Source of the DNA: an uncultured Rhodospirillaceae bacterium
Lineage (GTDB): Bacteria > Pseudomonadota > Alphaproteobacteria > UBA9219
Assembly (NCBI GenBank): GCA_964390005.1
Contig: CAYMGM010000003.1
Coordinates: 14,271-78,270, forward strand
Length of the DNA: 64,000 nt
Direction of reading: 5' to 3'
Notes under the pieces: model-generated
Told to the model about the DNA's origin: nothing
The model's database searches: none
Seen by the model: the letters and a program-made list of their open reading frames with translations, nothing else
Position numbers and translations under genes: made by a program
Shown here: positions 1 through 64,000 of the stretch, piece by piece
Position numbering within the stretch: the stretch's first letter is position 1
How the letters are laid out: every line of letters begins with the position of its first letter

Positions 1-81
1 GGTTGTTTGCTTTTGATGCGCGATTCCGTCACCTTGCGCGCCAAGATCGTCGATTTGGATTTCAAAGGCGTCTTGTGTCAT
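1..81 (-). CDS. Partial CDS (N-terminal 27 codons, continues off window): TRAM-domain RNA methyltransferase-like N-terminus
   Basis: Complement of 'cat' at 79-81 gives MTQDAFEIQIDDLGAQGDGIAHQKQTT, resembling TRAM-domain starts of RumA/RlmD-type methyltransferases; too short for certainty. Confidence 0.3.
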   Translation of the reverse strand, partial: MTQDAFEIQIDDLGAQGDGIAHQKQTT

Positions 82-184
82 GTTTTCCTTTTCCCATGGC
101 AGCGGCGCCTATATAAAGCGCGGCGGGAAATAAAAAAAGCATAATCATGGTTAACGCTCGTGTCCGAGCAAGAAAGAGGCGAAA

Positions 185-670
185 ATGCGCGGTTATTTCG
201 GTGTCGGGGTCGAAGAAATTAGCAAAGGCGGCAATCTGGGCAATTTGGTGCGCACAGCGCACGCTTTCGGCGCGAGCTTCTTTTTTACGATCAACGCCTC
301 GGTGGATTACCGCGATGTGTTAGCTTCCGACACCTCGCATGCGGATCTACACATGCCATTTTATGCCTATCCGTCGGTTGAGGCGATGAACCTTCCCAGC
401 GACTGCAGCTTGGTGGGGGTTGAGTTGATGGAAGGGGCGGTCGATCTGCCGCGCTTTCGCCACCCGATGCGCGCGGCCTATGTGTTGGGCCCTGAAAAGG
501 GAAGCTTATCGCCAGCGCTGGTGGCGCGCTGCCAGCACATTGTCAAAATTCCCACCAAGTTCTGCGTGAATGTGGGCGTGGCCGGCGCGATGGTGATTTA
601 CGATCGGATGATCTGCATGGGCGATCAGGCCGAGCGTCCCGTCATGCCCGGCATCCGCGTCGCGCGTTAA
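185..670 (+). CDS. SpoU/TrmH-family RNA 2'-O-methyltransferase
   Basis: 161 aa ORF; C-terminal 'IPT..CVNVGVAGAMVIYDR' matches SpoU methylase knot region. Confidence 0.75.
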   Translation: MRGYFGVGVEEISKGGNLGNLVRTAHAFGASFFFTINASVDYRDVLASDTSHADLHMPFYAYPSVEAMNLPSDCSLVGVELMEGAVDLPRFRHPMRAAYVLGPEKGSLSPALVARCQHIVKIPTKFCVNVGVAGAMVIYDRMICMGDQAERPVMPGIRVAR

Positions 671-679
671 GGCACTACT

Positions 680-1408
680 TCATAAAGCGAGTCGCCCCTG
701 AGGCATGGAGATTATGCGCCGAGCCGTTCTTAGCAAGCTATCGGCAATAGCTGCTGCTTTCGTGAAATCATGAAATTTCGTGTAGGCGTTGGGGACGGCA
801 AGGCAATTCATGCCTGCCTGCGCACCAGAAATAACACCAGGCCCTGCATCTTCAAACACAAGATAGTTTTTTCGTGAGCCAAAAGTTTTTTTAACTAATA
901 GATAGATTTCTGGATCGGGCTTCGCTTTTTTGACCCTATCCCCCGAAACGACAAAATCAAATAACGAACAGACACCAAGGTTTCGACTGCCAAGGATGAC
1001 ATCAAGCCCAATTTGTCCCGTTGATGAGGCAATAGCTAATTTTTTGTTTGTTTCATCCGCGACAAAACAAAAAAGATCAATAACGCCTTCGCGCACGATT
1101 GACGAAGCTTCTGTTCCGATAAGCGAGGCGTAAATCTCTTGCCGACGTTGAACAAGGTGCTTGACCAATTTATCGGCGGGTTTTTCGTCAGGAAATAAAT
1201 CTGGAATCCATTCGGCTGCTTTACGTCCAACGCATGTCTGTATCCAGCGTTCAGCCGAGAGATGAACGTTTAAACCAATTTCCTCAAAAGCAAGGATCGA
1301 GGCGCGTTGTTGCAAAGGTTCATCGTCAATGACAAGGCCGTTGACATCGAAGACAAGAACATCCGCTTCCTCAATAAGCTGGCCTAAAAATGGATCATTA
1401 AAATACAT
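680..1408 (-). CDS. HAD-superfamily hydrolase (beta-phosphoglucomutase-like subfamily)
   Basis: 242 aa; N-terminal 'VLVFDVNGLVIDDEP' (DxDG HAD motif I), Lys and 'FEDAGPG' motif IV. Confidence 0.75.
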   Translation of the reverse strand: MYFNDPFLGQLIEEADVLVFDVNGLVIDDEPLQQRASILAFEEIGLNVHLSAERWIQTCVGRKAAEWIPDLFPDEKPADKLVKHLVQRRQEIYASLIGTEASSIVREGVIDLFCFVADETNKKLAIASSTGQIGLDVILGSRNLGVCSLFDFVVSGDRVKKAKPDPEIYLLVKKTFGSRKNYLVFEDAGPGVISGAQAGMNCLAVPNAYTKFHDFTKAAAIADSLLRTARRIISMPQGRLAL

Positions 1409-2226
1409 TACGAAGGACCTCTCGAAGAAAAACGTTCAAAAAGACTACGAAACAAGCGCGAGACTCGGCCTTGGTTTTTGCCAAGCCCCATTTGCTGTTG
1501 CGGGCCTTCTCTTTCTTGCTTCTCGCGCGCGACGCGGGCAAGAACGCCTTCGACCATGCCATCAGGCGCGGGCGTATAGGGGCCGGTGCGAAGCTGCAAA
1601 AAAGCCGCTGCTGAAGTGTTATTATATTCGACGACAACATGCGGCACGCCAAAAAAACGAAGGGTAGCGGTTACGGCTGGCAGTAAGCCTTCGCCGATGT
1701 TGCGGACGATCAATTCTTCGCCGCGACCTTGGCTTAAGGAACAGCCAAGAAGCGTAGCAATGCCTTTTTGAATAGATTCTTTTTCATTTGGCTGCATGGG
1801 GGCCATACCATCGCGAATGGTTGCGACGATCGCGGCGCGTGCGGCCATCTGTTCTTCTTTGTTCAGCCTTTCGGCGGCCAGAACGGCATAAGCGTCGGGG
1901 ATCATATCGTCGGCGCGGCGTTCAATAACGCCGCGGTCGGCATACAGGCCGACGCGGCGGATCAACTGCTGTTCATAAGCCTTTCCATCGGGAAGCGCGG
2001 GCGCATGAAAGCCCAAAAACGATTCAAGCCCCATTTGAAAACCGTTGGCTTCAAGCGCAGCGCGATAAGGCGCGGCCCCGTCCGAGTAATAGGCGAAAAG
2101 ATCGGACTTCGCGATCTGGACCGTGACGTTGGGCGCAAGGTTTAAAAGTTCGGCGATTGTTTGAGCCTGACCTTGCTGGGCCAGACAATTTAAATAGGTT
2201 GTAACCTCAAGAAGCGAGTCCATCAA
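1408..2226 (-). CDS. Conserved hypothetical protein (function not recognised)
   Basis: 272 aa ORF, start/stop overlap with downstream HAD gene (coupling); no motif recognised. Confidence 0.5.
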   Translation of the reverse strand: MMDSLLEVTTYLNCLAQQGQAQTIAELLNLAPNVTVQIAKSDLFAYYSDGAAPYRAALEANGFQMGLESFLGFHAPALPDGKAYEQQLIRRVGLYADRGVIERRADDMIPDAYAVLAAERLNKEEQMAARAAIVATIRDGMAPMQPNEKESIQKGIATLLGCSLSQGRGEELIVRNIGEGLLPAVTATLRFFGVPHVVVEYNNTSAAAFLQLRTGPYTPAPDGMVEGVLARVAREKQEREGPQQQMGLGKNQGRVSRLFRSLFERFSSRGPS

Positions 2227-2385
2227 AAGCTCATCAGGGAAAAGGCGGTTAACACGAGCCCTTGCTATATCGCCTTTAGATGAAACTAATGAGCCTGAAT
2301 TAACGTTAAAGACCTTAAAAAATGTTTCTTACGTTTAACAAGCCCCTCGCGGCATGCCAAAAAAGGCAAAAGCCCACGCATACAT

Positions 2386-3246
2386 TTATAATTCATGCCG
2401 CAAAAATTGGCTGACCAGATTGATTTGGGGTCGTTCGGCCAAAGCGGGGTAATGGCCCACGCCTTCAAAATCGACAAGCTTGGCATGGGGCCCGCGCGTT
2501 TGCAGTTGAAGCGCCAAAGGCGGCGTTAGAACGGGCGAATTGACGCCATGCAGCGCCAGCGTAGGACACGTGATCTGGTCGTAAAGAGCCCAGTCATCCC
2601 AAGCTTCTTTGGCATCGGCGGCCAGACGGTGGCGCAGCGCGATTTTTTTGTCATAGATATCGGTCCACGATCCGTCGGGCAACGCACGCCCATCGAATTG
2701 CCCGCGATAACGGCGCTCGTCATCGGTCATGGGTCCGCCGGGTTGCAAAACCATGACGCGCCAATCGATAAAGCTTTGTCGGTCGGGGAAGATGTTCGTG
2801 CGCTCTAGCCAAGCGACCAGATCGGCAGAAAACGCCGCCGGGACTTCGGGCGCGACGTCGTTCATGACAAAATGCCGCACGGGCACTTTTTCATGGGCGA
2901 TGGCGCGTACGCCAACCAGCCCGCCCAAAGATGTGCCGATCCAATCGACAGCGGTCAGGCCCAGCGATTGGATCATTTGCGCGCAGTCTTGCGCATAGGT
3001 CGGGATAAAATAGCGCATGGGGTCGGCAGCCCAATCGCTTTGGCCGTGGCCAACCAGATCGGGCTTGATGACGCGGCGGCCTTCGCTGACCAGCGCTTCG
3101 GCCAGACGGTCAAAGCTGTGGCGCGTATGGATCAATCCATGGACGCAAAAAACAGGGCAGGGATCGTCCCGATTGCCTTCGTCGTCATAGGCGAGGTTAT
3201 AAAGAACGTTGCCGCTGGTATCGCGAATTGGAAAGGTCTGACTCAT
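2386..3246 (-). CDS. Alpha/beta-fold hydrolase
   Basis: 286 aa; 'FCVHGLIHT' and nucleophile elbow 'GTSLGG', C-terminal 'GVGHYP' His motif. Confidence 0.75.
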   Translation of the reverse strand: MSQTFPIRDTSGNVLYNLAYDDEGNRDDPCPVFCVHGLIHTRHSFDRLAEALVSEGRRVIKPDLVGHGQSDWAADPMRYFIPTYAQDCAQMIQSLGLTAVDWIGTSLGGLVGVRAIAHEKVPVRHFVMNDVAPEVPAAFSADLVAWLERTNIFPDRQSFIDWRVMVLQPGGPMTDDERRYRGQFDGRALPDGSWTDIYDKKIALRHRLAADAKEAWDDWALYDQITCPTLALHGVNSPVLTPPLALQLQTRGPHAKLVDFEGVGHYPALAERPQINLVSQFLRHEL

Positions 3247-3289
3247 GACGGCAGATTAGGGACTAGATTTTTAGGTGGCAAGGCTTTCT

Positions 3290-3720
3290 TCAATTGTTGG
3301 TTAAGGACGCGATCCAGTCGCGGACCTCTTGCGGCGATGACGGCGCGGCGGATGAGCGGCCTATACGCAGGCCGATGCCGCCTAGTGCTTCACTGGCCGC
3401 GATGGCCGCTAGATCCGTGATATCGTCGCCAAGAAAAACGGGGCGGCGACCTTGAAAAGGCGCCTCCGCCATAAAAGCACGAAGCGCTGTACCTCCCAGC
3501 TTGCTGTAAACGTGCGTCAGATTGCGCACCAAGGAAGACGGGACAAAACGTTTTGCGCGCGTGGTGTGATATCGAGAAGAGCCCCGTCGATATCAAGGAA
3601 AAGAGCGTCGTGCGTTGGATCCAAAGGGGGTGAGATTTGTTGCACGGCGTTAGTCCGTTGGGCCTGCGATAAAGTTTTCAATGTGCTTGGCGGCTCCAGC
3701 TTTACGACAAGCCAGGTCAA
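3290..3720 (-). pseudogene. otsB: Trehalose-6-phosphate phosphatase (OtsB) remnant: internally deleted and frameshifted
   Basis: Two ORF fragments in different frames. N-terminal fragment has 'ALFLDIDGALLDI' (HAD motif I). C-terminal fragment 'KLGGTALRAFMAEAPFQGRRPVFLGDDITD...GGIGLRIG' closely parallels E. coli OtsB '[29 protein letters not shown]...GGMSVKIG'. About 150 aa of the cap domain are missing. Confidence 0.55.
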
Positions 3721-3900
3721 GCCGGGACAAGAAGCGGCAAAGCTGGGCCAGGGCGTTACGATGAAGGACGGCGATGGCCTGAGCGTGACGTTGCACTATG
3801 ATGCCGAGTTGAAAGATCGCTATGTCGGCCATGCCGGGATCCTTCAGGCGCGGTACGATTTTTGATCGGATATCGCCTGATACGATCTTTTCTTTATAAG

Positions 3901-3941
3901 AACGGGCGTTTGCACTTTCCCTGCAAACGCCCGTTTTGTTG
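3901..3941 (+). terminator. Perfect 14-bp inverted repeat hairpin followed by T-rich tract (terminator-like or regulatory)
   Basis: aacgggcgtttgca-ctttccc-tgcaaacgcccgtt then ttgttgg; lies in the divergent region between the otsB remnant and adh. Confidence 0.35.
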
Positions 3942-4161
3942 GTAAGGGATCATGCGCGCGCCGATCCTTTGGTGTATGGCCTTGTGTTGTTTTGTTTTTC
4001 GATCTCTTCGAACGGCATCATATCTTGATGATGTACAAATCGACCCAGGACGGCTAGACTGGTCCTTCGGACTTAACCTTGTCCCTTTCTTCTACGTTCC
4101 TTTCTGCATGCCAAAGATCGCCAAAAGAGCGATCCCATCATTCTAACAAGGAGGATCTGTC

Positions 4162-5205
4162 ATGAAAGCTCTCGTCTATGAAGGCCCCGGCAAAAAAGCC
4201 CTGAAAGAATGCCCCAAGCCGCAAATCAAAGATCCGGGCGACGCGATTGTGCGCCTGACCAAAACGACGATATGCGGGACCGATCTTCATATTTTGAAAG
4301 GCGACGTCGCGACATGCGCGCCGGGCCGCATTTTAGGGCATGAAGGCGTCGGCGTTATCGACAGCGTTGGGGCTGCCGTAACAAACTTCCGCCCGGGCGA
4401 CCGTGTGTTGATCTCTTGTATTACGGCCTGTGGTCATTGCGATTTTTGCCGCAAAGGCATGTTCTCGCATTGTAAAACGGGCGGTTGGATTTTAGGCAAC
4501 GAGATCGACGGCACGCAAGCCGAGTTCGTTCGCACCCCGCATGCCGATACAAGCCTTTACCCTATTCCTGCTGGGGCGGATGAAGAAGCGCTTGTGATGC
4601 TCAGCGACATTTTGCCAACGGGTTTCGAGTGCGGCGTTTTGAACGGCAAGGTCGAGCCCGGATGCAGCGTTGCCATTGTCGGCGCAGGCCCCATCGGCAT
4701 CGCCGCTTTGCTGACGGCGCAATTCTATAGCCCGGCCAAGATCATTATGATTGACCTTGACGACAACCGTCTGGATACGGCCCTGCGTTTTGGGGCGACC
4801 GATAGCGTGAACAGTGGCGACGGCAAAGCCATTGAGAAAGTGATGGCGCTGACGGAAGGGGCTGGGGTGGACGTAGCGATTGAAGCCGTTGGTATCCCGG
4901 CGACTTTCGAGCTTTGCCAAGGCCTGATTGCGCCGGGCGGACGCATTGCCAATATTGGCGTCCACGGGACCAAGGTTGACCTGTACATGGATAAGCTTTG
5001 GGATCGTAACATCACGATCACGACGCGCCTTGTCGATACCGAGACGACGCCGATGTTGCTAAAGACGGTTCAATCGAAAAAGATCGACCCGACGCGGCTT
5101 GTGACGCACCGTTTTAAGCTCAGCGATATTCTGAGCGCGTATGAAACGTTTGGTAAAGCGGCGCAAACGAAAGCGCTGAAGGTGATCATCGAAAATGACC
5201 TTTAA
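4162..5205 (+). CDS. Zn-dependent (MDR family) NAD(P)-alcohol dehydrogenase
   Basis: 347 aa; 'GHEGVGVI', 'CGHCDFCRKG' structural Zn Cys cluster, 'VAIVGAGPIG' Rossmann; RBS aaggagg 7 nt upstream. Confidence 0.85.
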   Translation: MKALVYEGPGKKALKECPKPQIKDPGDAIVRLTKTTICGTDLHILKGDVATCAPGRILGHEGVGVIDSVGAAVTNFRPGDRVLISCITACGHCDFCRKGMFSHCKTGGWILGNEIDGTQAEFVRTPHADTSLYPIPAGADEEALVMLSDILPTGFECGVLNGKVEPGCSVAIVGAGPIGIAALLTAQFYSPAKIIMIDLDDNRLDTALRFGATDSVNSGDGKAIEKVMALTEGAGVDVAIEAVGIPATFELCQGLIAPGGRIANIGVHGTKVDLYMDKLWDRNITITTRLVDTETTPMLLKTVQSKKIDPTRLVTHRFKLSDILSAYETFGKAAQTKALKVIIENDL

Positions 5206-5235
5206 AGACGTCGTTTGAGGTAAACAAAAGAGCGA

Positions 5236-5270
5236 AGGGCTCCGGCGTGGCGCCGGGGCCTTTCTTTTGT
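5236..5270 (+). terminator. Rho-independent terminator after adh
   Basis: ggctccggcg-tgg-cgccggggcc stem followed by tttcttttgt. Confidence 0.55.
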
Positions 5271-5340
5271 CTCATCGGCTTCATAGAGGCATGCGGTTCG
5301 ATTCTTCCCTATTGTGAATGGGCGCTGCACCAAGCCTAAT

Positions 5341-5626
5341 CTTCACCGTCAGCGACGAAACAAATGTTCCGCTTTGCCGAAAAACAGGCCTTTCAGAAGC
5401 AAAAAGCGGCGCTCAAAAAGCGCCGCGAGCTTTTTCAAAGCCAAGACAAGATCGACGCAAGACGCGAAGAGCTTCTGAATCAACGGGAACGGCGACTGCA
5501 GGGTCGTTGGTCTGAGATCAAAAACCTGTTTTGCATCCGGTGGATGTCAACCTATGACCAAAAAGCAAAAGCTGGAATTGACGTTAATTAGGAAGGATCA
5601 GAGGTCTTGGTTGGGGCCTCGGATTT
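5341..5626 (+). repeat. Degenerate copy (~80-85% identity by eye) of SNF2-helicase 3' end (~16383-16405 plus ~16693-16860) fused directly to the mod 5' start (~18200-18285); non-functional relic
   Basis: Translated fragment FAEKQAFQKQKAALKKRRELFQSQDKIDARREELLNQRERRLQ matches helicase C-terminus LAEKLAFQKQKAALEKRRSQKRHELFQSQDKIDARREELINQLERQLQ. This is followed by atgaccaaaaagcaaaagctggaattgacgt, identical to the mod start MTKKQKLELT. Confidence 0.7.
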
Positions 5627-5641
5627 TGCTGGCCTGATCGC
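5627..5641 (+). other. Candidate distal att core: imperfect copy of the tRNA-Ala 3' end region
   Basis: ttgctgg-cctgatcg vs ttggtggacctgatcg at 58670-58686 (tRNA 3' end, reverse strand). Confidence 0.3.
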
Positions 5642-5696
5642 ACTTGATGTGAAGAAATAACTCGTTGAATTAAAATGGAAATCGTTAAGGCAAAAA

Positions 5697-5721
5697 ACCT
5701 ATTACCCCACGATGTTACCCC
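5697..5721 (+). repeat. 25-bp direct repeat shared with 58532-58556 (candidate arm-type integrase site / island terminal repeat)
   Basis: acctattaccccacgatgttacccc vs acctattaccccacgatcttacccc (24/25). Confidence 0.5.
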
Positions 5722-5871
5722 CAATCCCCAAAACGGCCAAAACCACACCAGCTAGCCTTCGAACCAAGGACCATCATTCAACTTAAAAGGGAGATTAGCA
5801 CGAAACATCTACGCTCACAAACGACCAATCTTTGTTGCTCGTAGAAGTCCTTACAAACAACCAAGCCCCTC

Positions 5872-6690
5872 TTAAAGGCTTCTCTGTCCCGGTTTGGGTG
5901 TCGGCAATCCAGCGTGTCTTTGTTTGTTGTCGGGACGGAAGGCTGAAAACCCGTTGGGATCAAGCTCTGGCGCTACCTTTTCACCAAAAACGAAAAGAAG
6001 GTCTCGGTTTAGGCATGCTATTTGTTTTGGGCTCAGCGACCATTTTTCAAACAGCTGCGTCCTGAACGAGATCAAGCGTTCGTAATTGTTGGGATGAAGT
6101 TTGCCTTCGCCGACTTCGATGCATCGATTGAGCCAGTAACTATGCGTGTACGCAAGCATCAGCGAACGATAGCCAAACTTGCTTGATTGAACTGCAGGCG
6201 CGTTCATAAAATTGATAACAGCACGCGTTTCTCCAACGGTCAGCGATCCGGATTTGAGAAGAGCGCGGTACATCCAGGAAATCATATCGCGCTCGAGACC
6301 AACAAATCCTTGGGCTGGGAGCTTCTCTGCTCTGAGCATGACATATTCGACGGCGCTTAGATATTCGCTGTCCCTGTTTTTTTCGCCGTTGTCTGGCGTG
6401 AGTTCTGTTTCTGGTTTTCCGTTCGGAGAAGACGGTTTCTTGGGATTCTTTTTGAGACCAAGTTTGGTATAATCTTGAAATCCTTGTTTTGGAACAATAC
6501 CCCATTTCTTACCGCAGGAAGGTCCCGCTGGAACTTCGCCATAAACCGGATGTCGTAGGATCAAGGCGATGCCTGTCGGAAGATCGCGGGGGCAGAAAGC
6601 GCATTCAGCGACCGTAACGAAATCACGCCGTAAAAGAGGAAAGGCATGTTCGTTCAGGTTCGAGGTATCGATTAAAGGTTTATGAGCCAT
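5872..6690 (-). CDS. Hypothetical protein (AT-rich cargo)
   Basis: 272 aa ORF in a visibly AT-rich segment at the island's left end; no motif recognised. Confidence 0.45.
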   Translation of the reverse strand: MAHKPLIDTSNLNEHAFPLLRRDFVTVAECAFCPRDLPTGIALILRHPVYGEVPAGPSCGKKWGIVPKQGFQDYTKLGLKKNPKKPSSPNGKPETELTPDNGEKNRDSEYLSAVEYVMLRAEKLPAQGFVGLERDMISWMYRALLKSGSLTVGETRAVINFMNAPAVQSSKFGYRSLMLAYTHSYWLNRCIEVGEGKLHPNNYERLISFRTQLFEKWSLSPKQIACLNRDLLFVFGEKVAPELDPNGFSAFRPDNKQRHAGLPTPKPGQRSL

Positions 6691-6840
6691 TTTCGTGATG
6701 TCTTTATAAAATCCCGGATCCGGCTCATCCTAAATATCCCGAACGCTCTTTTTCAAGAGGATATCCTATTGGTTTCATAGAAAAAACTGCTTAATATCGG
6801 CGTTTGAATCGTATAACGCTTTATTCCAGCAAGGAAAATC

Positions 6841-7893
6841 ATGCCGCGTGTTGACCTTTGTGTCCCTTTTTCTGAAAAGGATGAAGCGAAAAAACTTGGC
6901 GCACGGTGGGATGCTGCGCACAAAGTTTGGTTTGTTCCCGAGGGGCTTGCGGCGGCACCTTTTGTACGCTGGCTGCCTGTGCCGGATGATGAGCCATCGG
7001 AGGTCCACATCACGCAACCGACCTCTTTCGATCATCCTGTTGTGCGGTACGATCCCGAACTGCCGGACGATCTTTTCAGCCCTCGACGCATCGCATCAAC
7101 GCAGGAAATTGCTGATTGCTTCTGGCAGGACGGTCGCCTTTTTCTGCTTCCGGTTCCCAAGGAAGATCAGGACCGTATTTTGGCCGCCGGAGCGCAACAA
7201 GGAGGCGGGGGCCTCTTTATAGGACGCGGGACTAATATTGATTTTGCCGCGTTAAACCCGTTTCTTCCTTTCGTCGGCAAATCCATCATCATGCCGCGCC
7301 TTGGAGATCTGATCCCCGCATCATCCTTTGGGGCCAATCTCTGCAATCTTCTGACGCGCCCCTCCTGGGACAAACTGCGGCAACGGACATTCGCCGAAAC
7401 AGATGGACGGTGTGAAATTTGCGGCTCGACCGAGCATCTGGAATGTCATGAATACTGGAAATATTTCGAGCCTCTGCCGCTCTATCTGGAAAAAGGAGCC
7501 TGTGGCGTTCAAAAGCTTGCTCGGCTTATGCCTCTTTGCGCTGCCTGTCATGAAACCTATCATCTGGGACTTGCCAACGTGCGAGGCCGATTTGAAATCG
7601 TCCGGGCACGCCTTCGCGCGATGAATCGCTGGACGGAAGAAGAGTATGCCGATTATGGAGACTTTCTTGATGAGCGCAGCGCGCGGCGCACCGAATGCTT
7701 CTGGGTTTTAGATTTTTCAGAACTGAAGGAAAGCACGCTTTCAGTCCACGACAAGTGGCGTTTGCGCCAGGATGGCTTTCTTGTCTGTAACACGCAGACA
7801 GGAACAACGGAAACCATGATCCTTGGCATTCCTTGGGAACACAGGGGCCAATCGCATGCGTTAATGGATCCCGTCATTGCGTACTACGAATGA
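6841..7893 (+). CDS. DUF5710-like N-terminal domain plus HNH-type nuclease motif protein
   Basis: 350 aa; N-terminal 'VPFSEKDEAKKLGARWDAAHKVWFVP' resembles the DUF5710 module seen at the C-terminus of TraC-type primases. Central 'CEICGSTEHLECHEYW...CAACHETYH' is HNH-like. Confidence 0.6.
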   Translation: MPRVDLCVPFSEKDEAKKLGARWDAAHKVWFVPEGLAAAPFVRWLPVPDDEPSEVHITQPTSFDHPVVRYDPELPDDLFSPRRIASTQEIADCFWQDGRLFLLPVPKEDQDRILAAGAQQGGGGLFIGRGTNIDFAALNPFLPFVGKSIIMPRLGDLIPASSFGANLCNLLTRPSWDKLRQRTFAETDGRCEICGSTEHLECHEYWKYFEPLPLYLEKGACGVQKLARLMPLCAACHETYHLGLANVRGRFEIVRARLRAMNRWTEEEYADYGDFLDERSARRTECFWVLDFSELKESTLSVHDKWRLRQDGFLVCNTQTGTTETMILGIPWEHRGQSHALMDPVIAYYE

Positions 7894-8161
7894 ACTGCTC
7901 AGTAAAAATGCACTCAATCTTTTGTCATGTGACCATTTCTGACCCATTGTGGCCCTATAAAGACAACAACATTTCCTAATTTGGTGTTTCGGAGGGGCGG
8001 ATGGATCGGGAACGGAATGCTCCCTTGCAGCCGATGGCGGACGACAGGGCGTACAAACCGGAGTTCGTTATCGTCTTCAGCGCATTGGCTATCTGCGGGG
8101 CTCTGGTTGGATTCTTGGTTGGTTATCTTTATCGATAACACAAAGGAGGCTTGGGGGCGTT

Positions 8162-11100
8162 ATGCGGAGAGACGAAGGAACAGGGCGTATTTTCTATGCG
8201 CCGACGGATTTGGTGACATATCTTGAATGTCCCTTTGCCACGTTGTTCGATCTTCAACAAACGCTTCACCCCATCAAACTTGCCAAGAGCGAAGACGATA
8301 GCGCGAAGCTTCTTGAACAAAAGGGGCTGGAACACGAACGGCACTATCTTGAACAGCTTCGGCGCGAGGACCTCTCAGTCGTCGAGATCCCGTCGAATAT
8401 TTCCATTCCTCGACGGATCGAGATGACGCGTGCGGCGCTGAAGGCAGGTCCTGATGTGATTTATCAAGCGGCGCTTGGCGACGAGGTTTGGACAGGGTTT
8501 GCCGATTTTCTTTTGAAAACAGACCGGCCTTCGGGGCTGGGGGCGTTCAGCTATGAAGTTGCCGACACGAAACTCGCCCTTTCGCCAAGGCCGGAGTTTG
8601 TCGTTCAGCTTTTTGTCTATTGCGAGCTTTTAGCCAAGGAGCAGGATCTCGTTCCACGCGATCTGCACATTGTCTTGGGCGACAAGAGCAAGGTTTCTTT
8701 GCGCCTCGACGATTTTCGCTATTATCAGAAACTGGCGCAGGAGCGGTTTCTCTCTTTCGTTGAAAAAGGACATATGCCGCAGCCGGGCGAACCTTGCGCC
8801 CATTGTGACAAGTGCCGTTGGTTGAGTCTCTGCGAAGAGGAATGGGAGCGCACGGAACATCTTTCTTTTGTCGCGAATATTCGGGGCGAGCAGATCAAGA
8901 AACTCCGCCGCGCCGGGATCAACAGCATGCGCGATCTTGCAGCCCTGCCGGAGGGGCAGTCCGTTCCAAAAATGGCGCCTGAAACGCTGGCGACATTACG
9001 TGAGCAAGCACGTCTTCAGATCGCCAAAAAGGATGATGGCGAGAATCGCTGTGTTCTTTTGCCGTTTGCCCTGCATAAGGGACTTGCGCGTCTCCCTAAG
9101 CCCAATGAGGGCGATCTTTTCTTCGATATGGAGGGCGATCCGTATTACGACAATCCCCGCCTTGAATATCTCTTTGGCTTTGTTCTTTTGAATGAGCAAA
9201 AAGAGGACGTGTTCAAACCGTTTTGGGCGCATGATCGCGCGGCAGAAAAGAAGGCGTTTGAGGACGTGATGGATTTCATCATGGCGCGGCTTGAAGCCTA
9301 TCCCGACGCCTATATCTATCATTATGCGGCTTATGAAGAGACGGCGCTCAAGAATCTTGCCATGTATCACGGCACGCGCGAGGCCGAGGTCGATCATCTT
9401 TTGCGCAATCGCAAGCTTGTCGATCTTTACAAAGTTGTGCATGAGGGCATCCGCGTTTCCGAACCGCGCTACTCGATCAAAAATCTTGAGCATTTCTATG
9501 CGGAAAAGCGCGGCGGCGAGGTCAAGACAGCGGGCGACAGCATCGTTATGTACGAAAAATGGCGCGTGTTACAGGACGATACCATCCTTCAGGAAATAGC
9601 CGATTACAACGAGTTCGATTGCCGTTCGACCCTGCAATGCCGGGATTGGCTGCTAACCCTCAGACCGGAGGAGATGGATTGGTTTGCGCCTTACACAGAC
9701 GATGCGGAGGCGCGGGAGAACGAGGCAAAGCGTCGAGAAGCAGAAGCGGCGACGGCACAGCTTGCCGCGAACCTGACAAACAGCGTTTCGGAACAGGAAG
9801 CAGCATGGCGCGGTCTTTTAGGGCAGCTCTTGACCTTTCACCGACGTGAAGCAAAGCCGGGATGGTGGGCCTTCTTCACGCGGCGCGATCTAACGGACAA
9901 GGAGCTTATCGACGACGCGGAATGCCTTGGAAAATGTGAACGCGATATATCAGCGCAACCCTATAAACTCGGCCCACGTGACAGGTCTCTGGTTTACGAA
10001 TACAGGTTTCCGCCCCAAGACACAAAAATGCGAGAGGAGTATGATCCGGTCAATGCCTTCACCGGCAAGCGGATCGGTAAGATCGTTGGCCTTGATCGAA
10101 AAGGCGGCAAGGTTGCCCTTAAAATCGGAGACAAGCAGGCAAACCCGCCCGATCTTCTTTCGCTTATCCCGCAGAAACCGATTGAAAATAACGATATTCG
10201 TGGGGCCATCGGACGCTATGCCGAGGCTGTTGCAAGCGGAAGCGTCTCGCGTTACGCGGCCATTACGAGCATCCTGCGCCGTGATTTGCCTCGCCTTTCG
10301 GGGAGGGCTGAGGGGGCAAGCATACTTGGGCAAGGGGATGACACAACGTCGGCCTGTATCGATGCGGTCGGACGCCTCGACAACAGCCATTTGCTGATCC
10401 AAGGTCCGCCCGGAACGGGGAAGACCTATACCTCGTCTCATGCGATTGTTGCCCTTTTGAAGGCTGGAAAACGTGTCGGCGTTGCCTCGAATGCGCATAA
10501 GGCGATCAACAATTTGTTGGAGGCTGTTGAGAAGGAAGCCGAAAAACAGAACGTCAGATTCCGAGGCGTCAAAAAATGCACATATGACGATCATGCGCTT
10601 GCCAGCCGAGGGTTTATCGAGAACACGACAGACCTTAAACAGGCCGAAAGCGGCGGCTATAGCCTTGTCGCAGGCACGGCGTGGCTCTTTTCGCGCGTAG
10701 CGTTTGATCAAACGCTAGATTATCTCTTCGTTGACGAGGCAGGACAAGTCAGCCTCGCCAATGTCGTCGCAATGGGAACGGCGGCGCGCAATATCGTGCT
10801 TGTCGGCGATCAGATGCAGCTTGCTCAGCCAATCCAAGGCGCCCATCCGGGGCAATCCGGCCTTTCGGCTTTGGAATATCTTTTAGGGGACGCGGCAACG
10901 GTTCCGCCCGAACGCGGTATTTTTCTTGCCACGACGCGCCGCATGCATCCAGCCTTGTGCGGTTTTATCTCTGCCGCCGTTTATGAGGGCAAACTGCTTC
11001 CCGAACTCGACAATGCGCGCCGCCATCTTGTGGTGAACGGGCCGGAGGAAGATGAGGCTATTGTTCCGGCAGGCATTCGGTTTATCGAGGTTGAGCACGA

Positions 11101-11584
11101 AGGATGTTCGCAAAAAAGCGAAGAGGAAGTGGAACGTTTAAAAGCCACCTATGATCGCTTGCTTGGCATGAAGTGGGTGGATGAGACCGACGAGGAGCAT
11201 GTGATCGGCAAGGAAGATATCCTTGTCGTCTCGCCCTACAACATGCAGGTCAACGAGCTGCAAAAAGCGCTTGGCCCCGACGCGCGTGTCGGCACGGTGG
11301 ATCGTTTTCAGGGGCAGGAAGCGCCCGTTGTTTTGATCTCGATGGCGACATCGTCAGGCGAGGAGCTTCCGCGCGATATCGAGTTCCTTTTCAGCCGCAA
11401 CCGCCTGAACGTGGCCATCAGTCGCGCAAAATGTTTGGCCGTCCTTTACGCCAACCCGCGTCTCCTCGAAATCCCCTGCAGCACCATCGACCAGATGCGC
11501 CTTGTCAATACGCTTTGCTGGGTTCGTGCTTATGCGCATGCGTTCGGTGGGGGAGAAGTGGTAATTAGCGCGGCAGTGGCTTGA
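8162..11584 (+). CDS. Nuclease-helicase fusion: Cas4/RecB-like PD-(D/E)xK nuclease with Fe-S Cys cluster, TM0106-type RNaseH-like domain, C-terminal Upf1/Dna2-like SF1 helicase (Nhi-like defence candidate)
   Basis: 1140 aa; 'EVADTKL' D-x-K, 'C..CAHCDKCRWLSLC' 4-Cys cluster, 'FFDMEGDPYYD' DxE, Walker A 'LIQGPPGTGKTYT', 'VDEAGQ' motif II, 'VDRFQGQE' motif V/VI. Confidence 0.75.
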   Translation: MRRDEGTGRIFYAPTDLVTYLECPFATLFDLQQTLHPIKLAKSEDDSAKLLEQKGLEHERHYLEQLRREDLSVVEIPSNISIPRRIEMTRAALKAGPDVIYQAALGDEVWTGFADFLLKTDRPSGLGAFSYEVADTKLALSPRPEFVVQLFVYCELLAKEQDLVPRDLHIVLGDKSKVSLRLDDFRYYQKLAQERFLSFVEKGHMPQPGEPCAHCDKCRWLSLCEEEWERTEHLSFVANIRGEQIKKLRRAGINSMRDLAALPEGQSVPKMAPETLATLREQARLQIAKKDDGENRCVLLPFALHKGLARLPKPNEGDLFFDMEGDPYYDNPRLEYLFGFVLLNEQKEDVFKPFWAHDRAAEKKAFEDVMDFIMARLEAYPDAYIYHYAAYEETALKNLAMYHGTREAEVDHLLRNRKLVDLYKVVHEGIRVSEPRYSIKNLEHFYAEKRGGEVKTAGDSIVMYEKWRVLQDDTILQEIADYNEFDCRSTLQCRDWLLTLRPEEMDWFAPYTDDAEARENEAKRREAEAATAQLAANLTNSVSEQEAAWRGLLGQLLTFHRREAKPGWWAFFTRRDLTDKELIDDAECLGKCERDISAQPYKLGPRDRSLVYEYRFPPQDTKMREEYDPVNAFTGKRIGKIVGLDRKGGKVALKIGDKQANPPDLLSLIPQKPIENNDIRGAIGRYAEAVASGSVSRYAAITSILRRDLPRLSGRAEGASILGQGDDTTSACIDAVGRLDNSHLLIQGPPGTGKTYTSSHAIVALLKAGKRVGVASNAHKAINNLLEAVEKEAEKQNVRFRGVKKCTYDDHALASRGFIENTTDLKQAESGGYSLVAGTAWLFSRVAFDQTLDYLFVDEAGQVSLANVVAMGTAARNIVLVGDQMQLAQPIQGAHPGQSGLSALEYLLGDAATVPPERGIFLATTRRMHPALCGFISAAVYEGKLLPELDNARRHLVVNGPEEDEAIVPAGIRFIEVEHEGCSQKSEEEVERLKATYDRLLGMKWVDETDEEHVIGKEDILVVSPYNMQVNELQKALGPDARVGTVDRFQGQEAPVVLISMATSSGEELPRDIEFLFSRNRLNVAISRAKCLAVLYANPRLLEIPCSTIDQMRLVNTLCWVRAYAHAFGGGEVVISAAVA

Positions 11585-11624
11585 AGGGCAAAGGATTTTA
11601 GACGTTTGTTATCAGGAAAGACTC

Positions 11625-12503
11625 TCAGTTTTTTTGTGCTTCACTCGAAGAAGAAAGGTATTTTTGGAAGAAGCCATCAGGAGCATCGTGTTCTGCACAA
11701 CAATAGGCGCGCTCCGCAGCTTGTGAAACAACTTCGCGGTTAACCCGTTTTACAATATCGCTGGGGGCGGATGCCAACAGAAGCCTCTTCGCTTTTGAGT
11801 CAGGCTTGAAGGCGAAAAAGATATGGCGTGGCGTTAGCGGTAGAACAATTACACAATTCGGATCATTTAGGCCCGTCGTAAATAGACAAGGTCTATCTGA
11901 TGTTAAAATACGGTTAGACGCATGGAATGCGTCCATCAAGAACCAATCCATCGACAAAATATCGCTTAAAACGTTTGAATTCGAAATGATTTTAGGAAGT
12001 TGTTTAACGCCAATATTTTCGATAAGCGCAGGGTGGTTTATTTCTACCCAGTCTTTCAGACTTTCGGGTACTTCCCCATTTAATGAGGTTGAGTCTGGTG
12101 AGCTCTTGCCTTCAAGATAATCTGAAAATTGATCGCGGAGTGTTGTTTTGATTCTTGTTACAGTTTCCGGATTTCTGATTTTCATGCTCGAGATAAATTG
12201 AGCCCATCGGATCTTTTCTTTTTTGGTTAAAGGGGCGCCCGAGATAAACTTTGCTTTTATTTCCGCTCCTGCATTATCGATCGGTTTAAAAAACCTCGTT
12301 TCAATCTCAGATCTATCTGAGGCATGAAATGCTTTTGAATATGCATATAGAAAATCCCTATACCCCGTTCCTTTGGGGGCTTTCTGTCTTTTTGAAATTA
12401 TCCCGTCAAAATTTCTAATTTCCCAAAGCTCATGGGTTCCATGTGCTACCCATGATTTCAGGTAAAACTGCGGAACAAAGTGGTGCTTCGTTGAAGTTGC
12501 CAT
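11625..12503 (-). CDS. DUF4238-like protein (defence-island associated family); true start at internal Met
   Basis: Starts MATSTKHHFVPQFYLKSW, which is the HxVPxFYL signature I associate with DUF4238; AGGA RBS 9 nt upstream; the long N-terminal extension in the ORF track is rejected. Confidence 0.6.
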   Translation of the reverse strand: MATSTKHHFVPQFYLKSWVAHGTHELWEIRNFDGIISKRQKAPKGTGYRDFLYAYSKAFHASDRSEIETRFFKPIDNAGAEIKAKFISGAPLTKKEKIRWAQFISSMKIRNPETVTRIKTTLRDQFSDYLEGKSSPDSTSLNGEVPESLKDWVEINHPALIENIGVKQLPKIISNSNVLSDILSMDWFLMDAFHASNRILTSDRPCLFTTGLNDPNCVIVLPLTPRHIFFAFKPDSKAKRLLLASAPSDIVKRVNREVVSQAAERAYCCAEHDAPDGFFQKYLSSSSEAQKN

Positions 12504-12550
12504 TATAATTTTTCCTGCTTGATATCGATTTGAAGCATGATGTCTTTTGG

Positions 12551-13540
12551 TTACGGTAGTCCATCCCATTTCCGCTGTGCGCCAGTCACCATCTTTCGGA
12601 GCGCCGACGGTTTTATCACTTCGACCTGATCGCCCCACATGTAGAGGTGCCATGTCATTTCCAAGAGCCCGCCCGCGCGGAAACGCACGATGAGCGCGCC
12701 ATCCTTTTTCTCTTCCGTTTTCTGGTTTGGATGAAAGACAAACTCTCTCGCGGCTTGTGCCGCCTTGGGCGTGAACTTCCAGACGATGTCTTGTGGTTTC
12801 TCCATCCATACGCCGAAGGATTGGTCGGCATAGGCCTGAAGATCGAACGTAGGATCGCGATGAAAGCCGTCTTTCGTGACGGTAACGCTTTCAATTTGCG
12901 AGAGGATGAAATGATACCGCGCGGCCTCGCGGCCTTTTTCGGTTCCGCCGCCGACTAGATAGTGCCGGTGGCCATAGAGAAAGCCATAGGGCGCAACGCG
13001 CTTTATCTCGGCTTGCGGTTTGCCCTTTGCATGATAGAGAATCTCGACAATCTTGCAGGCTTTGATCGCTTCGCGAAGCGCATGCAGGTGCTCGGCATTC
13101 AATTTAGGCCGGGGGCCGGGGCGCGTGGCAAGACCTTCGGCTTCGATCAGTGCTTCAAGGTCAGGTTCAACCCGGCGCGAGACGTCGCATTTCTGAAGCG
13201 TTTTGATCTTTCCGCAAAGCGACCGCAGAGCCTTCGCTTGCAAACCAAGCCCGCGTCCAGCAAAGGCCTTCGTCGCCATATCAAGGCTGGCCAGCTCGTC
13301 CGGCGTCAAGGCTAAATGCCGCCCGTTGGTCGAGGACGGGATCCGCCAACGTTTGATCCTGTTTTCATCCGTTGTCTCATCGACCTGCGGATAAACGCGC
13401 ACCACGGCATCGCGCATGCGCATGGCCGTGCGGCGGGAGACGTCAAACATATCGATGATTTCCGTGAGGGTGACACCTTCGGCATTCGACTGCATGGCAA
13501 ACGCGAGGTTCAGTAGGTCTTCGGCTTTTTCGAAACGCAT
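12551..13540 (-). CDS. WYL-domain transcriptional regulator (HTH-WYL-WCX; BrxR/CapW-like)
   Basis: 'GVTLTEIIDMFDVSRRTAMR' wHTH; WYL domain 'PYGFLYGHRHYLVGG'; C-terminal WCX-like 'WHLYMWGDQVEVIKP'. Start taken at MRFEKAEDLL. Confidence 0.75.
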   Translation of the reverse strand: MRFEKAEDLLNLAFAMQSNAEGVTLTEIIDMFDVSRRTAMRMRDAVVRVYPQVDETTDENRIKRWRIPSSTNGRHLALTPDELASLDMATKAFAGRGLGLQAKALRSLCGKIKTLQKCDVSRRVEPDLEALIEAEGLATRPGPRPKLNAEHLHALREAIKACKIVEILYHAKGKPQAEIKRVAPYGFLYGHRHYLVGGGTEKGREAARYHFILSQIESVTVTKDGFHRDPTFDLQAYADQSFGVWMEKPQDIVWKFTPKAAQAAREFVFHPNQKTEEKKDGALIVRFRAGGLLEMTWHLYMWGDQVEVIKPSALRKMVTGAQRKWDGLP

Positions 13541-13826
13541 CGACAATCCCCAACAAAAACACTGGGGAAGAGCCTGCCACAAGTGATCCGGTTGGCCAAG
13601 AGCGCATGTGACCGGAATTGTCATGTCCGGGTGCTAGAATAGAAAGCGTTAACAGAGTGGTGTGCCATGAAGCCATTAAAACTTGTCCCGTCAAAAGGTC
13701 TTGAAATGCTTTTGAGTGCATTCGGCATTCTGGGGACTATGGAGGCGAGAAAGACCAAAAAAGCCAAATACACGAACTATATCCTTGTCTATGGCCCCGA
13801 TAATAAGGTCCAAACTGTTGAAACCA

Positions 13827-13860
13827 TAAAATAACGGGATCAACCAATTATAAAATAACG
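13827..13860 (+). promoter_or_regulatory. 11-bp direct repeat (ataaaataacg x2, 12-bp spacer) in the divergent WYL / SNF2-operon intergenic region; candidate operator
   Basis: Seen directly; lies ~95 bp upstream of the SNF2 start. Confidence 0.25.
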
Positions 13861-13954
13861 ATTATTTGTCTTAATGGGCTGTCCTTGGCTGTTCTTTTGT
13901 TTTAATATTTCGCCACAAAATCGGGCAGGCTAAGCGAATCAGAGATCGGAAGAA

Positions 13955-16891
13955 ATGAGGGCGCAAAACGAACAAATCGAGACAGGCGGAGGCGGAAACA
14001 AAACACCCATATCCCCTTATCATGCCAAATATTTTGCGCACGAGATTTCGACCAAGAAATCCGCCGCTGCCGTTGATCGCCTGACAACCTCGCTTTTCGA
14101 TGCCGCCGTTGATTTAAACCCCCATCAGATTGAGGCCGCCCTTTTTGCCCTTCGCTCCCCCTTATCCAAGGGCGTTATGCTGGCCGATGAAGTCGGTCTC
14201 GGCAAAACCATTGAGGCGGGTATCCTGCTTTGCCAAATGTGGGCCGAGCATAAGCGGCGCTTGCTTGTCATTTGCCCAGCCGTTTTGCGCCGCCAATGGT
14301 CGATAGAGCTTGAGGAAAAGTTCAACCTGCCGACGCTTGTGCTGGAAGGCAGTAATTATGCCGAGCGCAGCCAAGCAGGCGATCCCTTCGATTTCAAAGG
14401 CGTCGTCATTATTTCCTACCAGTTCGCGAACCGCTGCGCCGACGAGCTTAAGGCCGGGTTATGGCATTTGGTCGTGATCGACGAAGCCCACAAACTGCGA
14501 AATCTGTTCAAAAAAGACAACAAGATGGGCCGCACGATCCAAGCGGCCTTGGCCGATCACAAAAAGGTCCTTCTTACGGCCACACCTTTACAAAATTCGC
14601 TCATGGAGCTTTACGGCCTCGCCTCGCTGATAGACGAGCGCATCTTTGGCGGGATTGATACGTTCCGCACGGCCTATGTCAACGGGACGCCCAATATAGA
14701 TGATCTCAAAGACCGCCTTGCGCCCTTTGTCCAACGCACCCTTCGGCGACAGGTTTTGGAATATATCCGCTATACACGCCGCGAAGCGGTTACCCAGCCT
14801 TTCAGGCTTTTGGGTGACGAACAAAAACTCTATGACGAAGTCTCTGACTTCCTGTTGCAGCAAGATACCTACGCCATCCCATGGGCGCAAAGAAAGCTGG
14901 TCGTTCTTATTGTTCGCAAGCTTCTGGCGTCTTCCTCTTATGCCCTGATTGGAACGTTAGAGACGATCAAGGCGCGGCTGGAACGTATGCGGGAAACGCG
15001 GCGCGAGGAAAAGTTGAACCTGCGCACCGCCTTTGTCGCCGGGCAAGACATTGATATCGAATATGCCGAAGCAGGAGAGGAGGAAGGGCCCCAGCCCACG
15101 CCCCAGCGCAAGGAAATCGACCTCGAAAAGTTGGCCTATGAAATCGAACAAATCGAAGGTTTCATCGCCCTTGCGCGCTCGATCCGGATTGAAACAAAAG
15201 CCAAAGCGCTTCTCACAGCCCTGCAAACCGGCTTTGCCCGTATGGGGGAACTTGGCGGCGCGCGCAAAGCCCTTGTCTTCACGGAATCCAGTCGCACGCA
15301 GCGTTGCCTGAAGGACTATCTGGAAGACAACGGCTATCGCGGCAAGATCGTGACATTCAACGGCCAGAACACAGACGATCTTGCGAAGGATATTTACGCC
15401 CATTGGCTCAAAAAGAACGCCGAAACAGGCCGCGCCACGGGATCGAAAAACGTCGATATGCGCATGGCCTTGGTCGATTTCTTCCGCGACCGTGCCGAAG
15501 TGATGATCGCGACCGAGGCCGCCGCCGAAGGCATCAACCTTCAGTTCTGTTCGCTTATCGTCAATTACGACCTGCCTTGGAACCCGCAACGCATCGAACA
15601 GCGCATTGGCCGCTGCCATCGTTACGGGCAAAAGCACGATGTCGTCGTCATCAACTTCCTGAACCAAGACAATCTTGCCGATCAACGCATCTATGAATTG
15701 CTGAAAGAGAAGTTCCAGCTTTTCGACGGCGTCTTTGGCGCATCAGACGAGGTTCTAGGCCGCGTCGAATCCGGCATCGATTTCGAAAAGCGTGTGCTAG
15801 AGATTTTCGAGACCTGCCGCAAACCGGAAGAAATTGAACAAGCCTTCGTCGATCTTCAGGCCGAGATGGAAGAGCCAATCCAAAGCCGCATCGCCGAAAC
15901 GCGCACTCTGTTGTTCGAGCATTTCGACGAAGATGTCACCAAACACCTGAAGTTCAGCATGGAGGCGACAAAACAGCGCCTCGATACCGTCACGCACCAT
16001 TTCTGGGAGCTGACAAAGTTCGTCTATGCAGACCAGTTTTTCTTCAACGACGAAAAGCTGATCTTCGGCGACGATGCCGCCTTCATCGCGCGCGGCGAAA
16101 GGCCGGAAGGGGGCGAACATACGCCCATCTTCCACTATCTGGAAACGCGGCAGGGCGAGGTCAAAACAGGTCTGTCCGGCCAGCCCTATCGCATGGCGGG
16201 CCCGATGGGCGAGGCCGCCCTTCAAAAAGGGCGCGCGATGGAGACGCCACCCGCCGCGCTGGCCTTTGATTTTGCCTCATACCCCCACAAAATCGCCCTT
16301 TTGGAAGAACAAAGCGGCAAGCGCGGCTGGCTTTGGTGCGACAAGCTGACAATCAAAACGTTCGAGGAAACGGAAAGCCTGATCTTCACCGTCTGCGACG
16401 AAAATGGTGCGATCCTGCCGCCCGCGTTCGGCGAAAAGCTTTTCCTTCTATCGGCCACCAACGAAGGGGCCTTGGCCCCATGCCCCCACCAAAACGCGGT
16501 CGAAGCCGCGCGCGCGTCCAGCATCGAAGCCAGTCTGAAAGAATCGGAAATCAGCAACCACAGCTATTTCGAGGAAGAGCTGGATAAGCTCGACCGCTGG
16601 GCCGAGGATCTGAAAACGGGCCTAGAGATGGAGCTGAAACAGCTCGACCGCGACATCCGCGAGGCTGCCCGTCAATCGAAACAGAGGGTCAGCCTTGCCG
16701 AAAAGCTGGCTTTTCAGAAGCAAAAAGCGGCCCTCGAAAAACGCCGCTCCCAAAAACGCCACGAGCTTTTCCAAAGCCAAGACAAGATTGACGCAAGGCG
16801 CGAAGAGCTTATTAATCAATTAGAACGGCAACTGCAGGATAGCAGGCATGAGGTGGTGCCGCTGTTTTGCGTGGGATGGAGGGTTTCGTGA
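13955..16891 (+). CDS. SNF2/RAD54-family helicase (DISARM DrmD-like)
   Basis: 978 aa; motif I 'ADEVGLGKTIEAG', 'VVIDEAHKLRN', 'LLTATPLQNSLMELY', C-lobe 'IATEAAAEGINLQ...NYDLPWNPQRIEQRIGRCHRYGQ'. Confidence 0.85.
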   Translation: MRAQNEQIETGGGGNKTPISPYHAKYFAHEISTKKSAAAVDRLTTSLFDAAVDLNPHQIEAALFALRSPLSKGVMLADEVGLGKTIEAGILLCQMWAEHKRRLLVICPAVLRRQWSIELEEKFNLPTLVLEGSNYAERSQAGDPFDFKGVVIISYQFANRCADELKAGLWHLVVIDEAHKLRNLFKKDNKMGRTIQAALADHKKVLLTATPLQNSLMELYGLASLIDERIFGGIDTFRTAYVNGTPNIDDLKDRLAPFVQRTLRRQVLEYIRYTRREAVTQPFRLLGDEQKLYDEVSDFLLQQDTYAIPWAQRKLVVLIVRKLLASSSYALIGTLETIKARLERMRETRREEKLNLRTAFVAGQDIDIEYAEAGEEEGPQPTPQRKEIDLEKLAYEIEQIEGFIALARSIRIETKAKALLTALQTGFARMGELGGARKALVFTESSRTQRCLKDYLEDNGYRGKIVTFNGQNTDDLAKDIYAHWLKKNAETGRATGSKNVDMRMALVDFFRDRAEVMIATEAAAEGINLQFCSLIVNYDLPWNPQRIEQRIGRCHRYGQKHDVVVINFLNQDNLADQRIYELLKEKFQLFDGVFGASDEVLGRVESGIDFEKRVLEIFETCRKPEEIEQAFVDLQAEMEEPIQSRIAETRTLLFEHFDEDVTKHLKFSMEATKQRLDTVTHHFWELTKFVYADQFFFNDEKLIFGDDAAFIARGERPEGGEHTPIFHYLETRQGEVKTGLSGQPYRMAGPMGEAALQKGRAMETPPAALAFDFASYPHKIALLEEQSGKRGWLWCDKLTIKTFEETESLIFTVCDENGAILPPAFGEKLFLLSATNEGALAPCPHQNAVEAARASSIEASLKESEISNHSYFEEELDKLDRWAEDLKTGLEMELKQLDRDIREAARQSKQRVSLAEKLAFQKQKAALEKRRSQKRHELFQSQDKIDARREELINQLERQLQDSRHEVVPLFCVGWRVS

Positions 16892-17718
16892 GGATTGTTT
16901 GGAAAACCATAATTGATTTTTGGTTGGCCTCACTAGACGTAGTGACTATCTGGGTTCAGCCTGTGCTGGTTGGGGTGAGCGTTCTTGCAAGTGCTTTTTT
17001 AACTTATGATTTTTCTCATGTTTACTCGTATGTTCCAAGTTGGAAGCATCAGATTGATCTACTCAGATCGGCCCTTCCCATTACGCTAGTGTTGACCCAA
17101 GTCTTCCTGTTGGCTGTGTCCATTTTTCAGGGAATTAGGCAATGCTCAATTCGCAAGTTGAAAAAACAAGTGGATGAATACAGAGAAAAAATAAATATCA
17201 TTGCAAGCAATGTTGAAACGCTTGTTGATGGTATATTGTTGAGATTGGCGGAAAAGCTAAAATTGGACAAAGGAGATCCATCGCGGCTAACAATTTATAT
17301 CCACAACAGCAATGGACACTTTATTTCCTTCGGACGGTACTCCCCAGACCCATCTCTGAATGAAAAGGGAAGGAGCCTGCTGCCTGACAACGCGGGGTGT
17401 ATATCTCAGGCGTGGAAGAGTGATTGGTGTTATGAGGGGAATTTGAGTTCTAAAGATTGCCGCCAAAAATACAAAGTTGAGCAGTCCGTTGTTGATGGAT
17501 TGAGAATGAAATCAAGGTTCTATGCCGTTAAAAGAATTGACTCATCAAACAAGCGACCTTTGGCTGTCGTTGTTTTTGAATCTGTCACCGCAAACAAGTT
17601 TGACGAACAAAAAATCAGAAACCTTCTGAACGGAGAAGAAGCATATCTAGCAGAGATAATCGATTGTCTGAAAGAGCATATTCCTAACCCGCAAGATGCG
17701 CAGAAATGGGGGTTCTAA
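16876..17718 (+). CDS. AT-rich membrane protein: 2-3 N-terminal TM helices plus cytoplasmic domain (PanT-like toxin candidate)
   Basis: ATG overlaps the last codons of the SNF2 gene; hydrophobic stretches 'VQPVLVGVSVLASAFL' and 'ALPITLVLTQVFLLAVSIF'; markedly lower GC than neighbours. Confidence 0.6.
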   Translation: MEGFVRIVWKTIIDFWLASLDVVTIWVQPVLVGVSVLASAFLTYDFSHVYSYVPSWKHQIDLLRSALPITLVLTQVFLLAVSIFQGIRQCSIRKLKKQVDEYREKINIIASNVETLVDGILLRLAEKLKLDKGDPSRLTIYIHNSNGHFISFGRYSPDPSLNEKGRSLLPDNAGCISQAWKSDWCYEGNLSSKDCRQKYKVEQSVVDGLRMKSRFYAVKRIDSSNKRPLAVVVFESVTANKFDEQKIRNLLNGEEAYLAEIIDCLKEHIPNPQDAQKWGF

Positions 17719-18206
17719 TGACCGCACTTAAAGACATCATTGCTTATGTGTGTAAGACCTATCCTTCGAACTTGCAGGATGAGTTGTCAAATGCACGTGT
17801 CACCAAAATGATTTACCTTGCTGATTGGAGGCAAGCGATCGAACATGGGCGCCAGATTTCAGATATTGACTGGTTCTTCGACAATTACGGGCCTTACGTT
17901 GATGATGTGAGGAAAGAAGTTGCTGAAAACAATTCGATTTTTGACCTTCAGCATGTTCAGAATATGTACGGGCAGCCAAAGAACCTGATTAAGCTTAAGG
18001 ATAAGAACTATGCGCCGTCCCTTTCTGATGATCAAAAGAAGTCAATTGATCATGTTATTGAAATGACTAAAAAAATGTATTGGGACACATTCATCAAGCT
18101 CGTTTATTCAACATATCCCATAACTTCTTCAGAAAGGTATTCGCATCTCAATTTGCTTGAGAAGGCTTCTGAATATAAGGCTCAGAAAGAAGAAAAAGCA
18201 CCATGA
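17706..18206 (+). CDS. Panacea-domain (DUF4065, SocA/PanA-like) protein, putative antitoxin
   Basis: 'TKMIYLADWRQAIEHGRQISDIDWFFDNYGPYVDDV' matches the DUF4065 core (LqKLlYfa.gw......pLf...feAw.yGPV). Alternative start ATG 17718 overlaps upstream TAA (TAATG). Stop overlaps mod ATG (ATGA). Confidence 0.6.
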   Translation: MGVLMTALKDIIAYVCKTYPSNLQDELSNARVTKMIYLADWRQAIEHGRQISDIDWFFDNYGPYVDDVRKEVAENNSIFDLQHVQNMYGQPKNLIKLKDKNYAPSLSDDQKKSIDHVIEMTKKMYWDTFIKLVYSTYPITSSERYSHLNLLEKASEYKAQKEEKAP

Positions 18207-19888
18207 CCAAAAAGCAAAAGCTGGAATTGACGTGGATTGGGAAGGATCAGAGGCCTCGGTTGGAGCCTCGAATTTTGGTGGAGGATGATGCGCGGTCGTA
18301 TCATGCGGACAAACGCGTTACGGATCATGATCTATTCGACAATAAGCTGATCTTTGGCGACAATTTGCTCGCGCTCAAGGCGCTGGAGCAGGAGTATGCG
18401 GGGAAGGTCAAATGCGTCTTTATCGATCCGCCCTATAACACCGGATCGGCCTTCACGCATTACGACGACGGGCTTGAGCATTCCATCTGGCTCGGCCTCA
18501 TGCGCGACCGCTTGGAGATCCTGCGCAACCTCCTCTCCGAAGACGGCTCAATCTGGATCACCATCGACGACAACGAATGCCATTACCTCAAGGTGCTTTG
18601 CGATGAGGTGTTTGGAAGGGGAAACTTTTTGTGCGATATCGCTTGGGAGAAGCGATATTCTCCTCCACCGGACACAAAGGACTTTGGCTATGTACACGAT
18701 CATATTTTGGTCTACAGAAAGACACCAGCTTTTCGACGCAACTTATTGCCCTTAACGGAAGACCAATCTGGTCGATATAAAAATCCAGATAACGATCCCC
18801 GCGGCCCTTGGAAAGCTATGGATTACACTTGTCGATATTCTGCCGACGAACGCCCTAATCTCAATTATCCGATTATACAGCCCCACACGAAGAAAGAGAT
18901 ATGGCCAAACAAAACGCGAGTCTGGGCAATGTCGCGGGAAGTTCATGAAAAGAACGAACGAGAGAATAGAATTTGGTGGGGAACAAAAGGCACAAATAAT
19001 GTTCCTGCACTAAAAAACTTTTTCTCGGATATCAATCAGGGCATGATGCCAATGTCATTATGGAAACATACTTTGGCAGGCCATAATCAAGATGCGATGA
19101 AAGAAATGTTATCTCTCTTTGGGCGAGATGTTTTTTCAACACCAAAACCCGAGCGCTTGATACATACGGTTCTTCACATAGCCACCAATCCCAACGACCT
19201 CGTCCTCGACTCCTTCGCGGGTTCTGGCACCACCGGCGCTGTTGCTCATAAGATGGGGCGGCGGTGGATTATGATTGAGTTGGGGGAGCATTGTCATACG
19301 CATATCATTCCGCGCCTCAAGAAAGTGATCGATGGCGAGGATAAGGGCGGGATTACCGAGGCGGTGGCTTGGAAAGGCGGCGGGGGCTTTCGGTATTATG
19401 CGCTGGCGCCGTCTCTCATCACAATGGACAAATACGGTCAAGCGGTCATCAACAAAGACTATGACCCCGCCATGCTGACGCAGGCCATGTGCAAGCTGAT
19501 GGGCTTTGCCTATGCGCCGTCTGAGACCGTTTATTGGCAGCAAGGTCATTCAACCGAGACCGACTTTATCTATGTGACGACGCAAACGCTGGATCAGGCG
19601 CAGCTCGCCGCTCTTTCGGAAGAAGTGGGGGACAAGCAAAGCCTCCTCATCTGCTGCTCGGCCTTTCGCGGCAAGGCAGACGGTTTCGAAAACCTAACCC
19701 TCAAAAAAATCCCTCGCGCGGTGTTGGCCAAATGCGAATGGGGCCACGACGACTACAGCCTCAACGTCCAAAACCTGCCTCTCGCCGAGGAGGACCAAGT
19801 GGACATCCCCACGCCGCGCAAACAAAAAGCCAAAGCGCGTGCCAAGGCAAAAGCGGCGGAACCTTCTTTGTTTGGAGATGTGGAATGA
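18203..19888 (+). CDS. mod: Type III restriction-modification Mod subunit (beta-class N6-adenine DNA methyltransferase)
   Basis: 561 aa; 'FIDPPYN' motif IV precedes 'DSFAGSGTTGAVA' motif I (beta permutation); central variable TRD. Confidence 0.85.
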   Translation: MTKKQKLELTWIGKDQRPRLEPRILVEDDARSYHADKRVTDHDLFDNKLIFGDNLLALKALEQEYAGKVKCVFIDPPYNTGSAFTHYDDGLEHSIWLGLMRDRLEILRNLLSEDGSIWITIDDNECHYLKVLCDEVFGRGNFLCDIAWEKRYSPPPDTKDFGYVHDHILVYRKTPAFRRNLLPLTEDQSGRYKNPDNDPRGPWKAMDYTCRYSADERPNLNYPIIQPHTKKEIWPNKTRVWAMSREVHEKNERENRIWWGTKGTNNVPALKNFFSDINQGMMPMSLWKHTLAGHNQDAMKEMLSLFGRDVFSTPKPERLIHTVLHIATNPNDLVLDSFAGSGTTGAVAHKMGRRWIMIELGEHCHTHIIPRLKKVIDGEDKGGITEAVAWKGGGGFRYYALAPSLITMDKYGQAVINKDYDPAMLTQAMCKLMGFAYAPSETVYWQQGHSTETDFIYVTTQTLDQAQLAALSEEVGDKQSLLICCSAFRGKADGFENLTLKKIPRAVLAKCEWGHDDYSLNVQNLPLAEEDQVDIPTPRKQKAKARAKAKAAEPSLFGDVE

Positions 19889-20415
19889 GCAATCTTATTG
19901 ATGGGCTAGCTTTGGTCGTTGCGCTGGGATCAGCTGTGGTTTCTTGTTTATCTGCGGGAGCTGCAAAGGCCTCCGCAGACGCTGCAAAAATCTCTGCGGA
20001 GGAAACGAAGAAACAACGAAAGATTAGCCAATATGTGACATTGTCCCCCCATTTTTTTGCTGTAAGCCAGATTCTTTCAGCCCTAAGCGATGGAAAGGAA
20101 ACACCGAAGCGTCTTCTTGCGGCAAGAGACTCTCTTGTCTTTTTAAAGAAAGCTTTACCAAAGGACGAAGAGCTAATTGCCGTTGTCAATGAGATCGAAT
20201 ACAGATTTGAAGAGACGATCTCCGATGGCATTACAACCTTTAGAAGTCATTTAGTAAATTACCCAGCAAGGGAGACTGAGGATAACTTTGCTCAATTCAA
20301 TCTCGATCATAACGTCGATAAGGATCCAACTAAAAAAAGATTTAAAATTGCGCAACTAAAGGAAATGCTGTCGATGATTGAAGGAAGATATATTTCTTTG
20401 GATGACACCCCATGA
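19885..20415 (+). CDS. Small membrane-anchored protein of unknown function inserted between mod and res
   Basis: ATGA overlaps with both the mod stop and the res start; N-terminal TM helix 'LIDGLALVVALGSAVVSCLSAGAA'; AT-rich. Confidence 0.55.
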   Translation: MSNLIDGLALVVALGSAVVSCLSAGAAKASADAAKISAEETKKQRKISQYVTLSPHFFAVSQILSALSDGKETPKRLLAARDSLVFLKKALPKDEELIAVVNEIEYRFEETISDGITTFRSHLVNYPARETEDNFAQFNLDHNVDKDPTKKRFKIAQLKEMLSMIEGRYISLDDTP

Positions 20416-23066
20416 ACCGTTTCCTCAACGCCATCTCAAACCGCCTCTCTCTCCGCACGCCGCAGCGGGAGTCTCTTGAAATCCTTGCGCGCGTGGCGGA
20501 CGTCGTGCCGCTCAACAAAACGCGCGATGTGGCTGAGGCGCTGCGGGTCATTCACGAGGATTATCCGAGCGTTGAGGATTTTGAGCGCGATTTTCCTTCG
20601 CTCTGTTTTGCGCTTGCCACGGGCGTTGGCAAAACGCGGTTGATGGGGGCGTTTATCGCTTACTTGCATCTTGCGAAGGGCATGAAGCATTTCTTCGTGC
20701 TGGCCCCAAACCTCACCATCTATAACAAGCTCATTGCCGATTTCACGCCAAACACGCCGAAATATGTGTTTCAGGGGATTGCGGAGCTGGCGATCACGCC
20801 GCCGGAAATCATCACGGGCGACAATTACGAAAGCGGGCGCGGCATTCGCGGCACCGACCTTTTGGGCCAAGCCGACAACATTCACGTCAACATCTTCAAC
20901 ATCTCGAAAATCAATACCGAGACGCGGGGCGGGGCCTCGCCGCGCATCAAGCGGCTTTCGGAATACTTAGGCGAAAGCTATTTCGAATATCTGTCCAAGC
21001 TCGACGATCTTGTTTTGCTGATGGATGAATCGCACCGTTACCGCGCCTCGGCGGGCATTCGGGCGCTGAATGAACTGAACCCCGTTCTTGGGCTTGAACT
21101 GACCGCGACGCCGCAGATTGAAAACGGTGCAAAGGCCGTGCCGTTCAAGAACGTGATCTATAGCTATCCGCTCTACAAGGCGATGGAAGACGGCTATGTG
21201 AAGGAACCGGCGGTTGCCACGCGTGAAAACTTCGATCCATCTAAGTTCACGGAAGACGAGCTGGAGAAAATCAAGCTCGAAGACGCTATTTGCATTCATG
21301 AAAACGTCAAGGCCGAGCTGAAGGTCTATGCCGATAACAACAATCGGCCTTTGGTCAAGCCCTTTATCCTCGTCGTCGCGCAGGACACGACGCATGCCGA
21401 AAATCTGATGGCTTTGATTAAATCGGATGCCTTTTTCGAGGGGCGCTATCGGGATCGCGTGATTACGGTGCATTCGAACCAGCGCGGCGAGGAAAAGGAC
21501 GAGACGATCCAGAAACTTCTCTCGGTCGAAGACCCTGCCGAGCCGACCGAGATTGTTATTCACGTCAATATGCTGAAAGAAGGATGGGACGTCACCAACC
21601 TTTACACGATTGTGCCTTTGCGTGCGGCGAACTCGCGCACGCTTGTTGAACAATCGATTGGGCGCGGGCTTCGTTTGCCTTATGGAAGGCGCACAGGTGT
21701 TGCCGCCGTAGATCGTTTGACCATTGTGGCACACGACCGGTTTGATGAGATTATCCGCGAGGCGAACGATCAACACTCGATCATCCGCGCAGGCGTTGTG
21801 ATTGGCAAAGACATTGCCGCCAAGCCGAAGCAAGCCGTTGAGATTAAATCGAACATTGAATTGATCGTGACCGGCGAAGCGCCGGTGAAACCGGAACAAA
21901 AGCCTTTGTTCACAGAAGAAGAGCGTCCGATTGCCAAGGCCTCGTTTGAGGCGATACGGGATTTTGAGCGTCTGCCAAGCTCGCGCGATCTTCTGAAGCC
22001 GGAAACGCAACAGAAAATCGTCGAGCGCGTGATTGAGAAAATCACGCCCGCGCAGGGAACGCTTGGCGGGATCATTGAAAAGCCCAATGTTGAGAACATC
22101 GTCCGGCGTCAGATTGAAGCCTATGTCCAGAACACCATCGACATTCCGCGTGTGACCGTGACGCCGATTGGCGCGGATAGCTATGCGTTCACGGACTTCG
22201 ATCTTGATACAAAAAACCTGCCGCGCCTTCAGCCTGTCGAGGATAAAATCCTGATCCAGAATTTGCGCACTTATGAGCGCGAGCAAATGGCCAAGGGCGA
22301 GGCCATCGGCCAAGAAGCGCGACTGGAGGACTATATCGTCGCCGTTCTGATCGATAAGGATGACATTTCCTATGATGACCACGCCGACCTGCTCTACAAA
22401 CTGGCGGGGCAAATGGTGGCGTTTATTTTTTCCTATTTGGGAGATACCGAGAAGACGAAAAACGTCATTCAGTTTTATCGCACAAAGCTGGCCGATTTGA
22501 TCCATGCGCAGATGGATGCGCATGTGAAGCTTGGCTACACGGACTTTCAGGCTTCCGTTACGCGCGGGTTTGAGCAGCCGAAAATGGGTGCGGTAACGAT
22601 TGATGCGGGCGAGAAAGTCAGAAACTTCCGGCAGACGTTGGCCAATGTTTCCGACATTCGCGGCATGGTGTTCGAAGGTTTTTCAAAATGCCTCTATCCG
22701 CAGCAGAAGTTTGATTCCGACACGGAACGCCAGATGGCTATCTTGCTCGAAGACGAAAAGAGCGTTCTGAAATGGTTCAAGCCTCTGCGCAATGACGTTA
22801 AAATCTACACGAATGAAAATGACGGTTATGAGCCTGATTTTGTCGTGGAAACTTCTGGCGAGAAGCTTCTTATCGAGACCAAACGTGCGGACGAAGTCGA
22901 AAGCGATGCGGTCCAGCAGAAAGCTCGCGCCGCACTCAAATGGTGCGAGGCGGCCACAAAACATGAAACGGAGAATGGAGGCAAACCGTGGCGGTATCTT
23001 CTGGTGCCCCACGATGCCGCTAAGCCGAATGCGACGCTTGGTGGATTATTGGTTCAGTACCGCTAG
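20412..23066 (+). CDS. res: Type III restriction enzyme Res subunit (SF2 helicase plus C-terminal PD-(D/E)xK nuclease)
   Basis: 884 aa; Walker A 'LATGVGKTRLMG', 'LLMDESHRY' DEAH-like, C-terminal 'EPDFVVE...LLIETKRADE'. Confidence 0.85.
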   Translation: MNRFLNAISNRLSLRTPQRESLEILARVADVVPLNKTRDVAEALRVIHEDYPSVEDFERDFPSLCFALATGVGKTRLMGAFIAYLHLAKGMKHFFVLAPNLTIYNKLIADFTPNTPKYVFQGIAELAITPPEIITGDNYESGRGIRGTDLLGQADNIHVNIFNISKINTETRGGASPRIKRLSEYLGESYFEYLSKLDDLVLLMDESHRYRASAGIRALNELNPVLGLELTATPQIENGAKAVPFKNVIYSYPLYKAMEDGYVKEPAVATRENFDPSKFTEDELEKIKLEDAICIHENVKAELKVYADNNNRPLVKPFILVVAQDTTHAENLMALIKSDAFFEGRYRDRVITVHSNQRGEEKDETIQKLLSVEDPAEPTEIVIHVNMLKEGWDVTNLYTIVPLRAANSRTLVEQSIGRGLRLPYGRRTGVAAVDRLTIVAHDRFDEIIREANDQHSIIRAGVVIGKDIAAKPKQAVEIKSNIELIVTGEAPVKPEQKPLFTEEERPIAKASFEAIRDFERLPSSRDLLKPETQQKIVERVIEKITPAQGTLGGIIEKPNVENIVRRQIEAYVQNTIDIPRVTVTPIGADSYAFTDFDLDTKNLPRLQPVEDKILIQNLRTYEREQMAKGEAIGQEARLEDYIVAVLIDKDDISYDDHADLLYKLAGQMVAFIFSYLGDTEKTKNVIQFYRTKLADLIHAQMDAHVKLGYTDFQASVTRGFEQPKMGAVTIDAGEKVRNFRQTLANVSDIRGMVFEGFSKCLYPQQKFDSDTERQMAILLEDEKSVLKWFKPLRNDVKIYTNENDGYEPDFVVETSGEKLLIETKRADEVESDAVQQKARAALKWCEAATKHETENGGKPWRYLLVPHDAAKPNATLGGLLVQYR

Positions 23067-23094
23067 TGGAGGCAAAATCCATTTTTTAGCTATT

Positions 23095-23364
23095 TTAGTC
23101 CGTTTTCATAAGATGTTGGGGGCCATATTCTCGTATCCATTTGGCACGGGTTAGGTGTGACGCCCAACATTGGCGTGCAACATCAGGGGCGAGACTTGGA
23201 TCGCGATGTAGCACGATGCGGGAGACCTCGCGCCAGTCGGCGCCTTCCGCTTCGGCGTCGAGAATGCGCGCATAGGTGATGAAGTGCGCCTCATCATAGG
23301 GCGTAATGCTCTCTGCGGAGGGCGCTTCGTCGGCGACATCGGGATCGAGGATCGTCTTGGGCAT
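23095..23364 (-). CDS. Small conserved ICE-associated hypothetical protein (divergent partner of DUF2285 gene)
   Basis: 89 aa ORF, high GC, divergent from 23681. Confidence 0.45.
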   Translation of the reverse strand: MPKTILDPDVADEAPSAESITPYDEAHFITYARILDAEAEGADWREVSRIVLHRDPSLAPDVARQCWASHLTRAKWIREYGPQHLMKTD

Positions 23365-23469
23365 AGGGTAGTTTTGACCTTATCTCGTGGGGCTGTCCAT
23401 CCGGTTTCGCGGGCCGCTTTGGGAACGTTGAGGGCATTCTATGTCGGGAAGGCTTCAAAAATCTTAAGA

Positions 23470-23530
23470 AACTAGGAATATATTCCTTGACAAAATGGGA
23501 TAATTCCCATATTGACATTCCTACGACGTA
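23470..23530 (+). promoter_or_regulatory. Putative promoter with flanking palindromes upstream of DUF2285 gene
   Basis: 12-bp perfect palindrome ggaatatattcc, TTGACA hexamers, and tggga-taat-tccca inverted repeat. Confidence 0.3.
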
Positions 23531-23598
23531 CTGCGCCCATCTGCCCCCGGTTTTGCGGACTTGGCGATGATGAGGACGGGAGTGACTTGTTTTTGCGA

Positions 23599-23622
23599 GA
23601 CGGCTTTTGGCCGTCTTTTTTT
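23599..23622 (+). terminator. Terminator-like hairpin in the 5' leader of the DUF2285 gene (attenuator or sRNA terminator candidate)
   Basis: gacggc-ttttg-gccgtc followed by ttttttt. Confidence 0.35.
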
Positions 23623-23680
23623 GTGGCCGAAAGCCTCCTGCGTCGGAACCTGATTTCCTTTTTTTCGTTGGAGAAGATTC

Positions 23681-24520
23681 ATGCCCGAGACCGCTGTGTC
23701 CGGCCTGCGGCCGTGCGTCGACTGGCGCAATGCCGAAGATTATCGCCATCTTCTGGATTATGACCGCGCCGGATGGGCTGGCGAATGGCTCAGGCGCAAT
23801 CCGGCTTTTGTTGCCGATGTCCATCGTGCGCCCCATTATTCGGATGCGTTCCGCTTCGGCTCTGATCTGGATGTTGCCATCATAGATGGAGGGAAAGATA
23901 CATCGTTAGCGCGTTGGGGATTGCACGGTATTTGCCCAGGGACTGAGCCGCTTTTCTTCTGGCGTCCGGAGGTCAATGCGCAGGTTCTGACGCTTGAAGC
24001 CAAAAAGGCAACGAACGAAGCCGAGGGGCTCGACCTGCGTCAATGTACTTTGTTTAAGGCGGCGTTTCGCGGCGCGGATCAAGATACGCATCTTCTGTTT
24101 GGGGACGGCGTCCGGACGCTGCAGGTCGTCGTCAAGGGCGATGTTTCCTTTGAAAGCCCCATGAACTTTCGGTGCGCCTTGTCCGGTTGGAGCGAGTTTG
24201 AGACCAAGCCATTGAGCTTACGTCGGTTGTGTTGTCTTTACAGGCTGGGACGTCTTTCCAGTTCCCTTTATCCCAAGGAGCAACGGGCCCATCGCTGGGT
24301 CGAAATGATCCGTGCATGGGACGGCGTTCAGGCCGGGGCCAAGCAACGCGATATTGCCATCGCTATTTATGGCGATCGCGCGGTGCGTGAAGATTGGGAT
24401 TCAGGCTATCGCACCCGTGTGCAAAGATTGATCCGTTCATCGGAACGGATGGTCGGCGGCGGTTATCTGGACCTTCTGCGTAGCGGCAGCGGAGACACGG
24501 CGCACAAAGGCGCTTTATGA
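23681..24520 (+). CDS. DUF2285-family protein (ICE leading-region regulator-like)
   Basis: 279 aa; matches my recollection of the DUF2285 proteins that open alphaproteobacterial ICE backbones. Confidence 0.6.
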   Translation: MPETAVSGLRPCVDWRNAEDYRHLLDYDRAGWAGEWLRRNPAFVADVHRAPHYSDAFRFGSDLDVAIIDGGKDTSLARWGLHGICPGTEPLFFWRPEVNAQVLTLEAKKATNEAEGLDLRQCTLFKAAFRGADQDTHLLFGDGVRTLQVVVKGDVSFESPMNFRCALSGWSEFETKPLSLRRLCCLYRLGRLSSSLYPKEQRAHRWVEMIRAWDGVQAGAKQRDIAIAIYGDRAVREDWDSGYRTRVQRLIRSSERMVGGGYLDLLRSGSGDTAHKGAL

Positions 24521-24826
24521 AATCTTCCTGCTTACGATCTTTTCGCCATCCCAAAAGGCGAACACGCCGTCCGATCCGTCCGGAAGCGAGCCGCCTGTGA
24601 CAATATAGGCGCATTCTTCCGGCGGGCTCCATGTGTGGCCGCAGGGCCTGCCGTCTTCGACATTGACAAGGCCCTTCACGCTCGCGTTCCTTTTCTGCCA
24701 TTCATGGACGCGTTTGCAAGCGTTTTCCGGCGTAGAGGCCTTGGCGTCAAACTCGAAGCGTTGGTTGCAAACCGTCGTAACGCGGTAGGTTTCCATCTTG
24801 GGCGTTTTGTCTTCTGTATTACTCAT
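24515..24826 (-). CDS. Hypothetical small protein
   Basis: 103 aa ORF convergent with DUF2285 gene. Confidence 0.35.
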   Translation of the reverse strand: MSNTEDKTPKMETYRVTTVCNQRFEFDAKASTPENACKRVHEWQKRNASVKGLVNVEDGRPCGHTWSPPEECAYIVTGGSLPDGSDGVFAFWDGEKIVSRKIS

Positions 24827-25074
24827 GGCGGTGCTCGTCTCGTTTTATGGCCACGCGATCTTACGGGATCAAACGTCGTTTCTCAATTCGGAAAAAGCCG
24901 AGGCAACAGCGATGGAATAAACGAAGCCGGGAAGAAGAAGGTTCGGCTCGTCCGGTTCATGGAATGGATGGACCCGTGCGTGTGGGCCGGGCGAGAGGAA
25001 AAGGCAGGGAGGGTTTGGGGGACAGGCCTAAGGGGAAAGAGAGGGCTCTTTCCGGGCTGTCGCGGAGAACCACC

Positions 25075-27114
25075 ATGAATAATCCTGAAACCATCTCTCT
25101 GTCCCCATCGCGAGACATTCCCTTTAACAGGCTTGTACTGTCCGATCGCAATGTGCGGCGTATCCAGACGGGCCTTTCCATCGAAGAACTGGCCGAAGAC
25201 ATCGCGCAACGTTCATTGTTACAGTCCCTCAGCGTCCGACCGATGGAAGGCCGCGAGGGATTTTATGAGGTGCAGGCCGGAGGACGGCGCTATCGGGCGT
25301 TGGAGCGGCTTGTGGCGCAAAAGCGGCTGGCGGTCGATGCGCCCATTCCCTGTCTTGTGCGTGAGGACGGGATTCTCGAAGAAGACTCGCTCGCCGAAAA
25401 CGTGCAGCGGCAGAACCTACATCCGCTCGATCAGTTTCGTGCGTTTCTGGCTTTGCGCGATCAGGGGCTCGGCATCGACGACATCGCTGCGCGTTTCTTT
25501 GTGACGCCGCAAATCGTCAAACAACGGCTCAAGCTTGCGAGCGTGTCGCCGAAGCTTTTGGACATCTATGCGGCGGACGACATGACGCTCGAACAGCTCA
25601 TGGCCTTTACGGTCTCGGACGATCCTGCCCGTCAGGAACAGGTTTGGGAATCTGTGTCCCAAGGCTACAACAAAAGCGCCTATCAGATCCGCAGGCTTCT
25701 GACGGAGAATGCGGTCGATACGGACGACAAGCGTGTCCGTTTCGTCGGCCTTGAGGCTTATGAAACTGCGGGCGGCGGCGTTCTCCGCGACCTGTTCTCC
25801 GAGAATGGCGATGGGTGGGTGCAGGATGTCGGGCTTCTTGAACGCCTCGTTGCCGAAAAACTCGTCTGCGAGGCCGAGACGATCAAGACCGAGGGTTGGA
25901 AATGGCTGCAAGTCGCCGCCGACTTCCCTTACGGCCATACGCAAGGTCTGCGCCGCATCGCGGGCGAGGAAGAGCCGCTGAGTGCCGAAGAGGAAGCGCA
26001 ACGCGCCGCGCTGGTTGACGAAAAAGAGGAGATTGAACGGCGGTATTTTCAGGAGGATGGCGAAGAAATCCCTGACGATGCCGAACGGCGGCTCATCAGG
26101 ATTGAGGAAAGGATCGAAGAAATCGACGAGCGGCCCTTACGTTACGATCCTGCCGCTATTGCCCGTGCGGGCGCGTTTGTGAGCATCGATGAAGATGGCG
26201 GCCTGTTGATCAAACGCGGTTATGTGCGGCCGGAAGACGACAAAGACGATGCGAATGCGGCGAACGATGAAGACGAAACGGATGCGCCGGATCGTTCCTG
26301 TTGCATCGTCCTTTCCGGTGGGCAGTCCTCCGGCGCTGCCGCCGAAGAACCGGAAGAAGAAGGCTTAAAGCCGCTTTCGGACCGGTTGGTGATAGAACTG
26401 ACCGCACAGCGAACCTTAGCCTTGCGCGACGCGCTGGCCAATGATCCGGACACGGCGTTTCTGGCCGTTTTGCATGCGCTTATTCTCCAAACCTTCTATC
26501 GTTTTGCGATGGAAAGCTGCCTTGAGATCACCGCGAAAAGCTCCGGCTTTTCTGTGCAAGGGCCGGATCTGAAAGACTGCGCTTCGGCCAAGGCCATTGA
26601 GGCGCGACACGCCGCATGGGAAAAGCAGCTTCCCAAGGACGAAAAGGATCTTTGGGAGACGCTGCGAACTTTCGACGGAGACAGCCGCAACGCCCTGTTC
26701 GCCCATTGCGCCGCGCTGACCGTCAACGCCGTGCAGGAACCTTGGAATCGCGCGCCTGGGCGCAAGGGCCACGCCGATCAGCTTGCGAACGTGCTTGCGC
26801 TCGACATGGCGGCAATCGGATGGAAGCCGACTGCCGCCAATTATCTCGGCCGCGTGTCCAAGGCACGGATTCTGGAAGCCGTCACGGAGGCCAAAGGCGC
26901 TGCGGCGGTGGAATGGATCGAGAATCTGCGCAAACAGGAGATGGCGCAGCAGGCGGAACGGATGCTGGCCGATACCGGCTGGTTGCCGGAGCCGCTGCGC
27001 ACACCGGGCATCGAGTCCAGGCCTGTTGCGACGGCATCAACGCCACCAGAGCCTTTCCCAGCGCCGGACATCGCGGCCGCCGAACTGCCCTCTTTCCTCA
27101 CCGAAGCCGCCTGA
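25075..27114 (+). CDS. ParB/sulfiredoxin-like nuclease-domain protein (ICE-associated, ~680 aa)
   Basis: N-terminal ParB box 'YEVQAGGRRYRALERL'; start at MNNPET (internal to a longer ORF); acidic repeats mid-protein. Confidence 0.8.
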   Translation: MNNPETISLSPSRDIPFNRLVLSDRNVRRIQTGLSIEELAEDIAQRSLLQSLSVRPMEGREGFYEVQAGGRRYRALERLVAQKRLAVDAPIPCLVREDGILEEDSLAENVQRQNLHPLDQFRAFLALRDQGLGIDDIAARFFVTPQIVKQRLKLASVSPKLLDIYAADDMTLEQLMAFTVSDDPARQEQVWESVSQGYNKSAYQIRRLLTENAVDTDDKRVRFVGLEAYETAGGGVLRDLFSENGDGWVQDVGLLERLVAEKLVCEAETIKTEGWKWLQVAADFPYGHTQGLRRIAGEEEPLSAEEEAQRAALVDEKEEIERRYFQEDGEEIPDDAERRLIRIEERIEEIDERPLRYDPAAIARAGAFVSIDEDGGLLIKRGYVRPEDDKDDANAANDEDETDAPDRSCCIVLSGGQSSGAAAEEPEEEGLKPLSDRLVIELTAQRTLALRDALANDPDTAFLAVLHALILQTFYRFAMESCLEITAKSSGFSVQGPDLKDCASAKAIEARHAAWEKQLPKDEKDLWETLRTFDGDSRNALFAHCAALTVNAVQEPWNRAPGRKGHADQLANVLALDMAAIGWKPTAANYLGRVSKARILEAVTEAKGAAAVEWIENLRKQEMAQQAERMLADTGWLPEPLRTPGIESRPVATASTPPEPFPAPDIAAAELPSFLTEAA

Positions 27115-27182
27115 CGCGCTTTTCCTTTTCCATTCAACGGCTCGGCCTTGTGCCGGGCCGTTTCGTTTCAAGGAGATTTCCG

Positions 27183-27539
27183 ATGAACTGGTACCAATCC
27201 TGCGCCTATGACAACGTGCAAAAACGCTGCTTCCACGTTACCGGCTTGAAGCGTTTACGAGCCTTGGCCAAAGCCCTTCGCTTTGCCGCGAACAGCTTCG
27301 ATGTCCGTTCCAACTGTGGTGGCATCGCTGTCTCCGGCGAGGTCACGCTGCACCATGAGGGCCTTTATGTGCAGATCAGCCAACCGGCGACGCATGCCGA
27401 CAGCGGCATCCTGATCCGAAGCTGCAAGGGACGAAAGGACTATACAGGCGGGCGGAACCATTTTGCGTCGCTTGCGATGCTGGACGACATTCCGGCGCTG
27501 GCCAGCCTCTGCCGCTCCATTTTGCAGCAGGGAGGGTAA
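27183..27539 (+). CDS. Hypothetical ICE protein
   Basis: 118 aa starting MNWYQSCAYDNV, in-frame inside a longer GC-artifact ORF. Confidence 0.5.
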   Translation: MNWYQSCAYDNVQKRCFHVTGLKRLRALAKALRFAANSFDVRSNCGGIAVSGEVTLHHEGLYVQISQPATHADSGILIRSCKGRKDYTGGRNHFASLAMLDDIPALASLCRSILQQGG

Positions 27540-27543
27540 AGCC

Positions 27544-27759
27544 ATGGCTATTCCCGATTGTGCCCGCGTGAATTTTGAGACCCTGCTCCGCGCTGCGCAA
27601 AACGGCGATCTTGCGCTTCTGGAATGCGCGGACGCCGCGACGGGCGTGCCGCGCTACGTCGTTTGCGCCGTGGGGCGGGATGAAAACGATTTTGTCTTCA
27701 CGCCGTTCGGGCATCTGGCGGAGGGGAATCCTTACGAGGCCTACCGTCCGCCAGAGTGA
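27544..27759 (+). CDS. Hypothetical small ICE protein
   Basis: 71 aa MAIPDCARVNFETLL...; tightly packed between neighbours. Confidence 0.45.
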   Translation: MAIPDCARVNFETLLRAAQNGDLALLECADAATGVPRYVVCAVGRDENDFVFTPFGHLAEGNPYEAYRPPE

Positions 27760-27845
27760 GAGGAAGGCCGGGAGGAAGCGAGCCGGAAAGGACAAGAGAA
27801 AGTCCGGTCCGGCTCGATCTTCAACCTTATCCCGGAGACCCTCCC

Positions 27846-30800
27846 ATGAATCTGACCCTGCCCAGGGCGGCCGTTTGCGCCGCCGCGCCCTTTCGCACGC
27901 CTTGCGATACAGCCTCCTGCATCCTGCAAGCGGCGGAAGGCTTGTGCGCCTTTCTTGAAAAAGGCATTTTGATCGAAGCCTGTATTTTGCGCAAAACGAT
28001 GGAGTCCGCGTTCGGCGGTTCCGATGCCGAGGGACTTTGGAACTGGAAGACGGCCTATGAGGCCTGCGAGGCGGCACAAATCCTATTTTTGCGCAAATAC
28101 GGCCCCGCCATGCAGGCGCGCGCCGCAACACCCGCCCTGCTTCTTTCCATGATGCAAAGGATGGCAGGGCTTCTACCAACCCATACGCGCCGCACGCAGG
28201 AATCTGAAGCTTTGCAGCAATTCTCGACGCCCGCGCCTTTGGGACTGATCGCCAGCCTTGCCGCTTGCGTCACGCCGGATGATGTCGTTCTGGAGCCTTC
28301 TGCTGGCACCGGCATGCTCGCGATCTTTGCCGAGACGCAGCGTGCGCATCTGGCGCTCAACGAGATCGCCGAGGTGCGCGCGGCGCTGTTAAGACTGCTG
28401 TTCCCCGATGTCGCCGTCACGACGCATGACGCTTCCACACTCCACGACCGGTTGGACGCTGGCGTGCGTCCCTCCGTCATTTTGATGAACCCGCCCTTTT
28501 CGGCGACGCTGCACGTCGCGCAACGGCAGGCGGACACGGCGTTCCGGCATATTGTCTCGGCCTTCGCGCGTCTGGCGGAAGGCGGCAGGCTTGTCGCCGT
28601 TACGGGTGCGTCCGTTGCGCCCGACAATCCAGCCTGGCGTCCTTCCTTCGTTCAGCTTCAGGAGAAAGGCGGTTGCGTCCGCTTCTCCTGCGCTATTGAT
28701 GGCGCGGTTTATGCCAGGCATGGCACAAACTTCTCCACACGCCTGACCGTTATCGACAAGATCGCGGTGCCGGATGCGACTGTTTTGCCGCCTTCCGTGC
28801 CGCAGGCCGAGAGCGCCGCCGATTTGCTGCAAAAGGTCATCGCTAACGTCCCGTCACGCAGTGCGCTGGCCGAGCCAATCGGCGTTGTGAATACCGTTAG
28901 GCCGGTCGTTACGGTCAAGGCGCTATCCCCCGTTTTTGCGAAGCCGCAACTTGTCGCCCCGCCTGCCACGTCGGACGCGATCGAACTTTCCTATGAAGCC
29001 GCCGCCGAAACGGGCGCGGTCGATGGCGCGGTCCTGACCGACGCTCTTTATGAAGGCTATACGCTGGGCGCCATCCGCATCGCGGGCGCAAGGCCGCATC
29101 CGACCAAACTGGTGCAATCCGCCGCCATGGCGTCCGTCGCCCCGCCTTTTCCTTCCTATCGTCCCCATCTGCCGGAACGGGTCGTCAGCGACGGCCTTCT
29201 GTCCGATGCCCAGATTGAAAGCGTGATCTATGCGGGCGAAGCCCATGCGTCTCTTCTTTCCGGATCCTGGGTCGTCGATGGGGGTTTCGACAACATTCAC
29301 GCCGCTCCGGATGCCGCTGAAAACGCTATCCGTTTCCGGCGCGGCTGGTTTCTGGGCGACGGCACCGGTTGCGGCAAGGGGCGACAGGTCGCCGGGATTA
29401 TCCTCGACAACTGGATCAAAGGCCGCCGCAAGGCCATCTGGATCTCCAAATCCGACAAACTGATCGAAGACGCTCAGCGCGACTGGGCTGCGCTTGGACA
29501 GGAAAAGCTTTTGATCCAGCCGCTGTCCCGCTTCAAGCAAGGCACGCCGATCCGTTTGAGCGAGGGTATTCTTTTCTGCACCTACGCCACCCTGCGTTCC
29601 GCCGAGCGCGAGGGGAAAGTCTCACGGCTTCAACAAATCGTCGATTGGGTCGGCCAAAATTATGACGGCGTGATCGTCTTCGACGAAGCCCACGCGCTCG
29701 CCAACGCTGGAGGCGGCAAAGGCGAACGCGGCGACGTGCTGCCCTCCCAGCAAGGCCGCGCAGGCCTTCGCCTGCAACGTGCCCTGCCAAGCGCCCGCAT
29801 TGTTTATGTCTCGGCCACGGGAGCGACGGATGTGCGCAATCTGGCCTATGCCGAACGGCTGGGCCTTTGGGGCGGCGAGGATTTCCCGTTCGCCAACCGG
29901 GGCGAGTTCGTTCAGGCCGTCGAGGCGGGCGGCGTCGCGGCCATGGAGGTTCTGGCGCGGGATCTGAAGGCGCTCGGCCTCTATACGGCCCGGTCGCTAT
30001 CCTATGAAGGCGTCGATGTCGAGATTGTCGAACATCCGTTGACGCCGGAACAGACCGCCATCTACGACGCCTATGCCGAGGCGTTTCAGATCATCCATCA
30101 GAATCTGGCCCGGGCGCTTGAGGCGTCGAACATCACCGGCAGGTCGGGAACGCTTAACGGGCAGGCAAAATCCGCCGCAAGGTCGGCCTTCGAGTCGGCG
30201 AAGCAGCGCTTCTTCGCGCATCTCCTGACTTCCATGAAGACGACGACGTTGGTCAAGAGCGTTGAGGCCGATCTTGCGGCGGGGCATGCCGCCGTGATCC
30301 AGCTTGTCTCCACGGGCGAGGCCGTGATGGAACGCAAGCTGGCCGAGATCCCCGCCGAGGAATGGAGCGATCTGTCGATTGACCTTTCGCCGCGCGAGAT
30401 CGTCGGCAGCTACCTGTCTCATGCCTTCCCGACGCAATTGTTCGAACCCTACACGGACGAGGAAGGCAATCTTCATTCGCGGCCTGCTGTTGATGAAGGT
30501 GGCAATCCCGTCCTTTGTCGTGAAGCGGTTGAAGCCCGCGACAAGATGATCGAGCATCTTGCGACGCTTGATCCCGTGCCGGGGGCGCTGGATCAGATCG
30601 TGCAGCGTTTCGGAACGGATCAGGTGGCGGAAGTGACGGGCCGCTCGCGCCGGATCGTCAAGAAAGGCGACAGACTTGCCGTCGAGACGCGCCCACCTTC
30701 GGCCAATCTGTCCGAAACGCAGGCCTTTATGGACGACGAGAAGCGGATCCTTGTCTTCTCCGACGCGGGCGGCACGGGGCGAAGCTATCATGCCGACCGG

Positions 30801-32174
30801 GGCGCGAAGAACCAGCGTTTGCGCGTTCATTATCTTTTGGAGGCAGGCTGGAAGGCCGACACGGCCATTCAGGGTCTTGGCCGCTCAAACCGCACCAATC
30901 AGGCACAGCCGCCGCTCTTCCGGCCCATCACGACGGACGTGAAGGCAGAAAAGCGGTTTCTGTCGACCATCGCGCGGCGTCTCGACACGCTCGGCGCCAT
31001 CACACGCGGACAGCGGCAGACGGGCGGTCAAGGGCTGTTCCGGGCCGAGGACAATCTGGAGGGTGAGCAAGCCCGCGCGGCGCTTCGGCAGTTTTATATG
31101 CTGTTGGCGCAGGGGGGCGTAGTGGATTGCTCGCTTCAGCGGTTTGAGGACGCGACGGGTTTGTCGCTTCTGGCCGAAGGTGGCGGGCTGAAGGAGGAAC
31201 TACCGCCGATCACGACTTTCCTGAACCGGTTGCTGGCCCTTCCCATCGGTTTGCAGAACATTTTGTTCACCGCGTTCGAGGAATTGCTCAGCTCCCGCAC
31301 GGAGGCGGCGCTTGCGGCGGGCACCCTCGATGCGGGGCTGGAGACGATCCGGGCCGAAAGCCTCGTCGTCACCGACCGCCGCACGGTCTGGAAGCATGAG
31401 AGCGGCGCGGAGACGCAGCTCTTCATGATCCAACGCAAGGACCGCAATCGTCCCCTGTCGGCGGACGAGGCTGTTTCAATGCATGGCGGCAAGCTTCTGA
31501 TGAACAGTCGCTCCCACCGTGCGGCGGTGCAGATCGCGGCCCCCGGTTTGATGCTGGACGATGGGAGTCTTGAACGGCGCGTTCGGCTTGTTCGGCCATT
31601 GCAGCGCGACACTCTGTCCGTGGCGGAGCTTGCCGACAGCCATTGGGAGGAAGCCGACGAGGACGCCTTCCGCTGCGCTTGGGATGCCGAGGTCGCCGGA
31701 ATCCCGTCCCATTCGATCAATACCTTCCATCTGGTGACGGGGCTTCTTCTGCCAATCTGGCGGCGCTTGCCGGAGAAAAACGCGCGCGTTTACCGGCTTC
31801 AGACGGACGAGGACGAACGCATCATCGGACGCATGCTCTCGCCCGTGGAGGCCGAGGGCGTTTGCAGGAATCTCGGCATCGATGCGCCAAAACTTTCCGC
31901 CGATCAGGCCTGGGCGCTTGTCGATGACGGCAAGGTGGCGGTGCATCTGGCCGATGGGCTTGCGCTGCGGCGCGTCCGCGTGATGAATGAAAACCGCGTC
32001 GAACTGACGGGCTTTACGTCCGGTATGGTCGATGGGCTCAGGGCTCGGGGTCTGTTCGGTGAGATCATCGCGTGGAAATTGCGCCTCTTCGTGCCGATCG
32101 GTGACGCCGGCAAATCCGTGTTCGATGGACTTCTCGACCGCTGGCCCCTCACGGAAATCGTCGAGCGGGGTTGA
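27846..32174 (+). CDS. Large N6-adenine methyltransferase / SNF2-like (strawberry-notch type) helicase fusion protein typical of ICE leading regions
   Basis: 1442 aa from MNLTLP; 'FSTP', 'LEPSAGTGMLA' motif I, 'NPPF' motif IV; helicase 'LGDGTGCGKGRQ', 'FDEAHALAN'. Confidence 0.85.
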   Translation: MNLTLPRAAVCAAAPFRTPCDTASCILQAAEGLCAFLEKGILIEACILRKTMESAFGGSDAEGLWNWKTAYEACEAAQILFLRKYGPAMQARAATPALLLSMMQRMAGLLPTHTRRTQESEALQQFSTPAPLGLIASLAACVTPDDVVLEPSAGTGMLAIFAETQRAHLALNEIAEVRAALLRLLFPDVAVTTHDASTLHDRLDAGVRPSVILMNPPFSATLHVAQRQADTAFRHIVSAFARLAEGGRLVAVTGASVAPDNPAWRPSFVQLQEKGGCVRFSCAIDGAVYARHGTNFSTRLTVIDKIAVPDATVLPPSVPQAESAADLLQKVIANVPSRSALAEPIGVVNTVRPVVTVKALSPVFAKPQLVAPPATSDAIELSYEAAAETGAVDGAVLTDALYEGYTLGAIRIAGARPHPTKLVQSAAMASVAPPFPSYRPHLPERVVSDGLLSDAQIESVIYAGEAHASLLSGSWVVDGGFDNIHAAPDAAENAIRFRRGWFLGDGTGCGKGRQVAGIILDNWIKGRRKAIWISKSDKLIEDAQRDWAALGQEKLLIQPLSRFKQGTPIRLSEGILFCTYATLRSAEREGKVSRLQQIVDWVGQNYDGVIVFDEAHALANAGGGKGERGDVLPSQQGRAGLRLQRALPSARIVYVSATGATDVRNLAYAERLGLWGGEDFPFANRGEFVQAVEAGGVAAMEVLARDLKALGLYTARSLSYEGVDVEIVEHPLTPEQTAIYDAYAEAFQIIHQNLARALEASNITGRSGTLNGQAKSAARSAFESAKQRFFAHLLTSMKTTTLVKSVEADLAAGHAAVIQLVSTGEAVMERKLAEIPAEEWSDLSIDLSPREIVGSYLSHAFPTQLFEPYTDEEGNLHSRPAVDEGGNPVLCREAVEARDKMIEHLATLDPVPGALDQIVQRFGTDQVAEVTGRSRRIVKKGDRLAVETRPPSANLSETQAFMDDEKRILVFSDAGGTGRSYHADRGAKNQRLRVHYLLEAGWKADTAIQGLGRSNRTNQAQPPLFRPITTDVKAEKRFLSTIARRLDTLGAITRGQRQTGGQGLFRAEDNLEGEQARAALRQFYMLLAQGGVVDCSLQRFEDATGLSLLAEGGGLKEELPPITTFLNRLLALPIGLQNILFTAFEELLSSRTEAALAAGTLDAGLETIRAESLVVTDRRTVWKHESGAETQLFMIQRKDRNRPLSADEAVSMHGGKLLMNSRSHRAAVQIAAPGLMLDDGSLERRVRLVRPLQRDTLSVAELADSHWEEADEDAFRCAWDAEVAGIPSHSINTFHLVTGLLLPIWRRLPEKNARVYRLQTDEDERIIGRMLSPVEAEGVCRNLGIDAPKLSADQAWALVDDGKVAVHLADGLALRRVRVMNENRVELTGFTSGMVDGLRARGLFGEIIAWKLRLFVPIGDAGKSVFDGLLDRWPLTEIVERG

Positions 32175-32177
32175 GCC

Positions 32178-33248
32178 ATGTCCCGCGCCGCCGATCTTGC
32201 GCACCGCCTCAGCCGAGAGGCCGAGGCGGTGTGCCGCGTCTATCTGCCCAATGGCCGCCGTCAGGGCCGTTATTGGCACTGTGGCGATGTGCAGGGCACG
32301 CCGGGGCAGAGTCTTTACGTTCATCTTTCCGGCCCACGTGCCGGACGTTGGACCGACGCCGCCACGGGCGAGCATGGCGATCTGCTCGATCTCATAGCGC
32401 TGAACCAAGGCTTTGATCTACGCGCCGCCTTCGTTGAAGCGGAACGGTTTCTTGGTCTGCCACGTCCGCCAGCGCAATCCGATATGCCTTGCATCCCTTG
32501 CGGTTCGCCTGAGGCTGCGCGTCGTCTGTTTACCGCCTCGAAACCGATCCACGGCACGCTGGCGGAAGCTTGGCTTCACAGTCGCGGGATCGTTTTGCCT
32601 GCGGACGTCGCGGCGTTGCGGTTCCATCCGCGCTGCTATTACGGCACGCCGAAGGGGCGCGAAGTTTGGCCCGCTTTGATCGCCGCCGTCACGGACATGG
32701 AGGGCCGCATCACAGGCGTGCATCGGACGTGGCTTGATCCGACGGGCGGCAAGGCGCCTGTCGATCAACCGCGCCGCGCGATGGGGCATCTTCTCGGCAA
32801 CGGCGTGCGCTTTGGCGCTGTCTCGGGCGTGCTTGCGGCGACGGAAGGGATCGAGACCGCGTTGGCGCTCAAAAGCGTCATGCCCGATCTTCCCGTTATC
32901 GCGGCGCTTTCGGCTTCGCATCTCGCCGCCCTGATCCTGCCGTCTTCCTTGCGCCGTCTCTATGTCGCGCACGACAATGACGAAGCCGGACGCCTGGCGC
33001 TGGAACGGTTGCGCGAACGGTTCTGCGGCGTTGCCGTCGAGCTTCGGGCGCTTGTGCCGCGAGCCGAGGACTTCAACGCGGATTTGCTGACCCTTGGCCC
33101 GGATCGGCTGCGGGACTGGCTTGCGGCGCAGCTCGCGCCGGACGATTGCCGCCGTTTTCTTTTCCCCGATGGGCTGCGGCGCGGCATGGAAGGTTCGCCG
33201 GAATCGGGCCCGGAAGGAAGGCAAGCCTCAGGGCGGGTCTTGCGTTAA
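32178..33248 (+). CDS. Toprim-domain protein with N-terminal zinc-binding-like region (primase-like, ICE-associated)
   Basis: 356 aa; C-terminal 'LYVAHDNDEAGRLA' Toprim DxD. Confidence 0.7.
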   Translation: MSRAADLAHRLSREAEAVCRVYLPNGRRQGRYWHCGDVQGTPGQSLYVHLSGPRAGRWTDAATGEHGDLLDLIALNQGFDLRAAFVEAERFLGLPRPPAQSDMPCIPCGSPEAARRLFTASKPIHGTLAEAWLHSRGIVLPADVAALRFHPRCYYGTPKGREVWPALIAAVTDMEGRITGVHRTWLDPTGGKAPVDQPRRAMGHLLGNGVRFGAVSGVLAATEGIETALALKSVMPDLPVIAALSASHLAALILPSSLRRLYVAHDNDEAGRLALERLRERFCGVAVELRALVPRAEDFNADLLTLGPDRLRDWLAAQLAPDDCRRFLFPDGLRRGMEGSPESGPEGRQASGRVLR

Positions 33249-33430
33249 AGGGCCGCGCTACGGCCTTTCCTTGCGGGGGATCTGCCAGCGCCAAGCGGCT
33301 TTGCAACGGCCTTTGGCCGTCCTCCACTTCGTTGCGGCCTCAAGAGGTGCAAAGCCGCTTTTTACGCTGGCGGGCGATCCCCGGAAAGGCCGTGACAGGC
33401 GCGGCCTCGTAAAAATGCAGGAGACCCGCC

Positions 33431-34378
33431 ATGACGCTTGATACTTTCCAGCCCGACTTCGCCAACGAACCGCTCCATACGTCCTCGCCGACCGCCCATC
33501 TTCTCGATGAATTGCAGCTCTACGGCTGTCGCCCACAAAGCGACGAGCCCGATCCACGCCCTCTGCCCGAAGCCGATCAGGCCGAGCGGGAGATTGCTTC
33601 CTGCGTTGAAGCCCTCCGGGATCTCATGGCCGACACACCGCTTGAAGAGGATCTCGGCGACGTCCTCTGGTCGTTTGCGTATCTGTTCCATCGCAAGATC
33701 ACCGTCCTCGACCGCGTGCTTGACGACAACGAGCGGGCGCAACGCCGGGCGCAGGAGGAACAGGACGGCTCCGAGGTCAAATCCGTCGAGCTGGAGCGTC
33801 TGACGGCGAAGGGCCTGTCGCTGATCGACCGCCGCAACGCATTCGAGACCTTCCGCGACATCGCCGCAAACCAGCACGAGACGATCACCGGCTCCGCCTG
33901 GCGTCCGCGTACCGGTTCGTTGACGAGCCGCAAGACGCTGACCGCCGCCATGATCGACAGCCGCGATTTCATCGCCGCTAGGCGCCGCGCCGAGATCGAG
34001 CCGCTTTTGCCCGCAGGCCCCCGCATCGCCTTCACGGGCGGTATCGATTGCAACGACACGGCCCGCATCTGGGCCGCGCTCGACAAGGCGCGCGCCAGCC
34101 ATCCCGGCATGGTGCTGATCCACGGCGGATCGCCCAAGGGCGCCGAGCGTATCGCCGCCTGCTGGGCCGATCAACGCAAGGTCCCACAGATTGTGTTCAA
34201 GCCCGACTGGAACCGCCACAAAAACGCCGCGCCCTTCAAGCGCAACGACGCTATGCTCGAGGTTCTGCCCATCGGGGTCATCGTGTTTCCGGGTTCCGGC
34301 ATCTCGCAAAACCTCGCGGACAAGGCGCGGAAGATGGGGATTCCGGTGTGGCGCTTCGATGCGGAGGGCGGCGCATAA
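33431..34378 (+). CDS. DUF2493 (SLOG-like) domain protein
   Basis: C-terminal 'IAFTGGIDCND...MVLIHGGSPKGAERIAACWA' matches DUF2493. Confidence 0.65.
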   Translation: MTLDTFQPDFANEPLHTSSPTAHLLDELQLYGCRPQSDEPDPRPLPEADQAEREIASCVEALRDLMADTPLEEDLGDVLWSFAYLFHRKITVLDRVLDDNERAQRRAQEEQDGSEVKSVELERLTAKGLSLIDRRNAFETFRDIAANQHETITGSAWRPRTGSLTSRKTLTAAMIDSRDFIAARRRAEIEPLLPAGPRIAFTGGIDCNDTARIWAALDKARASHPGMVLIHGGSPKGAERIAACWADQRKVPQIVFKPDWNRHKNAAPFKRNDAMLEVLPIGVIVFPGSGISQNLADKARKMGIPVWRFDAEGGA

Positions 34379-34401
34379 GCGCCGCCGCTACCTCTAATGA
34401 T

Positions 34402-35190
34402 TTAGTGTGGCGCTCTCACAAAACCGTGCCGCCTCTTGTCCAACAATGAAGCATTGGATCTCGTACATGCAGGAAAGCATCCCTTGTCAGAATGGGCGGT
34501 TATTATTCGTCCTGCCTCGTACACACCGAAAATTGTATTGGATGGCAAACAATGTCCATAAGGACCTTGGCGCTTTAACAAGATTGACGAGCTTCCATGT
34601 TCATCATGAGAAGATTCAAACGGAAGCAACAACGGTGGCTTCCTTATCTCTCCGTTCACAGAAAGGGTTTGGGAAAATAGATCGATGATATGATCTTTAA
34701 CGAAATCAATTGCGCCATATCGCATAGCGATGCCCAGAGCGATACTCGATACGCTCATGGTCAGGCTGATCTTGAAATATTTCATGGCCCTTTTTTTCGC
34801 GGCGACAAGCTGCTCGTTGGTTCCATCCAATTTCTTGTGCAAAATAGCATTCTCTCTTATCAAGTTCTCATTTTGAACCTGAATGGAGGTTGTCACGTCG
34901 GTAACGGTTGATATTTTTGATTCGATAACGGCAAGCCTTCTCGAATTTTCAGCTTCGAGGCTGCCTGCCTGTTCTTCCAATTCTTGACGGGCGTCTTGGA
35001 TAAGCCCATCCGTGAATTCTTCATCCGATAGAAGAGCAAGCGCAACAGGAAGGGTTAGTTTGCGGCCGACGATTTCTTCCTGAAACATTTTTAGGGCAAC
35101 GGCGGCGACAGCGTTGTCTTCCTTCTTTTTCGAAGAGAAAACCTCAAGAGAGCCCCGGATAAAATCTTTCCACGATTTTACTATGCCCAT
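34402..35190 (-). CDS. AT-rich coiled-coil protein with C-proximal TM helix; paralog of 43197-44285
   Basis: Shared motif 'KKRAMKYFKISLTMSVSSIALGIAM' vs 'KQRAIRYFKVSVTMGSTGLLIGLIGLA'. Confidence 0.55.
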   Translation of the reverse strand: MGIVKSWKDFIRGSLEVFSSKKKEDNAVAAVALKMFQEEIVGRKLTLPVALALLSDEEFTDGLIQDARQELEEQAGSLEAENSRRLAVIESKISTVTDVTTSIQVQNENLIRENAILHKKLDGTNEQLVAAKKRAMKYFKISLTMSVSSIALGIAMRYGAIDFVKDHIIDLFSQTLSVNGEIRKPPLLLPFESSHDEHGSSSILLKRQGPYGHCLPSNTIFGVYEAGRIITAHSDKGCFPACTRSNASLLDKRRHGFVRAPH

Positions 35191-35270
35191 TTTAAAACCC
35201 CATACCTTGAATATGGGGTCATCTTAATCAGAAATATGAAATATTTTGTTAACTTATAGAATATGTCACC

Positions 35271-35540
35271 TTATTCGACGACAAAATGCCTTAGCCTATT
35301 GTCAAAGCGCTGCTTAAACCTGCTCCGTATCCCCGGAGTTGCCCGATCAACAATCTCGCCTAAGGCATCAACAGCATCCTTTGCCACACGACGCTGCGCG
35401 GGTGAAAGCGCTGCCAAATCTCTTTTTTTAACAGGGGTTCCAGACAACATCCCTCGAACAACGCCAAACGTTTCAGGTGGATACACGACATCCCTTTGAG
35501 GATCCCGGCCTTCCCCATTGTCTCCCGAAACTAATCGCAT
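35271..35540 (-). CDS. Small hypothetical protein (module partner; weak similarity to 44365-44694)
   Basis: 89 aa; N-terminal MRLVSGDNGEGRDPQRDVV vs MLTFGNIIGQGQVPNGAVV. Confidence 0.4.
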   Translation of the reverse strand: MRLVSGDNGEGRDPQRDVVYPPETFGVVRGMLSGTPVKKRDLAALSPAQRRVAKDAVDALGEIVDRATPGIRSRFKQRFDNRLRHFVVE

Positions 35541-35693
35541 GATTATCTCCCTGTCGCTTTAGTAAGCATCTAGTAACTTATAGCATTATTCAGAACCCCA
35601 TGCAAAAACATCTCCTTTAGAAGAAGGTTAGCTCAGCATGGTTGGCAACCCATTAATAACATTTGTTAAAAATGTCTTAAATGATTAAAGGCG

Positions 35694-36068
35694 CTAATGA
35701 GTGAAAGTAAATATCTCGGCTGACGATGTTTTGCGTCGGAGAAACTGGGAAATCGCGTTTGCAAACGGCCTGAGCACCTCGCGACTTATGGCGTGTCGAC
35801 ATTGACTTGGGTGTGACTCGTTGAGGCCGATGGAGCCCGATTGATGGTTGTTTAGATGATTTCGCCATGCCCTAACGCCCCCGTCTTCCCTGAGCGTTTC
35901 GACCACGCGGCACGACCTGCATGAAAAACGCAGCAGTTGTTTTTGAATTACTTCTTGCGTGAAAAATGCTGATTGGATGTCGGCGAGTTTTCTGTTTAAA
36001 ATTGCTCCAACAAAGCTGTCCTTTCCGTCTAGCAAAGGCAGTTCGCGAGGGCCATACCACCTTCCCAT
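35694..36068 (-). CDS. Hypothetical protein (AT-rich module)
   Basis: 124 aa ORF. Confidence 0.3.
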   Translation of the reverse strand: MGRWYGPRELPLLDGKDSFVGAILNRKLADIQSAFFTQEVIQKQLLRFSCRSCRVVETLREDGGVRAWRNHLNNHQSGSIGLNESHPSQCRHAISREVLRPFANAISQFLRRKTSSAEIFTFTH

Positions 36069-36385
36069 GCCCCGTTCATCGCTGCAGAACCATTCCTGCT
36101 TGTCCCCGATTGCGTAAAGCCCGCGTCGTACCGTTCAACCCGCAGGTCGGGAAAATTTCCCCTGCGGCGAGAGGGTGCTCCGCTGCGCTTCGCCCCATTC
36201 GGGTGACAGCAAGCTGTCAACCCTTTGCCGCATTCCTCGCGAAACAAATTTTCCCTCCCTTGCGGGCGCTCCACTGCGTTCCGCCCTTGCGCTGCGCTTC
36301 AGGTGAACAGGCCCGCCTTTGCGGGCTTTTCGCCGGGGTCATCGCAGGGATGGTCCCTGACGACGAACAGCAAAGGAGACAGACA

Positions 36386-36724
36386 ATGGCTATCACTCTC
36401 GGTACCTTCACCAAACAGAACGACGGCAGCTTTGCGGGCGCTCTCAAGACCCTCAACATCACCGCCAACCTCGCCATCGTCCCCGCGACGAAGCAGTCCG
36501 AACAGGCTCCCGACTTCCGCGTCTATGCCGGAAACGGCCACCGTTACGAGGTCGGCGCAGGCTGGAGCCAGGTCGCCAAAACAAGCGGCGAAACCTATCT
36601 GAACCTCAAGATCGCGGCCCCGGAGTTCGGCCCGAACTGGGTTCGCGCACGGCTCGTCAAGCTCGAGACGCCGACCGAAGACGGCGTTACGCATCTGGCC
36701 CTTTGGGAACCGCGCGAGCGCTGA
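36386..36724 (+). CDS. DUF736-family protein
   Basis: 112 aa MAITLGTFTKQNDGSFAGALKTLNITANLAIVPA...PDFRVYAG; RBS aaaggag. Confidence 0.75.
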   Translation: MAITLGTFTKQNDGSFAGALKTLNITANLAIVPATKQSEQAPDFRVYAGNGHRYEVGAGWSQVAKTSGETYLNLKIAAPEFGPNWVRARLVKLETPTEDGVTHLALWEPRER

Positions 36725-37035
36725 TCCCGCCTCGTTCCCAACCCCTCGTCGGAGCGCATCCGGCGAGGGGTTTTTCTGTGTTTACGCCAGCAAGCTATGC
36801 GGAGTCGGCGCAAGCGCCGACGGGCTTTCCGTCTCGACCGGCCCATCTTGCCATCCGGTCTTTGCGCGAGCCTCAATGCTCCGCGGTGCCCCCAATTTTT
36901 TGGCGAAGGGTGCCAAAAAATCGGCTCCCCCGCGTCCCGCCAGAGCGGCGCTGCGCGGCCTTGACCCTCGCCGACCGGATGACCGGGAGACCCGTTCTCG
37001 ACGGGAGAACGGTTCACTCACAAGGAGATCATCCC

Positions 37036-37248
37036 ATGACCGCTTCGTATCGGATCCAGCAGATCGCAGGCAACAATCGCATCGAATATCAGGGCCATTT
37101 TTACGCCGCAGAAGAGCTTGTTGAGACCATCTGGATCGTCAACATGGAGCTTAGAAACGGTCTGCCAAAGCGCGAACGCGTCGCAGCCAAGTGGCAAATC
37201 GCGCGGTACGAGGCGCTTCTCGCCGCCTTGCGGGAGGCGGGGGCATAG
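37036..37248 (+). CDS. Small hypothetical ICE protein
   Basis: 71 aa; RBS aaggag 8 nt upstream of ATG. Confidence 0.5.
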   Translation: MTASYRIQQIAGNNRIEYQGHFYAAEELVETIWIVNMELRNGLPKRERVAAKWQIARYEALLAALREAGA

Positions 37249-37389
37249 CCACCGCTTTCTTGCTTTCCGACCTGTTGGCGCACAAAGGGGGCTCGCTTTC
37301 CGCACCCCCTTGTTTTCGAGCGTCCTCATACGCGCCGTTTCTCGCCATCCTGTGCCCATTCACGTCGAACTGCACCGAAAGGACACGGA

Positions 37390-37626
37390 ATGGACAACGA
37401 AAACACAAGAGCGCTGAAAGCTCGTCAGGGCTGCCCGTTTTTAACCACCAAGGAGGCTGCGCACTACCTTTGCCTTTCCGCCCGCACGCTTGAAAAGATG
37501 CGCCTGATCGGCAACGGCCCGCGCTTTCGCAAGCATGGGCGGTACGTGCGTTATCACATTAACGATCTCGATATCTGGTCGGAAGGAAGACGGCAGGCTT
37601 CGACCTCCGGCGAAGGGGTGCGGTGA
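37390..37626 (+). CDS. Helix-turn-helix (AlpA/excisionase-like) DNA-binding protein
   Basis: 'LTTKEAAHYLCLSARTLEKMRLIGNGPRF'; paralog of 54890-55084. Confidence 0.65.
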   Translation: MDNENTRALKARQGCPFLTTKEAAHYLCLSARTLEKMRLIGNGPRFRKHGRYVRYHINDLDIWSEGRRQASTSGEGVR

Positions 37627-38129
37627 TGCGGAAGGCATCGCTTCGTGCCCTCGGCGCTGCCGGGATCGGGCTTGCCTTGATCGGCTTTGGGGCCTTTATA
37701 GCCCCAGTCCCGTTACTGGTCTGGAACGCCTCGGCAAGCGTGCCGCTTGGCCTTTATCGGCTTGCCTTCGGCGCGCCGGAACGCGGGGATTTTGTGCTCG
37801 TCAGAATGCCGGAAAGCGCCGGAAGGCTGGCGGCGGAACGGGGCTATCTGCCCATTGGCATCCCTCTCGTCAAACACGTCGCGGGCTTTGTCGGAGACTC
37901 TGTTTGCGTCCGGAACGGGGCCGTCGCTATCGATGGAAAGACTGTCGCATACCAGCTTCAAGCAGATCATGCGGGACGTTCTTTGCCGCGTTGGGAGGGG
38001 TGCCGAAGGCTTGAGGCGGGTGAATATTTTCCGCTGGCGGACGCACCGGATTCCTTCGACAGCCGGTATTTTGGGCCCGTGACAAAAGCCGATCTGATCG
38101 GGAGGCTCGTGCCGCTATGGATCGAATGA
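37626..38129 (+). CDS. traF: Conjugative transfer signal peptidase TraF (S26 family)
   Basis: Signal/TM N-terminus and S26 peptidase core. The whole protein matches Ti-type TraF peptidase by my recognition. Confidence 0.8.
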   Translation: MRKASLRALGAAGIGLALIGFGAFIAPVPLLVWNASASVPLGLYRLAFGAPERGDFVLVRMPESAGRLAAERGYLPIGIPLVKHVAGFVGDSVCVRNGAVAIDGKTVAYQLQADHAGRSLPRWEGCRRLEAGEYFPLADAPDSFDSRYFGPVTKADLIGRLVPLWIE

Positions 38130-38746
38130 TCACCCTGCTTTTGCTTGCCGTCGTCCTGTCGACAGGGTCTGCCCATGCCGCAGATAATGCCCCTTGGCAA
38201 ACTTATGTTTCTGAGGCTGCCGAGCGGTTCGCGATCCCCAAAGATTGGGTTCAGGCCGTCATTGCAACCGAGAGCCATGGCGATGCCAAAGCCGTCTCAC
38301 CCAAAGGCGCAATGGGCCTGATGCAGCTCATGCCCGGTACATGGGAGGACCTGCGCGCCGCCCATGCGCTTGCACCTGATCCCTTCGACCCTCAGGCCAA
38401 CATCCTCGCCGGAACGGCTTATCTGAAAACCATGTACGACCGCTTCGGCTACCCGGATATGTTCGCGGCCTACAATACCGGACCGGCCCGTTTCGAAGAC
38501 CATCTCCGCACCAGCAAACCGCTTCCCGACGAAACCAGCGCCTATGCGGCGAGCATCGAAAAGGCGCTTTCCGGAGCGCCCTTTCTTGCGTCGAAAAGCG
38601 CACCGCCACCCTTGCAAATTGCTTCCGGCACAGGGTTGTTTTTTCGGCTTTCGACCGCCCAAAACGCCTCCAAGAGCGAGGCGGATTCCGTCCCGCCGAG
38701 TGATCTTTTCGTGCGGCTTTCTGCACAAAAGGAGGCGTCAAAATGA
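38117..38746 (+). CDS. Lytic transglycosylase (SLT domain)
   Basis: Signal peptide; 'ESHGDAKAVSPKGAMGLMQLMPGTW' catalytic Glu motif. Confidence 0.8.
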   Translation: MDRMITLLLLAVVLSTGSAHAADNAPWQTYVSEAAERFAIPKDWVQAVIATESHGDAKAVSPKGAMGLMQLMPGTWEDLRAAHALAPDPFDPQANILAGTAYLKTMYDRFGYPDMFAAYNTGPARFEDHLRTSKPLPDETSAYAASIEKALSGAPFLASKSAPPPLQIASGTGLFFRLSTAQNASKSEADSVPPSDLFVRLSAQKEASK

Positions 38747-38905
38747 CCCGGGATTCCGCCTCATTTTCAGCGCTCTCGGCCGCTTTTTCTGTCACCCCAT
38801 CCTTGTTGCCGCGCCTCGTGTTCCTCTCGCCATGGCCAAGGTGGGCGCAGGTGAGCGTGGGTAGTCGCAGGCCGGTTCAGGAAAGTCGCGTAAGGCAAGA
38901 TAAAA

Positions 38906-38923
38906 GAGGCCTCGGACCGAGGC
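38906..38923. promoter_or_regulatory. Inverted repeat upstream of relaxase gene (oriT candidate)
   Basis: gaggcctcgg-a-ccgaggc, flanked by aagag/ctctt. Confidence 0.3.
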
Positions 38924-39022
38924 TATCTCTTTGTCTGCACATCTTTTTTTCGGAGGCTTTGGACGCGGCAGAGATTTTCTTGGGCAAGTTTTTGATATTC
39001 CATTGTGATTTTGGAGGCTGTT

Positions 39023-40987
39023 ATGAGCGAGGAAGATTTTGAACCGAGGCTTGGTCGGCTGCGCTCGGGAGGATCGAAGGCAGGCAAACGCTACAGCCAC
39101 CAGGTGCTTGCCGCCGTCAATCGCGCGGGCGGGCGGGCGGTTCGCAAGGGTGGTTTTACTGGCAAGTTCGGACGCGGCGGTGCCATGGGCGCGCTGCTTG
39201 TCAATCGGGATCGTTTTGCGGCGTTCAGGCAGCGTCGTGTGATCGTCAAGGCGCGTATCGTGAAGCTGGCCGGAAAGGGTCTGGACGGGGCGAAAGCCCA
39301 CATGCGTTATCTTCAGCGCGACGGCGTGACCCGCGAGGGCGAAAGGGGCCTGCTTTACACCACCGAAAAAGACTGCGCGGACGGCAAGGCCTTCGTTGAA
39401 CGAGCGAAGGATGACCGGCATCAGTTCCGCTTCATCGTCGCACCGGAAGATGGGCTCGATTACGACGATCTGAAGCCGTTGATCCGCCGTTTGATGATGC
39501 AGATGGAGGAGGATCTCGACAAGTCTCTCGACTGGGTGGCTGTCGATCATTTCAACACCGGGCACCCACATGCCCATATCCTTGTTCGCGGCAAAGACGA
39601 TACGGGGCGCGATCTCGTCATCGCTCCGACCTATATCAGCACCGGCATTCGAGAACGCGCCGCCGAGTTGGTCAGCCTCGATCTAGGTCCCCGCACCGAC
39701 AACGAGATCGAAACTAGATTGAGAGGAGAAGTGGACGCGGAAAGCCTCACAAGCCTCGACAGACATCTTTTGCGCCTGAAGAGCGACGACGGCATGGTAA
39801 AAGCCTTCAGCAAGGATCCTTTCCGCCAAACTCTGCTCATGGGCCGCCTCAAGCATCTGGAGCGCCTCGGCCTTGCCGAAGAAGAACGTTCCGGCTGGAG
39901 GCTTGCGGACGGTTTGGAAGACACGCTGCGCCGCATGGGCGAGCGAGGCGACATCATCAAGACCATGCATCGCGAGATGACGTCCCAAAACATCGCCCAC
40001 AGTCCCGCCGATTACGCGATTTACAATCCCACAGATCTGAACACAAAACCTGTTACTGGCCGCGTCGTGGCGCGTGGCTTGTTGGACGAGCTTAACGACC
40101 GCCACTACCTGATCGTCGATGGTGCGGACGGGTGCGCCCATTACATCGATATTGGCCGTGACGCGGCAACCGAGCCGACCCCGCGCGGCAGCATCGTGCA
40201 CGTGTCGCCAAAAAGCGTGGAGCCAAGGCAGGTGGATCGCACCGTTGCCGAGATCGCGGCGGCGAACGGTGGGCGCTATACAAGAGACCTGCATATGAGG
40301 CACGATCCCCGTGCCACCGAGGCGTTTGTCGAGACCCACATCCGGCGACTGGAAGCGATCCGCCGTGTGACCGGCGGCGTGACCCGTGAGCCGGACGGAA
40401 CATGGACCATCGCCCCGGATCACCTCGACCGCGCCGCCGCCTACGAGCAGGCTCAGGCCAAGACCGCGTCTGTCATCGTGGACAGGCTCTCGAAACTCAC
40501 GCTCGATCAGCAGGTCGGGACAGACGGCGCCACCTGGCTTGATCGCGAGCTTGTCTCCGGCCATCCTGAACAGACGCGCGATTCAGGTTTCGGCCATGAA
40601 TTTCGCGAAGCCACGCAACGCCGCCGACAATGGCTCATCGAACAAGGTCTGGCGCAGGAAACACCCGAACGCATGGTCTATCGTTCCGACATGCTGGCGA
40701 TCCTCCAAAAACGCGAGCTAACCCGCATCGCCGGGCAGCTCTCTGACCAACTCGGCCTTGCTTATGTCGAAACCCGCCCCGGCGACCGCGTGGAAGGTCG
40801 CCTGAGCCGCGCTATTGAACTGGCCAGCGGCAAGGCCGTCGTTATCGAGAAAAGCAAGGAATTTACCCTCGTTCCGTGGCGGCCTGTCCTTGATCGGCAT
40901 ATCGGAAAACAGGTCTCAGGGATCATGCGTAGCGATGGCGGGATCTCGTGGACGATAGGGAAACAGAAGGGAATGGGCGTCGAGTAA
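39023..40987 (+). CDS. Conjugative relaxase (MobA/VirD2-like relaxase domain with DUF3363-type C-terminal region)
   Basis: 654 aa; 3-His motif 'HFNTGHPHAHILV'; GGAGG RBS 5 nt upstream of ATG 39023. Confidence 0.85.
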   Translation: MSEEDFEPRLGRLRSGGSKAGKRYSHQVLAAVNRAGGRAVRKGGFTGKFGRGGAMGALLVNRDRFAAFRQRRVIVKARIVKLAGKGLDGAKAHMRYLQRDGVTREGERGLLYTTEKDCADGKAFVERAKDDRHQFRFIVAPEDGLDYDDLKPLIRRLMMQMEEDLDKSLDWVAVDHFNTGHPHAHILVRGKDDTGRDLVIAPTYISTGIRERAAELVSLDLGPRTDNEIETRLRGEVDAESLTSLDRHLLRLKSDDGMVKAFSKDPFRQTLLMGRLKHLERLGLAEEERSGWRLADGLEDTLRRMGERGDIIKTMHREMTSQNIAHSPADYAIYNPTDLNTKPVTGRVVARGLLDELNDRHYLIVDGADGCAHYIDIGRDAATEPTPRGSIVHVSPKSVEPRQVDRTVAEIAAANGGRYTRDLHMRHDPRATEAFVETHIRRLEAIRRVTGGVTREPDGTWTIAPDHLDRAAAYEQAQAKTASVIVDRLSKLTLDQQVGTDGATWLDRELVSGHPEQTRDSGFGHEFREATQRRRQWLIEQGLAQETPERMVYRSDMLAILQKRELTRIAGQLSDQLGLAYVETRPGDRVEGRLSRAIELASGKAVVIEKSKEFTLVPWRPVLDRHIGKQVSGIMRSDGGISWTIGKQKGMGVE

Positions 40988-41074
40988 TTCGAACAGGGAT
41001 CCGTGAGGATGGATGATCGCACATAAAGGCTATAACCAATTTATCGCCCCTGCAGGACAATCGTTCCGTGTATT

Positions 41075-43138
41075 TTGATGTGTAGAATGAGGCCCATGAC
41101 CCCAACCAAACTCCTGATCGGCCAGATTATCATCGTCTTCGCCATCGTCGTCCTCGGTGTATGGACGTCCACGCAATGGTGTGCGGAGATGCTTGGTTAT
41201 CAAGCGCAGCTTGGCACACCGTGGGGTGTTCTGTTCGGCTGGCCGTGTTACGCACCGTGGAAGCTATTCGATTGGTGGTACCACTACGAGGCCTATGCGC
41301 CTCATGTATTCGACAAGGCTGGGATGCTCGCGGGGGCGAGCGGCTTTATGGGTTGTGCGGCGGCGATTATAGGATCGCTATGGCGGGCGCGGCAGAGCCG
41401 GTTGGTTACGACCTATGGCTCATCGCGCTGGGCAACGGCCATTGAAGTCAAACGGGCCGGGTTATTCCATCCGTCCGGCGTGTTCCTTGGCCGGTTTGGC
41501 GCCGACTATCTCCGCCATAACGGTCCCGAACACGTTATGGCCTTCGCGCCGACCCGTTCAGGCAAGGGTGTCGGGCTTGTTGTGCCGACGCTTTTGTCGT
41601 GGACCGGCTCTGCCGTCATTCACGACATCAAGGGCGAGAACTGGCTTCTGACGGCGGGCTGGCGTTCGACCTTCTCGCATACGCTTTTGTTCAACCCGAC
41701 CGATCCGCGTTCGGCGCGTTACAATCCGCTCCTGGAAGTGCGCAAAGGGCCGGACGAAGTGCGTGACGTGCAAAACATCGCCGATATTCTGGTAGATCCG
41801 GAAGGCGCTCTCGAAAAGCGCAACCATTGGGAAAAGACGAGCCATAGTTTGCTTGTCGGGGCCATCTTGCATGTGCTTTATGCCGAAGAGGAAAAAACGC
41901 TCGCTCGCGTCGCGACATTTCTGTCCGACCCGCAGCGGTCCTTCGCCCATACGTTGCGCCGGATGATGTCCACCAACCATCTCGGTACGCCGGAGAACCC
42001 AAAGGTTCACCCCGTCGTGGCCTCGGCGGCGCGGGAGGTTCTGAACAAGTCGGAAAACGAACGCTCCGGCGTTCTCTCCACAGCCATGTCGTTTCTTGGC
42101 CTCTATCGCGACCCGACCGTGGCGATGACAACCTCGGCCTGTGACTGGCGGATTGCCGACCTGATGGATGCCGAACACCCGGTTTCGCTTTACCTCGTCA
42201 TCCCGCCGTCTGATATCTCGCGCACGAAACCGCTGGTGCGTCTTGTTTTGAACCAAATCGGGCGTCGGCTCACGGAACGGCTGGAAGGCGACCCGAAGAA
42301 AAGCCGCAAGCATCAATTGCTGATGATGTTGGACGAGTTTCCCGCGCTTGGGCGATTGGATTTCTTCGAGACGGCACTCGCTTTCATGGCCGGTTATGGC
42401 ATCCGCGCATATTTGATCGCCCAAAGCCTCAACCAAATTTCCAAAGCCTACGGCGAAAACAACGCTATCCTCGACAATTGCCATGTTCGCATCGCGTTTT
42501 CGTCCAACGATGAGCGGACAGCCAAACGCATTTCTGACGCGCTGGGTACAGCAACGGAGCTACGCGCACAACGCAATTATGCAGGACATCGTCTTGCCCC
42601 TTGGCTTTCCCATGTCATGGTTTCGCGTCAGGAAACAGCCCGTCCGTTGTTGACGCCCGGCGAGGTGATGCAATTGCCGCCTTCGGACGAGCTTGTTCTC
42701 GTCTCAGGCCTCCTTCCGATCCGGGCGAAGAAGCTTCGCTATTACAAGGACAGGAACTTCACAGACCGCGTACTGTCTGCCCCCGAACTTTCCGAAGGCG
42801 TTTATGCCGATAAGCCCACCTCGCGTCCTGACGACTGGAGCGGGCAGGTGCGTGGCATTGATGATCGCCTGATTATTGCTGCGGACGAAAACGGAGATGC
42901 CAACGTCTTTTTCGATGAAGGTGGCCCCCAGCAGCAACGCCATCCTGGGTTGCCAGAAGACCTAGGCGCGAAAGTGCCTGAGCCTGACCAAGGCAACTCG
43001 TTCAAAAACGCCGACGACGACCAAGACAGCATCGCCGACAAACAGGTCATGGATAAGCTTTCCGTCGCAACGCGCGTATATGGCCTTGATGAAGGCGTTG
43101 GACCCGACAAGGAGGAAGACTTGTTGCCAGGGTTCTGA
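41075..43138 (+). CDS. traG: Type IV coupling protein TraG/VirD4
   Basis: 687 aa; N-terminal TM helices, Walker A 'PTRSGKGVGLVVPT', Walker B 'LLMMLDEF'. Confidence 0.9.
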   Translation: MMCRMRPMTPTKLLIGQIIIVFAIVVLGVWTSTQWCAEMLGYQAQLGTPWGVLFGWPCYAPWKLFDWWYHYEAYAPHVFDKAGMLAGASGFMGCAAAIIGSLWRARQSRLVTTYGSSRWATAIEVKRAGLFHPSGVFLGRFGADYLRHNGPEHVMAFAPTRSGKGVGLVVPTLLSWTGSAVIHDIKGENWLLTAGWRSTFSHTLLFNPTDPRSARYNPLLEVRKGPDEVRDVQNIADILVDPEGALEKRNHWEKTSHSLLVGAILHVLYAEEEKTLARVATFLSDPQRSFAHTLRRMMSTNHLGTPENPKVHPVVASAAREVLNKSENERSGVLSTAMSFLGLYRDPTVAMTTSACDWRIADLMDAEHPVSLYLVIPPSDISRTKPLVRLVLNQIGRRLTERLEGDPKKSRKHQLLMMLDEFPALGRLDFFETALAFMAGYGIRAYLIAQSLNQISKAYGENNAILDNCHVRIAFSSNDERTAKRISDALGTATELRAQRNYAGHRLAPWLSHVMVSRQETARPLLTPGEVMQLPPSDELVLVSGLLPIRAKKLRYYKDRNFTDRVLSAPELSEGVYADKPTSRPDDWSGQVRGIDDRLIIAADENGDANVFFDEGGPQQQRHPGLPEDLGAKVPEPDQGNSFKNADDDQDSIADKQVMDKLSVATRVYGLDEGVGPDKEEDLLPGF

Positions 43139-43196
43139 ACTCATGAGAACCACAAAAAATGCTCGCTTTTTGATAAGCGGAAAAATGCCGTGATAT

Positions 43197-44285
43197 CTAC
43201 TGGTTGGGGAAGAAGTGATTTCTTACACGTCTACGAGAAACGGGCAAACATGGACGCATCTCGATGGTGATATTAGGGGTATCCGGTAAAGATATCCTTT
43301 TGCCGTCTTCGAGAAGTTCGCGCATATTTTTGTTTGTGATAGGATCAAAGGGGCCGCTTTGTCCTTTCAGTAAAGGGATGACCTTTTCAAAAGAGGGGGC
43401 CTCGATACCCTTTTTTTGATCTTTCTGCTGACCGTGGCTGAACGGTACAGCCGTTTGAGGTAAATGAGACGACTGCGTTTCTGTGGTCGTTGATGATGGG
43501 CTTTCCTTTGCTGTTCTCGAAAGTGCTTTTTGCTGTTCTTCGGACGCCTTTTTCCTTTCGAAAGGAAAAACAAGGCCAAAACGAGCAGCGAGGCCTATAA
43601 GGCCGATAAGTAGGCCTGTGGATCCCATTGTGACAGAAACTTTGAAGTATCTAATCGCACGCTGTTTTGCTTTTTCAAGTTTGCTGTTTGCGCTTTTGGT
43701 TTCTTGATGCGCCTCATCGAGTCTTCTTTCCATGTTCTCGAGCTGCTGTTGCATCGACTCTCGATATTTAGAAAAAGCTTCTGTGGTTTTCTTCGTTTCT
43801 TTCCGCGAGGCTTTAAGTTCCGCTCTAAGCTTTAATGTTTGCTTCTCTCCATCCAGAAGCATTTTCTTCAAAATGCCTTGTTCGCCCAAGGATGATGTTG
43901 TTTTCGTTTCGATGATTTTAACGAGCGCGTGGATTTCGTTTAGGACGGTTGCACGAAATTCTTTCTCTATTTCCGTGCGAGCAGCAGTCTTAGCTTTTTC
44001 GATAGCGTCTGAAACTAAGGCTTTACGGTCTGCTTCGTCTACTTGCTGGAGATCGGCGCGAACTTTGTCGATAAAATCGCAAATGGCCTTGTCGTTTTGA
44101 AGATCGACCTTGGCCTTTTTGAAGGAAGCAGGGCTTTTTTCTGCAAGAGAGAGGAAAAGGGCCAGCGCATACGCTGCATCAGGATCATTTATTTTATCGC
44201 CTTGCCGAAATTTCCGTACGGCATCACTTAAAAAGTGATCAGATAAAATAGATTTGGCCATGAAAACTCTCTTGTTAAAATACAA
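43197..44285 (-). CDS. AT-rich coiled-coil / TM protein; paralog of 34402-35190
   Basis: 362 aa; shared 'RAIRYFKVSVTMGSTGLLIGLIGLA' motif. Confidence 0.55.
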   Translation of the reverse strand: MYFNKRVFMAKSILSDHFLSDAVRKFRQGDKINDPDAAYALALFLSLAEKSPASFKKAKVDLQNDKAICDFIDKVRADLQQVDEADRKALVSDAIEKAKTAARTEIEKEFRATVLNEIHALVKIIETKTTSSLGEQGILKKMLLDGEKQTLKLRAELKASRKETKKTTEAFSKYRESMQQQLENMERRLDEAHQETKSANSKLEKAKQRAIRYFKVSVTMGSTGLLIGLIGLAARFGLVFPFERKKASEEQQKALSRTAKESPSSTTTETQSSHLPQTAVPFSHGQQKDQKKGIEAPSFEKVIPLLKGQSGPFDPITNKNMRELLEDGKRISLPDTPNITIEMRPCLPVSRRRVRNHFFPNQ

Positions 44286-44364
44286 GAAGATATTAACCGG
44301 CGTTAGTTAGGGGATCTTTAATTTTTGAGAGGGGAGATAAAAAAATCAATCCAGCAATAATGGA

Positions 44365-44694
44365 TTAAGGCTGGGCGGCTTCCGTGCATGAGCCTCGAAC
44401 CTGATTTTGAAATAACTCCAACCGACGGTCCCGTCTGGTTGGCAGGGCCGCAGCTTGGTCTTCAATGACTTTGGCTACGGTTGAATCAATGCAACCGCCG
44501 ACTTTGTCCATGAATCGTCCCGTTGCTTGCTCTGCATAAAGGCGAGCAATTTCCTTGTCATCGCCAAGCTGACCGCCAAGCAACTGTTCGCTCGTGCTTT
44601 TGCCTGCATTTGGCTTTATGGCGTTGTTCTTCGGCATAACGACGGCTCCGTTCGGGACTTGTCCTTGTCCAATAATATTACCGAACGTTAGCAT
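44365..44694 (-). CDS. Small hypothetical protein (module partner)
   Basis: 109 aa. Confidence 0.4.
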   Translation of the reverse strand: MLTFGNIIGQGQVPNGAVVMPKNNAIKPNAGKSTSEQLLGGQLGDDKEIARLYAEQATGRFMDKVGGCIDSTVAKVIEDQAAALPTRRDRRLELFQNQVRGSCTEAAQP

Positions 44695-44744
44695 TTTATA
44701 GCCGCCTTTGCAAAATTATTAACCTATTTCACCATGTTCCCATG

Positions 44745-45008
44745 TTAGCTGCAGGTCATTGATAACTCATTAATAATTTGTCTATAAGGGGGCGCAAAAT
44801 GCAAAAGCTGGATCGAGGAAAGTATTTTAAGGCCCTTTAGGGCCCACTCAACGGCATTTGACGTTTTCAGTTCTCCCAAGTGATAGGGAGCAACTTTGAA
44901 TTCCGCATTCCATCGCGCGTGATCGTACATAAGGGCCATAAGAGGATTCCGGCATTTAGCGGATGATCGTTCCGACAAGGAGCGATCAGATGCAAGCCAA
45001 GAAGACAC
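44745..45008 (-). CDS. Hypothetical small protein (possibly frameshifted; alternative frame 44867-45067)
   Basis: Two overlapping small ORFs in different frames. Confidence 0.25.
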   Translation of the reverse strand: MSSWLASDRSLSERSSAKCRNPLMALMYDHARWNAEFKVAPYHLGELKTSNAVEWALKGLKILSSIQLLHFAPPYRQIINELSMTCS

Positions 45009-45406
45009 GACACCAGTTCCTGCTTGAAGCGGGCCTCAGCGAGAAACTCGAGAGGCTTTGCCGCCATCCGGGGACGAAGAAATCAGACCTCGTCGCCAAG
45101 GCCGTTACGGCCTTTCTCGAACGGCGCGGCGAGAGCGAGCTGGATCAGCGCTATGCCAAACGGCTTGATCGGCTTTCACGCGATATCGCGCATGTGCGCC
45201 GCGACGTTGAGACGGCGCTTGAAAGCCTCGCGCTTTTTATCCGCTTCGTCATCACGCTGAACGCCCACACGCCCGTGCCGGACAAGGCGACGCAGGCGGT
45301 GGCCAACGAACGCTTTCTCAAATTCATCGATCAGGTCGGTCGCCAGATCGCGGGCGGCAGATCCTCCTTCGGTTCCAAAGACGAGAACAAGGAGGCGCAA
45401 GCATGA
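44990..45406 (+). CDS. CopG/ribbon-helix-helix regulator preceding trb operon
   Basis: 'KKTRHQFLLEAGLSEKLERL...SDLVAKAVTAFLERR' RHH; stop overlaps trbB start. Confidence 0.65.
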   Translation: MQAKKTRHQFLLEAGLSEKLERLCRHPGTKKSDLVAKAVTAFLERRGESELDQRYAKRLDRLSRDIAHVRRDVETALESLALFIRFVITLNAHTPVPDKATQAVANERFLKFIDQVGRQIAGGRSSFGSKDENKEAQA

Positions 45407-46368
45407 TCAATGAGACCGCCGACCAACGCCGCCGCGCCATGTTGCGCACCGCCATGGGGCCCGTGATTGCCCATGCGCTGGCCGATCCGGACGTGATCGA
45501 AGTGATGGCCAATCCGGACGGCAGCCTCTGGATCGACCGGCTTGGCAAAGGACGCGGGCCTGCCGAAGGCCAGATCCATGTGTCCGAGGTCGAGCGCATC
45601 ATCCGGCTTGTGGCGAGCCATGTTCGTGCCGAGGTGCATGAGAACAATCCCATTGTTAGCGCCGAACTTCCTTCCGGCGAACGGTTTGAAGGCATCTTGC
45701 CGCCGGTGGCACCAGGGCCGTGTTTTGCGATCCGCAAACCCGCCGCCAAGATTTACACCCTGTCCGATTACGTCCGCGACCAGATCATGGTGCCCCTTCA
45801 AGCCGAAGCGTTGCGCAAGGCCGTGTGGGACCGCCGCAACATCCTCGTCGCGGGAGGCACGTCGTCGGGCAAGACGACGCTCGCCAATGCGCTTCTGGCA
45901 GAAATCGCGGACAGCGACGAACGGGTGATCCTGATCGAGGACACGCGCGAGCTACAATGCGCCGCTAAGGATTGCGTGCCGCTGCGCACACGGCCCGGAA
46001 TTGTAACGCTGGCCGACCTTGTGCGTTCGACGCTCCGCTTGCGTCCCGACCGGATCATCGTCGGCGAGGTACGTGGGGGCGAGGCGCTCGACATGCTCAA
46101 GGCCTGGAACACGGGCCATCCCGGCGGCATCGCGACGGTGCATGCCAATTCCGCTTCGGCGGCACTCTATCGGATCGAGCAGCTTGTACAGGAATGCGTG
46201 GCGCTCGCCCCCAAGCGATTGATCGCGCAGGCCATCGATCTTGTCGTTTTCATCTCCGGGCGTGGTCCGGCCCGCCGTGTCGAGACCATCGCCGAAGTCG
46301 GCGGCCTCGATGCGAACGGCGATTACGCCGTCAAGACCCTGTCTCTCCCGCAATTGCAGCAATTTTGA
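45403..46368 (+). CDS. trbB: TrbB (VirB11-family ATPase)
   Basis: Walker A 'GGTSSGKTT', 'RPDRIIVGEVRG'. Confidence 0.9.
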   Translation: MINETADQRRRAMLRTAMGPVIAHALADPDVIEVMANPDGSLWIDRLGKGRGPAEGQIHVSEVERIIRLVASHVRAEVHENNPIVSAELPSGERFEGILPPVAPGPCFAIRKPAAKIYTLSDYVRDQIMVPLQAEALRKAVWDRRNILVAGGTSSGKTTLANALLAEIADSDERVILIEDTRELQCAAKDCVPLRTRPGIVTLADLVRSTLRLRPDRIIVGEVRGGEALDMLKAWNTGHPGGIATVHANSASAALYRIEQLVQECVALAPKRLIAQAIDLVVFISGRGPARRVETIAEVGGLDANGDYAVKTLSLPQLQQF

Positions 46369-46380
46369 AAGGACATTTCC

Positions 46381-46689
46381 ATGCGCAAAAGACTTTCGCT
46401 CCTGTTTTCTCCCTTGCTGGCGCTTTTGGCGGCAACGCCTGCCTATGCGGCCGGGTCAGGGATGCCGTGGGAGGCTCCCTTGCAGCAGATTCTCGATTCC
46501 GTGCAGGGCCCCGTCGCCAAGATCGTCGCGGTCATCATCATTATCGTGACAGGCCTGTCTTTGGCCTTCGGCGAGACGAGCGGCGGTTTCCGACGGCTGA
46601 TCCAGATCGTTTTCGGTCTGTCGATCGCCTTTGCGGCCAGCTCGTTCTTCCTTTCCTTCTTCTCTTTCGGCGGTGGAGCGCTCGTTTGA
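46381..46689 (+). CDS. trbC: TrbC (VirB2-like pilin)
   Basis: Signal peptide, two hydrophobic helices. Confidence 0.85.
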   Translation: MRKRLSLLFSPLLALLAATPAYAAGSGMPWEAPLQQILDSVQGPVAKIVAVIIIIVTGLSLAFGETSGGFRRLIQIVFGLSIAFAASSFFLSFFSFGGGALV

Positions 46690-46958
46690 TGAACGCATCT
46701 CCTCATCTCGAGGGATTTGAAATCCCCGTTCATCGCGCGCTGACCGAGCCTCTTCTGCTCGGCGGCGCACCCCGCGCCGTCGCCATCCTGAACGGCACGT
46801 TGGCCGCCGCCATCGGTTTGGGCCTCCAGCAATGGATCGCAGGACTTGGCCTGTTCGTCGCGGGGCAGACGCTCGCAGTCTTCGCCGCCAAGCGCGACCC
46901 GGACTTTCTGGCGGTTCTGGTCCGTCATCTGCGGCAACGGGGGTGGCTCGGATGTTGA
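46689..46958 (+). CDS. trbD: TrbD (VirB3-like)
   Basis: 89 aa from MNASPHLEGFEIPVHRAL; overlaps trbC stop. Confidence 0.8.
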   Translation: MNASPHLEGFEIPVHRALTEPLLLGGAPRAVAILNGTLAAAIGLGLQQWIAGLGLFVAGQTLAVFAAKRDPDFLAVLVRHLRQRGWLGC

Positions 46959-49378
46959 GTCTCGCCGAATATCGCTCCCAAGCCGACAGACTGGCCGATT
47001 TCCTGCCATGGGCCGCGCTTGTGGGGCCGGGCATTGTTCTTAACAAGGATGGCAGCGTTCAGCGGACGTTTTTGTTTCGGGGCCCCGATCTCGAAAGCGC
47101 CTCCGAAGGCGAACTGGTCGGGCTTTGCGCCCGCGCGAACAACGCGCTCAAGCGGCTGGGTTCCGGCTGGGCGCTCTTTTTCGAGGCGGAGCGCGCCGGG
47201 GCGCAGCATTATCCGACCTCAAACTTTCCGGACGCCGCCTCATGGCTCGTGGACGAGGAACGCCGTATTTCTTTCGAGGAAGGCCATCAGGGCAAGCATT
47301 TCGAGAGCCGGTATTATCTGACGCTTCTCTTTATGCCGCCGCCCGATGCGCAGGCCCGCACCGAAAAGGCACTTTTGGATTCCGGCCGGGAGGAAGAAGG
47401 ACGGGACTGGCGGCGGGAGCTTGGCCGGTTCCGGGAAGAAACCGACCGGATGCTGGACCTTCTGTCCGGCTTCCTGCCCGAGATCCGCGCGCTTGATGAC
47501 GCGGAAACGCTGACCTATCTGCACGGAACCGTCTCGACCAAACGCCATCCCGTGGCCGTGCCGGAGACGCCGATGTATCTCGACGGCGTTCTGGCCGATA
47601 CGTCCTTCACGGGCGGGCTTGAGCCCATGCTGGGCGCGGCGCATCTGCGCACGCTTACCATTCTCGGCTTTCCGAACGCGACGTGCCCCGGCATTCTCGA
47701 TGCGTTGAACCATCAGGATTTCGGGTATCGCTGGGTCACGCGCTTCATCCCGCTCGACAAGACCGAGGCGACGAAGGTCCTGACACGCTTACGCCGTCAA
47801 TGGTTCGCCAAACGCAAATCTGTCACGGCCATTCTGCGCGAGGTGATGACGAGCGAATCTTCGACGCTTGTGGACAGCGACGCCGACAACAAGGCGCGGG
47901 ATGCCGATGCGGCCCTTCAGGCCCTTGGCGGCGATCATGTCGGTTTCGGCTATTTCACCGCCAGCGTCACGGTTTGGGATAAGGACTGGCAACAGGCGGA
48001 GGACAAGGCCCGCGCGGTCGAGCGTATTATCAACAATATCGGCTTCACCTGTATCCGCGAAAGCGTGAACGCCGTCGAGGCGTGGCTCGGCAGCCTGCCG
48101 GGGCATGTCTATGCCAATATCCGGCAGCCGTTGGTCCACACCTTGAACCTTGCCCATCTCATGCCGCTTTCGGCGCTTTGGGCGGGGCCGGAGCGCAACG
48201 CGCATCTCGACGGGCCGCCACTCTTTTACGCCGAAACCTCCGGCTCGACGCCGTTTCGCTTTTCGACCCATGTGGGCGATGTCGGGCATATGCTGGTCGT
48301 GGGCCCCACTGGGGCGGGTAAATCCGTCCTTTTGTCCCTGATCGCTCTTCAGTTTCGTCGCTATCAAGGGGCGCAGGTTTATATCTTCGACAAGGGGCGC
48401 TCGGCCCGCGCCGCGACCTTGGCCATGGGCGGCGAGCATTACGCCCTCGGCGCGGACGGGGCGCTGTCCTTTCAGCCGCTTCGGAACATCGACGATCCCG
48501 CCACGCGCAGTTGGGCTGCCGAATGGATCGGCGGGTTGCTTGCGCATGAGCAGGTTCAATTGACGCCCGATGTCAAGGAAGCCGTCTGGTCGGCGCTCAA
48601 CAATCTGGCGGGCGCGCCGCCGGAAGAACGCACGCTGACGGGACTTTCTGTCCTTGTTCAGGCCAATCCGCTCAAGGCCGCGCTTCAGCCCTACACGCTG
48701 GACGGGCCTTTCGGGCGCTTGCTTGATGCCGCTGAAGATCGGCTTGCCTTGTCGGATGTGCAATGTTTCGAGACCGAAGACTTGATGCATGAGTCCGGCG
48801 CCGTTCTGCCCGTTCTGACCTACCTGTTCCACCGGCTTGAGGAACGTTTCGATGGAAGGCCGACCCTGCTCATCCTTGATGAGGCTTGGGTCTATCTCGA
48901 CAATCCGCTTTTTGCCGCCCGCATCCGGGAGTGGTTGAAGGTTCTCAGGAAACGCAACGTCTCGGTTCTGTTCGCGACGCAGTCTCTGGCCGACATCGCG
49001 GGTTCCTCTATCGCGCCCGCGCTCATCGAATCCTGCCCGCAACGTCTCTTCCTGCCCAACGACCGGGCCGTCGAGCCGCAGGCGCGGACGGCCTATGAAC
49101 GTTTCGGCCTGAACGAGCGGCAAATCGAGCTGATCGCCCGCGCGACGCCCAAACGGCACTATTACCTGCAATCGCGGCGCGGCAACCGCCTGTTCGAACT
49201 CGGTCTCGGCCCCGTGGCGCTGGCCCTCTGCGGCGCGTCCGATGCCACCGCGCAGAAGCTGATCGACAGTCTTCTTGCGGAACACGGCCCCGAAAACTTC
49301 GCAGCCGCGTTCCTGAAGGCGCGAGGCCTCGATTGGGCCGCCGGGCTTGTGCACGATTTTGGAGGAGGCAAGCCATGA
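46952..49378 (+). CDS. trbE: TrbE (VirB4 ATPase)
   Basis: Start MLSLAEYRS overlapping trbD; Walker A 'VVGPTGAGKS', 'LILDEAW'. Confidence 0.9.
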   Translation: MLSLAEYRSQADRLADFLPWAALVGPGIVLNKDGSVQRTFLFRGPDLESASEGELVGLCARANNALKRLGSGWALFFEAERAGAQHYPTSNFPDAASWLVDEERRISFEEGHQGKHFESRYYLTLLFMPPPDAQARTEKALLDSGREEEGRDWRRELGRFREETDRMLDLLSGFLPEIRALDDAETLTYLHGTVSTKRHPVAVPETPMYLDGVLADTSFTGGLEPMLGAAHLRTLTILGFPNATCPGILDALNHQDFGYRWVTRFIPLDKTEATKVLTRLRRQWFAKRKSVTAILREVMTSESSTLVDSDADNKARDADAALQALGGDHVGFGYFTASVTVWDKDWQQAEDKARAVERIINNIGFTCIRESVNAVEAWLGSLPGHVYANIRQPLVHTLNLAHLMPLSALWAGPERNAHLDGPPLFYAETSGSTPFRFSTHVGDVGHMLVVGPTGAGKSVLLSLIALQFRRYQGAQVYIFDKGRSARAATLAMGGEHYALGADGALSFQPLRNIDDPATRSWAAEWIGGLLAHEQVQLTPDVKEAVWSALNNLAGAPPEERTLTGLSVLVQANPLKAALQPYTLDGPFGRLLDAAEDRLALSDVQCFETEDLMHESGAVLPVLTYLFHRLEERFDGRPTLLILDEAWVYLDNPLFAARIREWLKVLRKRNVSVLFATQSLADIAGSSIAPALIESCPQRLFLPNDRAVEPQARTAYERFGLNERQIELIARATPKRHYYLQSRRGNRLFELGLGPVALALCGASDATAQKLIDSLLAEHGPENFAAAFLKARGLDWAAGLVHDFGGGKP

Positions 49379-50091
49379 AACGCAGGACATTACGCCTTCT
49401 TGTCCTCGCGGCAACGCTTGGGATAGGGCTGGTCTCCACCCCAGCGCGAGCGCTCATCGTCTATGACCCATCGAACTACAGCCAGAATGTGCTGACGGCG
49501 GCACGGGCGCTTGAGCAGATCAATAACCAGATCCTCTCGCTCCAAAATCAGGCCGTCATGCTGCAAAACATGGCGCGGAACCTCCAAAGTCTCGATTATT
49601 CGTCGCTGGGACAGATGAATGGGGCGTTGACCCGCATCGGTGCGCTTATGACGCAGGCCGACGGACTCAGCTACAACCTCGCGCAGTTGGAAAGCCAATG
49701 GGAGACGCAATATCCGGACTCTTATGGCGCGAGCGTTAGCACAAACGACACGGCCGCTGCCGCGCAGCAACGTTGGCACAGCGCCATGAGCGCCTACCGG
49801 CAGACGATGCAGGTGCAGGCGCAGATTGTCGATAACGTCCAGAACGATCAGCCCCTTTTGACCGACCTTGTGAACCAGAGCCAAGGCGCGGCGGGCGCGT
49901 TGCAAGCGCAGCAGGCGACAAATCAGCTTTTGGCCCTTTGCGCCAAGCAACAAATGCAAATTCAGGAACTGATGGCGGCCCAGTACCGCGCCGAGGCCGA
50001 AGACGCAGCCCGCAAGGCGCAGGCCGAGGAAGCGGCGCGCGCGACCACGCAGCGTTTTCTGGGCACCGACACGGCCTATACGGGGGAGTGA
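49375..50091 (+). CDS. trbJ: TrbJ
   Basis: Signal peptide then 'LIVYDPSNYSQN' coiled-coil protein; ATGA overlap with trbE. Confidence 0.85.
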   Translation: MKRRTLRLLVLAATLGIGLVSTPARALIVYDPSNYSQNVLTAARALEQINNQILSLQNQAVMLQNMARNLQSLDYSSLGQMNGALTRIGALMTQADGLSYNLAQLESQWETQYPDSYGASVSTNDTAAAAQQRWHSAMSAYRQTMQVQAQIVDNVQNDQPLLTDLVNQSQGAAGALQAQQATNQLLALCAKQQMQIQELMAAQYRAEAEDAARKAQAEEAARATTQRFLGTDTAYTGE

Positions 50092-50097
50092 GGCATC

Positions 50098-51375
50098 ATG
50101 AACGACCTTGGCATCATCGACAGTTTCATGACGACCTTCAGTCGCTATATCGACAGCGGCTTCGGGCTCCTGTCCGGCGACGTGGCGTTTCTGTCCACCA
50201 CCCTGATCGGCATCGACATCACGCTGGCCGGTCTTCTCTGGGCCTTTGGCGGCGAGAACAACGTGATCGCGCGGCTGATCCGGAAAGTCCTTTATGTCGG
50301 CGCATTCGCCTTCATTTTGAACAATTTTCAGAACCTTGCCACCATTGTTTTCAACTCCTTTTCCACTCTGGGGCTCAAGGCCTCCGGCAGCGGGATGAGC
50401 GCGGCGGACCTCCTGAAGCCCGGCGTGATCGCGGGAACGGGCTATCAAGCCGCGCATCCGCTTCTGGTCGAGGTCGGCCATTTGGTCGGGTTTCCGGAAA
50501 TCTTCAGCAACGCACTGACCGTGTTCGTTTTGCTGATCGCATGGCTTCTGGTCGTCTTCGCCTTCTTCATTCTGGCGATCCAGCTTTTTATCACGGTTCT
50601 GGAGTTCAAGCTCACGACGCTCGCGGGCTTCGTGCTTGTGCCGTTTGCCCTCTGGAACAAGACAGCCTTTCTGGCCGAGCGGGTTCTGGGGAACGTCATC
50701 TCTTCCGGCATCAAGATGATGGTGCTCGCCGTCGTTGTCGGCATCGGCTCCACGCTGTTTTCAAGCTTCACGGGAAGCCTGCAAGGACAGGATGCCACGC
50801 TGGCGGCCGCCATGTCGCAGGTGCTGGGGGCCTTGACGCTTCTGGGGCTCGGGATCTTCGGCCCCGGCATCGCGGCAGGCCTTGTCTCCGGTGCGCCGCA
50901 ACTGGGTGCAGGCGCCGCGCTTGGCACCACAGGTGCCGCCGTAGGCGCCGTCGCCCTGACAGGGATCACGGCGGTCGGCGCGGCGCGTATGACTGGAGGC
51001 GCGACTTTGGGCGCGATCCGCGCTGGAACTTCTCTGGGATCGGCCGCAACCGCTTCCTATCAAGCCGCGCAGGCCGCTTCGGGCGAAACAGGCGCTTCAG
51101 GCGTGGCGGCAGGAATGGGCGGCGTGGCCCGCGCTGCAGCCTCCTCCATCCGGCAGAGCGTCAGGAGCGGAAAGACTGAGACAGCTACGGACAGCACCAC
51201 AGGTGAAGCCGCTTCCACACCATCCGAGCCCGCATTCTCCGCGCCCGACTGGGCCAAACGCCTACGCACCCAGCAAGCCGCGCAGGCCAGTCGTCATGCC
51301 GTAAGCCAGGCCATCAAAGATGGCGACAGGCCGGGGCACGGCGCGACACCATCCCTCCATCAAAAGGAAGATTGA
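50098..51375 (+). CDS. trbL: TrbL (VirB6-like)
   Basis: Polytopic membrane protein with Gly/Ala-rich C-terminus. Confidence 0.85.
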   Translation: MNDLGIIDSFMTTFSRYIDSGFGLLSGDVAFLSTTLIGIDITLAGLLWAFGGENNVIARLIRKVLYVGAFAFILNNFQNLATIVFNSFSTLGLKASGSGMSAADLLKPGVIAGTGYQAAHPLLVEVGHLVGFPEIFSNALTVFVLLIAWLLVVFAFFILAIQLFITVLEFKLTTLAGFVLVPFALWNKTAFLAERVLGNVISSGIKMMVLAVVVGIGSTLFSSFTGSLQGQDATLAAAMSQVLGALTLLGLGIFGPGIAAGLVSGAPQLGAGAALGTTGAAVGAVALTGITAVGAARMTGGATLGAIRAGTSLGSAATASYQAAQAASGETGASGVAAGMGGVARAAASSIRQSVRSGKTETATDSTTGEAASTPSEPAFSAPDWAKRLRTQQAAQASRHAVSQAIKDGDRPGHGATPSLHQKED

Positions 51376-51378
51376 TCC

Positions 51379-52098
51379 ATGTTTTTTAAACGCCCGATCC
51401 AACGTTATGGCAGTACGCCGAAACCTGTTACGCCTTATCAGAAAGCCGAACAGCTTTGGGATGAACGCATCGGCTCGGCCCGCGTCCAGGCCAAGAACTG
51501 GCGGTTCATGGCCTTCGGCTGCTTCGCCCTGTCTGCTTGTCTCTCGGCGGCGCTTGTCTGGCAGGGAATGCAAAGCCGTGTTGTGCCGTATGTGGTCGAG
51601 GTGGACAAGCAGGGCGAAACCCGCGCCGTGGCGCCCGCGCTTCAGGATTACAAGCCCGCCGATGCGCAGATCGCGTGGTATCTGGCGCAGTTTATCGGTC
51701 AGGTGCGCTCGGTTTCGACCGATCCGGTTCTTGTGCGCAAAAACTGGCTTGGCGCTTACGATTTTGCAGGCGAACGCGCCGCCTTGTTTCTGAACGCCTA
51801 TGCCCGCAAGGCCGATCCCTTCGGTCAGATCGGCACGCGCAGCGCCTCGGTTCAGGTGACCAGCGTGATGCGCGCCTCCGATACGTCCTTTCAGGTCAAA
51901 TGGATCGAACAGATCTTCGAGCGCGGTTCTCTGGTCCGCACCGAACGCTGGAGCGCGATCCTCGCCGTCGCCCTTCAGCCGCCGCGCACGGCGGAGCAAC
52001 TCCGTAAAAACCCGCTCGGCCTTTACGTCACGGCCATCGACTGGGCGCGCGAACTCGATCCCGCAACAAATCCTCAAACCAAGGAGTCCGTTCCATGA
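51379..52098 (+). CDS. trbF: TrbF (VirB8-like)
   Basis: Single TM then NTF2-like domain. Confidence 0.85.
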   Translation: MFFKRPIQRYGSTPKPVTPYQKAEQLWDERIGSARVQAKNWRFMAFGCFALSACLSAALVWQGMQSRVVPYVVEVDKQGETRAVAPALQDYKPADAQIAWYLAQFIGQVRSVSTDPVLVRKNWLGAYDFAGERAALFLNAYARKADPFGQIGTRSASVQVTSVMRASDTSFQVKWIEQIFERGSLVRTERWSAILAVALQPPRTAEQLRKNPLGLYVTAIDWARELDPATNPQTKESVP

Positions 52099-53087
52099 GA
52101 AAGTTTCTCGTTCTCTCTGTCTCCGCGCTTGCGCTTGCCGCCTGCGCGGACAAGCCGCCGACAATCGCCTACGACCCGGAGCCTGCAATGGTGGCCCCGG
52201 AGCCGCCCAAACCCATCCAGATCGTGGAAGTCCCGAAGGTTTTGGCGCTGCCCGGCCAGCTTCAGCCGGAACCCGGCAAACGTAAGACGGACACACGCCC
52301 ACCCATGGAGCGGGTCACGGCGGCGAACAAGGCGGCCACGCGCGAGCCGACCAAGTTTGGTTATCTCAACGCCATTCAGGTCTATCCCTTTGCCGAGGGC
52401 GCGCTCTACCAGCTTTATGCCGCGCCGGAGCATGTGAGCGACATCGCCTTGCAACCCGGCGAGAAGCTGACCTCCGTTTCCTCCGGCGATACCGTGCGCT
52501 GGGTCATCGGCGACACGACAAGCGGCTCGACGGACGGCCAGCAGGTTCACGTTCTGGTCAAACCCTTTGCGCCGGATCTCAAGACGAACCTCGTCATCAC
52601 GACCGACCGGCGGTCCTATCACCTGCAACTGGAAAGCACGACCAAGACTTTCATGGCCGCGCTGTCTTGGACCTATCCGCAGGATCAGTTAACGGCATTG
52701 CGCAGACAGAACGGCGAAGCCGCCGCTGCGGAACCCGTGGCGACGGGGATTGCGCTTGAGAAGATTCATTTCCGCTACGAGGTCACCGGCGACGATCCGC
52801 CATGGAAGCCCGTGCGCGCTTTCGATGACGGGCAAAAGGTCTATATCGAGTTTCCGCGCCGGATCGATCAGGGTGAAGCGCCGCCGCTCTTTATCGTGGG
52901 GCCCAACGGCGACAATGAACTCGTGAACTATCGCATGCGCGGCAATTATTACGTCGTGGATCGTCTGTTTGGGGCCGCCGAGCTTCGGCTCGGCACGGAT
53001 CCGCAGCAGATCGTGCGCATCAACCGCACCGACGCGCCGGATCAAAAAGAGCAACCCGCACCGCGCAAGAACTGGGGGCGGTCATGA
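52095..53087 (+). CDS. trbG: TrbG (VirB9-like)
   Basis: Lipoprotein-like signal 'LALAACADKPP'; overlaps trbF stop. Confidence 0.85.
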   Translation: MRKFLVLSVSALALAACADKPPTIAYDPEPAMVAPEPPKPIQIVEVPKVLALPGQLQPEPGKRKTDTRPPMERVTAANKAATREPTKFGYLNAIQVYPFAEGALYQLYAAPEHVSDIALQPGEKLTSVSSGDTVRWVIGDTTSGSTDGQQVHVLVKPFAPDLKTNLVITTDRRSYHLQLESTTKTFMAALSWTYPQDQLTALRRQNGEAAAAEPVATGIALEKIHFRYEVTGDDPPWKPVRAFDDGQKVYIEFPRRIDQGEAPPLFIVGPNGDNELVNYRMRGNYYVVDRLFGAAELRLGTDPQQIVRINRTDAPDQKEQPAPRKNWGRS

Positions 53088-54256
53088 ACGAGAAGATCGA
53101 CGCGAACAAGCTCGAACTACGCGCGGCCCCGCCGCACCGCGTGGTGCGGTTTAAAAAAGGTCTTGTGATCGGCCTCACGGCCTTTGGCATCGGCCTTCTC
53201 CTCTGCGTGACCATGCTGGCGCTGCGCAAGCCGTCGTTTCGGGCGCCAACCGAGGCGCAGGAGCTTTATGACACGCAAAAGAAGCCGACCCCCGACGGGC
53301 TTGCCGCTCTGCCGGGGGACTATAGCCAGCTCCCCCCCAAACCCGTTCTGGGGCCGCCCCTACCGGGCGATCTTGGGCGGGCCGTTCTAGCCCATCAACG
53401 CGCCGAGGGCATCGGGCATACGCAATCGGAACAGGAACAGCGGCTGGCCCAACAGGCCGTGCAAGCGGAAGAATCTGGCGTCTTCTTCCGGATCGAGAGC
53501 AAGCCAAGGCAGAACGCGACGGGGGCCTCGGCGCAACAAGCCGCCGCGACGGTTGCAGAACAGCCGAAAGACGCCCGGTTGGCGCTTGATCCGGATCACG
53601 ACCAGAACAATCAGCAGCGCAAGCTGGACTTCGTGAACCAGCGCGATGCGGGCAGCATCTACAATCCGCATGCCCTGCAGACGCCGGCCTCGCCTTATCA
53701 AGTCATGGCGGGCAGCCTCATCGCGGCAAGCCTGATCACGGGTATCAATTCCGACCTGCCGGGGCTTGTGGTCGCGCAGGTCACCGAGAACGTTTACGAC
53801 ACACCGACGGGCCGGACCTTGCTCATCCCGCAGGGCAGTCGTTTGATCGGCGCCTATGACAGCGTGGTCGCCTATGGCCAATCCCGCGCCTTGCTCGTCT
53901 GGCAGCGCATTGTGATGCCGGACGGCTCTTCCGTCCAGATCGACAATCTGCCCGCGACCGACGCGCAAGGCTATGCCGGGCTCGAGGACGGGGTGGATTA
54001 TCACACCTGGCAGCTTCTCAAGGGTGTGGCGCTTTCCACCTTGCTCGGCATCGGCACGCAACTCAGCCTCGGTGGAAACGAAAGCGATCTTGTCCGTGCC
54101 ATCCGCGAATCCACCCAGCAAAACGTCTCGCAGGTCGGCCAGCGCATTACCGAAAAGAACATCAACATCCAGCCGACCATCACGATCCGGCCCGGCTGGC
54201 CCGTGCGCGTCATCGTGCACAAGGACCTGATCCTCAAACCTTATCGTGGGGCCTGA
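53084..54256 (+). CDS. trbI: TrbI (VirB10-like)
   Basis: TM, Pro-rich region, C-terminal VirB10 domain. Confidence 0.85.
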   Translation: MNEKIDANKLELRAAPPHRVVRFKKGLVIGLTAFGIGLLLCVTMLALRKPSFRAPTEAQELYDTQKKPTPDGLAALPGDYSQLPPKPVLGPPLPGDLGRAVLAHQRAEGIGHTQSEQEQRLAQQAVQAEESGVFFRIESKPRQNATGASAQQAAATVAEQPKDARLALDPDHDQNNQQRKLDFVNQRDAGSIYNPHALQTPASPYQVMAGSLIAASLITGINSDLPGLVVAQVTENVYDTPTGRTLLIPQGSRLIGAYDSVVAYGQSRALLVWQRIVMPDGSSVQIDNLPATDAQGYAGLEDGVDYHTWQLLKGVALSTLLGIGTQLSLGGNESDLVRAIRESTQQNVSQVGQRITEKNINIQPTITIRPGWPVRVIVHKDLILKPYRGA

Positions 54257-54259
54257 TCC

Positions 54260-54574
54260 ATGCTGAAACTTCCCAAACTGCCCGACCGCACGCCGATCAA
54301 GATCACAGTCACCGTGAACGCAGCCCTCAATCAAGCGCTTCACGGCTACGCCGCCCTTTATCGCGCGACTTATGGCGAGATGGCCTCCGTGCCCGATCTG
54401 ATCCCGTTCATGCTGGACTGTTTCCTGAAAAGCGATCCTGCCTTCGCCAAGGCCTTGAAGGAAGGTTTGCTGGAAAACGAACAGGAAAAGCCCCTCGGGC
54501 GCACAGGGCGTAAACGTGGCGAAACCCCCGCAATCCAGAACGCCCCACCCACATTGCAACCGAAGGAGGCCTGA
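54260..54574 (+). CDS. DUF2274-family protein
   Basis: 104 aa immediately after trbI, as in related ICEs. Confidence 0.7.
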   Translation: MLKLPKLPDRTPIKITVTVNAALNQALHGYAALYRATYGEMASVPDLIPFMLDCFLKSDPAFAKALKEGLLENEQEKPLGRTGRKRGETPAIQNAPPTLQPKEA

Positions 54575-54575
54575 T

Positions 54576-54893
54576 ATGCAAATCGGCAGCTTCACCTTAT
54601 CCAAAGACGGCGGTTGGACAGGATGCGTCCACACGCTGACCATGGACCGGAAAATCCGCCTTGTTCCCAACGACGACCGCGCGAACGACAAAGCTCCAGC
54701 GTTCCGCATCCTCGTCGGAAACTTCCGCATCGGCGAGGCCTGGGAGGCCAGAACCACAGGCGAAGCGCCCAAGGCCTATTTGCGCCTGCGCCTCGACGAC
54801 CCCAGCCTGTCCGAGCCGCTCAACGCCGCGCTGTTCCCATCCGACGACGGCGCCAAAGCCCAGCTCGTCTGGAACCGACGGAGGGGCGAATGA
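54576..54893 (+). CDS. DUF736-family protein (second copy)
   Basis: MQIGSFTLSKDGGWTGCVHTLTMDRKIRLVPND...APAFRILVG. Confidence 0.7.
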   Translation: MQIGSFTLSKDGGWTGCVHTLTMDRKIRLVPNDDRANDKAPAFRILVGNFRIGEAWEARTTGEAPKAYLRLRLDDPSLSEPLNAALFPSDDGAKAQLVWNRRRGE

Positions 54894-55084
54894 CCGACAA
54901 GCTGCATCTCCGCACGCCCGAAGCCGCCGACTATCTCGGCCTCAGCGCCTCCACCATGGAAAAAATGCGCCTACGCGGCGACGGACCGAGGTACGCCAAG
55001 CTTGGCAGGCTGGTCGTTTACGCCATCGCTGATCTTGAGGCGTGGGTCGACGCACGGAAGAGAATGTCAACGTCGGAGGAGTGA
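54890..55084 (+). CDS. Helix-turn-helix (AlpA/excisionase-like) protein
   Basis: 'LRTPEAADYLGLSASTMEKMRLRGDGPRY'. Confidence 0.65.
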   Translation: MTDKLHLRTPEAADYLGLSASTMEKMRLRGDGPRYAKLGRLVVYAIADLEAWVDARKRMSTSEE

Positions 55085-55337
55085 AAGTAATCTGATATGA
55101 GCCGAACTACACAGGCTTATGGGCGCTATGGTTAAAAGGCGTTTGAAATATCCAGCGTTTTCGAGCTTCTTCGTTAAAGTAAGGGCATTGTTAAAGAAAA
55201 AATAACCAACCCATTGAACAAGCTTGGAAATTTGTTTTTCCGGCATTTTTTTGTTAACATGCCTCATACAGGAACGCCATACAACACGATTAATAAATTA
55301 TTAACGAAACTATTGCTCACCCCCATAGGAGAACGGT

Positions 55338-55958
55338 ATGTTTGACGCACGGCAGATTTTATCTTCACTTTCCATTTTTCGAGGCCTTATGCCCGCTGCC
55401 AACGCGCATAGCTATTCCCCGCCTTTTGAGGTTGAGCTTTTTGTTCATCCTCGAAAAGAAGAGGAATGCGTGCGCCCTGCCGTCGGAAGAGAAGAAGAAA
55501 TCCCCTGCCTTAAGGGACAGCATACGTCAGCTGCCGGGGTTGTGGTTGTCGATGGCCAAGAGGTTAAAGTCGAAGAAACAAAAGATGTTGTTCCTTGGGA
55601 GACCCTTTACCTTGTGAACGGAAATATCGTTGCCGTTCATAATGATTACGATTCAGACACAGAGCAAACGACCTGTGATTTAGGCTTTGCCCGTTACGTC
55701 GAAAGCATCCGTGATCGCGGAGGCGATTTCAGCACATCAAGCACCGTAGGAACGAACAGCCCCGACGGTAGAGTGTTGTACCTGTCTTTACGCGACGAGC
55801 AAGCGCTGTATCGTGTCCTTGTCGATGAGAGACAGAACATCGTCATCCCGCTTTATCCAAAAGCTGAAGGAAACTTTCGTCCAAACCCTAAACATCCCCG
55901 CGTAAAAAAACGCAAACCATCTGATATTTCTGACCTCTTCGCAAAATTGATCCAATAA
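55338..55958 (+). CDS. Hypothetical protein (AT-rich cargo)
   Basis: 206 aa ORF in AT-rich block between ICE backbone and integrase. Confidence 0.45.
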   Translation: MFDARQILSSLSIFRGLMPAANAHSYSPPFEVELFVHPRKEEECVRPAVGREEEIPCLKGQHTSAAGVVVVDGQEVKVEETKDVVPWETLYLVNGNIVAVHNDYDSDTEQTTCDLGFARYVESIRDRGGDFSTSSTVGTNSPDGRVLYLSLRDEQALYRVLVDERQNIVIPLYPKAEGNFRPNPKHPRVKKRKPSDISDLFAKLIQ

Positions 55959-55977
55959 CTCTCGCCGAGCGGGGAAC

Positions 55978-56892
55978 GTGGACATGTTTGCGGGGCGAAA
56001 GACAGCGCGCGGGGTTAATGCGCAAATTGATCGACGGGTTATAAAATATGGCCCCCGGAAAGCCTTCCGTGTTTGTGGGCGGCTTATGCTCTCATCCGGG
56101 CCTCATGAAAAATACCTCGACGATGTCGAACCCGGCTTTTCAAAGAACGACATACGAGCAGAGTTTCAAGCGGCTGCTTTTGAAACAACGATTATCGGAA
56201 AAACACCCATTGGACGTTATGTCTTCCGAAAGGACCGTATATATGTCCACTTCGGGAAGCTTTATCCGGGAAAGAAAAACGAAAGAAAGCGACAGAAGGA
56301 AACAGAGGCCGTCGAAAGCCACATTTCAAGACTTTTTGTATGTTCTTCGAATGGCCACGCCCATACCGCTGTTTGCGGGGCGAACAAGAAGAGAATCTTC
56401 TATCGTGTGGAATTGCATGCGCTGGCGGTTGATATACCGGACCTTATTGATGCGCTTCTGAAAAACGACGACATAACGCATGTCAACGAAGTCCCTGTCG
56501 ACAAAATCCGTACGCTTTATAACACAGGCAAGCATGATGCGGCGTATCGCCTGATCTGTTTGAGCGAATTACGGTTGATGGCGCGTTGTGCAAGACGCGC
56601 CGAGGAAAAGAGCAAAACGGCTTTGGCACTTTGGTTCTGGAAAGAGTATGCCGAACGCAAAGAGCTATATCTGTTGGAGCGCAAGGATGCCTGGGGCTCG
56701 GATCCAAAAGGGATGCGACCAATCTACAATCTTGATGCAAATGCCCGGTTGCTTCGTCGAAACAAGATTCTTGATGGGTTTAAGGCCCGCATACTTGCAC
56801 GAGCGGCTGCGGCAGGAAAGGCTATCTCCAAAAGGACTTTCGCGCCTATGACCGTGCGGACAATCCGCGGACAAGCCCTTGCCCTGTTATAA
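55978..56892 (+). CDS. Hypothetical protein (AT-rich cargo)
   Basis: 304 aa ORF. Confidence 0.45.
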   Translation: MDMFAGRKTARGVNAQIDRRVIKYGPRKAFRVCGRLMLSSGPHEKYLDDVEPGFSKNDIRAEFQAAAFETTIIGKTPIGRYVFRKDRIYVHFGKLYPGKKNERKRQKETEAVESHISRLFVCSSNGHAHTAVCGANKKRIFYRVELHALAVDIPDLIDALLKNDDITHVNEVPVDKIRTLYNTGKHDAAYRLICLSELRLMARCARRAEEKSKTALALWFWKEYAERKELYLLERKDAWGSDPKGMRPIYNLDANARLLRRNKILDGFKARILARAAAAGKAISKRTFAPMTVRTIRGQALALL

Positions 56893-57027
56893 TCCCGCCT
56901 GAGCAACACGCTCTTATGTCTTTAAAGGGGGTAACGGGATACATCGTCGTAGATAAAGGCCCTAAGCATTTTCTCCGTCTTGCGCGATCATGACCACCAC
57001 GATCAATCGCTCACACGACGGTGTAAA

Positions 57028-57267
57028 ATGATGCAGAACCCAATTGACGAAATCCTGAGCAAAATCGACGACCGCACACGCCTGTTGCGCCTTAAAGAGG
57101 TCATAGAAATTGTCGGCATGAAGAGATCGACAATCTATGAACACATTCAGGCCTCAAGCTTTCCTCGCCCTATAAATATTGGCCCTCGAGCCGTGGCGTG
57201 GTTGAATACAGACATTCAGGCTTGGATAGCGCAGCGGGTGATGTCCGACGGACCCAAGCGGCTTTGA
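57028..57267 (+). CDS. alpA: AlpA-family phage/ICE regulatory protein (HTH)
   Basis: 'RLLRLKEVIEIVGMKRSTIYEHIQASSFPRPINIGPRAVAW'. Confidence 0.65.
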   Translation: MMQNPIDEILSKIDDRTRLLRLKEVIEIVGMKRSTIYEHIQASSFPRPINIGPRAVAWLNTDIQAWIAQRVMSDGPKRL

Positions 57268-57316
57268 CCTACTCCCATCCCTTTTCGGGCGTCGAAAATA
57301 TCTGCAAGAAGAGGGG

Positions 57317-58507
57317 TTATTTTTTCCCTCTGAGCTTGTCCAGATAGTCCGCCCATTTCTGCATCATCTTCCTGCGTTCAGCCAAATGTGCCGTTCGGTT
57401 ATAGGCGCGCCCGTTCGGGTCGCGAACGGCATGGGCGAGCTGATGCTCGATATAGTCCGGGCGAACATGTAGAACTTCGTCAAGAATTGTGCGAGCCATG
57501 GCGCGGAAACCGTGACCCGACATTTCGTTTTTTTCGAACCCCATGCGCCGCAGCGCACCGAGAACGGCATTTTCGCTCATGGGGCGTTGGCTTGATATGG
57601 CGCTGGGGAAGACGTATTTGCCCTTGCTCGTTAGAGGCTGCAGCTCCGTTAAAATATCCACGGCTTGGCGCGAGAGGGGGACAAGATGCGGCTCGCGCAT
57701 TTTCATGCGTTCAGCCGGAATGTTCCATTCGGCAGCCTTCAGGTCTATTTCCTGCCATTCCGCGTTACGAAGCTCCCCCGGACGGACAAAAACAAGCGGC
57801 GCCAGACGCAAGGCGCAACGCGTCACCAGATTTCCGTTGTAGGCGTCTATGGCCCTTAAAAGCCCGCCGATGGCCTTGGGATCTGTGATGGCGGCAAAAT
57901 GGCCTTCTTTGATTGGGGAAAGGGCTCCGCGCAAATCGATGCTGCAGTCCCGTTCGGCACGCCCGGTCGCCACCGCATAACGCAACACCTGACCACAGTT
58001 CTGTAAAGCCCGATGGGCTGTATCAATGGCTCCGCGTTTCTCAATGCGACGGATGACATCCAAAAGCTCATAAGGCTTAATGTCGCCGACGGGACGGCTT
58101 CCTATCCAAGGAAAGATATCGGCCTCAAGACGGCGAATGATTTTCTCGGCGTGGGCTTCGGCCCAAATCGAGGAGCGCCGTTCAAACCATTCTCTGGCAA
58201 CGACCTCGAATGTGTTTTTCTGGCCATCGGCCTTTGTTAGCTTGACCTGTTTACGGTTAAGGGAAGGGTCAATATCGAAAGCGATGTTTTTTCGTTCCTG
58301 ATCGCGGCGGACTCTGGCTTCTTTAAGGGTGATCTCGGGGTAGACGCCCAAGGAGAGCAGCTTCTCTTTGCCGCCGAAGCGGAACTTCAGCCGCCACCAC
58401 TTGTTTCCCGTGGGTGTTACCAAGAGAAACAGACCATCGGAATCATAGATTTTATAAGGCTTTTTGCGGGGTTTTGCGCTGCGAACGGCAGTGTCGGTAA
58501 GGGACAT
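57317..58507 (-). CDS. int: Tyrosine recombinase / integrase (P4-like)
   Basis: 396 aa; N-terminal 'LTDTAVRSAKP...YKIYDSDGLFLLVTPTGNKWWRLKFRFGGKEK' P4-int signature; adjacent to the tRNA 3' end. Confidence 0.9.
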   Translation of the reverse strand: MSLTDTAVRSAKPRKKPYKIYDSDGLFLLVTPTGNKWWRLKFRFGGKEKLLSLGVYPEITLKEARVRRDQERKNIAFDIDPSLNRKQVKLTKADGQKNTFEVVAREWFERRSSIWAEAHAEKIIRRLEADIFPWIGSRPVGDIKPYELLDVIRRIEKRGAIDTAHRALQNCGQVLRYAVATGRAERDCSIDLRGALSPIKEGHFAAITDPKAIGGLLRAIDAYNGNLVTRCALRLAPLVFVRPGELRNAEWQEIDLKAAEWNIPAERMKMREPHLVPLSRQAVDILTELQPLTSKGKYVFPSAISSQRPMSENAVLGALRRMGFEKNEMSGHGFRAMARTILDEVLHVRPDYIEHQLAHAVRDPNGRAYNRTAHLAERRKMMQKWADYLDKLRGKK

Positions 58508-58531
58508 TGGGGTAACTCCATATGTCAGATC

Positions 58532-58556
58532 ACCTATTACCCCACGATCTTACCCC
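58532..58556 (+). repeat. 25-bp repeat, partner of 5697-5721 (candidate arm-type site between int and the tRNA)
   Basis: acctattaccccacgatcttacccc. Confidence 0.5.
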
Positions 58557-58671
58557 AAAAAATCTTCGGCTGCCACCGGATTTCGCCGGAGCGCAATAGC
58601 CGAAAACGCGGCCTTTTTATTGGGTTTTTCGTGATTTTCCGGATGGTGCCGGATGCCTTCGGAAGGGTTTT

Positions 58672-58747
58672 TGGTGGACCTGATCGGGATCGAACCGACG
58701 ACCTCAACATTGCGAACGTTGCGCTCTCCCAGCTGAGCTACAGGCCC
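58672..58747 (-). tRNA. tRNA-Ala (anticodon CGC)
   Basis: Reverse complement GGGCCTGTAGCTCAGCTGGGAGAGCGCAACGTTCGCAATGTTGAGGTCGTCGGTTCGATCCCGATCAGGTCCACCA; G3:U70, loop TTCGCAA, TPsiC GGTTCGATCC, CCA encoded. Confidence 0.85.
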
Positions 58748-58963
58748 TTTCGCGACCGCACCAGACTTTCCGTGCGGGGCCCTCTTTATGAAAGCTGGGC
58801 GCGGCTCTGTCAAGCGCTTGATCGCGCCTTGGGCAGAAAACTTCTCGATCCTGCACCCTAAAGGCGTTTTCCTCTCAAGATAGTCTTGTCAGAGGCTTGG
58901 CTGATGCTTTAACCTGATCTTGGTTGTTAACCTTTTACCCTTCCTTTGTCGAAAGATTCGGTT

Positions 58964-59272
58964 ATGCCCGTCGTCTCGTCTTTTCTGGCCGCCTTTTTTG
59001 AAATCGCCGGGGTCGTCCTTGATCTTTACATTTGGGTCTTGCTGATCGGAGCGGTTCTTAGCTGGCTGATCGCCTTTGATATTGTCAACCGGGGCAACCG
59101 TTTTGTCCGGATGGTTGAAGATTTTTGCTATCGCGTGACCGAGCCGCTTTTGGGCCCGATCCGCCGTCGCTTGCCGCCCATGGGCGGGCTGGATTTGTCG
59201 CCGCTTCTTTTGATCTTTGCGGTGATGTTTGTTCAATCGTTCCTCCGGCACTTGATGATGAGCTTGCTATGA
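58964..59272 (+). CDS. yggT: YggT-family membrane protein
   Basis: [42 protein letters not shown]... typical YggT. Confidence 0.75.
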
Positions 59273-60144
59273 CCGCAAAAATTATCGACGGCAAGACCGT
59301 CGCCGCCCGCGTCCGCCAAGGGGTGATGGCGCATACCGCCGAGCTGAAAAAGCGCTATGACCTTGTTCCGGGTCTTGCCGTTGTGCTGGTGGGTGAGGAT
59401 CCGGCAAGCCAGGTTTATGTGCGAAATAAGGTTAGAACTTGCGAGGAAATGGGCTTCCGGTCCTATAACCAGATTTTACCTGTCGAAACGACGCAAGACG
59501 AGCTTCTGGCTCTCATCGGCAAGCTAAATGCCGATCCGCAAGTTAACGGAATTTTGGTGCAGATGCCGCTTCCGCCACAGATCAATGAAAAAATCGTTAT
59601 CAATGCGATCGATCCGTTGAAAGATGTCGATGGCTTTCATCCCGTCAATGCGGGGCGCCTTGCGACGGGGTTGATGTCGTTGGTCCCTTGTACGCCGCAA
59701 GGCTGCTTGGTTTTGTTGGCCGAGGTGTTTCAAGATCTGGCGGGTAAACGCGCCGTGGTGATTGGACGCTCGAACATCGTTGGTAAGCCGCTTGCCCTGT
59801 TGCTTCTGCATGAAAACGCGACAGTAACCGTGGCGCATTCGCGCACGCGCGATTTGCCTGCGGTTTGCCGCGAGGCCGATATCCTTGTGGCGGCTGTCGG
59901 GCGACCCAAGTTTGTGCGCGGCGATTGGATCAAGCCAGGGGCCGTCGTCATTGATGTTGGGATCAATCGCATGACGGATGCAACAACCGGCAAAACCAAA
60001 TTGGTTGGCGACGTGAATTTTGAAGAAGCGGTTGAAAAAGCATCGGCCATCACACCGGTGCCGGGCGGCGTGGGGCCGATGACGATTGCGTGTTTGATGC
60101 AAAATACGCTGCAAGCGACACTAATGCAGAACGGCTGGGCCTAA
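59269..60144 (+). CDS. folD: Bifunctional methylenetetrahydrofolate dehydrogenase/cyclohydrolase FolD
   Basis: [12 protein letters not shown]...; '[14 protein letters not shown]', '[10 protein letters not shown]'. Confidence 0.9.
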
Positions 60145-60147
60145 GTA

Positions 60148-60924
60148 ATGACGGAAAAACTGAGCGCCTTGATTGTCGCGCGCAATGAAGAAACGCGCCT
60201 TGAAGCGTGTCTTCAGGCGCTTGGCTTTGTCGATGAGATTGTGGTCGTCTTAGATCGTTCGACCGATGGATCGGCGGCGTTGGCGCAAGCCCACGGCGCT
60301 AAAGTTCTTGAAGGCGCGTGGCCCATCGAGGGCGCGCGCCGCGCGGCAGGGCAAGAGGCCTGCGCCGGGCCTTGGATCCTTGAAGTCGATGCCGATGAGC
60401 TTGTCAGCCCGGCGCTGGCCGATGAGATCAAACAGGTTCTCAGCACGCGCTCCGCCGATGGCCCTGATTGGTGGCGCATTCCGTTTGATAATTATATTGG
60501 CAAGCGGCTGGTGCGGTATGGCTGGGGTGCGCAGTTTGGCGTTGGCGCGAAGGCCATTTTGTTCCGTAAGGGCTTGAAAAGCTGGGGGAGCCAACGGGTT
60601 CATCCGCGCGTTCAAATGGCCGGGGCGCAAGGGACAACCTTGACGCAAACGATGCGGCACGAATTGGACGACAACATCTCCGATATGCTGCAGCGGTTGG
60701 ATCGCTATACGACGCTGCATGCCGAGGATTTGATAGATGAGGGTAAAGTCGGCACGCTGCGTAAAAACGTTTTGCGCATCTTTGGCCGTTTCTGGAAATG
60801 CTATGTCCGGCGCAAAGGTCATCGTGAAGGCGGCCTTGGGCTTGCCATCGCGATCTTTGCCGGACTTTATCCATTTTTGTCGTATTTAAAGGCCGTTGAG
60901 AAGCAAGAAGCGTTAACTGGTTAA
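60148..60924 (+). CDS. Family 2 glycosyltransferase
   Basis: 'LSALIVARNEE', 'EVDADE' DxD. Confidence 0.75.
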   Translation: MTEKLSALIVARNEETRLEACLQALGFVDEIVVVLDRSTDGSAALAQAHGAKVLEGAWPIEGARRAAGQEACAGPWILEVDADELVSPALADEIKQVLSTRSADGPDWWRIPFDNYIGKRLVRYGWGAQFGVGAKAILFRKGLKSWGSQRVHPRVQMAGAQGTTLTQTMRHELDDNISDMLQRLDRYTTLHAEDLIDEGKVGTLRKNVLRIFGRFWKCYVRRKGHREGGLGLAIAIFAGLYPFLSYLKAVEKQEALTG

Positions 60925-61051
60925 TTTTAATTGACCTTTGACGGTCTTTTTGTTGAAAACACCCCAAATTTCATTTTGAAACTATTCCAAAACACCCTTC
61001 CTATATGGTAGGGTGCCATACCTTTCTTTAATTTTTTTTTGCGTGGCGTGC

Positions 61052-63406
61052 ATGCGGTATTCTTTTTCGCATTTTTTGAAACAGACCTTGCTGGCCGGTG
61101 TCTCTCTTTTAACCTTGGCCACCCCCTTTTCAAAAGCCGAAGCGGCCTTTGCGCCCGATATGAAAGCGGTCAAGGACGTTGCCGCCGTTGAAAAGGCTCA
61201 AACGGCTTCGTCTGCTGTGCAGCTTGTTCAAGGCACGATGGGGCGCGCTTTTTTCTCAAGCGCGGTCAAGGGCGGCGTTCCCGCGCCTGTAGTCATGGAA
61301 CTGGTCGAAGAATTCCGAAAGCAGCATATTAATTTTAAGCATTTGGATCGTTCGGACGGTTTTGCCATTTTGATGAAGGATGGCAAAGTCGTTGGTGCCC
61401 AGATTTCATTCCGTGAAAAAATTTATCGTGTCGGTGATAGCCAACAATTGCAAGATGCTTTGTACAATCCAGCGGCGTCTGAAACGCCGGCACCTGCGCC
61501 TGCTGTCACGCCGCCCGCGCCTGTTCAAACGGTTTCGACGCCAGAGCCCTCATCGCCTTTGGCGGCTGCGGGGTTGGCCGAGCCTGCGCTTGAGGCGCAA
61601 AGCAAGCCGAAGCCGCCAGCGCCAGCCGTGAAGAAAGAGGAAGCTGCGCAAGAAAAACCTGCCCGCAAAGGGAAAGACCAAAAAAAGAAAACGGCTATAG
61701 CCGCCGCGCAGGATGAAGTGACAACGCCACGCGTCGCGCCGCTTGAGGCAAAAGAATACACGCTGCACAAGGGCGAAGGGCTTGAGGCGCTTCTCTTGCA
61801 GAGGGCGGGGATTGTTTCGCGTCAAGAGGTGCGCAAGGCGCTTGGGAAAATTGGTGGGGCTCTCGACAGCGCTTCATTGCCGGAAGGGTTGAAGATTGAC
61901 GTCGTTCAACGTCAAGGCGTTTTGCAAAGCTTTTCCTTTGTTGCTGCCGATAAAGGAAAGATGGGATCGGCCCGCTATGTGATCGAACGCACGGCGCTGG
62001 GGGGCTTTAGGCTGCGCAAGGATGCCAGCGGTTTTACGACCAAGCTTGTCGTCGGTATGGGCGAGATCCAACACAATCCCTCTACCGATTTGAAACAGGC
62101 CGGGGCGCGCGGCAATGAAATCGCTAAAATCGCGCTTGAGCTTAGCGGCTCGGATCGCTTGGCCAAACTTCCCAAAGGATCGGGCTTTACCTTTGTGATG
62201 AAGCGCCGCTTGGCGCCAGATGGAACGGTCCTTGCCAGTGAACCGGCGTATATTGCGATAGGTGGGCAAGAATATCTTTTTGCAAGATTCGCAGGCCAAA
62301 AAACGCATGCCTACGATTTAGCGGGCGAAGCCGTTGGGCCTGTGATGATTGTGCCCGTCAAAGGCGTAAAGACGTCAGGTTTTGGTTGGCGTCCTGATCC
62401 CATGAATCCTGACCACATGCAGAAACATAATGGAAATGACATTGCGGCGCCGATTGGATCTGCTGTTGTCGCGATGACTCGTGGAAGGATTGTTGAAAGC
62501 GGCACCAGCGCTGAAGGCGGTAACTTTTTAGTCGTCGATTGTGGTGGTGGGCTGCGCTTTAAGCTGTTGCATTTGCGAGACCGGACTTTTTTGCCGGTCG
62601 GGTCGATGGTTGAGCAAGGGCAGTTGATTGCTTATGTTGGCAATACGGGGATCCGGACAACGGGCCCTCACACCCATGTGCGGGTCGAGTTTATGGGCCA
62701 ACCGCGTGATGCCGAAGAGTTTTGGAATTTAGCCAAACTTACAGGCCCTTCGTTGCAGGCCTTGAAAGCGAAGAAGCGGGTCATTGATTATGCTATTCAG
62801 GCGGCGATTGCCGAAAAAGAGCTGAAAAGCAAATATCAAAGCATCATGATCCAAGACCGCCAGGCTCAGATGTTGAAGGGCAAGGCAGCCGGTGAGGCCG
62901 CGTTAACACAGACAATCGCGCAGGGCATGAAGCTGGCCGGTCATGGGGTGACGTTGCCGGGCGGGGCTCTTTCAAACGAGATTTATTATGCAACGCTAGC
63001 GCGTTTGACGGGCAAAGAAGCCTTGGGGCAAAAAGCGGATGATAAGCCATCTTATCAGCAGCTGGTGGCCCAGATTCGTAAGGAAAAAGATTACCAAGCC
63101 AAGGTGGATGCGTATTTCGATGCCGTTGCGGCGCGGACAAAATATCCGACTTTGTTGCCGGGGGCTGCGCCTTTGGCTGTGACGGCCAGCGAAGACAAAA
63201 TGCCAGATAATAAGACCTTGGCGGCGTTGGGCGTCAAAACAGATGATTTGACAGGTATCGGTGGTCCTTTGGATGATGAGGGGACGATCTTGTCCGTCGA
63301 AAAAATGTCGCCGTCTTTGGAAAAACCAAACAGTGCGGCGGCGCACGGGCGTCACAGGCATCATTGGGCGCTGCGCCAGCATAAGAACGTCGCGCCAAAA
63401 CGTTAA
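61052..63406 (+). CDS. M23-family (LytM) metallopeptidase with long N-terminal region
   Basis: Signal peptide; C-terminal 'HNGNDIAAPIGSAV', 'GNTGIRTTGPHTHVRVE'. Confidence 0.75.
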   Translation: MRYSFSHFLKQTLLAGVSLLTLATPFSKAEAAFAPDMKAVKDVAAVEKAQTASSAVQLVQGTMGRAFFSSAVKGGVPAPVVMELVEEFRKQHINFKHLDRSDGFAILMKDGKVVGAQISFREKIYRVGDSQQLQDALYNPAASETPAPAPAVTPPAPVQTVSTPEPSSPLAAAGLAEPALEAQSKPKPPAPAVKKEEAAQEKPARKGKDQKKKTAIAAAQDEVTTPRVAPLEAKEYTLHKGEGLEALLLQRAGIVSRQEVRKALGKIGGALDSASLPEGLKIDVVQRQGVLQSFSFVAADKGKMGSARYVIERTALGGFRLRKDASGFTTKLVVGMGEIQHNPSTDLKQAGARGNEIAKIALELSGSDRLAKLPKGSGFTFVMKRRLAPDGTVLASEPAYIAIGGQEYLFARFAGQKTHAYDLAGEAVGPVMIVPVKGVKTSGFGWRPDPMNPDHMQKHNGNDIAAPIGSAVVAMTRGRIVESGTSAEGGNFLVVDCGGGLRFKLLHLRDRTFLPVGSMVEQGQLIAYVGNTGIRTTGPHTHVRVEFMGQPRDAEEFWNLAKLTGPSLQALKAKKRVIDYAIQAAIAEKELKSKYQSIMIQDRQAQMLKGKAAGEAALTQTIAQGMKLAGHGVTLPGGALSNEIYYATLARLTGKEALGQKADDKPSYQQLVAQIRKEKDYQAKVDAYFDAVAARTKYPTLLPGAAPLAVTASEDKMPDNKTLAALGVKTDDLTGIGGPLDDEGTILSVEKMSPSLEKPNSAAAHGRHRHHWALRQHKNVAPKR

Positions 63407-63636
63407 GGCGTATGCAGGTAAACGGTTTAGAATAAGGCCATTTTGTGAAATTGGCCTTTCAAGGCGACGGAAAACATTTTTTCGTCACGTTTTCTTTGTA
63501 GATTTTGAGCCGTTCAAAAAACAAAAAGAAGAAGGGATCGGTTTCGATCACCCTGACGAAAGGGCGACGCGAAAAACACGTGAAATTTGTGCACGAGAGA
63601 GAGTGCCTCCATGAGAAAAAGGTGAAGACGCAGAAG

Positions 63637-64000
63637 ATGGAAGAGAAGAAAAAGAATATTGGTGTTGTTTCTATTTTACAGGCTTGTGTTTTAACGGGCT
63701 CGGTTCTTTTAGCGCATCCCGTCGCTGCCGGGCAGACAAAAGAAGCGGCAAAGAAAGAAGCGCCTGCAGATCATCATGCGATCAGCCCGCAGCGTGCCGA
63801 GGAAATTGACGCTTGTGTGGTTCGCTTTATCGATAAAGGTCTTTGGACTGTGGCGTGTCATGTCGGGGCCGTCAGCGGGCAAGCGCCAGAGAACCAATTT
63901 TTATACCCGTTCAACGAGACACGTGTCGGCTTGGCCGATAAAGGCAAAGGCGAAAACGGCTCAAATTTTTATCGCTATGAGCCCGAACGTTTTGTCGAAG
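63637..64000 (+). CDS. Partial CDS (runs off window): secreted hypothetical protein
   Basis: ATG 63637; MEEKKKNIGVVSILQACVLTGSVLLAHPVAAGQ signal-like; no stop before window end. Confidence 0.35.
   Translation, partial: MEEKKKNIGVVSILQACVLTGSVLLAHPVAAGQTKEAAKKEAPADHHAISPQRAEEIDACVVRFIDKGLWTVACHVGAVSGQAPENQFLYPFNETRVGLADKGKGENGSNFYRYEPERFVE

Follow-up and report, generated by a model that had tools for sequence, protein, structure and literature searches.

WYL-domain regulators that stand beside defence genes are usually taken for BrxR/CapW-type repressors. A regulator of this kind lies between a DUF4238 gene and a divergent SNF2 and type III restriction-modification (R-M) operon in a 64-kb stretch of DNA from an uncultured Rhodospirillaceae bacterium (hereafter the window), and the locus raises the question of which of these genes it controls and whether it silences or activates them. 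The preliminary description had presented it as a BrxR/CapW-like protein heading a two-gene unit with the DUF4238 gene, and had pointed to an 11-bp direct repeat in the intergenic region that the two units would share for their control. The features at the centre of the question are the following.

12551-13540, minus strand: DriD-family wHTH-3HB-WYL-WCX regulator gene, 329 aa, product starting MRFEKAEDLL (Pfam and DriD match).
12504-12550, minus strand: WYL-DUF4238 junction, 47 bp with an AGGAAA ribosome-binding site, read from the sequence.
11625-12503, minus strand: DUF4238 gene, low-GC cargo, 292 aa (PF14022 E 2.5e-28).
13955-23066, plus strand: SNF2 (DrmD-like) and type III R-M operon (profile matches).

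The Pfam domains of the regulator were WYL (E 1.3e-6) and WCX (E 4.8e-13), with a sub-threshold HTH. Used as a single query, the protein matched Caulobacter crescentus DriD (8tp8/9pfq) over its full length with an E value of 1e-60, residues 1-320 pairing with DriD residues 1-315, and this full-length homology gives the order wHTH, three-helix bundle, WYL and WCX. The bundle region (residues 74-135) also falls inside the match to 9cu3 (74-320), and BrxR and CapW were absent from the single-sequence search at E <=0.01. When a profile of the regulator clade was compared with the PDB, DriD was retrieved at E 1e-81 and PafB at 6e-5, whereas BrxR (7t8k, E 0.15; 7qfz, E 0.76) and CapW (9c5g, E 0.98) were matched over the WYL domain only. 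All homologues are about 329 aa long and share the start of the window protein. The five DNA-contact residues of the recognition helix (R36, R37, T38, R41 and R43), whose roles have been established in DriD (PMC10853764), are all identical between the two proteins; across a 33-sequence clade alignment R37, T38 and R41 never vary, and R36 and R43 hardly ever do. The ssDNA pocket of DriD consists of Y168, R176/R178, Y192, W206, Y240 and R288/E289 (PMC9186387, PMC10853764), to which Y169, Y194, F211, W245, L293 and E294 of the regulator are equivalent when mapped by the single-sequence alignment. E and K stand in place of the R176/R178 pair, next to K180 and R181, and DriD R207 aligns to Ile; a Leu at position 288 has been described for DriD homologues (PMC9186387, PMC10853764). 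These results indicate that the regulator, as judged from its sequence, is a DriD-clade activator with a helical-bundle linker. The earlier account holds in that a wHTH-WYL-WCX protein does adjoin defence genes; its label of BrxR/CapW-like does not survive the comparison of E values.

The candidate operator and its promoter element are these.

13606-13626, plus strand: box 1, predicted DriD-type operator ATGTGACCGGAATTGTCATGT (GTGAC-N7-GTCAT), 66-86 nt upstream of the WYL ATG.
13633-13640, plus strand: -10-like GCTAGAAT, 6 nt past box 1 and directed away from the WYL gene.

The DriD consensus, ATACGAC-N7-GTCGTAT, has the same geometry as box 1 (PMC10853764). Searching for CGAC-N7-GTCG with at most one mismatch gave no site in the intergenic region, and the 37 sites found in the window were in line with the 36 expected by chance. 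Box 1 has TGAC as its half-site and was uncovered solely through the comparison of relatives, across which its conserved form is the palindrome GTGAC-N7-GTCAC. Two positions of each half-site depart from the Caulobacter consensus (GTGAC vs ACGAC), with identical base-contacting arginines. Of the 13 close-clade loci, 12 keep box 1 between -83 and -95, and it was also found in many regulator loci at approximately 50% identity. Its PWM score was 26.0 against a null maximum of 19.2, a value exceeded at only two sites of the 64-kb window, box 1 and box 2 (see below), and sites scoring at least 17 numbered 96 in 1.3 Mb of loci compared to 1 in shuffled sequence.

The Caulobacter -10 consensus is GCtANAWC (PMC13004042). 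A GnTA-type -10-like 8-mer was present at the spacing of box 1 in 11 of the 12 readable close loci, and the -10-like GnTA or TAtAA occurs exactly 6 nt past the 21-mer, only on the side facing away from the regulator. Among boxes outside the matrix training, TA was at the expected position in 15/33 in the activating direction versus 2/33 in the opposite one, and about half of the strong boxes are without TA at the expected spacing. The printed didA promoter shows the orientation and the 6-nt distance from box to 8-mer seen at box 1, and the CCNA_03891 sequence has the same orientation with 7 nt. A weak -35-like TTGGCC of the regulator's own gene lies directly downstream of box 1. In Caulobacter, DriD activates the divergent operon and not its own gene (PMC13004042). 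Consensus promoter and terminator scans returned counts at chance level, and the only strong promoter-like match in the intergenic region, on the minus strand at 13874-13847, has no gene there to serve. The operator is predicted to be the conserved DriD-type palindrome and not the 11-bp repeat. The regulator may also autoregulate through box 1, and induction or repression of DUF4238 is therefore possible.

That box 1 abuts the -35-like TTGGCC of the WYL gene would fit a BrxR/CapW-like repressor that sits on its own promoter and silences the WYL-DUF4238 operon, and maybe that for R-M as well, until it is released by phage-derived ssDNA; the conserved -10 at DriD spacing, however, sits on the opposite side of the box. 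Repressors of this type, which sense ssDNA and control defence systems, are established (PMC9122601, PMC11662680). BrxR and CapW belong to the same broad superfamily as the regulator, carry the same domain names and are found beside diverse defence systems, and CapW senses ssDNA too; yet these repressors of BREX, CBASS and defence islands have about 290-300 aa, are without the helical bundle, which in the regulator is of the activator type, and have operators that sit between promoter and gene. Their similarity to the regulator is at noise level (E 0.15-1), and sequence groups it with DriD (1e-81). The WYL gene is directly followed by DUF4238 on the same strand, with no intervening terminator, and cargo genes overlap or abut the regulator's stop codon in several relatives, as the repressor model would have it, but the pairing with DUF4238 is unique to the window locus. 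We consider control by such a repressor quite unlikely.

The 414-bp intergenic region (13541-13954) does face the SNF2 and type III R-M operon, as described earlier, and holds two further elements.

13826-13836 and 13850-13860: two exact copies of ATAAAATAACG, the first overlapping the stop codon of the small ORF.
13667-13834, plus strand: 55-codon ORF, a lipoprotein-gene remnant and the first reading frame downstream of the box-1 promoter.

The copies of ATAAAATAACG are spaced by 24 bp and lie 95-129 bp ahead of the SNF2 start, a position at which they could serve as an operator or iteron-like site for the SNF2/R-M operon or for the regulator. A repeat of at least 11 bp was reached in only 3% of 2000 dinucleotide shuffles of the intergenic region, but 27 of the 308 window tiles of equal size (9%) contained one. 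The overlap of the first copy with the stop codon of the remnant ORF also speaks against an operator, as does the motif itself, which is unrelated to the family-wide conserved box. Neither copy is kept in the closest loci, L007 and L008, the former of which has a homologous SNF2 operon. The repeat thus exists as two exact copies, as first reported, and a role as control element is very improbable; near chance and not kept in these loci, the copies are probably fortuitous. The coordinates of the small ORF are corrected here from 13657-13824 to 13667-13834. Only its last 22 or so codons match a 131-aa lipoprotein of L007 and L008, the gene for which is intact in L007, L008 and L009, and 128 bp in the window stand in for 366 bp of that gene (blastn). 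On this alignment the small ORF is a remnant of the lipoprotein gene.

The assignment of the second gene to DUF4238 had been left to an HMM search, and the match was solid, so the assignment stands: it reached 99.8 bits where the cut-off is 27, and spanned positions 1-277 of the 281-position profile. The HHFVPQFYLK motif forms residues 7-16, and all family-invariant residues are present; W18, E68, R110 and D203 are invariant and H8 is near-invariant, which weakly suggests an enzyme active site. The nearest relatives are 54%, 46% and 42% identical. An AF2 model of the protein reached a pLDDT of 95.7, and neither Foldseek comparison of the model with the PDB nor sequence and profile searches of solved structures gave a match, leaving a confident model without a solved structural relative. 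The protein had no match in PADLOC 2.0 (E up to 1) or PHROGs, no secondary Pfam families were seen in 149 aligned members, and tblastn found no DUF4238 in phage genomes. The sole viral fold match of the model was a protein of Stenotrophomonas phage Smp131, a P2-like phage. As an effector the gene had been rated a candidate. The family is already more than that, since a single DUF4238 protein shields E. coli from T7 (PMC9122126); this protection was shown for the E. coli P2-hotspot protein, and the window copy is a candidate. The E. coli protein, Rst_DUF4238 (Rousset et al. 2022), is likewise a single PF14022 gene housed at a variable mobile-element hotspot, whereas the window protein is of an alphaproteobacterial subfamily and its likeness to the E. 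coli protein is one of Pfam family membership.

Is DUF4238 the regulator's dedicated partner? DUF4238 was found in 0/79 loci with regulator homologues and a WYL gene in 0/10 contexts of DUF4238 homologues, and the GC content of the gene is 0.42, versus 0.566 for the WYL gene and 0.547 for the nuclease-helicase gene on the other side (42% vs 55-57% in the flanks). We have therefore abandoned the dedicated WYL-DUF4238 unit: the two genes do not make up a conserved system. The gene downstream of the regulator differs in nearly every relative, and no conserved defence system was found there; in relatives the slot between regulator and nuclease-helicase holds RmuC, PDC-M57B, lipoproteins and unknowns, according to gene maps that are approximate (greedy ORF calling, with some neighbours mis-called, e.g., a 394-aa extended DUF4238 frame). 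DUF4238 looks like a recent insertion in this variable cargo slot and not a dedicated partner.

Across 10 contexts the DUF4238 homologues share no constant neighbour; they occur as lone genes in diverse defence-like surroundings (AbiH, CBASS-like genes, transposases), while the window copy sits behind the regulator. Such neighbourhoods, the low GC of the gene and the sufficiency of one gene in E. coli would suit an independent, constitutive single-gene cassette with its own promoter, to which the regulator is irrelevant and whose adjacency is an insertion accident. The upstream gap, however, is just 47 bp, and the consensus scan found no promoter-like or terminator-like site and no promoter-like hexamers in it. 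The junction also lacks a stable hairpin (fold z-score 0.16) and any box at a PWM score of at least 10, and the slot behind the regulator is regularly filled by operonic cargo. We regard an independent cassette as unlikely, and a separate DUF4238 promoter may lie within the 3' end of the WYL gene. DUF4238 is probably co-transcribed with the regulator, because the 47-bp gap between these co-directional genes offers a ribosome-binding site but neither a terminator nor anything resembling a promoter.

The second site above the null maximum lies on the far side of the DUF4238 gene, ahead of a nuclease-helicase gene.

7927-7947, plus strand: box 2, ATGTGACCATTTCTGACCCAT, PWM score 23.5, oriented as box 1.
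7954-7961, plus strand: -10-like CCTATAAA, 6 nt past box 2.
8001-8138, plus strand: 45-aa ORF with one C-terminal transmembrane helix (…FVIVFSALAICGALVGFLVGYLYR), an annotated gene in the public assembly.
8162-11584, plus strand: 1140-aa RecB-like (TM0106/Cas4-like) nuclease with an RNase-H-like domain and SF1 helicase (TIGR03491 E 1e-81; AAA_11/AAA_12).

All five close loci that have the nuclease-helicase gene carry the box 87-264 nt upstream of it, and in all five TA occupies positions 3-4 of the -10-like site (TAtAA in four, TACAA in L060). Homologues of the 45-aa peptide, 47-52 aa long, occur at the equivalent place in L078, L011 and L013. The nuclease-helicase is present in 10 of 80 regulator loci. 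Reciprocally, a DriD-like gene was found in 14 of 80 loci of nuclease-helicase homologues, which were collected from metagenomes with an alignment-based query, a single-sequence query giving none. Six of the 14 are directly divergent from the nuclease gene across 68-164 bp, and five show the box, 6 nt and then GCTA or GTTA pointing at the nuclease gene. The nuclease-helicase is the regulator's recurrent partner, seen in two independently collected locus sets, and this recurrent pair has not previously been described as a system. The preliminary description had missed both box 1 at 13606-13626 and box 2 ahead of the nuclease-helicase.

We give a probability of about 0.6 to the reading, by analogy with DriD and from sequence comparison, that the regulator is a DriD-family activator on an integrative conjugative element, with box-1 and box-2 promoters flanking its gene and DUF4238 as non-dedicated cargo. 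DNA binding, response to ssDNA and direction of regulation are inferred from homology and conserved geometry. By analogy with DriD, ssDNA, whether produced by DNA damage, by phage replication or by the entry of conjugative DNA, would bind the WYL/WCX pocket of the regulator and free its wHTH domains, and the dimer on GTGAC-N7-GTCAC boxes at the -35 position would recruit RNA polymerase to the -10 at fixed distance. Box 1 would drive a divergent plus-strand transcript through the lipoprotein remnant at 13667-13834, which could run on into the SNF2/type III R-M operon, 120 bp past the remnant ORF, and box 2 would drive the 45-aa membrane peptide and the 1140-aa nuclease/helicase on the plus strand. 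DUF4238, without a box of its own, would most likely be transcribed from the regulator's own promoter, and would be constitutive and not induced if the regulator acts like DriD, which does not autoregulate. The analysis gives a candidate regulon, with two boxes and their predicted start sites, together with the recurrent pair of regulator and nuclease/helicase.

DriD itself (C. crescentus; PDB 8TP8, 7TZV, 9PFQ/9PFV/9PGA) is an ssDNA-activated WYL transcription activator with the same order of wHTH, helical bundle, WYL and WCX, 327 aa compared to 329 aa here, and identical recognition-helix arginines. Upstream of each regulator's own gene lies a pseudo-palindromic box whose 5-bp arms enclose a 7-bp spacer. 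In both cases the box stands in for the -35, a GCtA-type -10 follows at a constant spacing, and the arrangement points at the divergent gene (a likeness of geometry only). The predicted targets here, a small membrane peptide and a nuclease, resemble didA and bapE/recJ. In contrast to DriD, the regulator is on a conjugative element, its half-site is GTGAC instead of ACGAC, its box lies 66-95 nt from the start codon instead of about 17 nt, its partner is a RecB-like nuclease/SF1 helicase, and both its flanks are variable slots with defence or defence-candidate genes. DdaA of Moraxellaceae is a WYL activator of DNA-damage and anti-phage genes (PMC12392091) that is reported to raise R-M and CRISPR immunity under DNA damage, the logic proposed here for box 1 and the SNF2/R-M operon. 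Unlike the regulator, DdaA is a chromosomal master regulator that replaced SOS, and the likeness drawn here is one of regulatory logic.

More tentatively, and with considerable doubt, the DriD-like sensor, the 45-aa membrane peptide and the nuclease/helicase could together be a mobile module for defence or an abortive response, inducible by ssDNA, that also serves as the fixed scaffold for a cargo hotspot. If so, an activator and not a repressor would arm the nuclease-helicase upon phage or foreign ssDNA, and single-gene systems (DUF4238, RmuC, PDC-M57B) would insert in the hotspot and borrow the sensor's transcription. The architecture is that of a mobile DriD-type activator with its own operator variant between defence cargo, and some defence islands may therefore be ssDNA-activated.

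On the other side of the intergenic region, the SNF2 gene is followed by these genes and inserts.

16867-18206: low-GC insert with hyp283 and a Panacea/SocA antitoxin-domain gene.
18203-19888, plus strand: Mod, type III (MTase_III E 4.5e-218).
19885-20415: low-GC insert hyp176.
20412-23066, plus strand: Res, type III (REase_III E 4.8e-229).

Both components of a type III R-M system are present, Mod (N6_N4_Mtase) and Res (ResIII helicase and endonuclease domain). DISARM, in which DrmD goes with DrmA, DrmB (DUF1998) and DrmC or a DrmM methylase, was rejected for the SNF2 gene, which scored 691 bits with DrmD_b, below the cut-off of 950, and whose operon partners are Mod and Res and not DrmA/DrmB/DrmC. 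A megablast search with 8000-24000 found no similar DNA on plasmids. Homologous SNF2 with Mod lies on the regulator's divergent side in L007 and L011, together with Res in L007, and three lipoprotein genes and an 82-aa gene stand between regulator and SNF2 in L011. On our main reading the regulator lies at the cargo end of an integrative conjugative element, and in some MAGs it is found in several paralogous copies per genome.

A WYL-domain regulator gene and a DUF4238 gene lie as the preliminary description had them in the ORF list and the Pfam scan, while its model as a whole, in which a BrxR/CapW-like repressor would head a WYL-DUF4238 system controlled through direct repeats, was unsupported. 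The locus is chiefly of interest for a defence hotspot under predicted activator-type control and for the pairing of the regulator with a nuclease-helicase.

11625-12503, minus strand: DUF4238 gene, 292 aa, PF14022 (ORF list, Pfam scan)
12551-13540, minus strand: regulator gene, 329 aa, WYL and WCX domains, weak N-terminal HTH (ORF list, Pfam scan)

The DUF4238 assignment, named beforehand as a point on which the proposal could fall, held: the 292-aa protein matches PF14022 with near-complete model coverage (E 2.5e-28, 99.8 bits against a cut-off of 27) and carries the HHFVPQFYLK motif at residues 7-16. Both genes share the minus strand, and the 47-bp spacer between them contains an AGGAAA ribosome-binding site and showed no promoter-like site, terminator-like site or stable hairpin in a consensus scan and folding; the DUF4238 gene is most likely co-transcribed with the regulator. 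Two longer frames of the mechanical ORF list were rejected, one of 357 aa for the regulator because its homologues are all about 329 aa and start MRFEKA, and one of 394 aa for DUF4238 because its homologues begin a few residues ahead of the HH motif.

Compared with all PDB sequences, the regulator matched DriD, the ssDNA-sensing WYL activator of Caulobacter crescentus (8tp8, 9pfq, 7tzv; residues 1-320, E 1e-60), and the single sequence had no other match at E ≤0.01. A profile of the clade gave DriD 1e-81, PafB 6e-5 and PafC 0.008 versus BrxR 0.15 and 0.76 and CapW 0.98, which contradicts the label 'BrxR/CapW-like'. The 8TP8 work on DriD reports the consensus site ATACGAC-N7-GTCGTAT and defines the DNA-contacting residues (PMC10853764); in the PDB search alignment R36, R37, T38, R41 and R43 of the regulator are identical to DriD. 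Most of the ssDNA-pocket residues of DriD named in PMC9186387 have counterparts (Y169, Y194, F211, W245, L293 and E294), the R176/R178 pair having only an approximate equivalent. The regulator is better read as a mobile protein of DriD type, a predicted ssDNA-sensing activator. Some genomes carry several paralogous copies (L004, L007 and L009 in one MAG, JAQUYN01; L005 and L008 in JBFXDW01), each adjoining different cargo, with two copies sometimes in tandem (L033, L066).

The strict DriD pattern was not found by pattern search in the 414-bp intergenic region that separates the regulator from the plus-strand operon, and we therefore compared the sequences 5' of the gene in 79 genome loci with regulator homologues (41-81% identity). 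Of 13 close-clade loci, 12 had a 21-bp motif with the consensus ATGTGACAAAATCGGTCACAT (GTGAC-N7-GTCAC) between -83 and -95, and the motif recurred in many loci of about 50% identity. L015 and L016 have the Caulobacter-type GCGAC…GTCGC. A weight matrix derived from these motif copies gave 96 sites scoring at least 17 in 1.3 Mb of loci versus 1 in shuffled sequence, and only two sites in the 64-kb window beat the null maximum of 19.2.

13606-13626, plus strand: box 1, predicted operator, score 26.0
13633-13640, plus strand: -10-like GCTAGAAT, exactly 6 nt past box 1
7927-7947, plus strand: box 2, predicted operator, score 23.5
7954-7961, plus strand: -10-like CCTATAAA, exactly 6 nt past box 2
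8001-8138, plus strand: gene for a 45-aa membrane peptide behind box 2, C-terminal transmembrane helix, counterparts in L078, L011 and L013

According to PMC13004042, the source of the printed didA and driD/CCNA_03891 promoter sequences, the DriD box overlaps -35 with a fixed gap to a GCtANAWC-type -10; DriD switches on the operon that diverges from driD and leaves driD itself unregulated. Both window boxes are oriented as in the activated didA and CCNA_03891 promoters, and their 6-nt spacing equals that printed for didA, compared with 7 nt for CCNA_03891. Of the 12 close loci that could be read, 11 had a GnTA-type element at the same spacing on the regulator-distal side, and TA occupied positions 3-4 in all five loci read 5' of the nuclease-helicase; no comparable -10-like element was seen on the regulator's side of the box in the close loci. 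For boxes outside the matrix-building set, TA stood at this spacing in the activating direction in 15/33 versus 2/33 in the opposite one. Together, these counts show a conserved box-to-(-10) geometry, from which promoter activity is predicted.

Most close relatives (L004, L005, L006, L010, L011, L013, L060, L078) have, divergent from the regulator, one to three lipoprotein genes of about 149, 176 and 143 aa that the DriD-type promoter is predicted to drive, the first with a weak BamE-domain match; entry exclusion is one idea for why they would be under predicted activator control. A near-perfect box (e.g. AAGTGACAAAAGTGGTCACTT) also begins inside the regulator stop codon, about +985 from the regulator start, in L007 (10988-11008), L008 (10988-11008), L022, L028 and L064, which suggests that the downstream cargo of these five relatives has its own regulator-dependent promoter. 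The matrix scan found no box at this place in the window, where there is at most a degenerate half, CCAAAAGACATCAT.

Neighbour clustering across the 79 regulator loci gave as the commonest family (10 loci) the nuclease-helicase, a 1140-aa protein encoded at 8162-11584 (+) in the window; it combines a RecB/Cas4-like nuclease of TM0106 type with RNase-H-like and SF1 helicase domains. Five close loci have both genes: there nuclease-helicase and regulator are convergent with variable gene(s) intervening, a box lies 87-264 nt 5' of the nuclease-helicase, and in four of the five a conserved 45-52-aa peptide with one transmembrane helix directly follows the box. In size and position this peptide is like DidA, a small membrane protein of the DriD regulon in Caulobacter, sequence likeness not being demonstrable. 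In the reverse test, on 80 metagenome loci collected by alignment of the nuclease-helicase, a DriD-like gene was present in 14, directly divergent in six of these (gap 68-164 bp). Five loci, namely three of those six together with L140 and L169, which have longer gaps, carried a related palindrome and, 6 nt beyond it, GCTA or GTTA oriented toward the nuclease-helicase. The predicted boxes are better read as pointing at the divergent transcript and at the membrane peptide with the nuclease-helicase, a regulator-nuclease/helicase partnership previously undescribed. The nuclease-helicase and DUF4238 genes converge, with 40 bp between their stop codons (11585-11624), and terminator scan and folding revealed no convincing terminator there on either strand; if the nuclease gene is induced, its transcription could continue in antisense through DUF4238 to the regulator.

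A WYL-DUF4238 two-gene system was not borne out from either side, DUF4238 being found in 0/79 regulator loci and a WYL gene in 0/10 DUF4238 contexts. The latter are two metagenome contigs and eight annotated plasmids in which DUF4238 genes are solitary, among neighbours including an S8 protease, transposases, AbiH, CBASS-like genes and DUF5677. The GC content of the DUF4238 gene, 0.42, is below that of the regulator (0.566) and of the nuclease-helicase (0.547), and every close relative has unrelated genes of lowered GC in the slot that follows the regulator (RmuC with a SAP-domain protein, PDC-M57B, lipoproteins, proteins without family). The family has 1874 cluster representatives, the nearest relatives of the window protein showing 54%, 46% and 42% identity. 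DUF4238 is better read as probable hitch-hiking single-gene defence cargo. In the closest relative (L002, 3-3310; 54%) the gene begins 3 bp past a Peptidase_S8 subtilase gene of >800 aa, an arrangement like that of a single operon, and on two rhizobial plasmids a convergent DUF5677 gene overlaps the DUF4238 3' end (L085, 5872-6372; L087, 4372-5115), which may be a recurrent pairing.

An AlphaFold2 model of the DUF4238 protein (149 sequences) reached pLDDT 95.7 and pTM 0.92, and Foldseek returned no solved structural relative (best match E 0.13, TM 0.10). Among viral proteins only one matched, uncharacterised and from the P2-like Stenotrophomonas phage Smp131 (E 4e-7, TM 0.58). W18, E68, R110 and D203 are invariant in the family alignment and H8, D76 and N255 are among the near-invariant residues, a hint of a possible active site. 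A single DUF4238 protein from an E. coli P2 hotspot, cloned by Rousset et al. 2022, gave strong T7 resistance, its molecular function being unknown (PMC9122126); we found no mechanism for DUF4238 in the later literature.

The 11-bp direct repeat ATAAAATAACG (13826-13836 and 13850-13860, exact copies) had been put forward as a control element. When the intergenic region was dinucleotide-shuffled 2000 times, 3% of the shuffles contained an exact repeat of at least 11 bp, as did 27 of 308 window tiles of equal size, and the repeat is not kept in L007 or L008, the closest loci; this near-chance frequency and absence speak against such a role. The proposed 55-codon ORF exists, at 13667-13834, ten bases from where it had been placed, and the first repeat copy overlaps its stop codon. 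A 131-aa lipoprotein gene occupies the same position in L007, L008 and L009; homology is limited to the final ~22 codons, and by blastn 128 bp in the window stand in for 366 bp of the lipoprotein gene. The small ORF is a remnant of that gene. L007 has a homologous SNF2 operon, and a block directly upstream of the SNF2 start, GCGAATCAGAGAT, is kept between it and the window. With the -10-like hexamer TAATAT at 13905-13910 (TAATGT in L007), this block is a candidate constitutive SNF2/R-M promoter and leader, without a good -35.

The window is an integrative conjugative element, with housekeeping genes in about the first 5.2 kb of the stretch, and the locus is the cargo end of the element, opposite the integrase.

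57317-58507: tyrosine integrase, adjoining tRNA-Ala (58672-58747)
23681-58747: element backbone, with DUF2285-type regulator (RovC_DNA-bd), ParB-like 755-aa protein, DUF3363 relaxase, TraG, TrbE/L/I and a 1472-aa Strawberry-notch-type helicase-methylase

The plus-strand operon encodes, in order, an SNF2 helicase (DrmD-like, scoring under the NCBIfam cut-off), a 283-aa unknown, a Panacea/SocA antitoxin-domain protein, type III Mod, a 176-aa unknown and type III Res. The low-GC (~0.42) pair at 16867-18206, between SNF2 and Mod, consists of the 283-aa protein, without family match, overlapping the 166-aa antitoxin-domain protein, and looks like a toxin-antitoxin (PanA-type) cassette inserted within the R-M operon. 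The 176-aa ORF (19885-20415; GC 0.39-0.48), likewise without family match, has a weak homologue at the equivalent place in L011 (40% over 96 aa).

Follow-up and report, generated by a model that had tools for sequence, protein, structure and literature searches.

The question raised by this locus is what kind of system is encoded by six consecutive genes that combine a Swi2/Snf2-type (SNF2) ATPase resembling DrmD of DISARM with the Mod and Res proteins of a type III restriction-modification (R-M) enzyme, and how the three additional genes set between them are to be understood. An earlier note, made from the letters of the 64,000-nucleotide stretch of DNA analyzed here (hereafter, the window), considered the arrangement to look like a hybrid DISARM-like/type III architecture of a kind which it had not seen described. 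We read it instead as a predicted anti-phage operon of a conjugative element, in which a type III pair and a DISARM-like SNF2 protein are accompanied by an inserted toxin-antitoxin (TA)-like pair and a small membrane protein. Taken as a whole, the data are best explained if the locus belongs, as it quite probably does, to a large, phylum-spanning SNF2/Mod/Res family, located in an integrative conjugative element (ICE) and carrying cargo genes. The features discussed below are collected in Table 1.

Table 1. Genes of the SNF2/Mod/Res operon and the divergent gene next to it (positions within the window).
Feature	Position	Strand	Length	Assignment
WYL/WCX-domain (candidate regulator) gene	12551-13624	-		Pfam WYL and WCX; PADLOC WYL; divergent from the operon
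Gene 1	13955-16891	+	978 aa	DrmD-like SNF2 (Swi2/Snf2) ATPase
Gene 2 (slot A)	16876-17718	+	276-283 aa, depending on the start (16867/16876/16888)	2-TM protein, cytoplasmic domain GAF-like; candidate toxin of the PanT type
Gene 3 (slot A)	17706-18206	+	162-166 aa	Protein with a Panacea (SocA/DUF4065) domain; PanA antitoxin candidate
Gene 4	18203-19888	+	561 aa	Type III Mod, beta-class N6-adenine methyltransferase
Gene 5 (slot B)	19885-20415	+	176 aa	Small membrane-anchored helical protein
Gene 6	20412-23066	+	884 aa	Type III Res: SF2 helicase-like ATPase, PD-(D/E)xK nuclease at the C terminus

The six ORFs fill positions 13955-23066, and the ORF list together with the junction letters revealed that neighboring genes overlap at all five junctions, just as the earlier note had read them. 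The ATG of gene 2 (16876) is located 16 nt ahead of the TGA of gene 1 (16889-16891), and an alternative start of this gene, within the GTGA at 16888, was chosen when genes were called independently on a different assembly. Genes 2 and 3 meet in TAATG at 17716-17720 (an alternative ATG at 17718 gives the 162-aa form of the gene 3 product), and the junctions of genes 3/4, 4/5, and 5/6 are ATGA overlaps at 18203, 19885, and 20412, respectively. In the case of gene 5, the ORF lister chose a TTG at 19534, and the ATG at 19885 lies in the same frame. Overlaps of the ATGA type are commonplace in bacterial operons; here, the overlapping junctions support a single-operon layout and suggest, without proving it, co-translation of the six genes, and it is from them that we infer transcription as one unit. 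A scan for consensus promoters and terminators scored no more hits than its shuffled controls; it showed neither a clear promoter ahead of 13955 nor a terminator beyond 23066 and, being not above chance, is uninformative on the transcription unit. No tandem repeats were found, which leaves mod and res without any hint of phase variation. The independent Logan assembly SRR9878565 is identical in sequence as far as gene 3, which makes an assembly artefact unlikely up to this point. Pfam, PADLOC, and hydropathy results agree with the gene content and domain calls of the earlier note (SNF2, Panacea, Mod, and Res; TM segments in genes 2 and 5), and the AT-rich character which it ascribed to the two-gene cassette is evident from the GC of genes 2 and 3 (0.42 and 0.40, respectively) as compared with 0.51-0.55 in the three core genes; the GC of gene 5 is likewise low (0.42).

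The protein encoded by gene 4 matches Pfam N6_N4_Mtase (E 3.7e-47) and, as its best PADLOC match, MTase_III (E 4.5e-218); its DPPY75 motif precedes FAGSGT338, which is the beta-class order and identifies it as a type III Mod, and its PDB relatives are Mod of H. pylori (6k0w, E 6e-48) and of EcoP15I (E 1e-30). The variable target-recognition region corresponds to approximately 18514-19202, and nucleotide similarity to the related locus L002 disappears exactly across this segment, while Mod of another relative, L028, shares 92% identity with the gene 4 product over its whole length. The gene 6 product matches Pfam ResIII (E 2.5e-21), PADLOC REase_III (E 4.8e-229), and, just below the cut-off, Pfam RE_endonuc (E 1e-4), and it contains the motifs GVGKT71, DESH205, TAT231, and QSIGRGLR414, in agreement with a type III Res. 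Its C-terminal stretch EPDFVVETSGEKLLIETKR presents a PD...ExK motif, with E-x-K at residue 822, after EPDFVV (ExK was found by the motif search and the PD half was read off the printed sequence). EcoP15I Res is its sole sequence relative in PDB, with weak similarity confined to a single short stretch (E 3e-7). Catalytic motifs are kept in all three core proteins (SNF2, Mod, and Res).

Thus, as in canonical type III systems (EcoP15I, EcoP1I, and the H. pylori Mod), the Mod is of the beta class, its variable recognition region being central, and is encoded upstream of, and on the same strand as, a Res with SF2 motifs and a C-terminal PD-(D/E)xK motif; here, the overlaps run through the intervening ORF. 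Unlike those systems, the locus has a conserved third partner, the upstream SNF2 gene, and is further extended by a TA-like pair inserted between this gene and mod and by an ORF separating mod from res. Judging from EcoP15I-type biology, Mod would recognize a short asymmetric site and hemimethylate the host DNA, and the Mod-Res complex, on meeting unmodified invader DNA, would use ATP-driven communication between inversely oriented sites followed by a PD-(D/E)xK cut. Specificity would shift via exchange of the Mod recognition region, i.e., the segment differing from L002.

The SNF2 protein (Pfam SNF2-rel_dom and Helicase_C) retains intact GLGKT81, DEAH176, TATP208, and QRIGRCHR549 motifs, has homologs in at least 8000 clusters, and finds its closest solved structure in RapA. 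Its best profile matches are DrmD models, i.e., PADLOC PDLC02619 (E 1.5e-207, aa 46-678) and NCBIfam DrmD_b NF038318, but the score of the latter (691.5 bits, match confined to aa 46-685) does not reach the cut-off of 950, and neither does that of NF038317 (242.6 bits, cut-off 610). By its sequence, the protein is a clear DrmD homolog, yet placed outside DrmD equivalog membership, and its C-terminal region (aa ~690-978) is family-specific and lies outside the DrmD_b model. The very C-terminal end is a charged segment which, judged by eye alone, has the look of a coiled coil.

On this homology rests the hybrid reading, according to which the SNF2 protein and the methylase form the DrmD/DrmMI core of class 1 DISARM, with Res in place of DrmA/B/C. 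Indeed, as in class 1 DISARM, a DrmD-homologous SNF2 protein is paired here with an adenine methylase in a defense operon; modules of this kind recur in DISARM, ARMADA, and BREX, and the helicase linked to EcoR22I was also described as drmD-related (Silas et al. 2023). We nevertheless regard a hybrid as very improbable. As a type III Mod, the methylase represents another family, and no DrmMI model occurs among the best 25 of the 59 PADLOC hits of gene 4, all of them (to E 2e-12) MTase_III, MTase_II, or orphan MTase models. The absence of DrmA/B/C, pointed out already in the earlier note, was confirmed, as Pfam and PADLOC searches revealed no DrmA helicase, DrmB (DUF1998), or DrmC (PLD) among the six operon proteins and nine neighboring ones (a DrmA model matches gene 1 solely via the common helicase core). 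Moreover, a Mod normally has a Res as its partner, which means that Res stands here in its usual place and substitutes for nothing. Class 1 DISARM membership was rejected on these grounds, together with the scores below the DrmD cut-offs.

Other systems with related components were considered as well. ARMADA comprises ArmA (SNF2), ArmB (DrmMI-like and PglX/YeeA-like methylase), ArmC (YprA-like), and ArmD, and its armA mutants lysed under phage infection in the same way as the whole-system deletion mutant. Both ARMADA and BrxHII/PglX of BREX resemble our locus in having a SNF2-type ATPase gene beside a methylase gene within a methylation-based defense, but they use a YprA-like helicase-nuclease effector and a PglX-like methylase instead of type III Mod and Res; ARMADA was rejected, as the operon contains no YprA-like helicase (ArmC) with a PglX-like methylase. 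MADS was rejected too, since there is no MAD1 HTH upstream in the window and no further mad genes were matched: no mad model was present among the PADLOC hits listed for the six proteins (the best 25 of 54 for gene 1 and of 59 for gene 4). A MAD1-like HTH is carried by some relatives. MANTIS was also weighed as a membership and rejected.

The link between the SNF2 gene and mod/res, claimed in the earlier note, withstood a neighborhood check for routine unlinking. The metagenome survey yielded 80 loci with a full-length SNF2 relative, 38 of them with at least 9 kb of DNA downstream, and in 36 of the latter Mod and Res are encoded on the same strand as SNF2. Of the 58 loci for which 3 kb or more of downstream DNA is available, seven have the SNF2 gene but no mod or res in this DNA (two of the seven extend for at least 9 kb downstream; L001 is an additional case). 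Conserved linkage was found in the close relatives L002, L003, L005, L016, L018, L020, L023, and L028, and the trio is also present on plasmids of Salmonella, Klebsiella, Blastomonas, Rhizobium, Conchiformibius, Deinococcus, and Planctomycetes (a truncated Hymenobacter locus contains SNF2 and methylase genes only). A megablast search of E. coli genomes with the SNF2 gene of a Klebsiella plasmid (L008) returned two plasmid copies only, and a distant-mode search gave matches, mainly partial, in 258 genomes; in both E. coli chromosomal loci inspected, the SNF2 gene adjoins mod and res. SNF2, Mod, and Res are therefore a widespread conserved unit and not a one-off hybrid, with linkage and gene order conserved across the family, and the DrmD-related SNF2 gene, adjoining and co-oriented with mod and res, marks the locus as a SNF2-associated type III R-M system. 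This layout is common in bacteria yet little studied.

The layout, which the earlier note had not seen described, also has a precedent: Silas et al. (2023, bioRxiv 10.1101/2023.04.06.535777) pointed out the association of SNF2, mod, and res in EcoR22I of E. coli ECOR22, with a helicase called drmD-related. According to that preprint, mod and res alone sufficed for restriction, which depends on the PD-(D/E)xK motif, and the SNF2 gene was dispensable both for restriction of lambda-vir and for Ocr-triggered death (10.1101/2023.04.06.535777), so the role of SNF2 may be subtle or conditional. By gene content, EcoR22I shares the trio with our locus, as do the E. coli and plasmid loci with gene 1 relatives. 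The active-site residues of EcoR22I Res, D1024 and D1043, point to the long Mod/Res subtype (in the plasmid and E. coli loci, about 1040 and 1120 aa), in contrast to the short one found here (561 and 884 aa), which makes transfer of those results uncertain. Furthermore, EcoR22I is located in a P4 satellite hotspot and not in an ICE, and the passages describing it report no embedded genes. In our operon, the SNF2 protein would most likely act as an auxiliary dsDNA translocase working with Mod/Res, e.g., by clearing or remodeling protein-bound DNA, or by controlling loading.

Across the family, diverse cargo is located in two slots, SNF2|Mod (A) and Mod|Res (B). More than 150 bp separate SNF2 from Mod in 33 of 58 loci, and Mod from Res in 14 of 47; cargo is present in 30 of the 47 complete operons (the remaining 17 are bare). 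Amongst 116 cargo ORFs, nearly all of them on the + strand, there are 63 singletons. The cargo as a whole consists mainly of Abi, TA, or OLD-type genes, with enrichment of AAA_15/AAA_21/OLD, AIPR, Fic, SIR2, HerA, HipA, RhuM, and GmrSD; mad3-like proteins account for 8 of the 65 slot A cargo ORFs. When the locus is compared with its relatives, nucleotide similarity is interrupted precisely at the borders of the slots and at the Mod recognition region, and insertions recur at the same two borders in different phyla. As both slots hold varied cargo family-wide, inserted genes are not peculiar to this locus, and the idea of embedded accessory modules put forward in the earlier note gains support.

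In slot A of our operon, the gene 2 product has two TM segments by hydropathy (about aa 11-40 and 56-85) and a predicted cytoplasmic domain of GAF-like fold, and the gene 3 product matches Pfam SocA_Panacea PF13274 (E 9.3e-13; 49.5 bits, cut-off 25.7), as do PanA proteins. The latter shares 59-62% identity with the Panacea partners of gene 2 homologs in L023, L025, and L026. Within the gene 2 family, a Panacea gene is always next, twice outside any R-M operon: the pair is kept, with abutting or overlapping genes, in L023 (another SNF2-Mod-Res operon), in L025 (among housekeeping genes), and in L026/L027 (beside DnaB). Such conservation of a two-gene unit across unrelated contexts is a feature of PanAT systems, and we read genes 2 and 3 as an autonomous module and a candidate PanT/PanA toxin-antitoxin pair. 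As in PanAT (PMC8832971), the gene for a Panacea protein overlaps a gene for a predicted TM protein and the two are kept as a unit, but the toxin candidate is larger here, at 276-280 aa, and has a cytoplasmic GAF-like domain. Membrane-targeting PanT toxins have been experimentally validated, and three of them depolarise membranes (Kurata et al. 2022, PMC8832971). By this likeness, gene 2, with its TM hairpin and GAF-like domain, would encode a candidate membrane toxin restrained by the Panacea protein, and the pair would serve as an addiction or abortive-infection back-up.

The slot B protein has one N-terminal TM segment by hydropathy and no domain match in Pfam/PADLOC profile searches. Its low GC, the lack of a domain match, and a word-indexed homolog search which found only the protein itself might suggest a chance ORF in the mod-res spacer rather than a real gene. 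We consider this extremely improbable: gene 5 fills the gap exactly, with an ATGA overlap at each end; an exhaustive search revealed seven distant relatives library-wide; and homologous ORFs of 148-177 aa with a common motif occupy the same position in five other loci. Moreover, its AlphaFold model is confident given the short alignment (pLDDT 79), with structural matches to generic helical bundles only. Wherever they could be placed, gene 5-like proteins are encoded between mod and res (in the window, L002, L003, L016, L028, and L110, the last having no SNF2 gene immediately upstream); two further matches are located on contigs too short for placement. The family evolves fast, with 22-28% identity beside Res at about 80-90%. 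We see in the gene 5 product a small helical protein with a membrane anchor, restricted to this Mod/Res subfamily; most likely, it is an accessory factor or effector which would be tied to the Mod-Res complex.

Whether the slot genes have anything to do with restriction may be viewed in different ways. They could be, gene 5 included, selfish or independent defense cassettes recombined into a well-expressed operon and having no functional tie to SNF2, Mod, or Res, which we treat as a serious, if tentative, possibility: the cargo is extremely heterogeneous, more than half of it being singletons, the GC of the slot genes is below that of the core, genes 2 and 3 form an autonomous pair elsewhere, and over one third of the complete operons do without cargo. 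However, the gene 5 family is so far confined to mod-res junctions, cargo is almost always co-oriented and at this locus joined by start/stop overlaps, and the same two borders are reused across phyla. Alternatively, though this is unlikely, gene 5, and perhaps genes 2 and 3 as well, might encode abortive-infection effectors held inactive by Mod-Res or by expression of the operon, and freed once a phage anti-restriction protein disables restriction, by analogy with PrrC (EcoprrI) and RonA (Ronin). RonA, a 61-aa TM protein, is a caged death effector which HsdMS keeps suppressed and which ArdA or Aop1 releases; the analogy to PrrC is drawn in the paper on RonA itself. The position of gene 5-like proteins in every placeable case, their very fast evolution (which fits an arms-race interface), and the dominance of Abi and TA-type genes in the cargo family-wide are consistent with such a role. 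The common trait is an extra gene embedded in or attached to R-M genes, but PrrC and RonA belong to type I contexts, and the parallel to genes 5 and 2 is functional and hypothetical.

A broader and rather speculative proposal, to which we give little more than an outside chance, is that SNF2-Mod-Res operons form, family-wide, a platform with two fixed slots coupling restriction to suicide effectors, physically or via regulation. In that case, the type III enzyme would have in the gene 5 product a third subunit or a membrane effector kept caged, the 2-TM/GAF and Panacea pair would provide a second trigger, and the SNF2 motor might sense or reset a blocked complex. If true, this would amount to anti-anti-restriction immunity for type III systems, so far documented mainly in type I ones (PrrC and Ronin).

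Type III enzymes are usually treated as two-protein machines. The conserved SNF2 partner found here, homologous to the unexplained DrmD, ArmA, and BrxHII, suggests a function shared across methylation-based defenses, and the compact trio could be the simplest system for studying it. As the two slots collect abortive-infection and TA genes, type III operons are a place to seek new defense genes, with the products of genes 2 (2-TM/GAF) and 5 as the candidates at this locus. It is also worth mentioning that such loci should be annotated as SNF2-associated type III R-M and not as partial DISARM.

The operon discussed above, which we assign to the SNF2/Mod/Res family, is carried in a low-GC cargo region of an ICE, for whose far boundary no direct repeat of the tRNA-Ala end of at least 13 nt was found within the window. 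An excisionase-type HTH gene precedes SNF2 in some relatives (an HTH gene is located there in only 7-8 of 75 metagenome loci), and no remnant of it was found in the window. Upstream of gene 1 lies the divergent WYL/WCX gene, for which gene calling on another assembly gave a 329-aa product mapping to 12551-13540. DNA coding for its N-terminal part is kept 5' of the SNF2 operon in L002 and L016, a WYL/WCX gene was also called upstream in L015, L016, and L017, and by its position the encoded protein is a candidate regulator of the operon.

The six-ORF anatomy, the junction overlaps and the domain calls proposed in the earlier note were borne out when all junctions were read, profile searches were run and GC content was calculated per gene (see table), and the operon is real and well-formed. 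Of the alternative starts of gene 2, GTG was the one chosen when genes were called independently in another assembly with the same sequence. Catalytic motifs are intact in all three enzymes (SNF2, Mod and Res), and the motif order of Mod is that of the beta class, like in type III Mod proteins. Two hydrophobic segments were found in gene 2 and one, N-terminal, in gene 5. The GC content equals 0.40–0.42 in genes 2, 3 and 5 vs. 0.51–0.55 in the core genes, i.e., genes 1, 4 and 6.

Features of the window and of related loci (L-numbered loci carry relatives of the operon genes)
Feature	Position	Strand	Length	Content
RNase H-like/SF1 helicase protein	8162-11584	+	1140 aa	RNase_H_2-like domain fused to SF1 helicase (AAA_11/AAA_12)
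DUF4238 protein	11625-12809	-	292 aa (call on another assembly)	downstream of WYL regulator, same strand
Operon, six ORFs	13955-23066	+		
Gene 1 (SNF2)		+	978 aa	SNF2-rel_dom, Helicase_C; top match DrmD model
Gene 2	start ATG 16876 (16 nt within gene 1) or GTG 16888 (GTGA overlap)	+	~280 aa	no family match in profile searches
Gene 3 (Panacea)	start ATG 17706 or 17718 (TAATG junction)	+	~165 aa	SocA_Panacea
Gene 4 (Mod)	start 18203 (ATGA overlap)	+	561 aa	N6_N4_Mtase; MTase_III
Gene 5	start 19885 (ATGA overlap)	+	176 aa	no family match in profile searches
Gene 6 (Res)	start 20412 (ATGA overlap)	+	884 aa	ResIII; REase_III
ICE methylase-helicase	27756-32174	+	1472 aa	N-terminal methyltransferase, Strawberry-notch-type helicase (AAA_34, Helicase_C_4)
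Low-GC patches in ICE	34402-35190, 43197-44285, 55338-56892			
Tyrosine integrase	57317-58747			adjoins tRNA-Ala(CGC); one ICE end
Region of second SNF2 copy	L001 241-5965			
Split Mod	L003 14389-15811 (Micavibrio)		219 + 302 aa	two overlapping ORFs
DUF262 (GmrSD-type) protein	L010 12917-14188 (Rhizobium plasmid)			between mod and res
AAA_15/AAA_21 ATPase, DUF4276 protein	L020 15023-16814 (deltaproteobacterial genome)			slot B (Mod|Res border)

The order SNF2, Mod, Res is kept in close alphaproteobacterial relatives (SNF2 53–82% identical), one of which, Pseudochelatococcus, carries the trio without intervening genes. SNF2 homologues of 41–48% identity were found on 53 plasmids, and the order SNF2-related protein, DNA methyltransferase, Res-type helicase recurs on plasmids of Salmonella, Klebsiella, Blastomonas, Rhizobium, Deinococcus and Planctomycetes; on a Conchiformibius plasmid the order is mod, res, SNF2, and the Hymenobacter plasmid stretch stops inside the methylase gene. 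The same trio is present in two E. coli chromosomal loci. Moreover, metagenome contigs were scanned with an alignment of 24 SNF2 homologues, and every ORF of the 80 loci returned was typed by phmmer with 16 Mod and 15 Res queries. Mod was present in 51 of the 58 loci having at least 3 kb downstream of SNF2. The earlier note had named routine unlinking of the SNF2 gene from mod/res as a result that would refute its idea; this was not seen, since Mod and Res were both present on the same strand in 36 of the 38 loci with 9 kb or more downstream of SNF2. This trio occurs widely and is already mentioned in the literature: the SNF2-type III association is on record via EcoR22I of E. coli ECOR22, where mod and res alone gave lambda-vir restriction and Ocr-triggered cell death (Silas et al., bioRxiv 10.1101/2023.04.06.535777).

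Two irregular loci should also be mentioned. The metagenome-assembled genome with the complete operon of L002 also carries, in locus L001, another SNF2 copy (82% identical). Behind this copy come a truncated AAA ATPase fragment, an Hsp70/MreB-like protein and a histidine phosphatase, and neither mod nor res lies within 10 kb; the copy may be decayed or rearranged. Only the C-terminal half of the split Mod of L003 resembles the window Mod; the gene could be frameshifted, be a pseudogene or have had its N-terminal half replaced.

The earlier note had placed the operon close to DISARM, and this framing did not hold. Gene 1 scored 691 bits vs. the DrmD_b cut-off of 950, with the match ending at residue 685; no DrmMI model was found among the best 25 PADLOC matches of gene 4, the methylase being a type III Mod; and none of the three defining DISARM proteins (DrmA, DrmB and DrmC) was detected in the operon or the neighbouring proteins examined. 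Mod and Res are each other's normal partners, and their sequence relatives in PDB are only type III Mod/Res proteins, plus related beta-class methylases for Mod. DISARM membership was thus rejected. In ARMADA and BREX, too, an SNF2-type ATPase accompanies a methylase, but there the methylases are PglX-like and the effectors are others, and MANTIS is a different system. As for MADS, the PADLOC mad3 model was matched by 8 of 65 ORFs at the SNF2|Mod border of metagenome loci (best E 4e-35), and an excisionase-type HTH gene (NCBI name MAD1) lies upstream in some relatives, although in only 7–8 of 75 metagenome loci and not in the window. These matches hint at parts common to MADS and the SNF2-Mod-Res family, which is itself best described as a type III mod-res pair with a linked SNF2 gene.

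Genes 2 and 3 occupy the SNF2|Mod border (slot A) and gene 5 the Mod|Res border (slot B). In the metagenome survey, the SNF2-to-Mod gap was ≤150 bp in 25 loci and 433–7721 bp in 33, while the Mod-to-Res gap was ≤15 bp in 33 loci and 323–3068 bp in 14; only 17 of the 47 complete operons were bare. Slot A cargo was commoner with the short Mod type (28/38 loci) than with the long one (5/20). The gap ORFs, nearly all on the plus strand, are very diverse (116 ORFs forming 63 singletons and 19 small clusters) and many carry domains known from defence, Abi or TA genes, i.e., AAA_15/AAA_21/OLD-TOPRIM, Schlafen AlbA_2, AIPR, M78 with HTH_3, SIR2, HerA, Fic and HipA in slot A, and RhuM, GmrSD, DUF3800, HNH and YhcG in slot B. 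PADLOC names among the cargo include Old, AriA, GajA, PtuA, AbiU, AbiLi and mad3. L010 and L020 (see table) illustrate that defence modules of a recognisable kind can sit in slot B. Nucleotide similarity between the window and its relatives ends at 16882, returns at 18198 and is lost again between 19877 and 20409; the inserted genes of this operon are thus local fillings of slots common to the family. Similarity to L002 is also lost over 18514–19202, within Mod, so the Mod recognition region is exchangeable, as elsewhere among type III systems.

Gene 2 belongs to a rare family (16 clusters among 5.8 billion proteins), and a Panacea gene directly follows the gene-2 homologue in every context retrieved. 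One of these contexts lies inside a distantly related SNF2-Mod-Res operon (L023; SNF2 only 44% identical) and two are stand-alone pairs amid unrelated genes; the gene 2/3 pair is autonomous. Basic residues follow the second TM segment of gene 2, so, by the positive-inside rule, its GAF-like domain would be cytoplasmic. By binding them directly, Panacea proteins neutralise a wide variety of toxins, three membrane-depolarising TM toxins among them (Kurata et al., PMC8832971), and genes 2/3 are best read as a PanT/PanA module of presumed toxicity.

Gene 5 appeared orphan in the first homologue search. In the corresponding place, L002, L003, L016 and L028 have ORFs of 148–177 aa that are 22–28% identical to it and have a clear motif in common with it, and searching 1.84 billion representatives exhaustively with HMMER gave seven distant relatives. 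One of the latter is flanked by a Mod of 547 aa and a Res of 893 aa in a locus without an SNF2 gene directly upstream, so the family goes with this Mod/Res subtype and not with the SNF2 gene. The family diverges far faster than its neighbours (Res about 80–90% identical at the protein level, Mod up to 92%). The predicted model of gene 5 consists of a long N-terminal helix and, after it, a helical bundle (pLDDT 79), with generic structural matches.

Starting from the observed gene content, intact motifs, conserved linkage and slot structure, a mode of action can be outlined. By analogy with established type III enzymology, Mod would direct hemimethylation of an asymmetric site, and Mod-Res would cleave in an ATP-dependent manner at inversely oriented unmodified sites. 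The SNF2 protein might, with low confidence, be an auxiliary dsDNA translocase working with Mod/Res; the nearest relative of known structure is RapA, a protein that recycles stalled RNA polymerase. Genes 2/3 could provide back-up by addiction or abortive infection, and gene 5 could be an accessory or caged membrane effector. PrrC and RonA, a TM protein of 61 aa that HsdMS suppresses and anti-restriction proteins release, offer parallels for such embedded genes. Literature searches aimed mainly at the SNF2/type III link brought up neither the two-slot structure nor the 2-TM/GAF-Panacea pair nor the mod-res junction family; each of the three varies a known theme.

Most of the window belongs to an integrative conjugative element (ICE) adjoining tRNA-Ala, with genes for an integrase, a relaxase-like DUF3363 protein, a coupling protein, TrbE, TrbI, a ParB-like protein, the methylase-helicase, a Toprim protein and DUF736. 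A search for direct repeats of the tRNA end turned up none of 13 nt or more elsewhere in the window, and the other ICE boundary was not located. The methylase part of the methylase-helicase gave a weak PADLOC mad2 match (E 2e-9), and the protein probably serves the conjugative element in anti-restriction or establishment.

The first 27 kb, of lower GC than the transfer region, looks like cargo and holds the RNase H-like/SF1 helicase and DUF4238 proteins and a WYL/WCX regulator oriented divergently to the operon. The helicase protein shows partial PADLOC matches to Mokosh MkoA/MkoC; in L016/L017, a 1136-aa counterpart is placed alike with respect to WYL gene and SNF2 operon, so the protein may belong to a larger, conserved defence island. 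The DUF4238 protein had no PADLOC or NCBIfam match, and L016 has two unrelated small genes at the equivalent place. Three further patches within the ICE (GC 0.46–0.50 vs. 0.60–0.64 background), whose ORFs gave no Pfam match, may be additional cargo insertions.

Follow-up and report, generated by a model that had tools for sequence, protein, structure and literature searches.

Cassettes and their ICE cargo sites

The window, a stretch of 64,000 nucleotides from an uncultured Rhodospirillaceae bacterium, holds two AT-rich cassettes, each with a small gene (A) upstream of a gene for a predicted membrane protein (B). The features of the two modules are as follows.

34379..36071, no strand: island 1, variable and AT-rich, flanked by the DUF2493/YspA gene (33431-34378, plus strand) and the DUF736 upstream region, from the GC profile
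34402..35190, minus strand: B1, 262-aa predicted bitopic membrane protein, M1 subfamily (ORF; identical protein P0002 in NCBI and Logan)
34708..34803, minus strand: B1 residues 130-161, conserved juxtamembrane motif AAKKRAMKYFK and Ser/Gly/Ala-rich hydrophobic helix
35271..35540, minus strand: A1, small soluble protein of 89 aa that belongs, in shortened form, to the M1-type A group (ORF with Shine-Dalgarno GGAG; in the public annotation)
35597..35607, minus strand: box 2 of module 1 (TTTTGCATGGG), remnant of a conserved ribosome-binding-site region
35642..35656, minus strand: box 1 of module 1 (TTAATGGGTTGCCAA), conserved upstream element, candidate promoter or operator
35700..36071, no strand: remainder of island 1, including an uncalled 124-aa ORF (35694-36068), with zero matches in family searches
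43139..44962, no strand: island 2, inserted AT-rich DNA flanked by traG (stop at 43138) and an msi031-like RHH gene (start at 44963), from the GC profile
43197..44261, minus strand: B2, 354-aa (from ATG) predicted bitopic membrane protein, M2 subfamily (ORF, public annotation, AlphaFold2 model)
43251..43388, minus strand: B2 residues 292-337, small beta-rich C-terminal domain, predicted periplasmic (pLDDT about 75-89; conserved across the family)
43569..43670, minus strand: B2 residues 198-231, motif AKQRAIRYFK and hydrophobic helix
44365..44694, minus strand: A2, 109-aa small soluble protein, M2-type (ORF; in the public annotation)
44705..44715, minus strand: box 2 of module 2 (TTTTGCAAAGG), ribosome-binding-site region of gene A
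44759..44773, minus strand: box 1 of module 2 (TTAATGAGTTATCAA), beginning 79 nt before the start codon of A2

By its core genes and their order, the backbone of the window is an ICE of the ICEMlSymR7A type, the core of which consists of rdfS-traF-msi107(SLT)-rlxS(DUF3363), traG, msi031(RHH)-trbBCDEJLFGI and a DUF736 gene (PMC8627217). Pfam matches along it run in the order DUF736, HTH_17, Peptidase_S26, SLT, DUF3363, T4SS-DNA_transf, T2SSE, TrbE and TrbL; the orthologues of the backbone genes in a related ICE (L003) carry the same annotation, and the integrase adjoins tRNA-Ala. The gene trbK, reported absent from symbiosis ICEs of this type (PMC8627217), is missing here, with a gap of 6 nt between trbJ (49333-50091) and trbL (50098-51375). 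The ICE also holds other defence cargo.

An earlier sequence-only reading had described both modules as AT-rich and as lying on the minus strand, against the backbone, and we confirmed both points. GC content is about 62% in the backbone and about 45% in both islands (0.40-0.52 in 200-nt windows of the islands versus 0.60-0.70 in their flanks), both cassettes lie about 16 GC points below the backbone, and cassette GC3 is much lower than host GC3. The outer coordinates of that reading correspond to a real variable segment: in blastn comparisons, homology to L003 restarts at window position 36072, after island 1. The gene count is two per module rather than three: the public annotation does not call ORFs 35694-36068, 44745-45008 or 44867-45067, and 44963-45067 coincides with the first part of the backbone RHH gene.

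Set against related elements, both islands are cargo. At the DUF2493/DUF736 junction, a Methylocystis plasmid has zero annotated genes, M. huakuii p_2 (a Mesorhizobium plasmid) has a Phd-type TA, and L003 has unrelated genes, lacking cassette 1 and keeping cassette 2. Island 2 is present and collinear in L003; in a Sphingobium plasmid, traG abuts copG-trbB directly.

Two short boxes are conserved upstream of both operons and of the operons of distant relatives. The window contains exactly two occurrences of box 1, where chance would predict 0.01; L003, L004, L009 and L012 have one each, starting 79-89 nt upstream of gene A. Box 1 is partly palindromic (GGTTATCAACC). In box 2 of module 1, the ancestral start ATG-CTA is now followed by TAA.

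The B and A proteins and their family

B1 and B2 carry the conserved motif as 'KKRAMKYFKISLTM' and 'KQRAIRYFKVSVTM', respectively, with a hydrophobic segment next in both, as the sequence-only reading had claimed for a helical protein in each module. BLASTP aligned the two proteins at E=6e-10 across 63 aa, and that segment was the sole tblastx match between the modules. Family alignments carried the homology on to the N terminus and the C-terminal mini-domain, so that the features in common are the juxtamembrane motif, the hydrophobic helix, the mini-domain and N-terminal residues. On these alignments, B1 and B2 are true homologues. Compositional similarity without a motif, the alternative which that reading had itself raised, does not describe proteins in which motif, helix and C-terminal domain are all conserved. 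Alignment of the modules, which it had also proposed, recovered the B homology; DNA similarity was absent except for the two upstream boxes.

The B proteins consist of a helical N-terminal domain, long charged helices, the basic, invariant-type motif A(K/R)(K/Q)RA(I/M)(K/R)YFK, the Ser/Gly/Ala-rich hydrophobic helix, a linker that is disordered and a conserved, beta-rich domain (about 45 aa), for which a fold search with B2 returned no match. AlphaFold2 predicted the long charged helices to be free of Pro. The coiled coil proposed earlier is not established, heptad periodicity being weak (nominal p of about 0.02 in one segment out of three).

We infer that B is a bitopic inner-membrane protein with a cytoplasmic N terminus and a periplasmic C terminus. 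The 15 residues before the helix contain 3-5 Lys/Arg; after it, M1-type and intermediate members have 0-2, and M2-type proteins carry basic residues there too. The ORF translations show no N-terminal signal sequence, and about 100-125 residues follow the helix. At 1.3-2.2 Kyte-Doolittle units across 19 residues, the helix is only moderately hydrophobic, so membrane insertion is a prediction only. The aligned helices display a glycine-zipper-like small-xxx-small pattern. Two Cys nine residues apart occur in the C-terminal domains of P0004, P0006 and P0008, and both are missing in P0003 and P0005, a pattern that is compatible with an extracytoplasmic disulfide.

The A proteins (82-153 aa) lack sigma domains. 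An N-terminal pattern, M-L--G-N-G-G---P----VV, had been read as common to A1 and A2; it is readable in both and has no statistical support, with a BLASTP E value of 6.8, an hhalign probability of 0.7% and subfamily HMMs that miss each other. As far as these comparisons can detect, A1 and A2 are alike by position only. The A6 profile matched A1 at 8.9e-27, but A1 is included in the alignment of that profile. A2 is 76% identical to its L003 orthologue, and the L010 A protein is a further relative. Pfam searches with 10 A-type proteins gave zero relevant matches, and fold matches to phage sigma factors had E values above 2.

About 8 true family members were found among 1.84 billion representative proteins, and motif, helix and C-terminal domain are kept in about 8 independent proteins (profile E values of 1e-14 to 1e-63). 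The distribution is patchy and very rare. Every locus recovered has a small gene upstream of B on the same strand. Outside the ICE, A and B always form an AT-rich islet, in alphaproteobacterial or unassigned contigs; in 7 of 8 relatives' loci (all but L012), the GC content of the cassette is 10-13 points lower than in the flanks. No neighbour gene is conserved across loci, some relatives adjoin envelope genes (surA/lptGF or lptC-lptA-lptB), and conjugation genes are absent near the closer relatives of B1 and B2. Most relatives sit amid housekeeping genes and outside defence islands, a setting that speaks against a conflict role. A search of IMG/VR returned no relative, and thus no phage association. 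From these searches, the cassettes appear to belong to an undescribed, very rare two-gene alphaproteobacterial family with no Pfam, NCBIfam, PADLOC, PHROGs or PDB match.

Origin of the two copies and selection

The two modules had been taken for a duplicated, mobile module under diversifying selection, and our comparisons do not support this on any of the three counts. B1 and B2 are 17% identical and fall in different subfamilies, and both are closer to proteins outside ICEs than to each other (B1 is 53% identical to the chromosomal protein P0003), so that they are separate acquisitions rather than a duplication within the ICE. The recurrence of A and B as an AT-rich islet in other genomes indicates that the cassette does move horizontally. 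As a mobile unit in its own right, it lacks both terminal repeats and a recombinase: searches for IS, MITE or integron-cassette signs yielded no convincing flanking repeats (the best being a 19-nt pair with 74% complementarity around island 2), and ORF and family searches revealed no recombinase in the modules.

Compared with the L003 orthologues, dN/dS is 0.17 for B2 (versus P0001) and 0.28 for A2, with a regional maximum of 0.40 and values of 0.08-0.14 in the cytoplasmic part of B; with no region above 0.4, these values point to purifying, not diversifying, selection. The dS of cassette 2 genes (0.54-0.82) is similar to that of the backbone (0.36-1.10), and by this measure cassette 2 dates back to the divergence of the two related ICEs. 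We are confident of the descriptive part of our interpretation, namely that two separately acquired members of one undescribed cassette family occupy two ICE cargo sites, the DUF2493/DUF736 junction and the traG/RHH-trbB junction.

Candidate functions

Searches of exclusion, defence and toxin families detected no homology or fold match for the cassette proteins, nor any enzymatic or nucleic-acid-sensing domain. A and B of both cassettes had no match in Pfam, NCBIfam or PADLOC. In PADLOC-DB v2, weak matches fell on charged helices only (DndD, E=8.6e-4, 16 bits; JetC, E of about 0.03), and B1, A1 and A2 had none at all; such helix matches, to SMC, DndD and tape-measure models, are compositional noise. 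TrbK/Eex proteins, which lower the entry of their cognate element into cells expressing them, are lipoproteins or polytopic inner-membrane proteins of about 60-150 aa, usually encoded between trbJ and trbL, and B (262 or 354 aa) is encoded outside the trb operon. A type II TA would pair a growth-arresting toxin of a known superfamily with a neutralising antitoxin that has a DNA-binding fold (RHH, HTH, Phd/YefM or AbrB), and A and B match neither. Tail-anchored or SNARE-like proteins place the TM helix within about the last 30 residues, after a heptad coiled coil; in B, about 100-125 residues lie beyond the helix and the heptads are weak. I-spanins (Rz-type) have an N-terminal TM anchor ahead of a periplasmic coiled coil and pair with an o-spanin lipoprotein; the helices of B precede the TM segment, and there is no lipoprotein partner or significant PHROG match. 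An ECF sigma/anti-sigma pair, with sigma-70 regions 2/4 in the upstream gene product and an N-terminal anti-sigma domain in the downstream one, does not fit A proteins that lack sigma domains.

Our tentative assignment, drawn from context only and possibly wrong, is to an envelope-level conflict module serving exclusion, defence or addiction. The context comprises cargo hot spots (one with a Phd-type TA in a relative), low GC, rarity, two divergent copies and other defence cargo in the ICE. Together, A and B would form an autonomous accessory module of the conflict class that acts at the envelope, either as a barrier to incoming DNA or as an abortive or addiction-type membrane effector; B may self-associate through its small-xxx-small helix, and the cassette probably has its own promoter, with transcription convergent with the upstream ICE gene. 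A fuller version, which we consider unlikely, is a novel envelope-spanning system in which the cytoplasmic helical domain of B would sense the invader or the ICE state, the juxtamembrane/TM segment would gate the membrane or block DNA entry, and the promoter boxes would exert control, providing exclusion or defence for an ICE without trbK. Abortive-infection and superinfection-exclusion proteins that act at the membrane (RexB, phage Sie and HK97 gp15-type proteins, CBASS/Pycsar TM effectors) are likewise encoded in small accessory operons on mobile elements and involve a membrane effector, but the cassettes have no significant PADLOC or PHROG match, no sensor or enzymatic partner and no phage link.

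The cassettes could instead be ordinary cargo useful to host physiology, with B serving outside any conflict as a scaffold or signalling protein of the membrane, for example as a bitopic regulator or as an envelope tether whose cytoplasmic domain would bind DNA, such as box 1, or a partner. Its cytoplasmic domain, TM helix, disordered linker and small periplasmic domain resemble RodZ or PodJ in predicted topology and domain order. The envelope genes beside some relatives and the strong purifying selection on the cytoplasmic part agree with such a role, as does the conservation of the upstream boxes, suggestive of regulation through a conserved host factor. We nevertheless regard it as doubtful, given the extreme rarity and patchiness of the family, its low GC3, its position in ICE hot spots, the two divergent copies within one element and the lack of a shared neighbour. 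Moreover, there is no homology to RodZ or PodJ (Pfam RodZ_C misses B, though it hits the true RodZ in L015), and the cassette is accessory, rare and AT-rich rather than core.

Addiction is rather less probable. Here B would be a pore-forming or membrane-perturbing toxin restrained by a labile A, stabilising the ICE or islet. Like type II TA systems, the cassettes are two-gene operons with the small, faster-evolving gene first (dN/dS of 0.28 versus 0.17), occur as multiple divergent copies in AT-rich islets, occupy a hot spot that holds a Phd-type TA in M. huakuii p_2 and have a partly palindromic box 1, as TA operators often do; the glycine-zipper-like helix would also suit a membrane toxin. 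Unlike them, A has no DNA-binding fold, the genes are about 80 nt apart instead of overlapping, neither protein matches a toxin or antitoxin family, and B is a large membrane protein made up mostly of a conserved cytoplasmic domain. To our knowledge, B far exceeds membrane toxins in size. Box 1 is kept across subfamilies though the A proteins are unrelated, a poor fit with A as an operator-binding autorepressor.

We consider entry exclusion improbable. B, exposed in the recipient's inner membrane and periplasm, would stop DNA from donors with a related T4SS, replacing the missing TrbK; the absence of trbK, here and in the symbiosis ICEs, and the retention of cassette 2 between traG and the trb operon since the two ICEs split fit this proposal. 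With TrbK/Eex proteins (RP4 TrbK, pKM101 Eex, SXT Eex, F TraS), B shares a conjugative element and a predicted envelope site beyond the inner membrane. B is, however, unrelated to them in sequence and fold, has neither lipobox nor signal peptide, is 4-5 times the size of TrbK-type proteins and comes with a partner gene and a long cytoplasmic helical domain that known Eex proteins lack. The closer relatives lie in non-conjugative chromosomal sites, and L003 has cassette 2 without cassette 1.

A recent duplicate within the ICE, itself mobile and diversifying, has very little chance of being correct: one element does hold two family copies, both AT-rich and both antisense to the backbone, but the low identity, the closer outside relatives, the lack of shared DNA similarity, terminal repeats and mobility genes, and the dN/dS values already contradict it. 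Still less credible are chance ORFs in AT-rich junk, for which only the noise matches of the helices speak and which the conserved independent proteins, purifying selection and public gene calls already refute.

As the family is rare, with about 10 clusters in public data, its general importance is limited. Even without a function, the analysis defines two ICE cargo hot spots, a testable bitopic architecture and a cis-element common to proteins diverged below 20% identity. If the cassette is an exclusion, defence or addiction module, it would represent a new protein family without relatives in the defence or TA catalogues, and it could explain how ICEMlSymR7A-type elements that lack trbK guard their hosts against re-entry or phage.

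Two gene pairs and their products

GC content is about 0.62 along the backbone of the conjugative element and falls to about 0.45 at roughly 34400-36050 and 43140-44950. Both stretches carry ORFs on the minus strand, in agreement with the AT-rich minus-strand modules described in the sequence-only reading. We refer to the stretches as islands 1 (34379-36071) and 2 (43139-44962) and to their gene pairs, which lie about 16 GC points under the backbone, as cassettes 1 and 2.

Genes of the two cassettes
35271-35540, minus: A1, 89 aa
34402-35190, minus: B1, 262 aa
44365-44694, minus: A2, 109 aa
43197-44261, minus: B2, 354 aa counted from ATG

The small genes A1 and A2 are real, as both are called in the public annotation and A2 is constrained (dN/dS 0.28). 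The additional ORFs that fall within the module coordinates given there (35694-36068, 44745-45008 and 44867-45067) are uncalled in that annotation, and the last of these overlaps the start of an RHH gene. The N-terminal pattern proposed to unite the two small proteins found no statistical support: neither BLASTP nor hhalign nor reciprocal searches with HMMs linked A1 to A2.

The larger proteins are related. When the modules were aligned at the protein level, BLASTP matched B1 and B2 across 63 residues (E=6e-10); both contain the shared motif and the hydrophobic segment that follows it. Alignment with relatives also revealed conserved aromatic positions near the N terminus (F10 and F18) and a conserved C-terminal mini-domain, (G)PYGxxDPxTxxxMxxLLxxGxTxxLPxD...RP. 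These features show that the homology extends beyond the motif, and the similarity is therefore not merely compositional. Paralogy was not apparent at the DNA level, where blastn found no match between the modules and tblastx recovered the motif/TM segment only.

We modelled B2 with AlphaFold2 using the family alignment (mean pLDDT 69).

Predicted architecture of B2 (residues)
8-55: helical bundle
57-121 and 128-227: long helices, with the motif and hydrophobic segment at the end of the second
229-291: disordered stretch
292-337: small beta-rich domain (pLDDT ~75-82)

Folded alone, the C-terminal domain gave a block pLDDT of 85-89. The heptad periodicity of the long helices is weak, so the earlier term 'coiled-coil protein' is plausible but unproven. 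B is predicted to be bitopic, with its N terminus inside and its C terminus outside. This orientation is suggested by the excess of basic residues before the helix (3-5, against 0-2 after it, in M1-type (the B1 subfamily) and intermediate members), by the absence of a signal peptide in B, and by a C-domain cysteine pair with nine-residue spacing that is all-or-none among relatives (both cysteines in P0004, P0006 and P0008; neither in P0003 and P0005). The helix is only moderately hydrophobic (hydropathy 1.3-2.2). Ser, Gly and Ala abound in it at i/i+4 spacing, which is commonly linked to helix–helix packing.

The conjugative element and its cargo sites

The conjugative element in the window is of the ICEMlSymR7A type. 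Its backbone runs, by Pfam, from DUF736 through an RdfS-like HTH_17 protein, TraF (Peptidase_S26), an SLT transglycosylase, the DUF3363 relaxase, TraG, TrbB and TrbE to TrbL, with ParB-like, Toprim and DUF2493/YspA genes upstream of this series. The 17-gene backbone is that reported for Mesorhizobium ICEs (PMC8627217). The window ICE has no trbK in the trbJ–trbL region (49333-51375), where only 6 nt separate the two genes, and rdfS is followed directly by traF, with no Rep_3/DUF2840 genes between them (37390-38129). This combination is reported in symbiosis ICEs but not in other Mesorhizobium ICEs (PMC8627217).

Other features of the window
680-1408: AT-rich ORF
11625-12809, minus: DUF4238 protein gene, AT-rich (GC 0.44)
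13955-16891: DrmD-like SNF2 helicase (PADLOC, E=1.5e-207)
16867-18206: two AT-rich ORFs, one weakly PDC-M19A-like
18203-19888: type III methyltransferase
20412-23066: ResIII/endonuclease protein
23681-24520: RovC_DNA-bd / Trans_reg_dom transcription-factor-like protein
36386-36724: DUF736 gene (Pfam)
53387-56892: three ORFs without a Pfam or PADLOC match, one of 461 aa (minus) and two of 206 and 304 aa in a stretch of 48-50% GC
57317-58507, minus: tyrosine integrase, adjoining tRNA-Ala(CGC)
58672-58747, minus: tRNA-Ala(CGC), beside the integrase

The integrase/tRNA-Ala(CGC) region (57317-58747) is probably the attachment end of the ICE. Repeats of at least 13 nt from the tRNA region were found nowhere else in the window, and the other end therefore probably lies beyond it. 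Upstream of the transfer genes is a cluster of defence-type genes (13955-23066). Composition changes along the window, from ~52% GC in its left part to ~62% in the transfer backbone, and the transcription-factor-like gene sits at the transition. The three unmatched ORFs follow the trb genes and precede the integrase.

Both islands occupy cargo sites. In a Sphingobium plasmid, traG directly abuts copG-trbB. The content of the DUF2493/DUF736 junction varies: no gene is annotated there in Methylocystis pMpar-1, M. huakuii p_2 has a Phd-type TA system together with hypothetical genes, and unrelated genes are present in L003, a related ICE whose homology to the window resumes at 36072, exactly where island 1 ends. 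The L003 cargo at this site (16836-18080) encodes proteins of 140 and 262 aa, oriented against the backbone and without a Pfam or PADLOC match. L001, a metagenomic contig from another sample that encodes an identical B1, begins (position 1) at window ~36077, 6 nt from the border between island 1 and the backbone (36071/36072); this break point hints at strain-level variation of the cargo. Neither island is flanked by credible terminal repeats or accompanied by a recombinase, leaving the earlier description of a mobile module without support.

Ancestry, distribution and upstream elements of the family

B1 and B2 share only 17% identity. B1 is 53% identical to chromosomal P0003, and B2 is 74% identical to P0001, encoded on ICE L003, and 35% identical to chromosomal P0009. 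With other relatives closer to each than they are to one another, B1 and B2 represent different subfamilies that were acquired separately and did not arise by duplication within the ICE. Cassette 2 is collinear with L003, and its dS values (0.82 for B2 and 0.54 for A2) resemble those of the backbone (0.36-1.10), indicating that the cassette is older than the split of the two ICEs. Purifying selection acts throughout: B2 has a dN/dS of 0.17 and A2 one of 0.28, and the regional values are 0.08-0.14 (cytoplasmic part and helix), 0.23 (C-domain) and, at most, 0.40 (linker). The earlier suggestion of diversifying selection is at odds with these values.

The family is very small. When 1.84 billion representative proteins were searched exhaustively with a profile of the C-terminal half of B, 13 matches came back, of which about eight are true members. 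Apart from the query itself, word-indexed searches recovered P0001, P0003 and P0004 only, and a third search, using the family alignment and limited to 8,000 candidates, yielded no further member; scans of GTDB representative genomes and JGI metagenomes gave one locus (L009) and one contig (L004), respectively, and the window holds two copies only. All recovered loci are arranged alike: a small gene (82-153 aa) is followed on the same strand, after a spacer of ~45-120 nt, by B. Outside L003, relatives lie in chromosomal housekeeping contexts (surA/lptGF; RNase D-lptC-lptA-lptB; mgtE; PPDK; deoC/dinB; surE/DUF1491), and in seven of the eight relatives' loci measured the flanks exceed the cassette by 10-13 GC points. 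Two divergent members, P0003 and P0015, come from one metagenome, on contigs of more than 500 kb (L004, Ga0326727_10000046; L015, Ga0326727_10000025), and both adjoin LPS-transport genes (lptG/lptF and lptC-lptA-lptB). At L007 (1183-1452 and 1260-2015), the N terminus of P0004 (HMM match on an overlapping ORF, E=1.7e-7) does not share the reading frame of the remainder of the gene; either this copy is frameshifted or the assembly contains an error.

We also found two conserved DNA boxes upstream of gene A, and these shared cis-elements are a new finding. Box 1 is TTAATGGGTTATCAACC-like, with the palindrome GGTT-ATC-AACC; box 2, TAATTnTTTTGCAAGGATAGC..AAAATG, spans the ribosome-binding site. 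The two window cassettes have both boxes, as do L003, L004 and L009. In L012, box 1 is accompanied by a variant of box 2; box 2 is present in L011 (box 1 is lost to the contig end), and L007 shows a box-2 variant only.

Boxes in the window (pattern search)
35642-35656 and 44759-44773, both minus: box 1, exactly two occurrences against a chance expectation of 0.01
35597-35607 and 44705-44715: box 2

Box 1 is present once in each of the independent loci L003, L004, L009 and L012, with its start 79-89 nt upstream of gene A. The simplest reading is that the boxes would form a promoter and/or operator together with a conserved translation-initiation region. Rfam gave no match in the islands or leaders, and no conserved RNA structure was detected in the leaders (0 pairs). 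On inspection, CtrA, sigma-54 and EcfG promoters were rejected, as spacings and key bases vary across loci. When the window is compared with L003, the gene-A leader is not much better conserved than the coding sequences (84% versus 80-82%). No relative was found in IMG/VR, and the box-1 16-mer has 48 viral matches that are, on a rough estimate, probably due to chance.

The leader of cassette 1 looks decayed. The ancestral start beside box 2 now reads ATG-CTA-TAA, and A1 begins 45 nt further downstream, encoding 89 aa compared with 115-153 aa in its relatives. This leader (35541-35610) contains a second mini-ORF after ATG CTA TAA. A similar mini-ORF, ATG GGG TTT TAA, precedes the B1 start, where P0003 has MGFFMAII.

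Possible function

Searches of Pfam, NCBIfam, PADLOC, PHROGs and PDB sequences identified neither A nor B, and the Pfam, PADLOC, PHROGs, NCBIfam and PDB profiles gave noise along the charged helices only. Foldseek returned nothing at E<=0.001, whether the B2 model was taken whole (PDB and BFVD) or the C-terminal domain was used (PDB); the best E was 0.31.

We tentatively favour an accessory role of the conflict type, exerted at the envelope, in which B might act as a DNA-entry barrier or as a membrane effector of the abortive or addiction type, partnered by A. This role is suggested by the hot-spot location, by AT-richness kept in nearly every host, by the rarity and patchiness of the family, by the two divergent copies in one element, by the other defence genes that the ICE carries (DrmD-like helicase, type III methyltransferase and ResIII) and by the TA system at the same site in a relative. 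A scaffold or regulator unconnected with conflict is unlikely, although it would accord with the housekeeping neighbourhoods, two of them beside LPS-transport genes, and with the strong constraint on the cytoplasmic domain. That the pair is itself a TA-like module seems rather doubtful, and entry exclusion in place of the missing TrbK would be surprising. Recent duplication under diversifying selection is contradicted by the data and highly improbable, and an artefact, likewise contradicted, is the most improbable of all.

A and B are new at the family level, without a described relative. By kind, the cassette is best grouped, as a variant, with the small accessory cassettes already familiar from ICE hot spots, and it may be more. 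Its importance is limited by the tiny size of the family; what makes it notable is the real homology, the unexpected cis-element and an architecture that can be tested.
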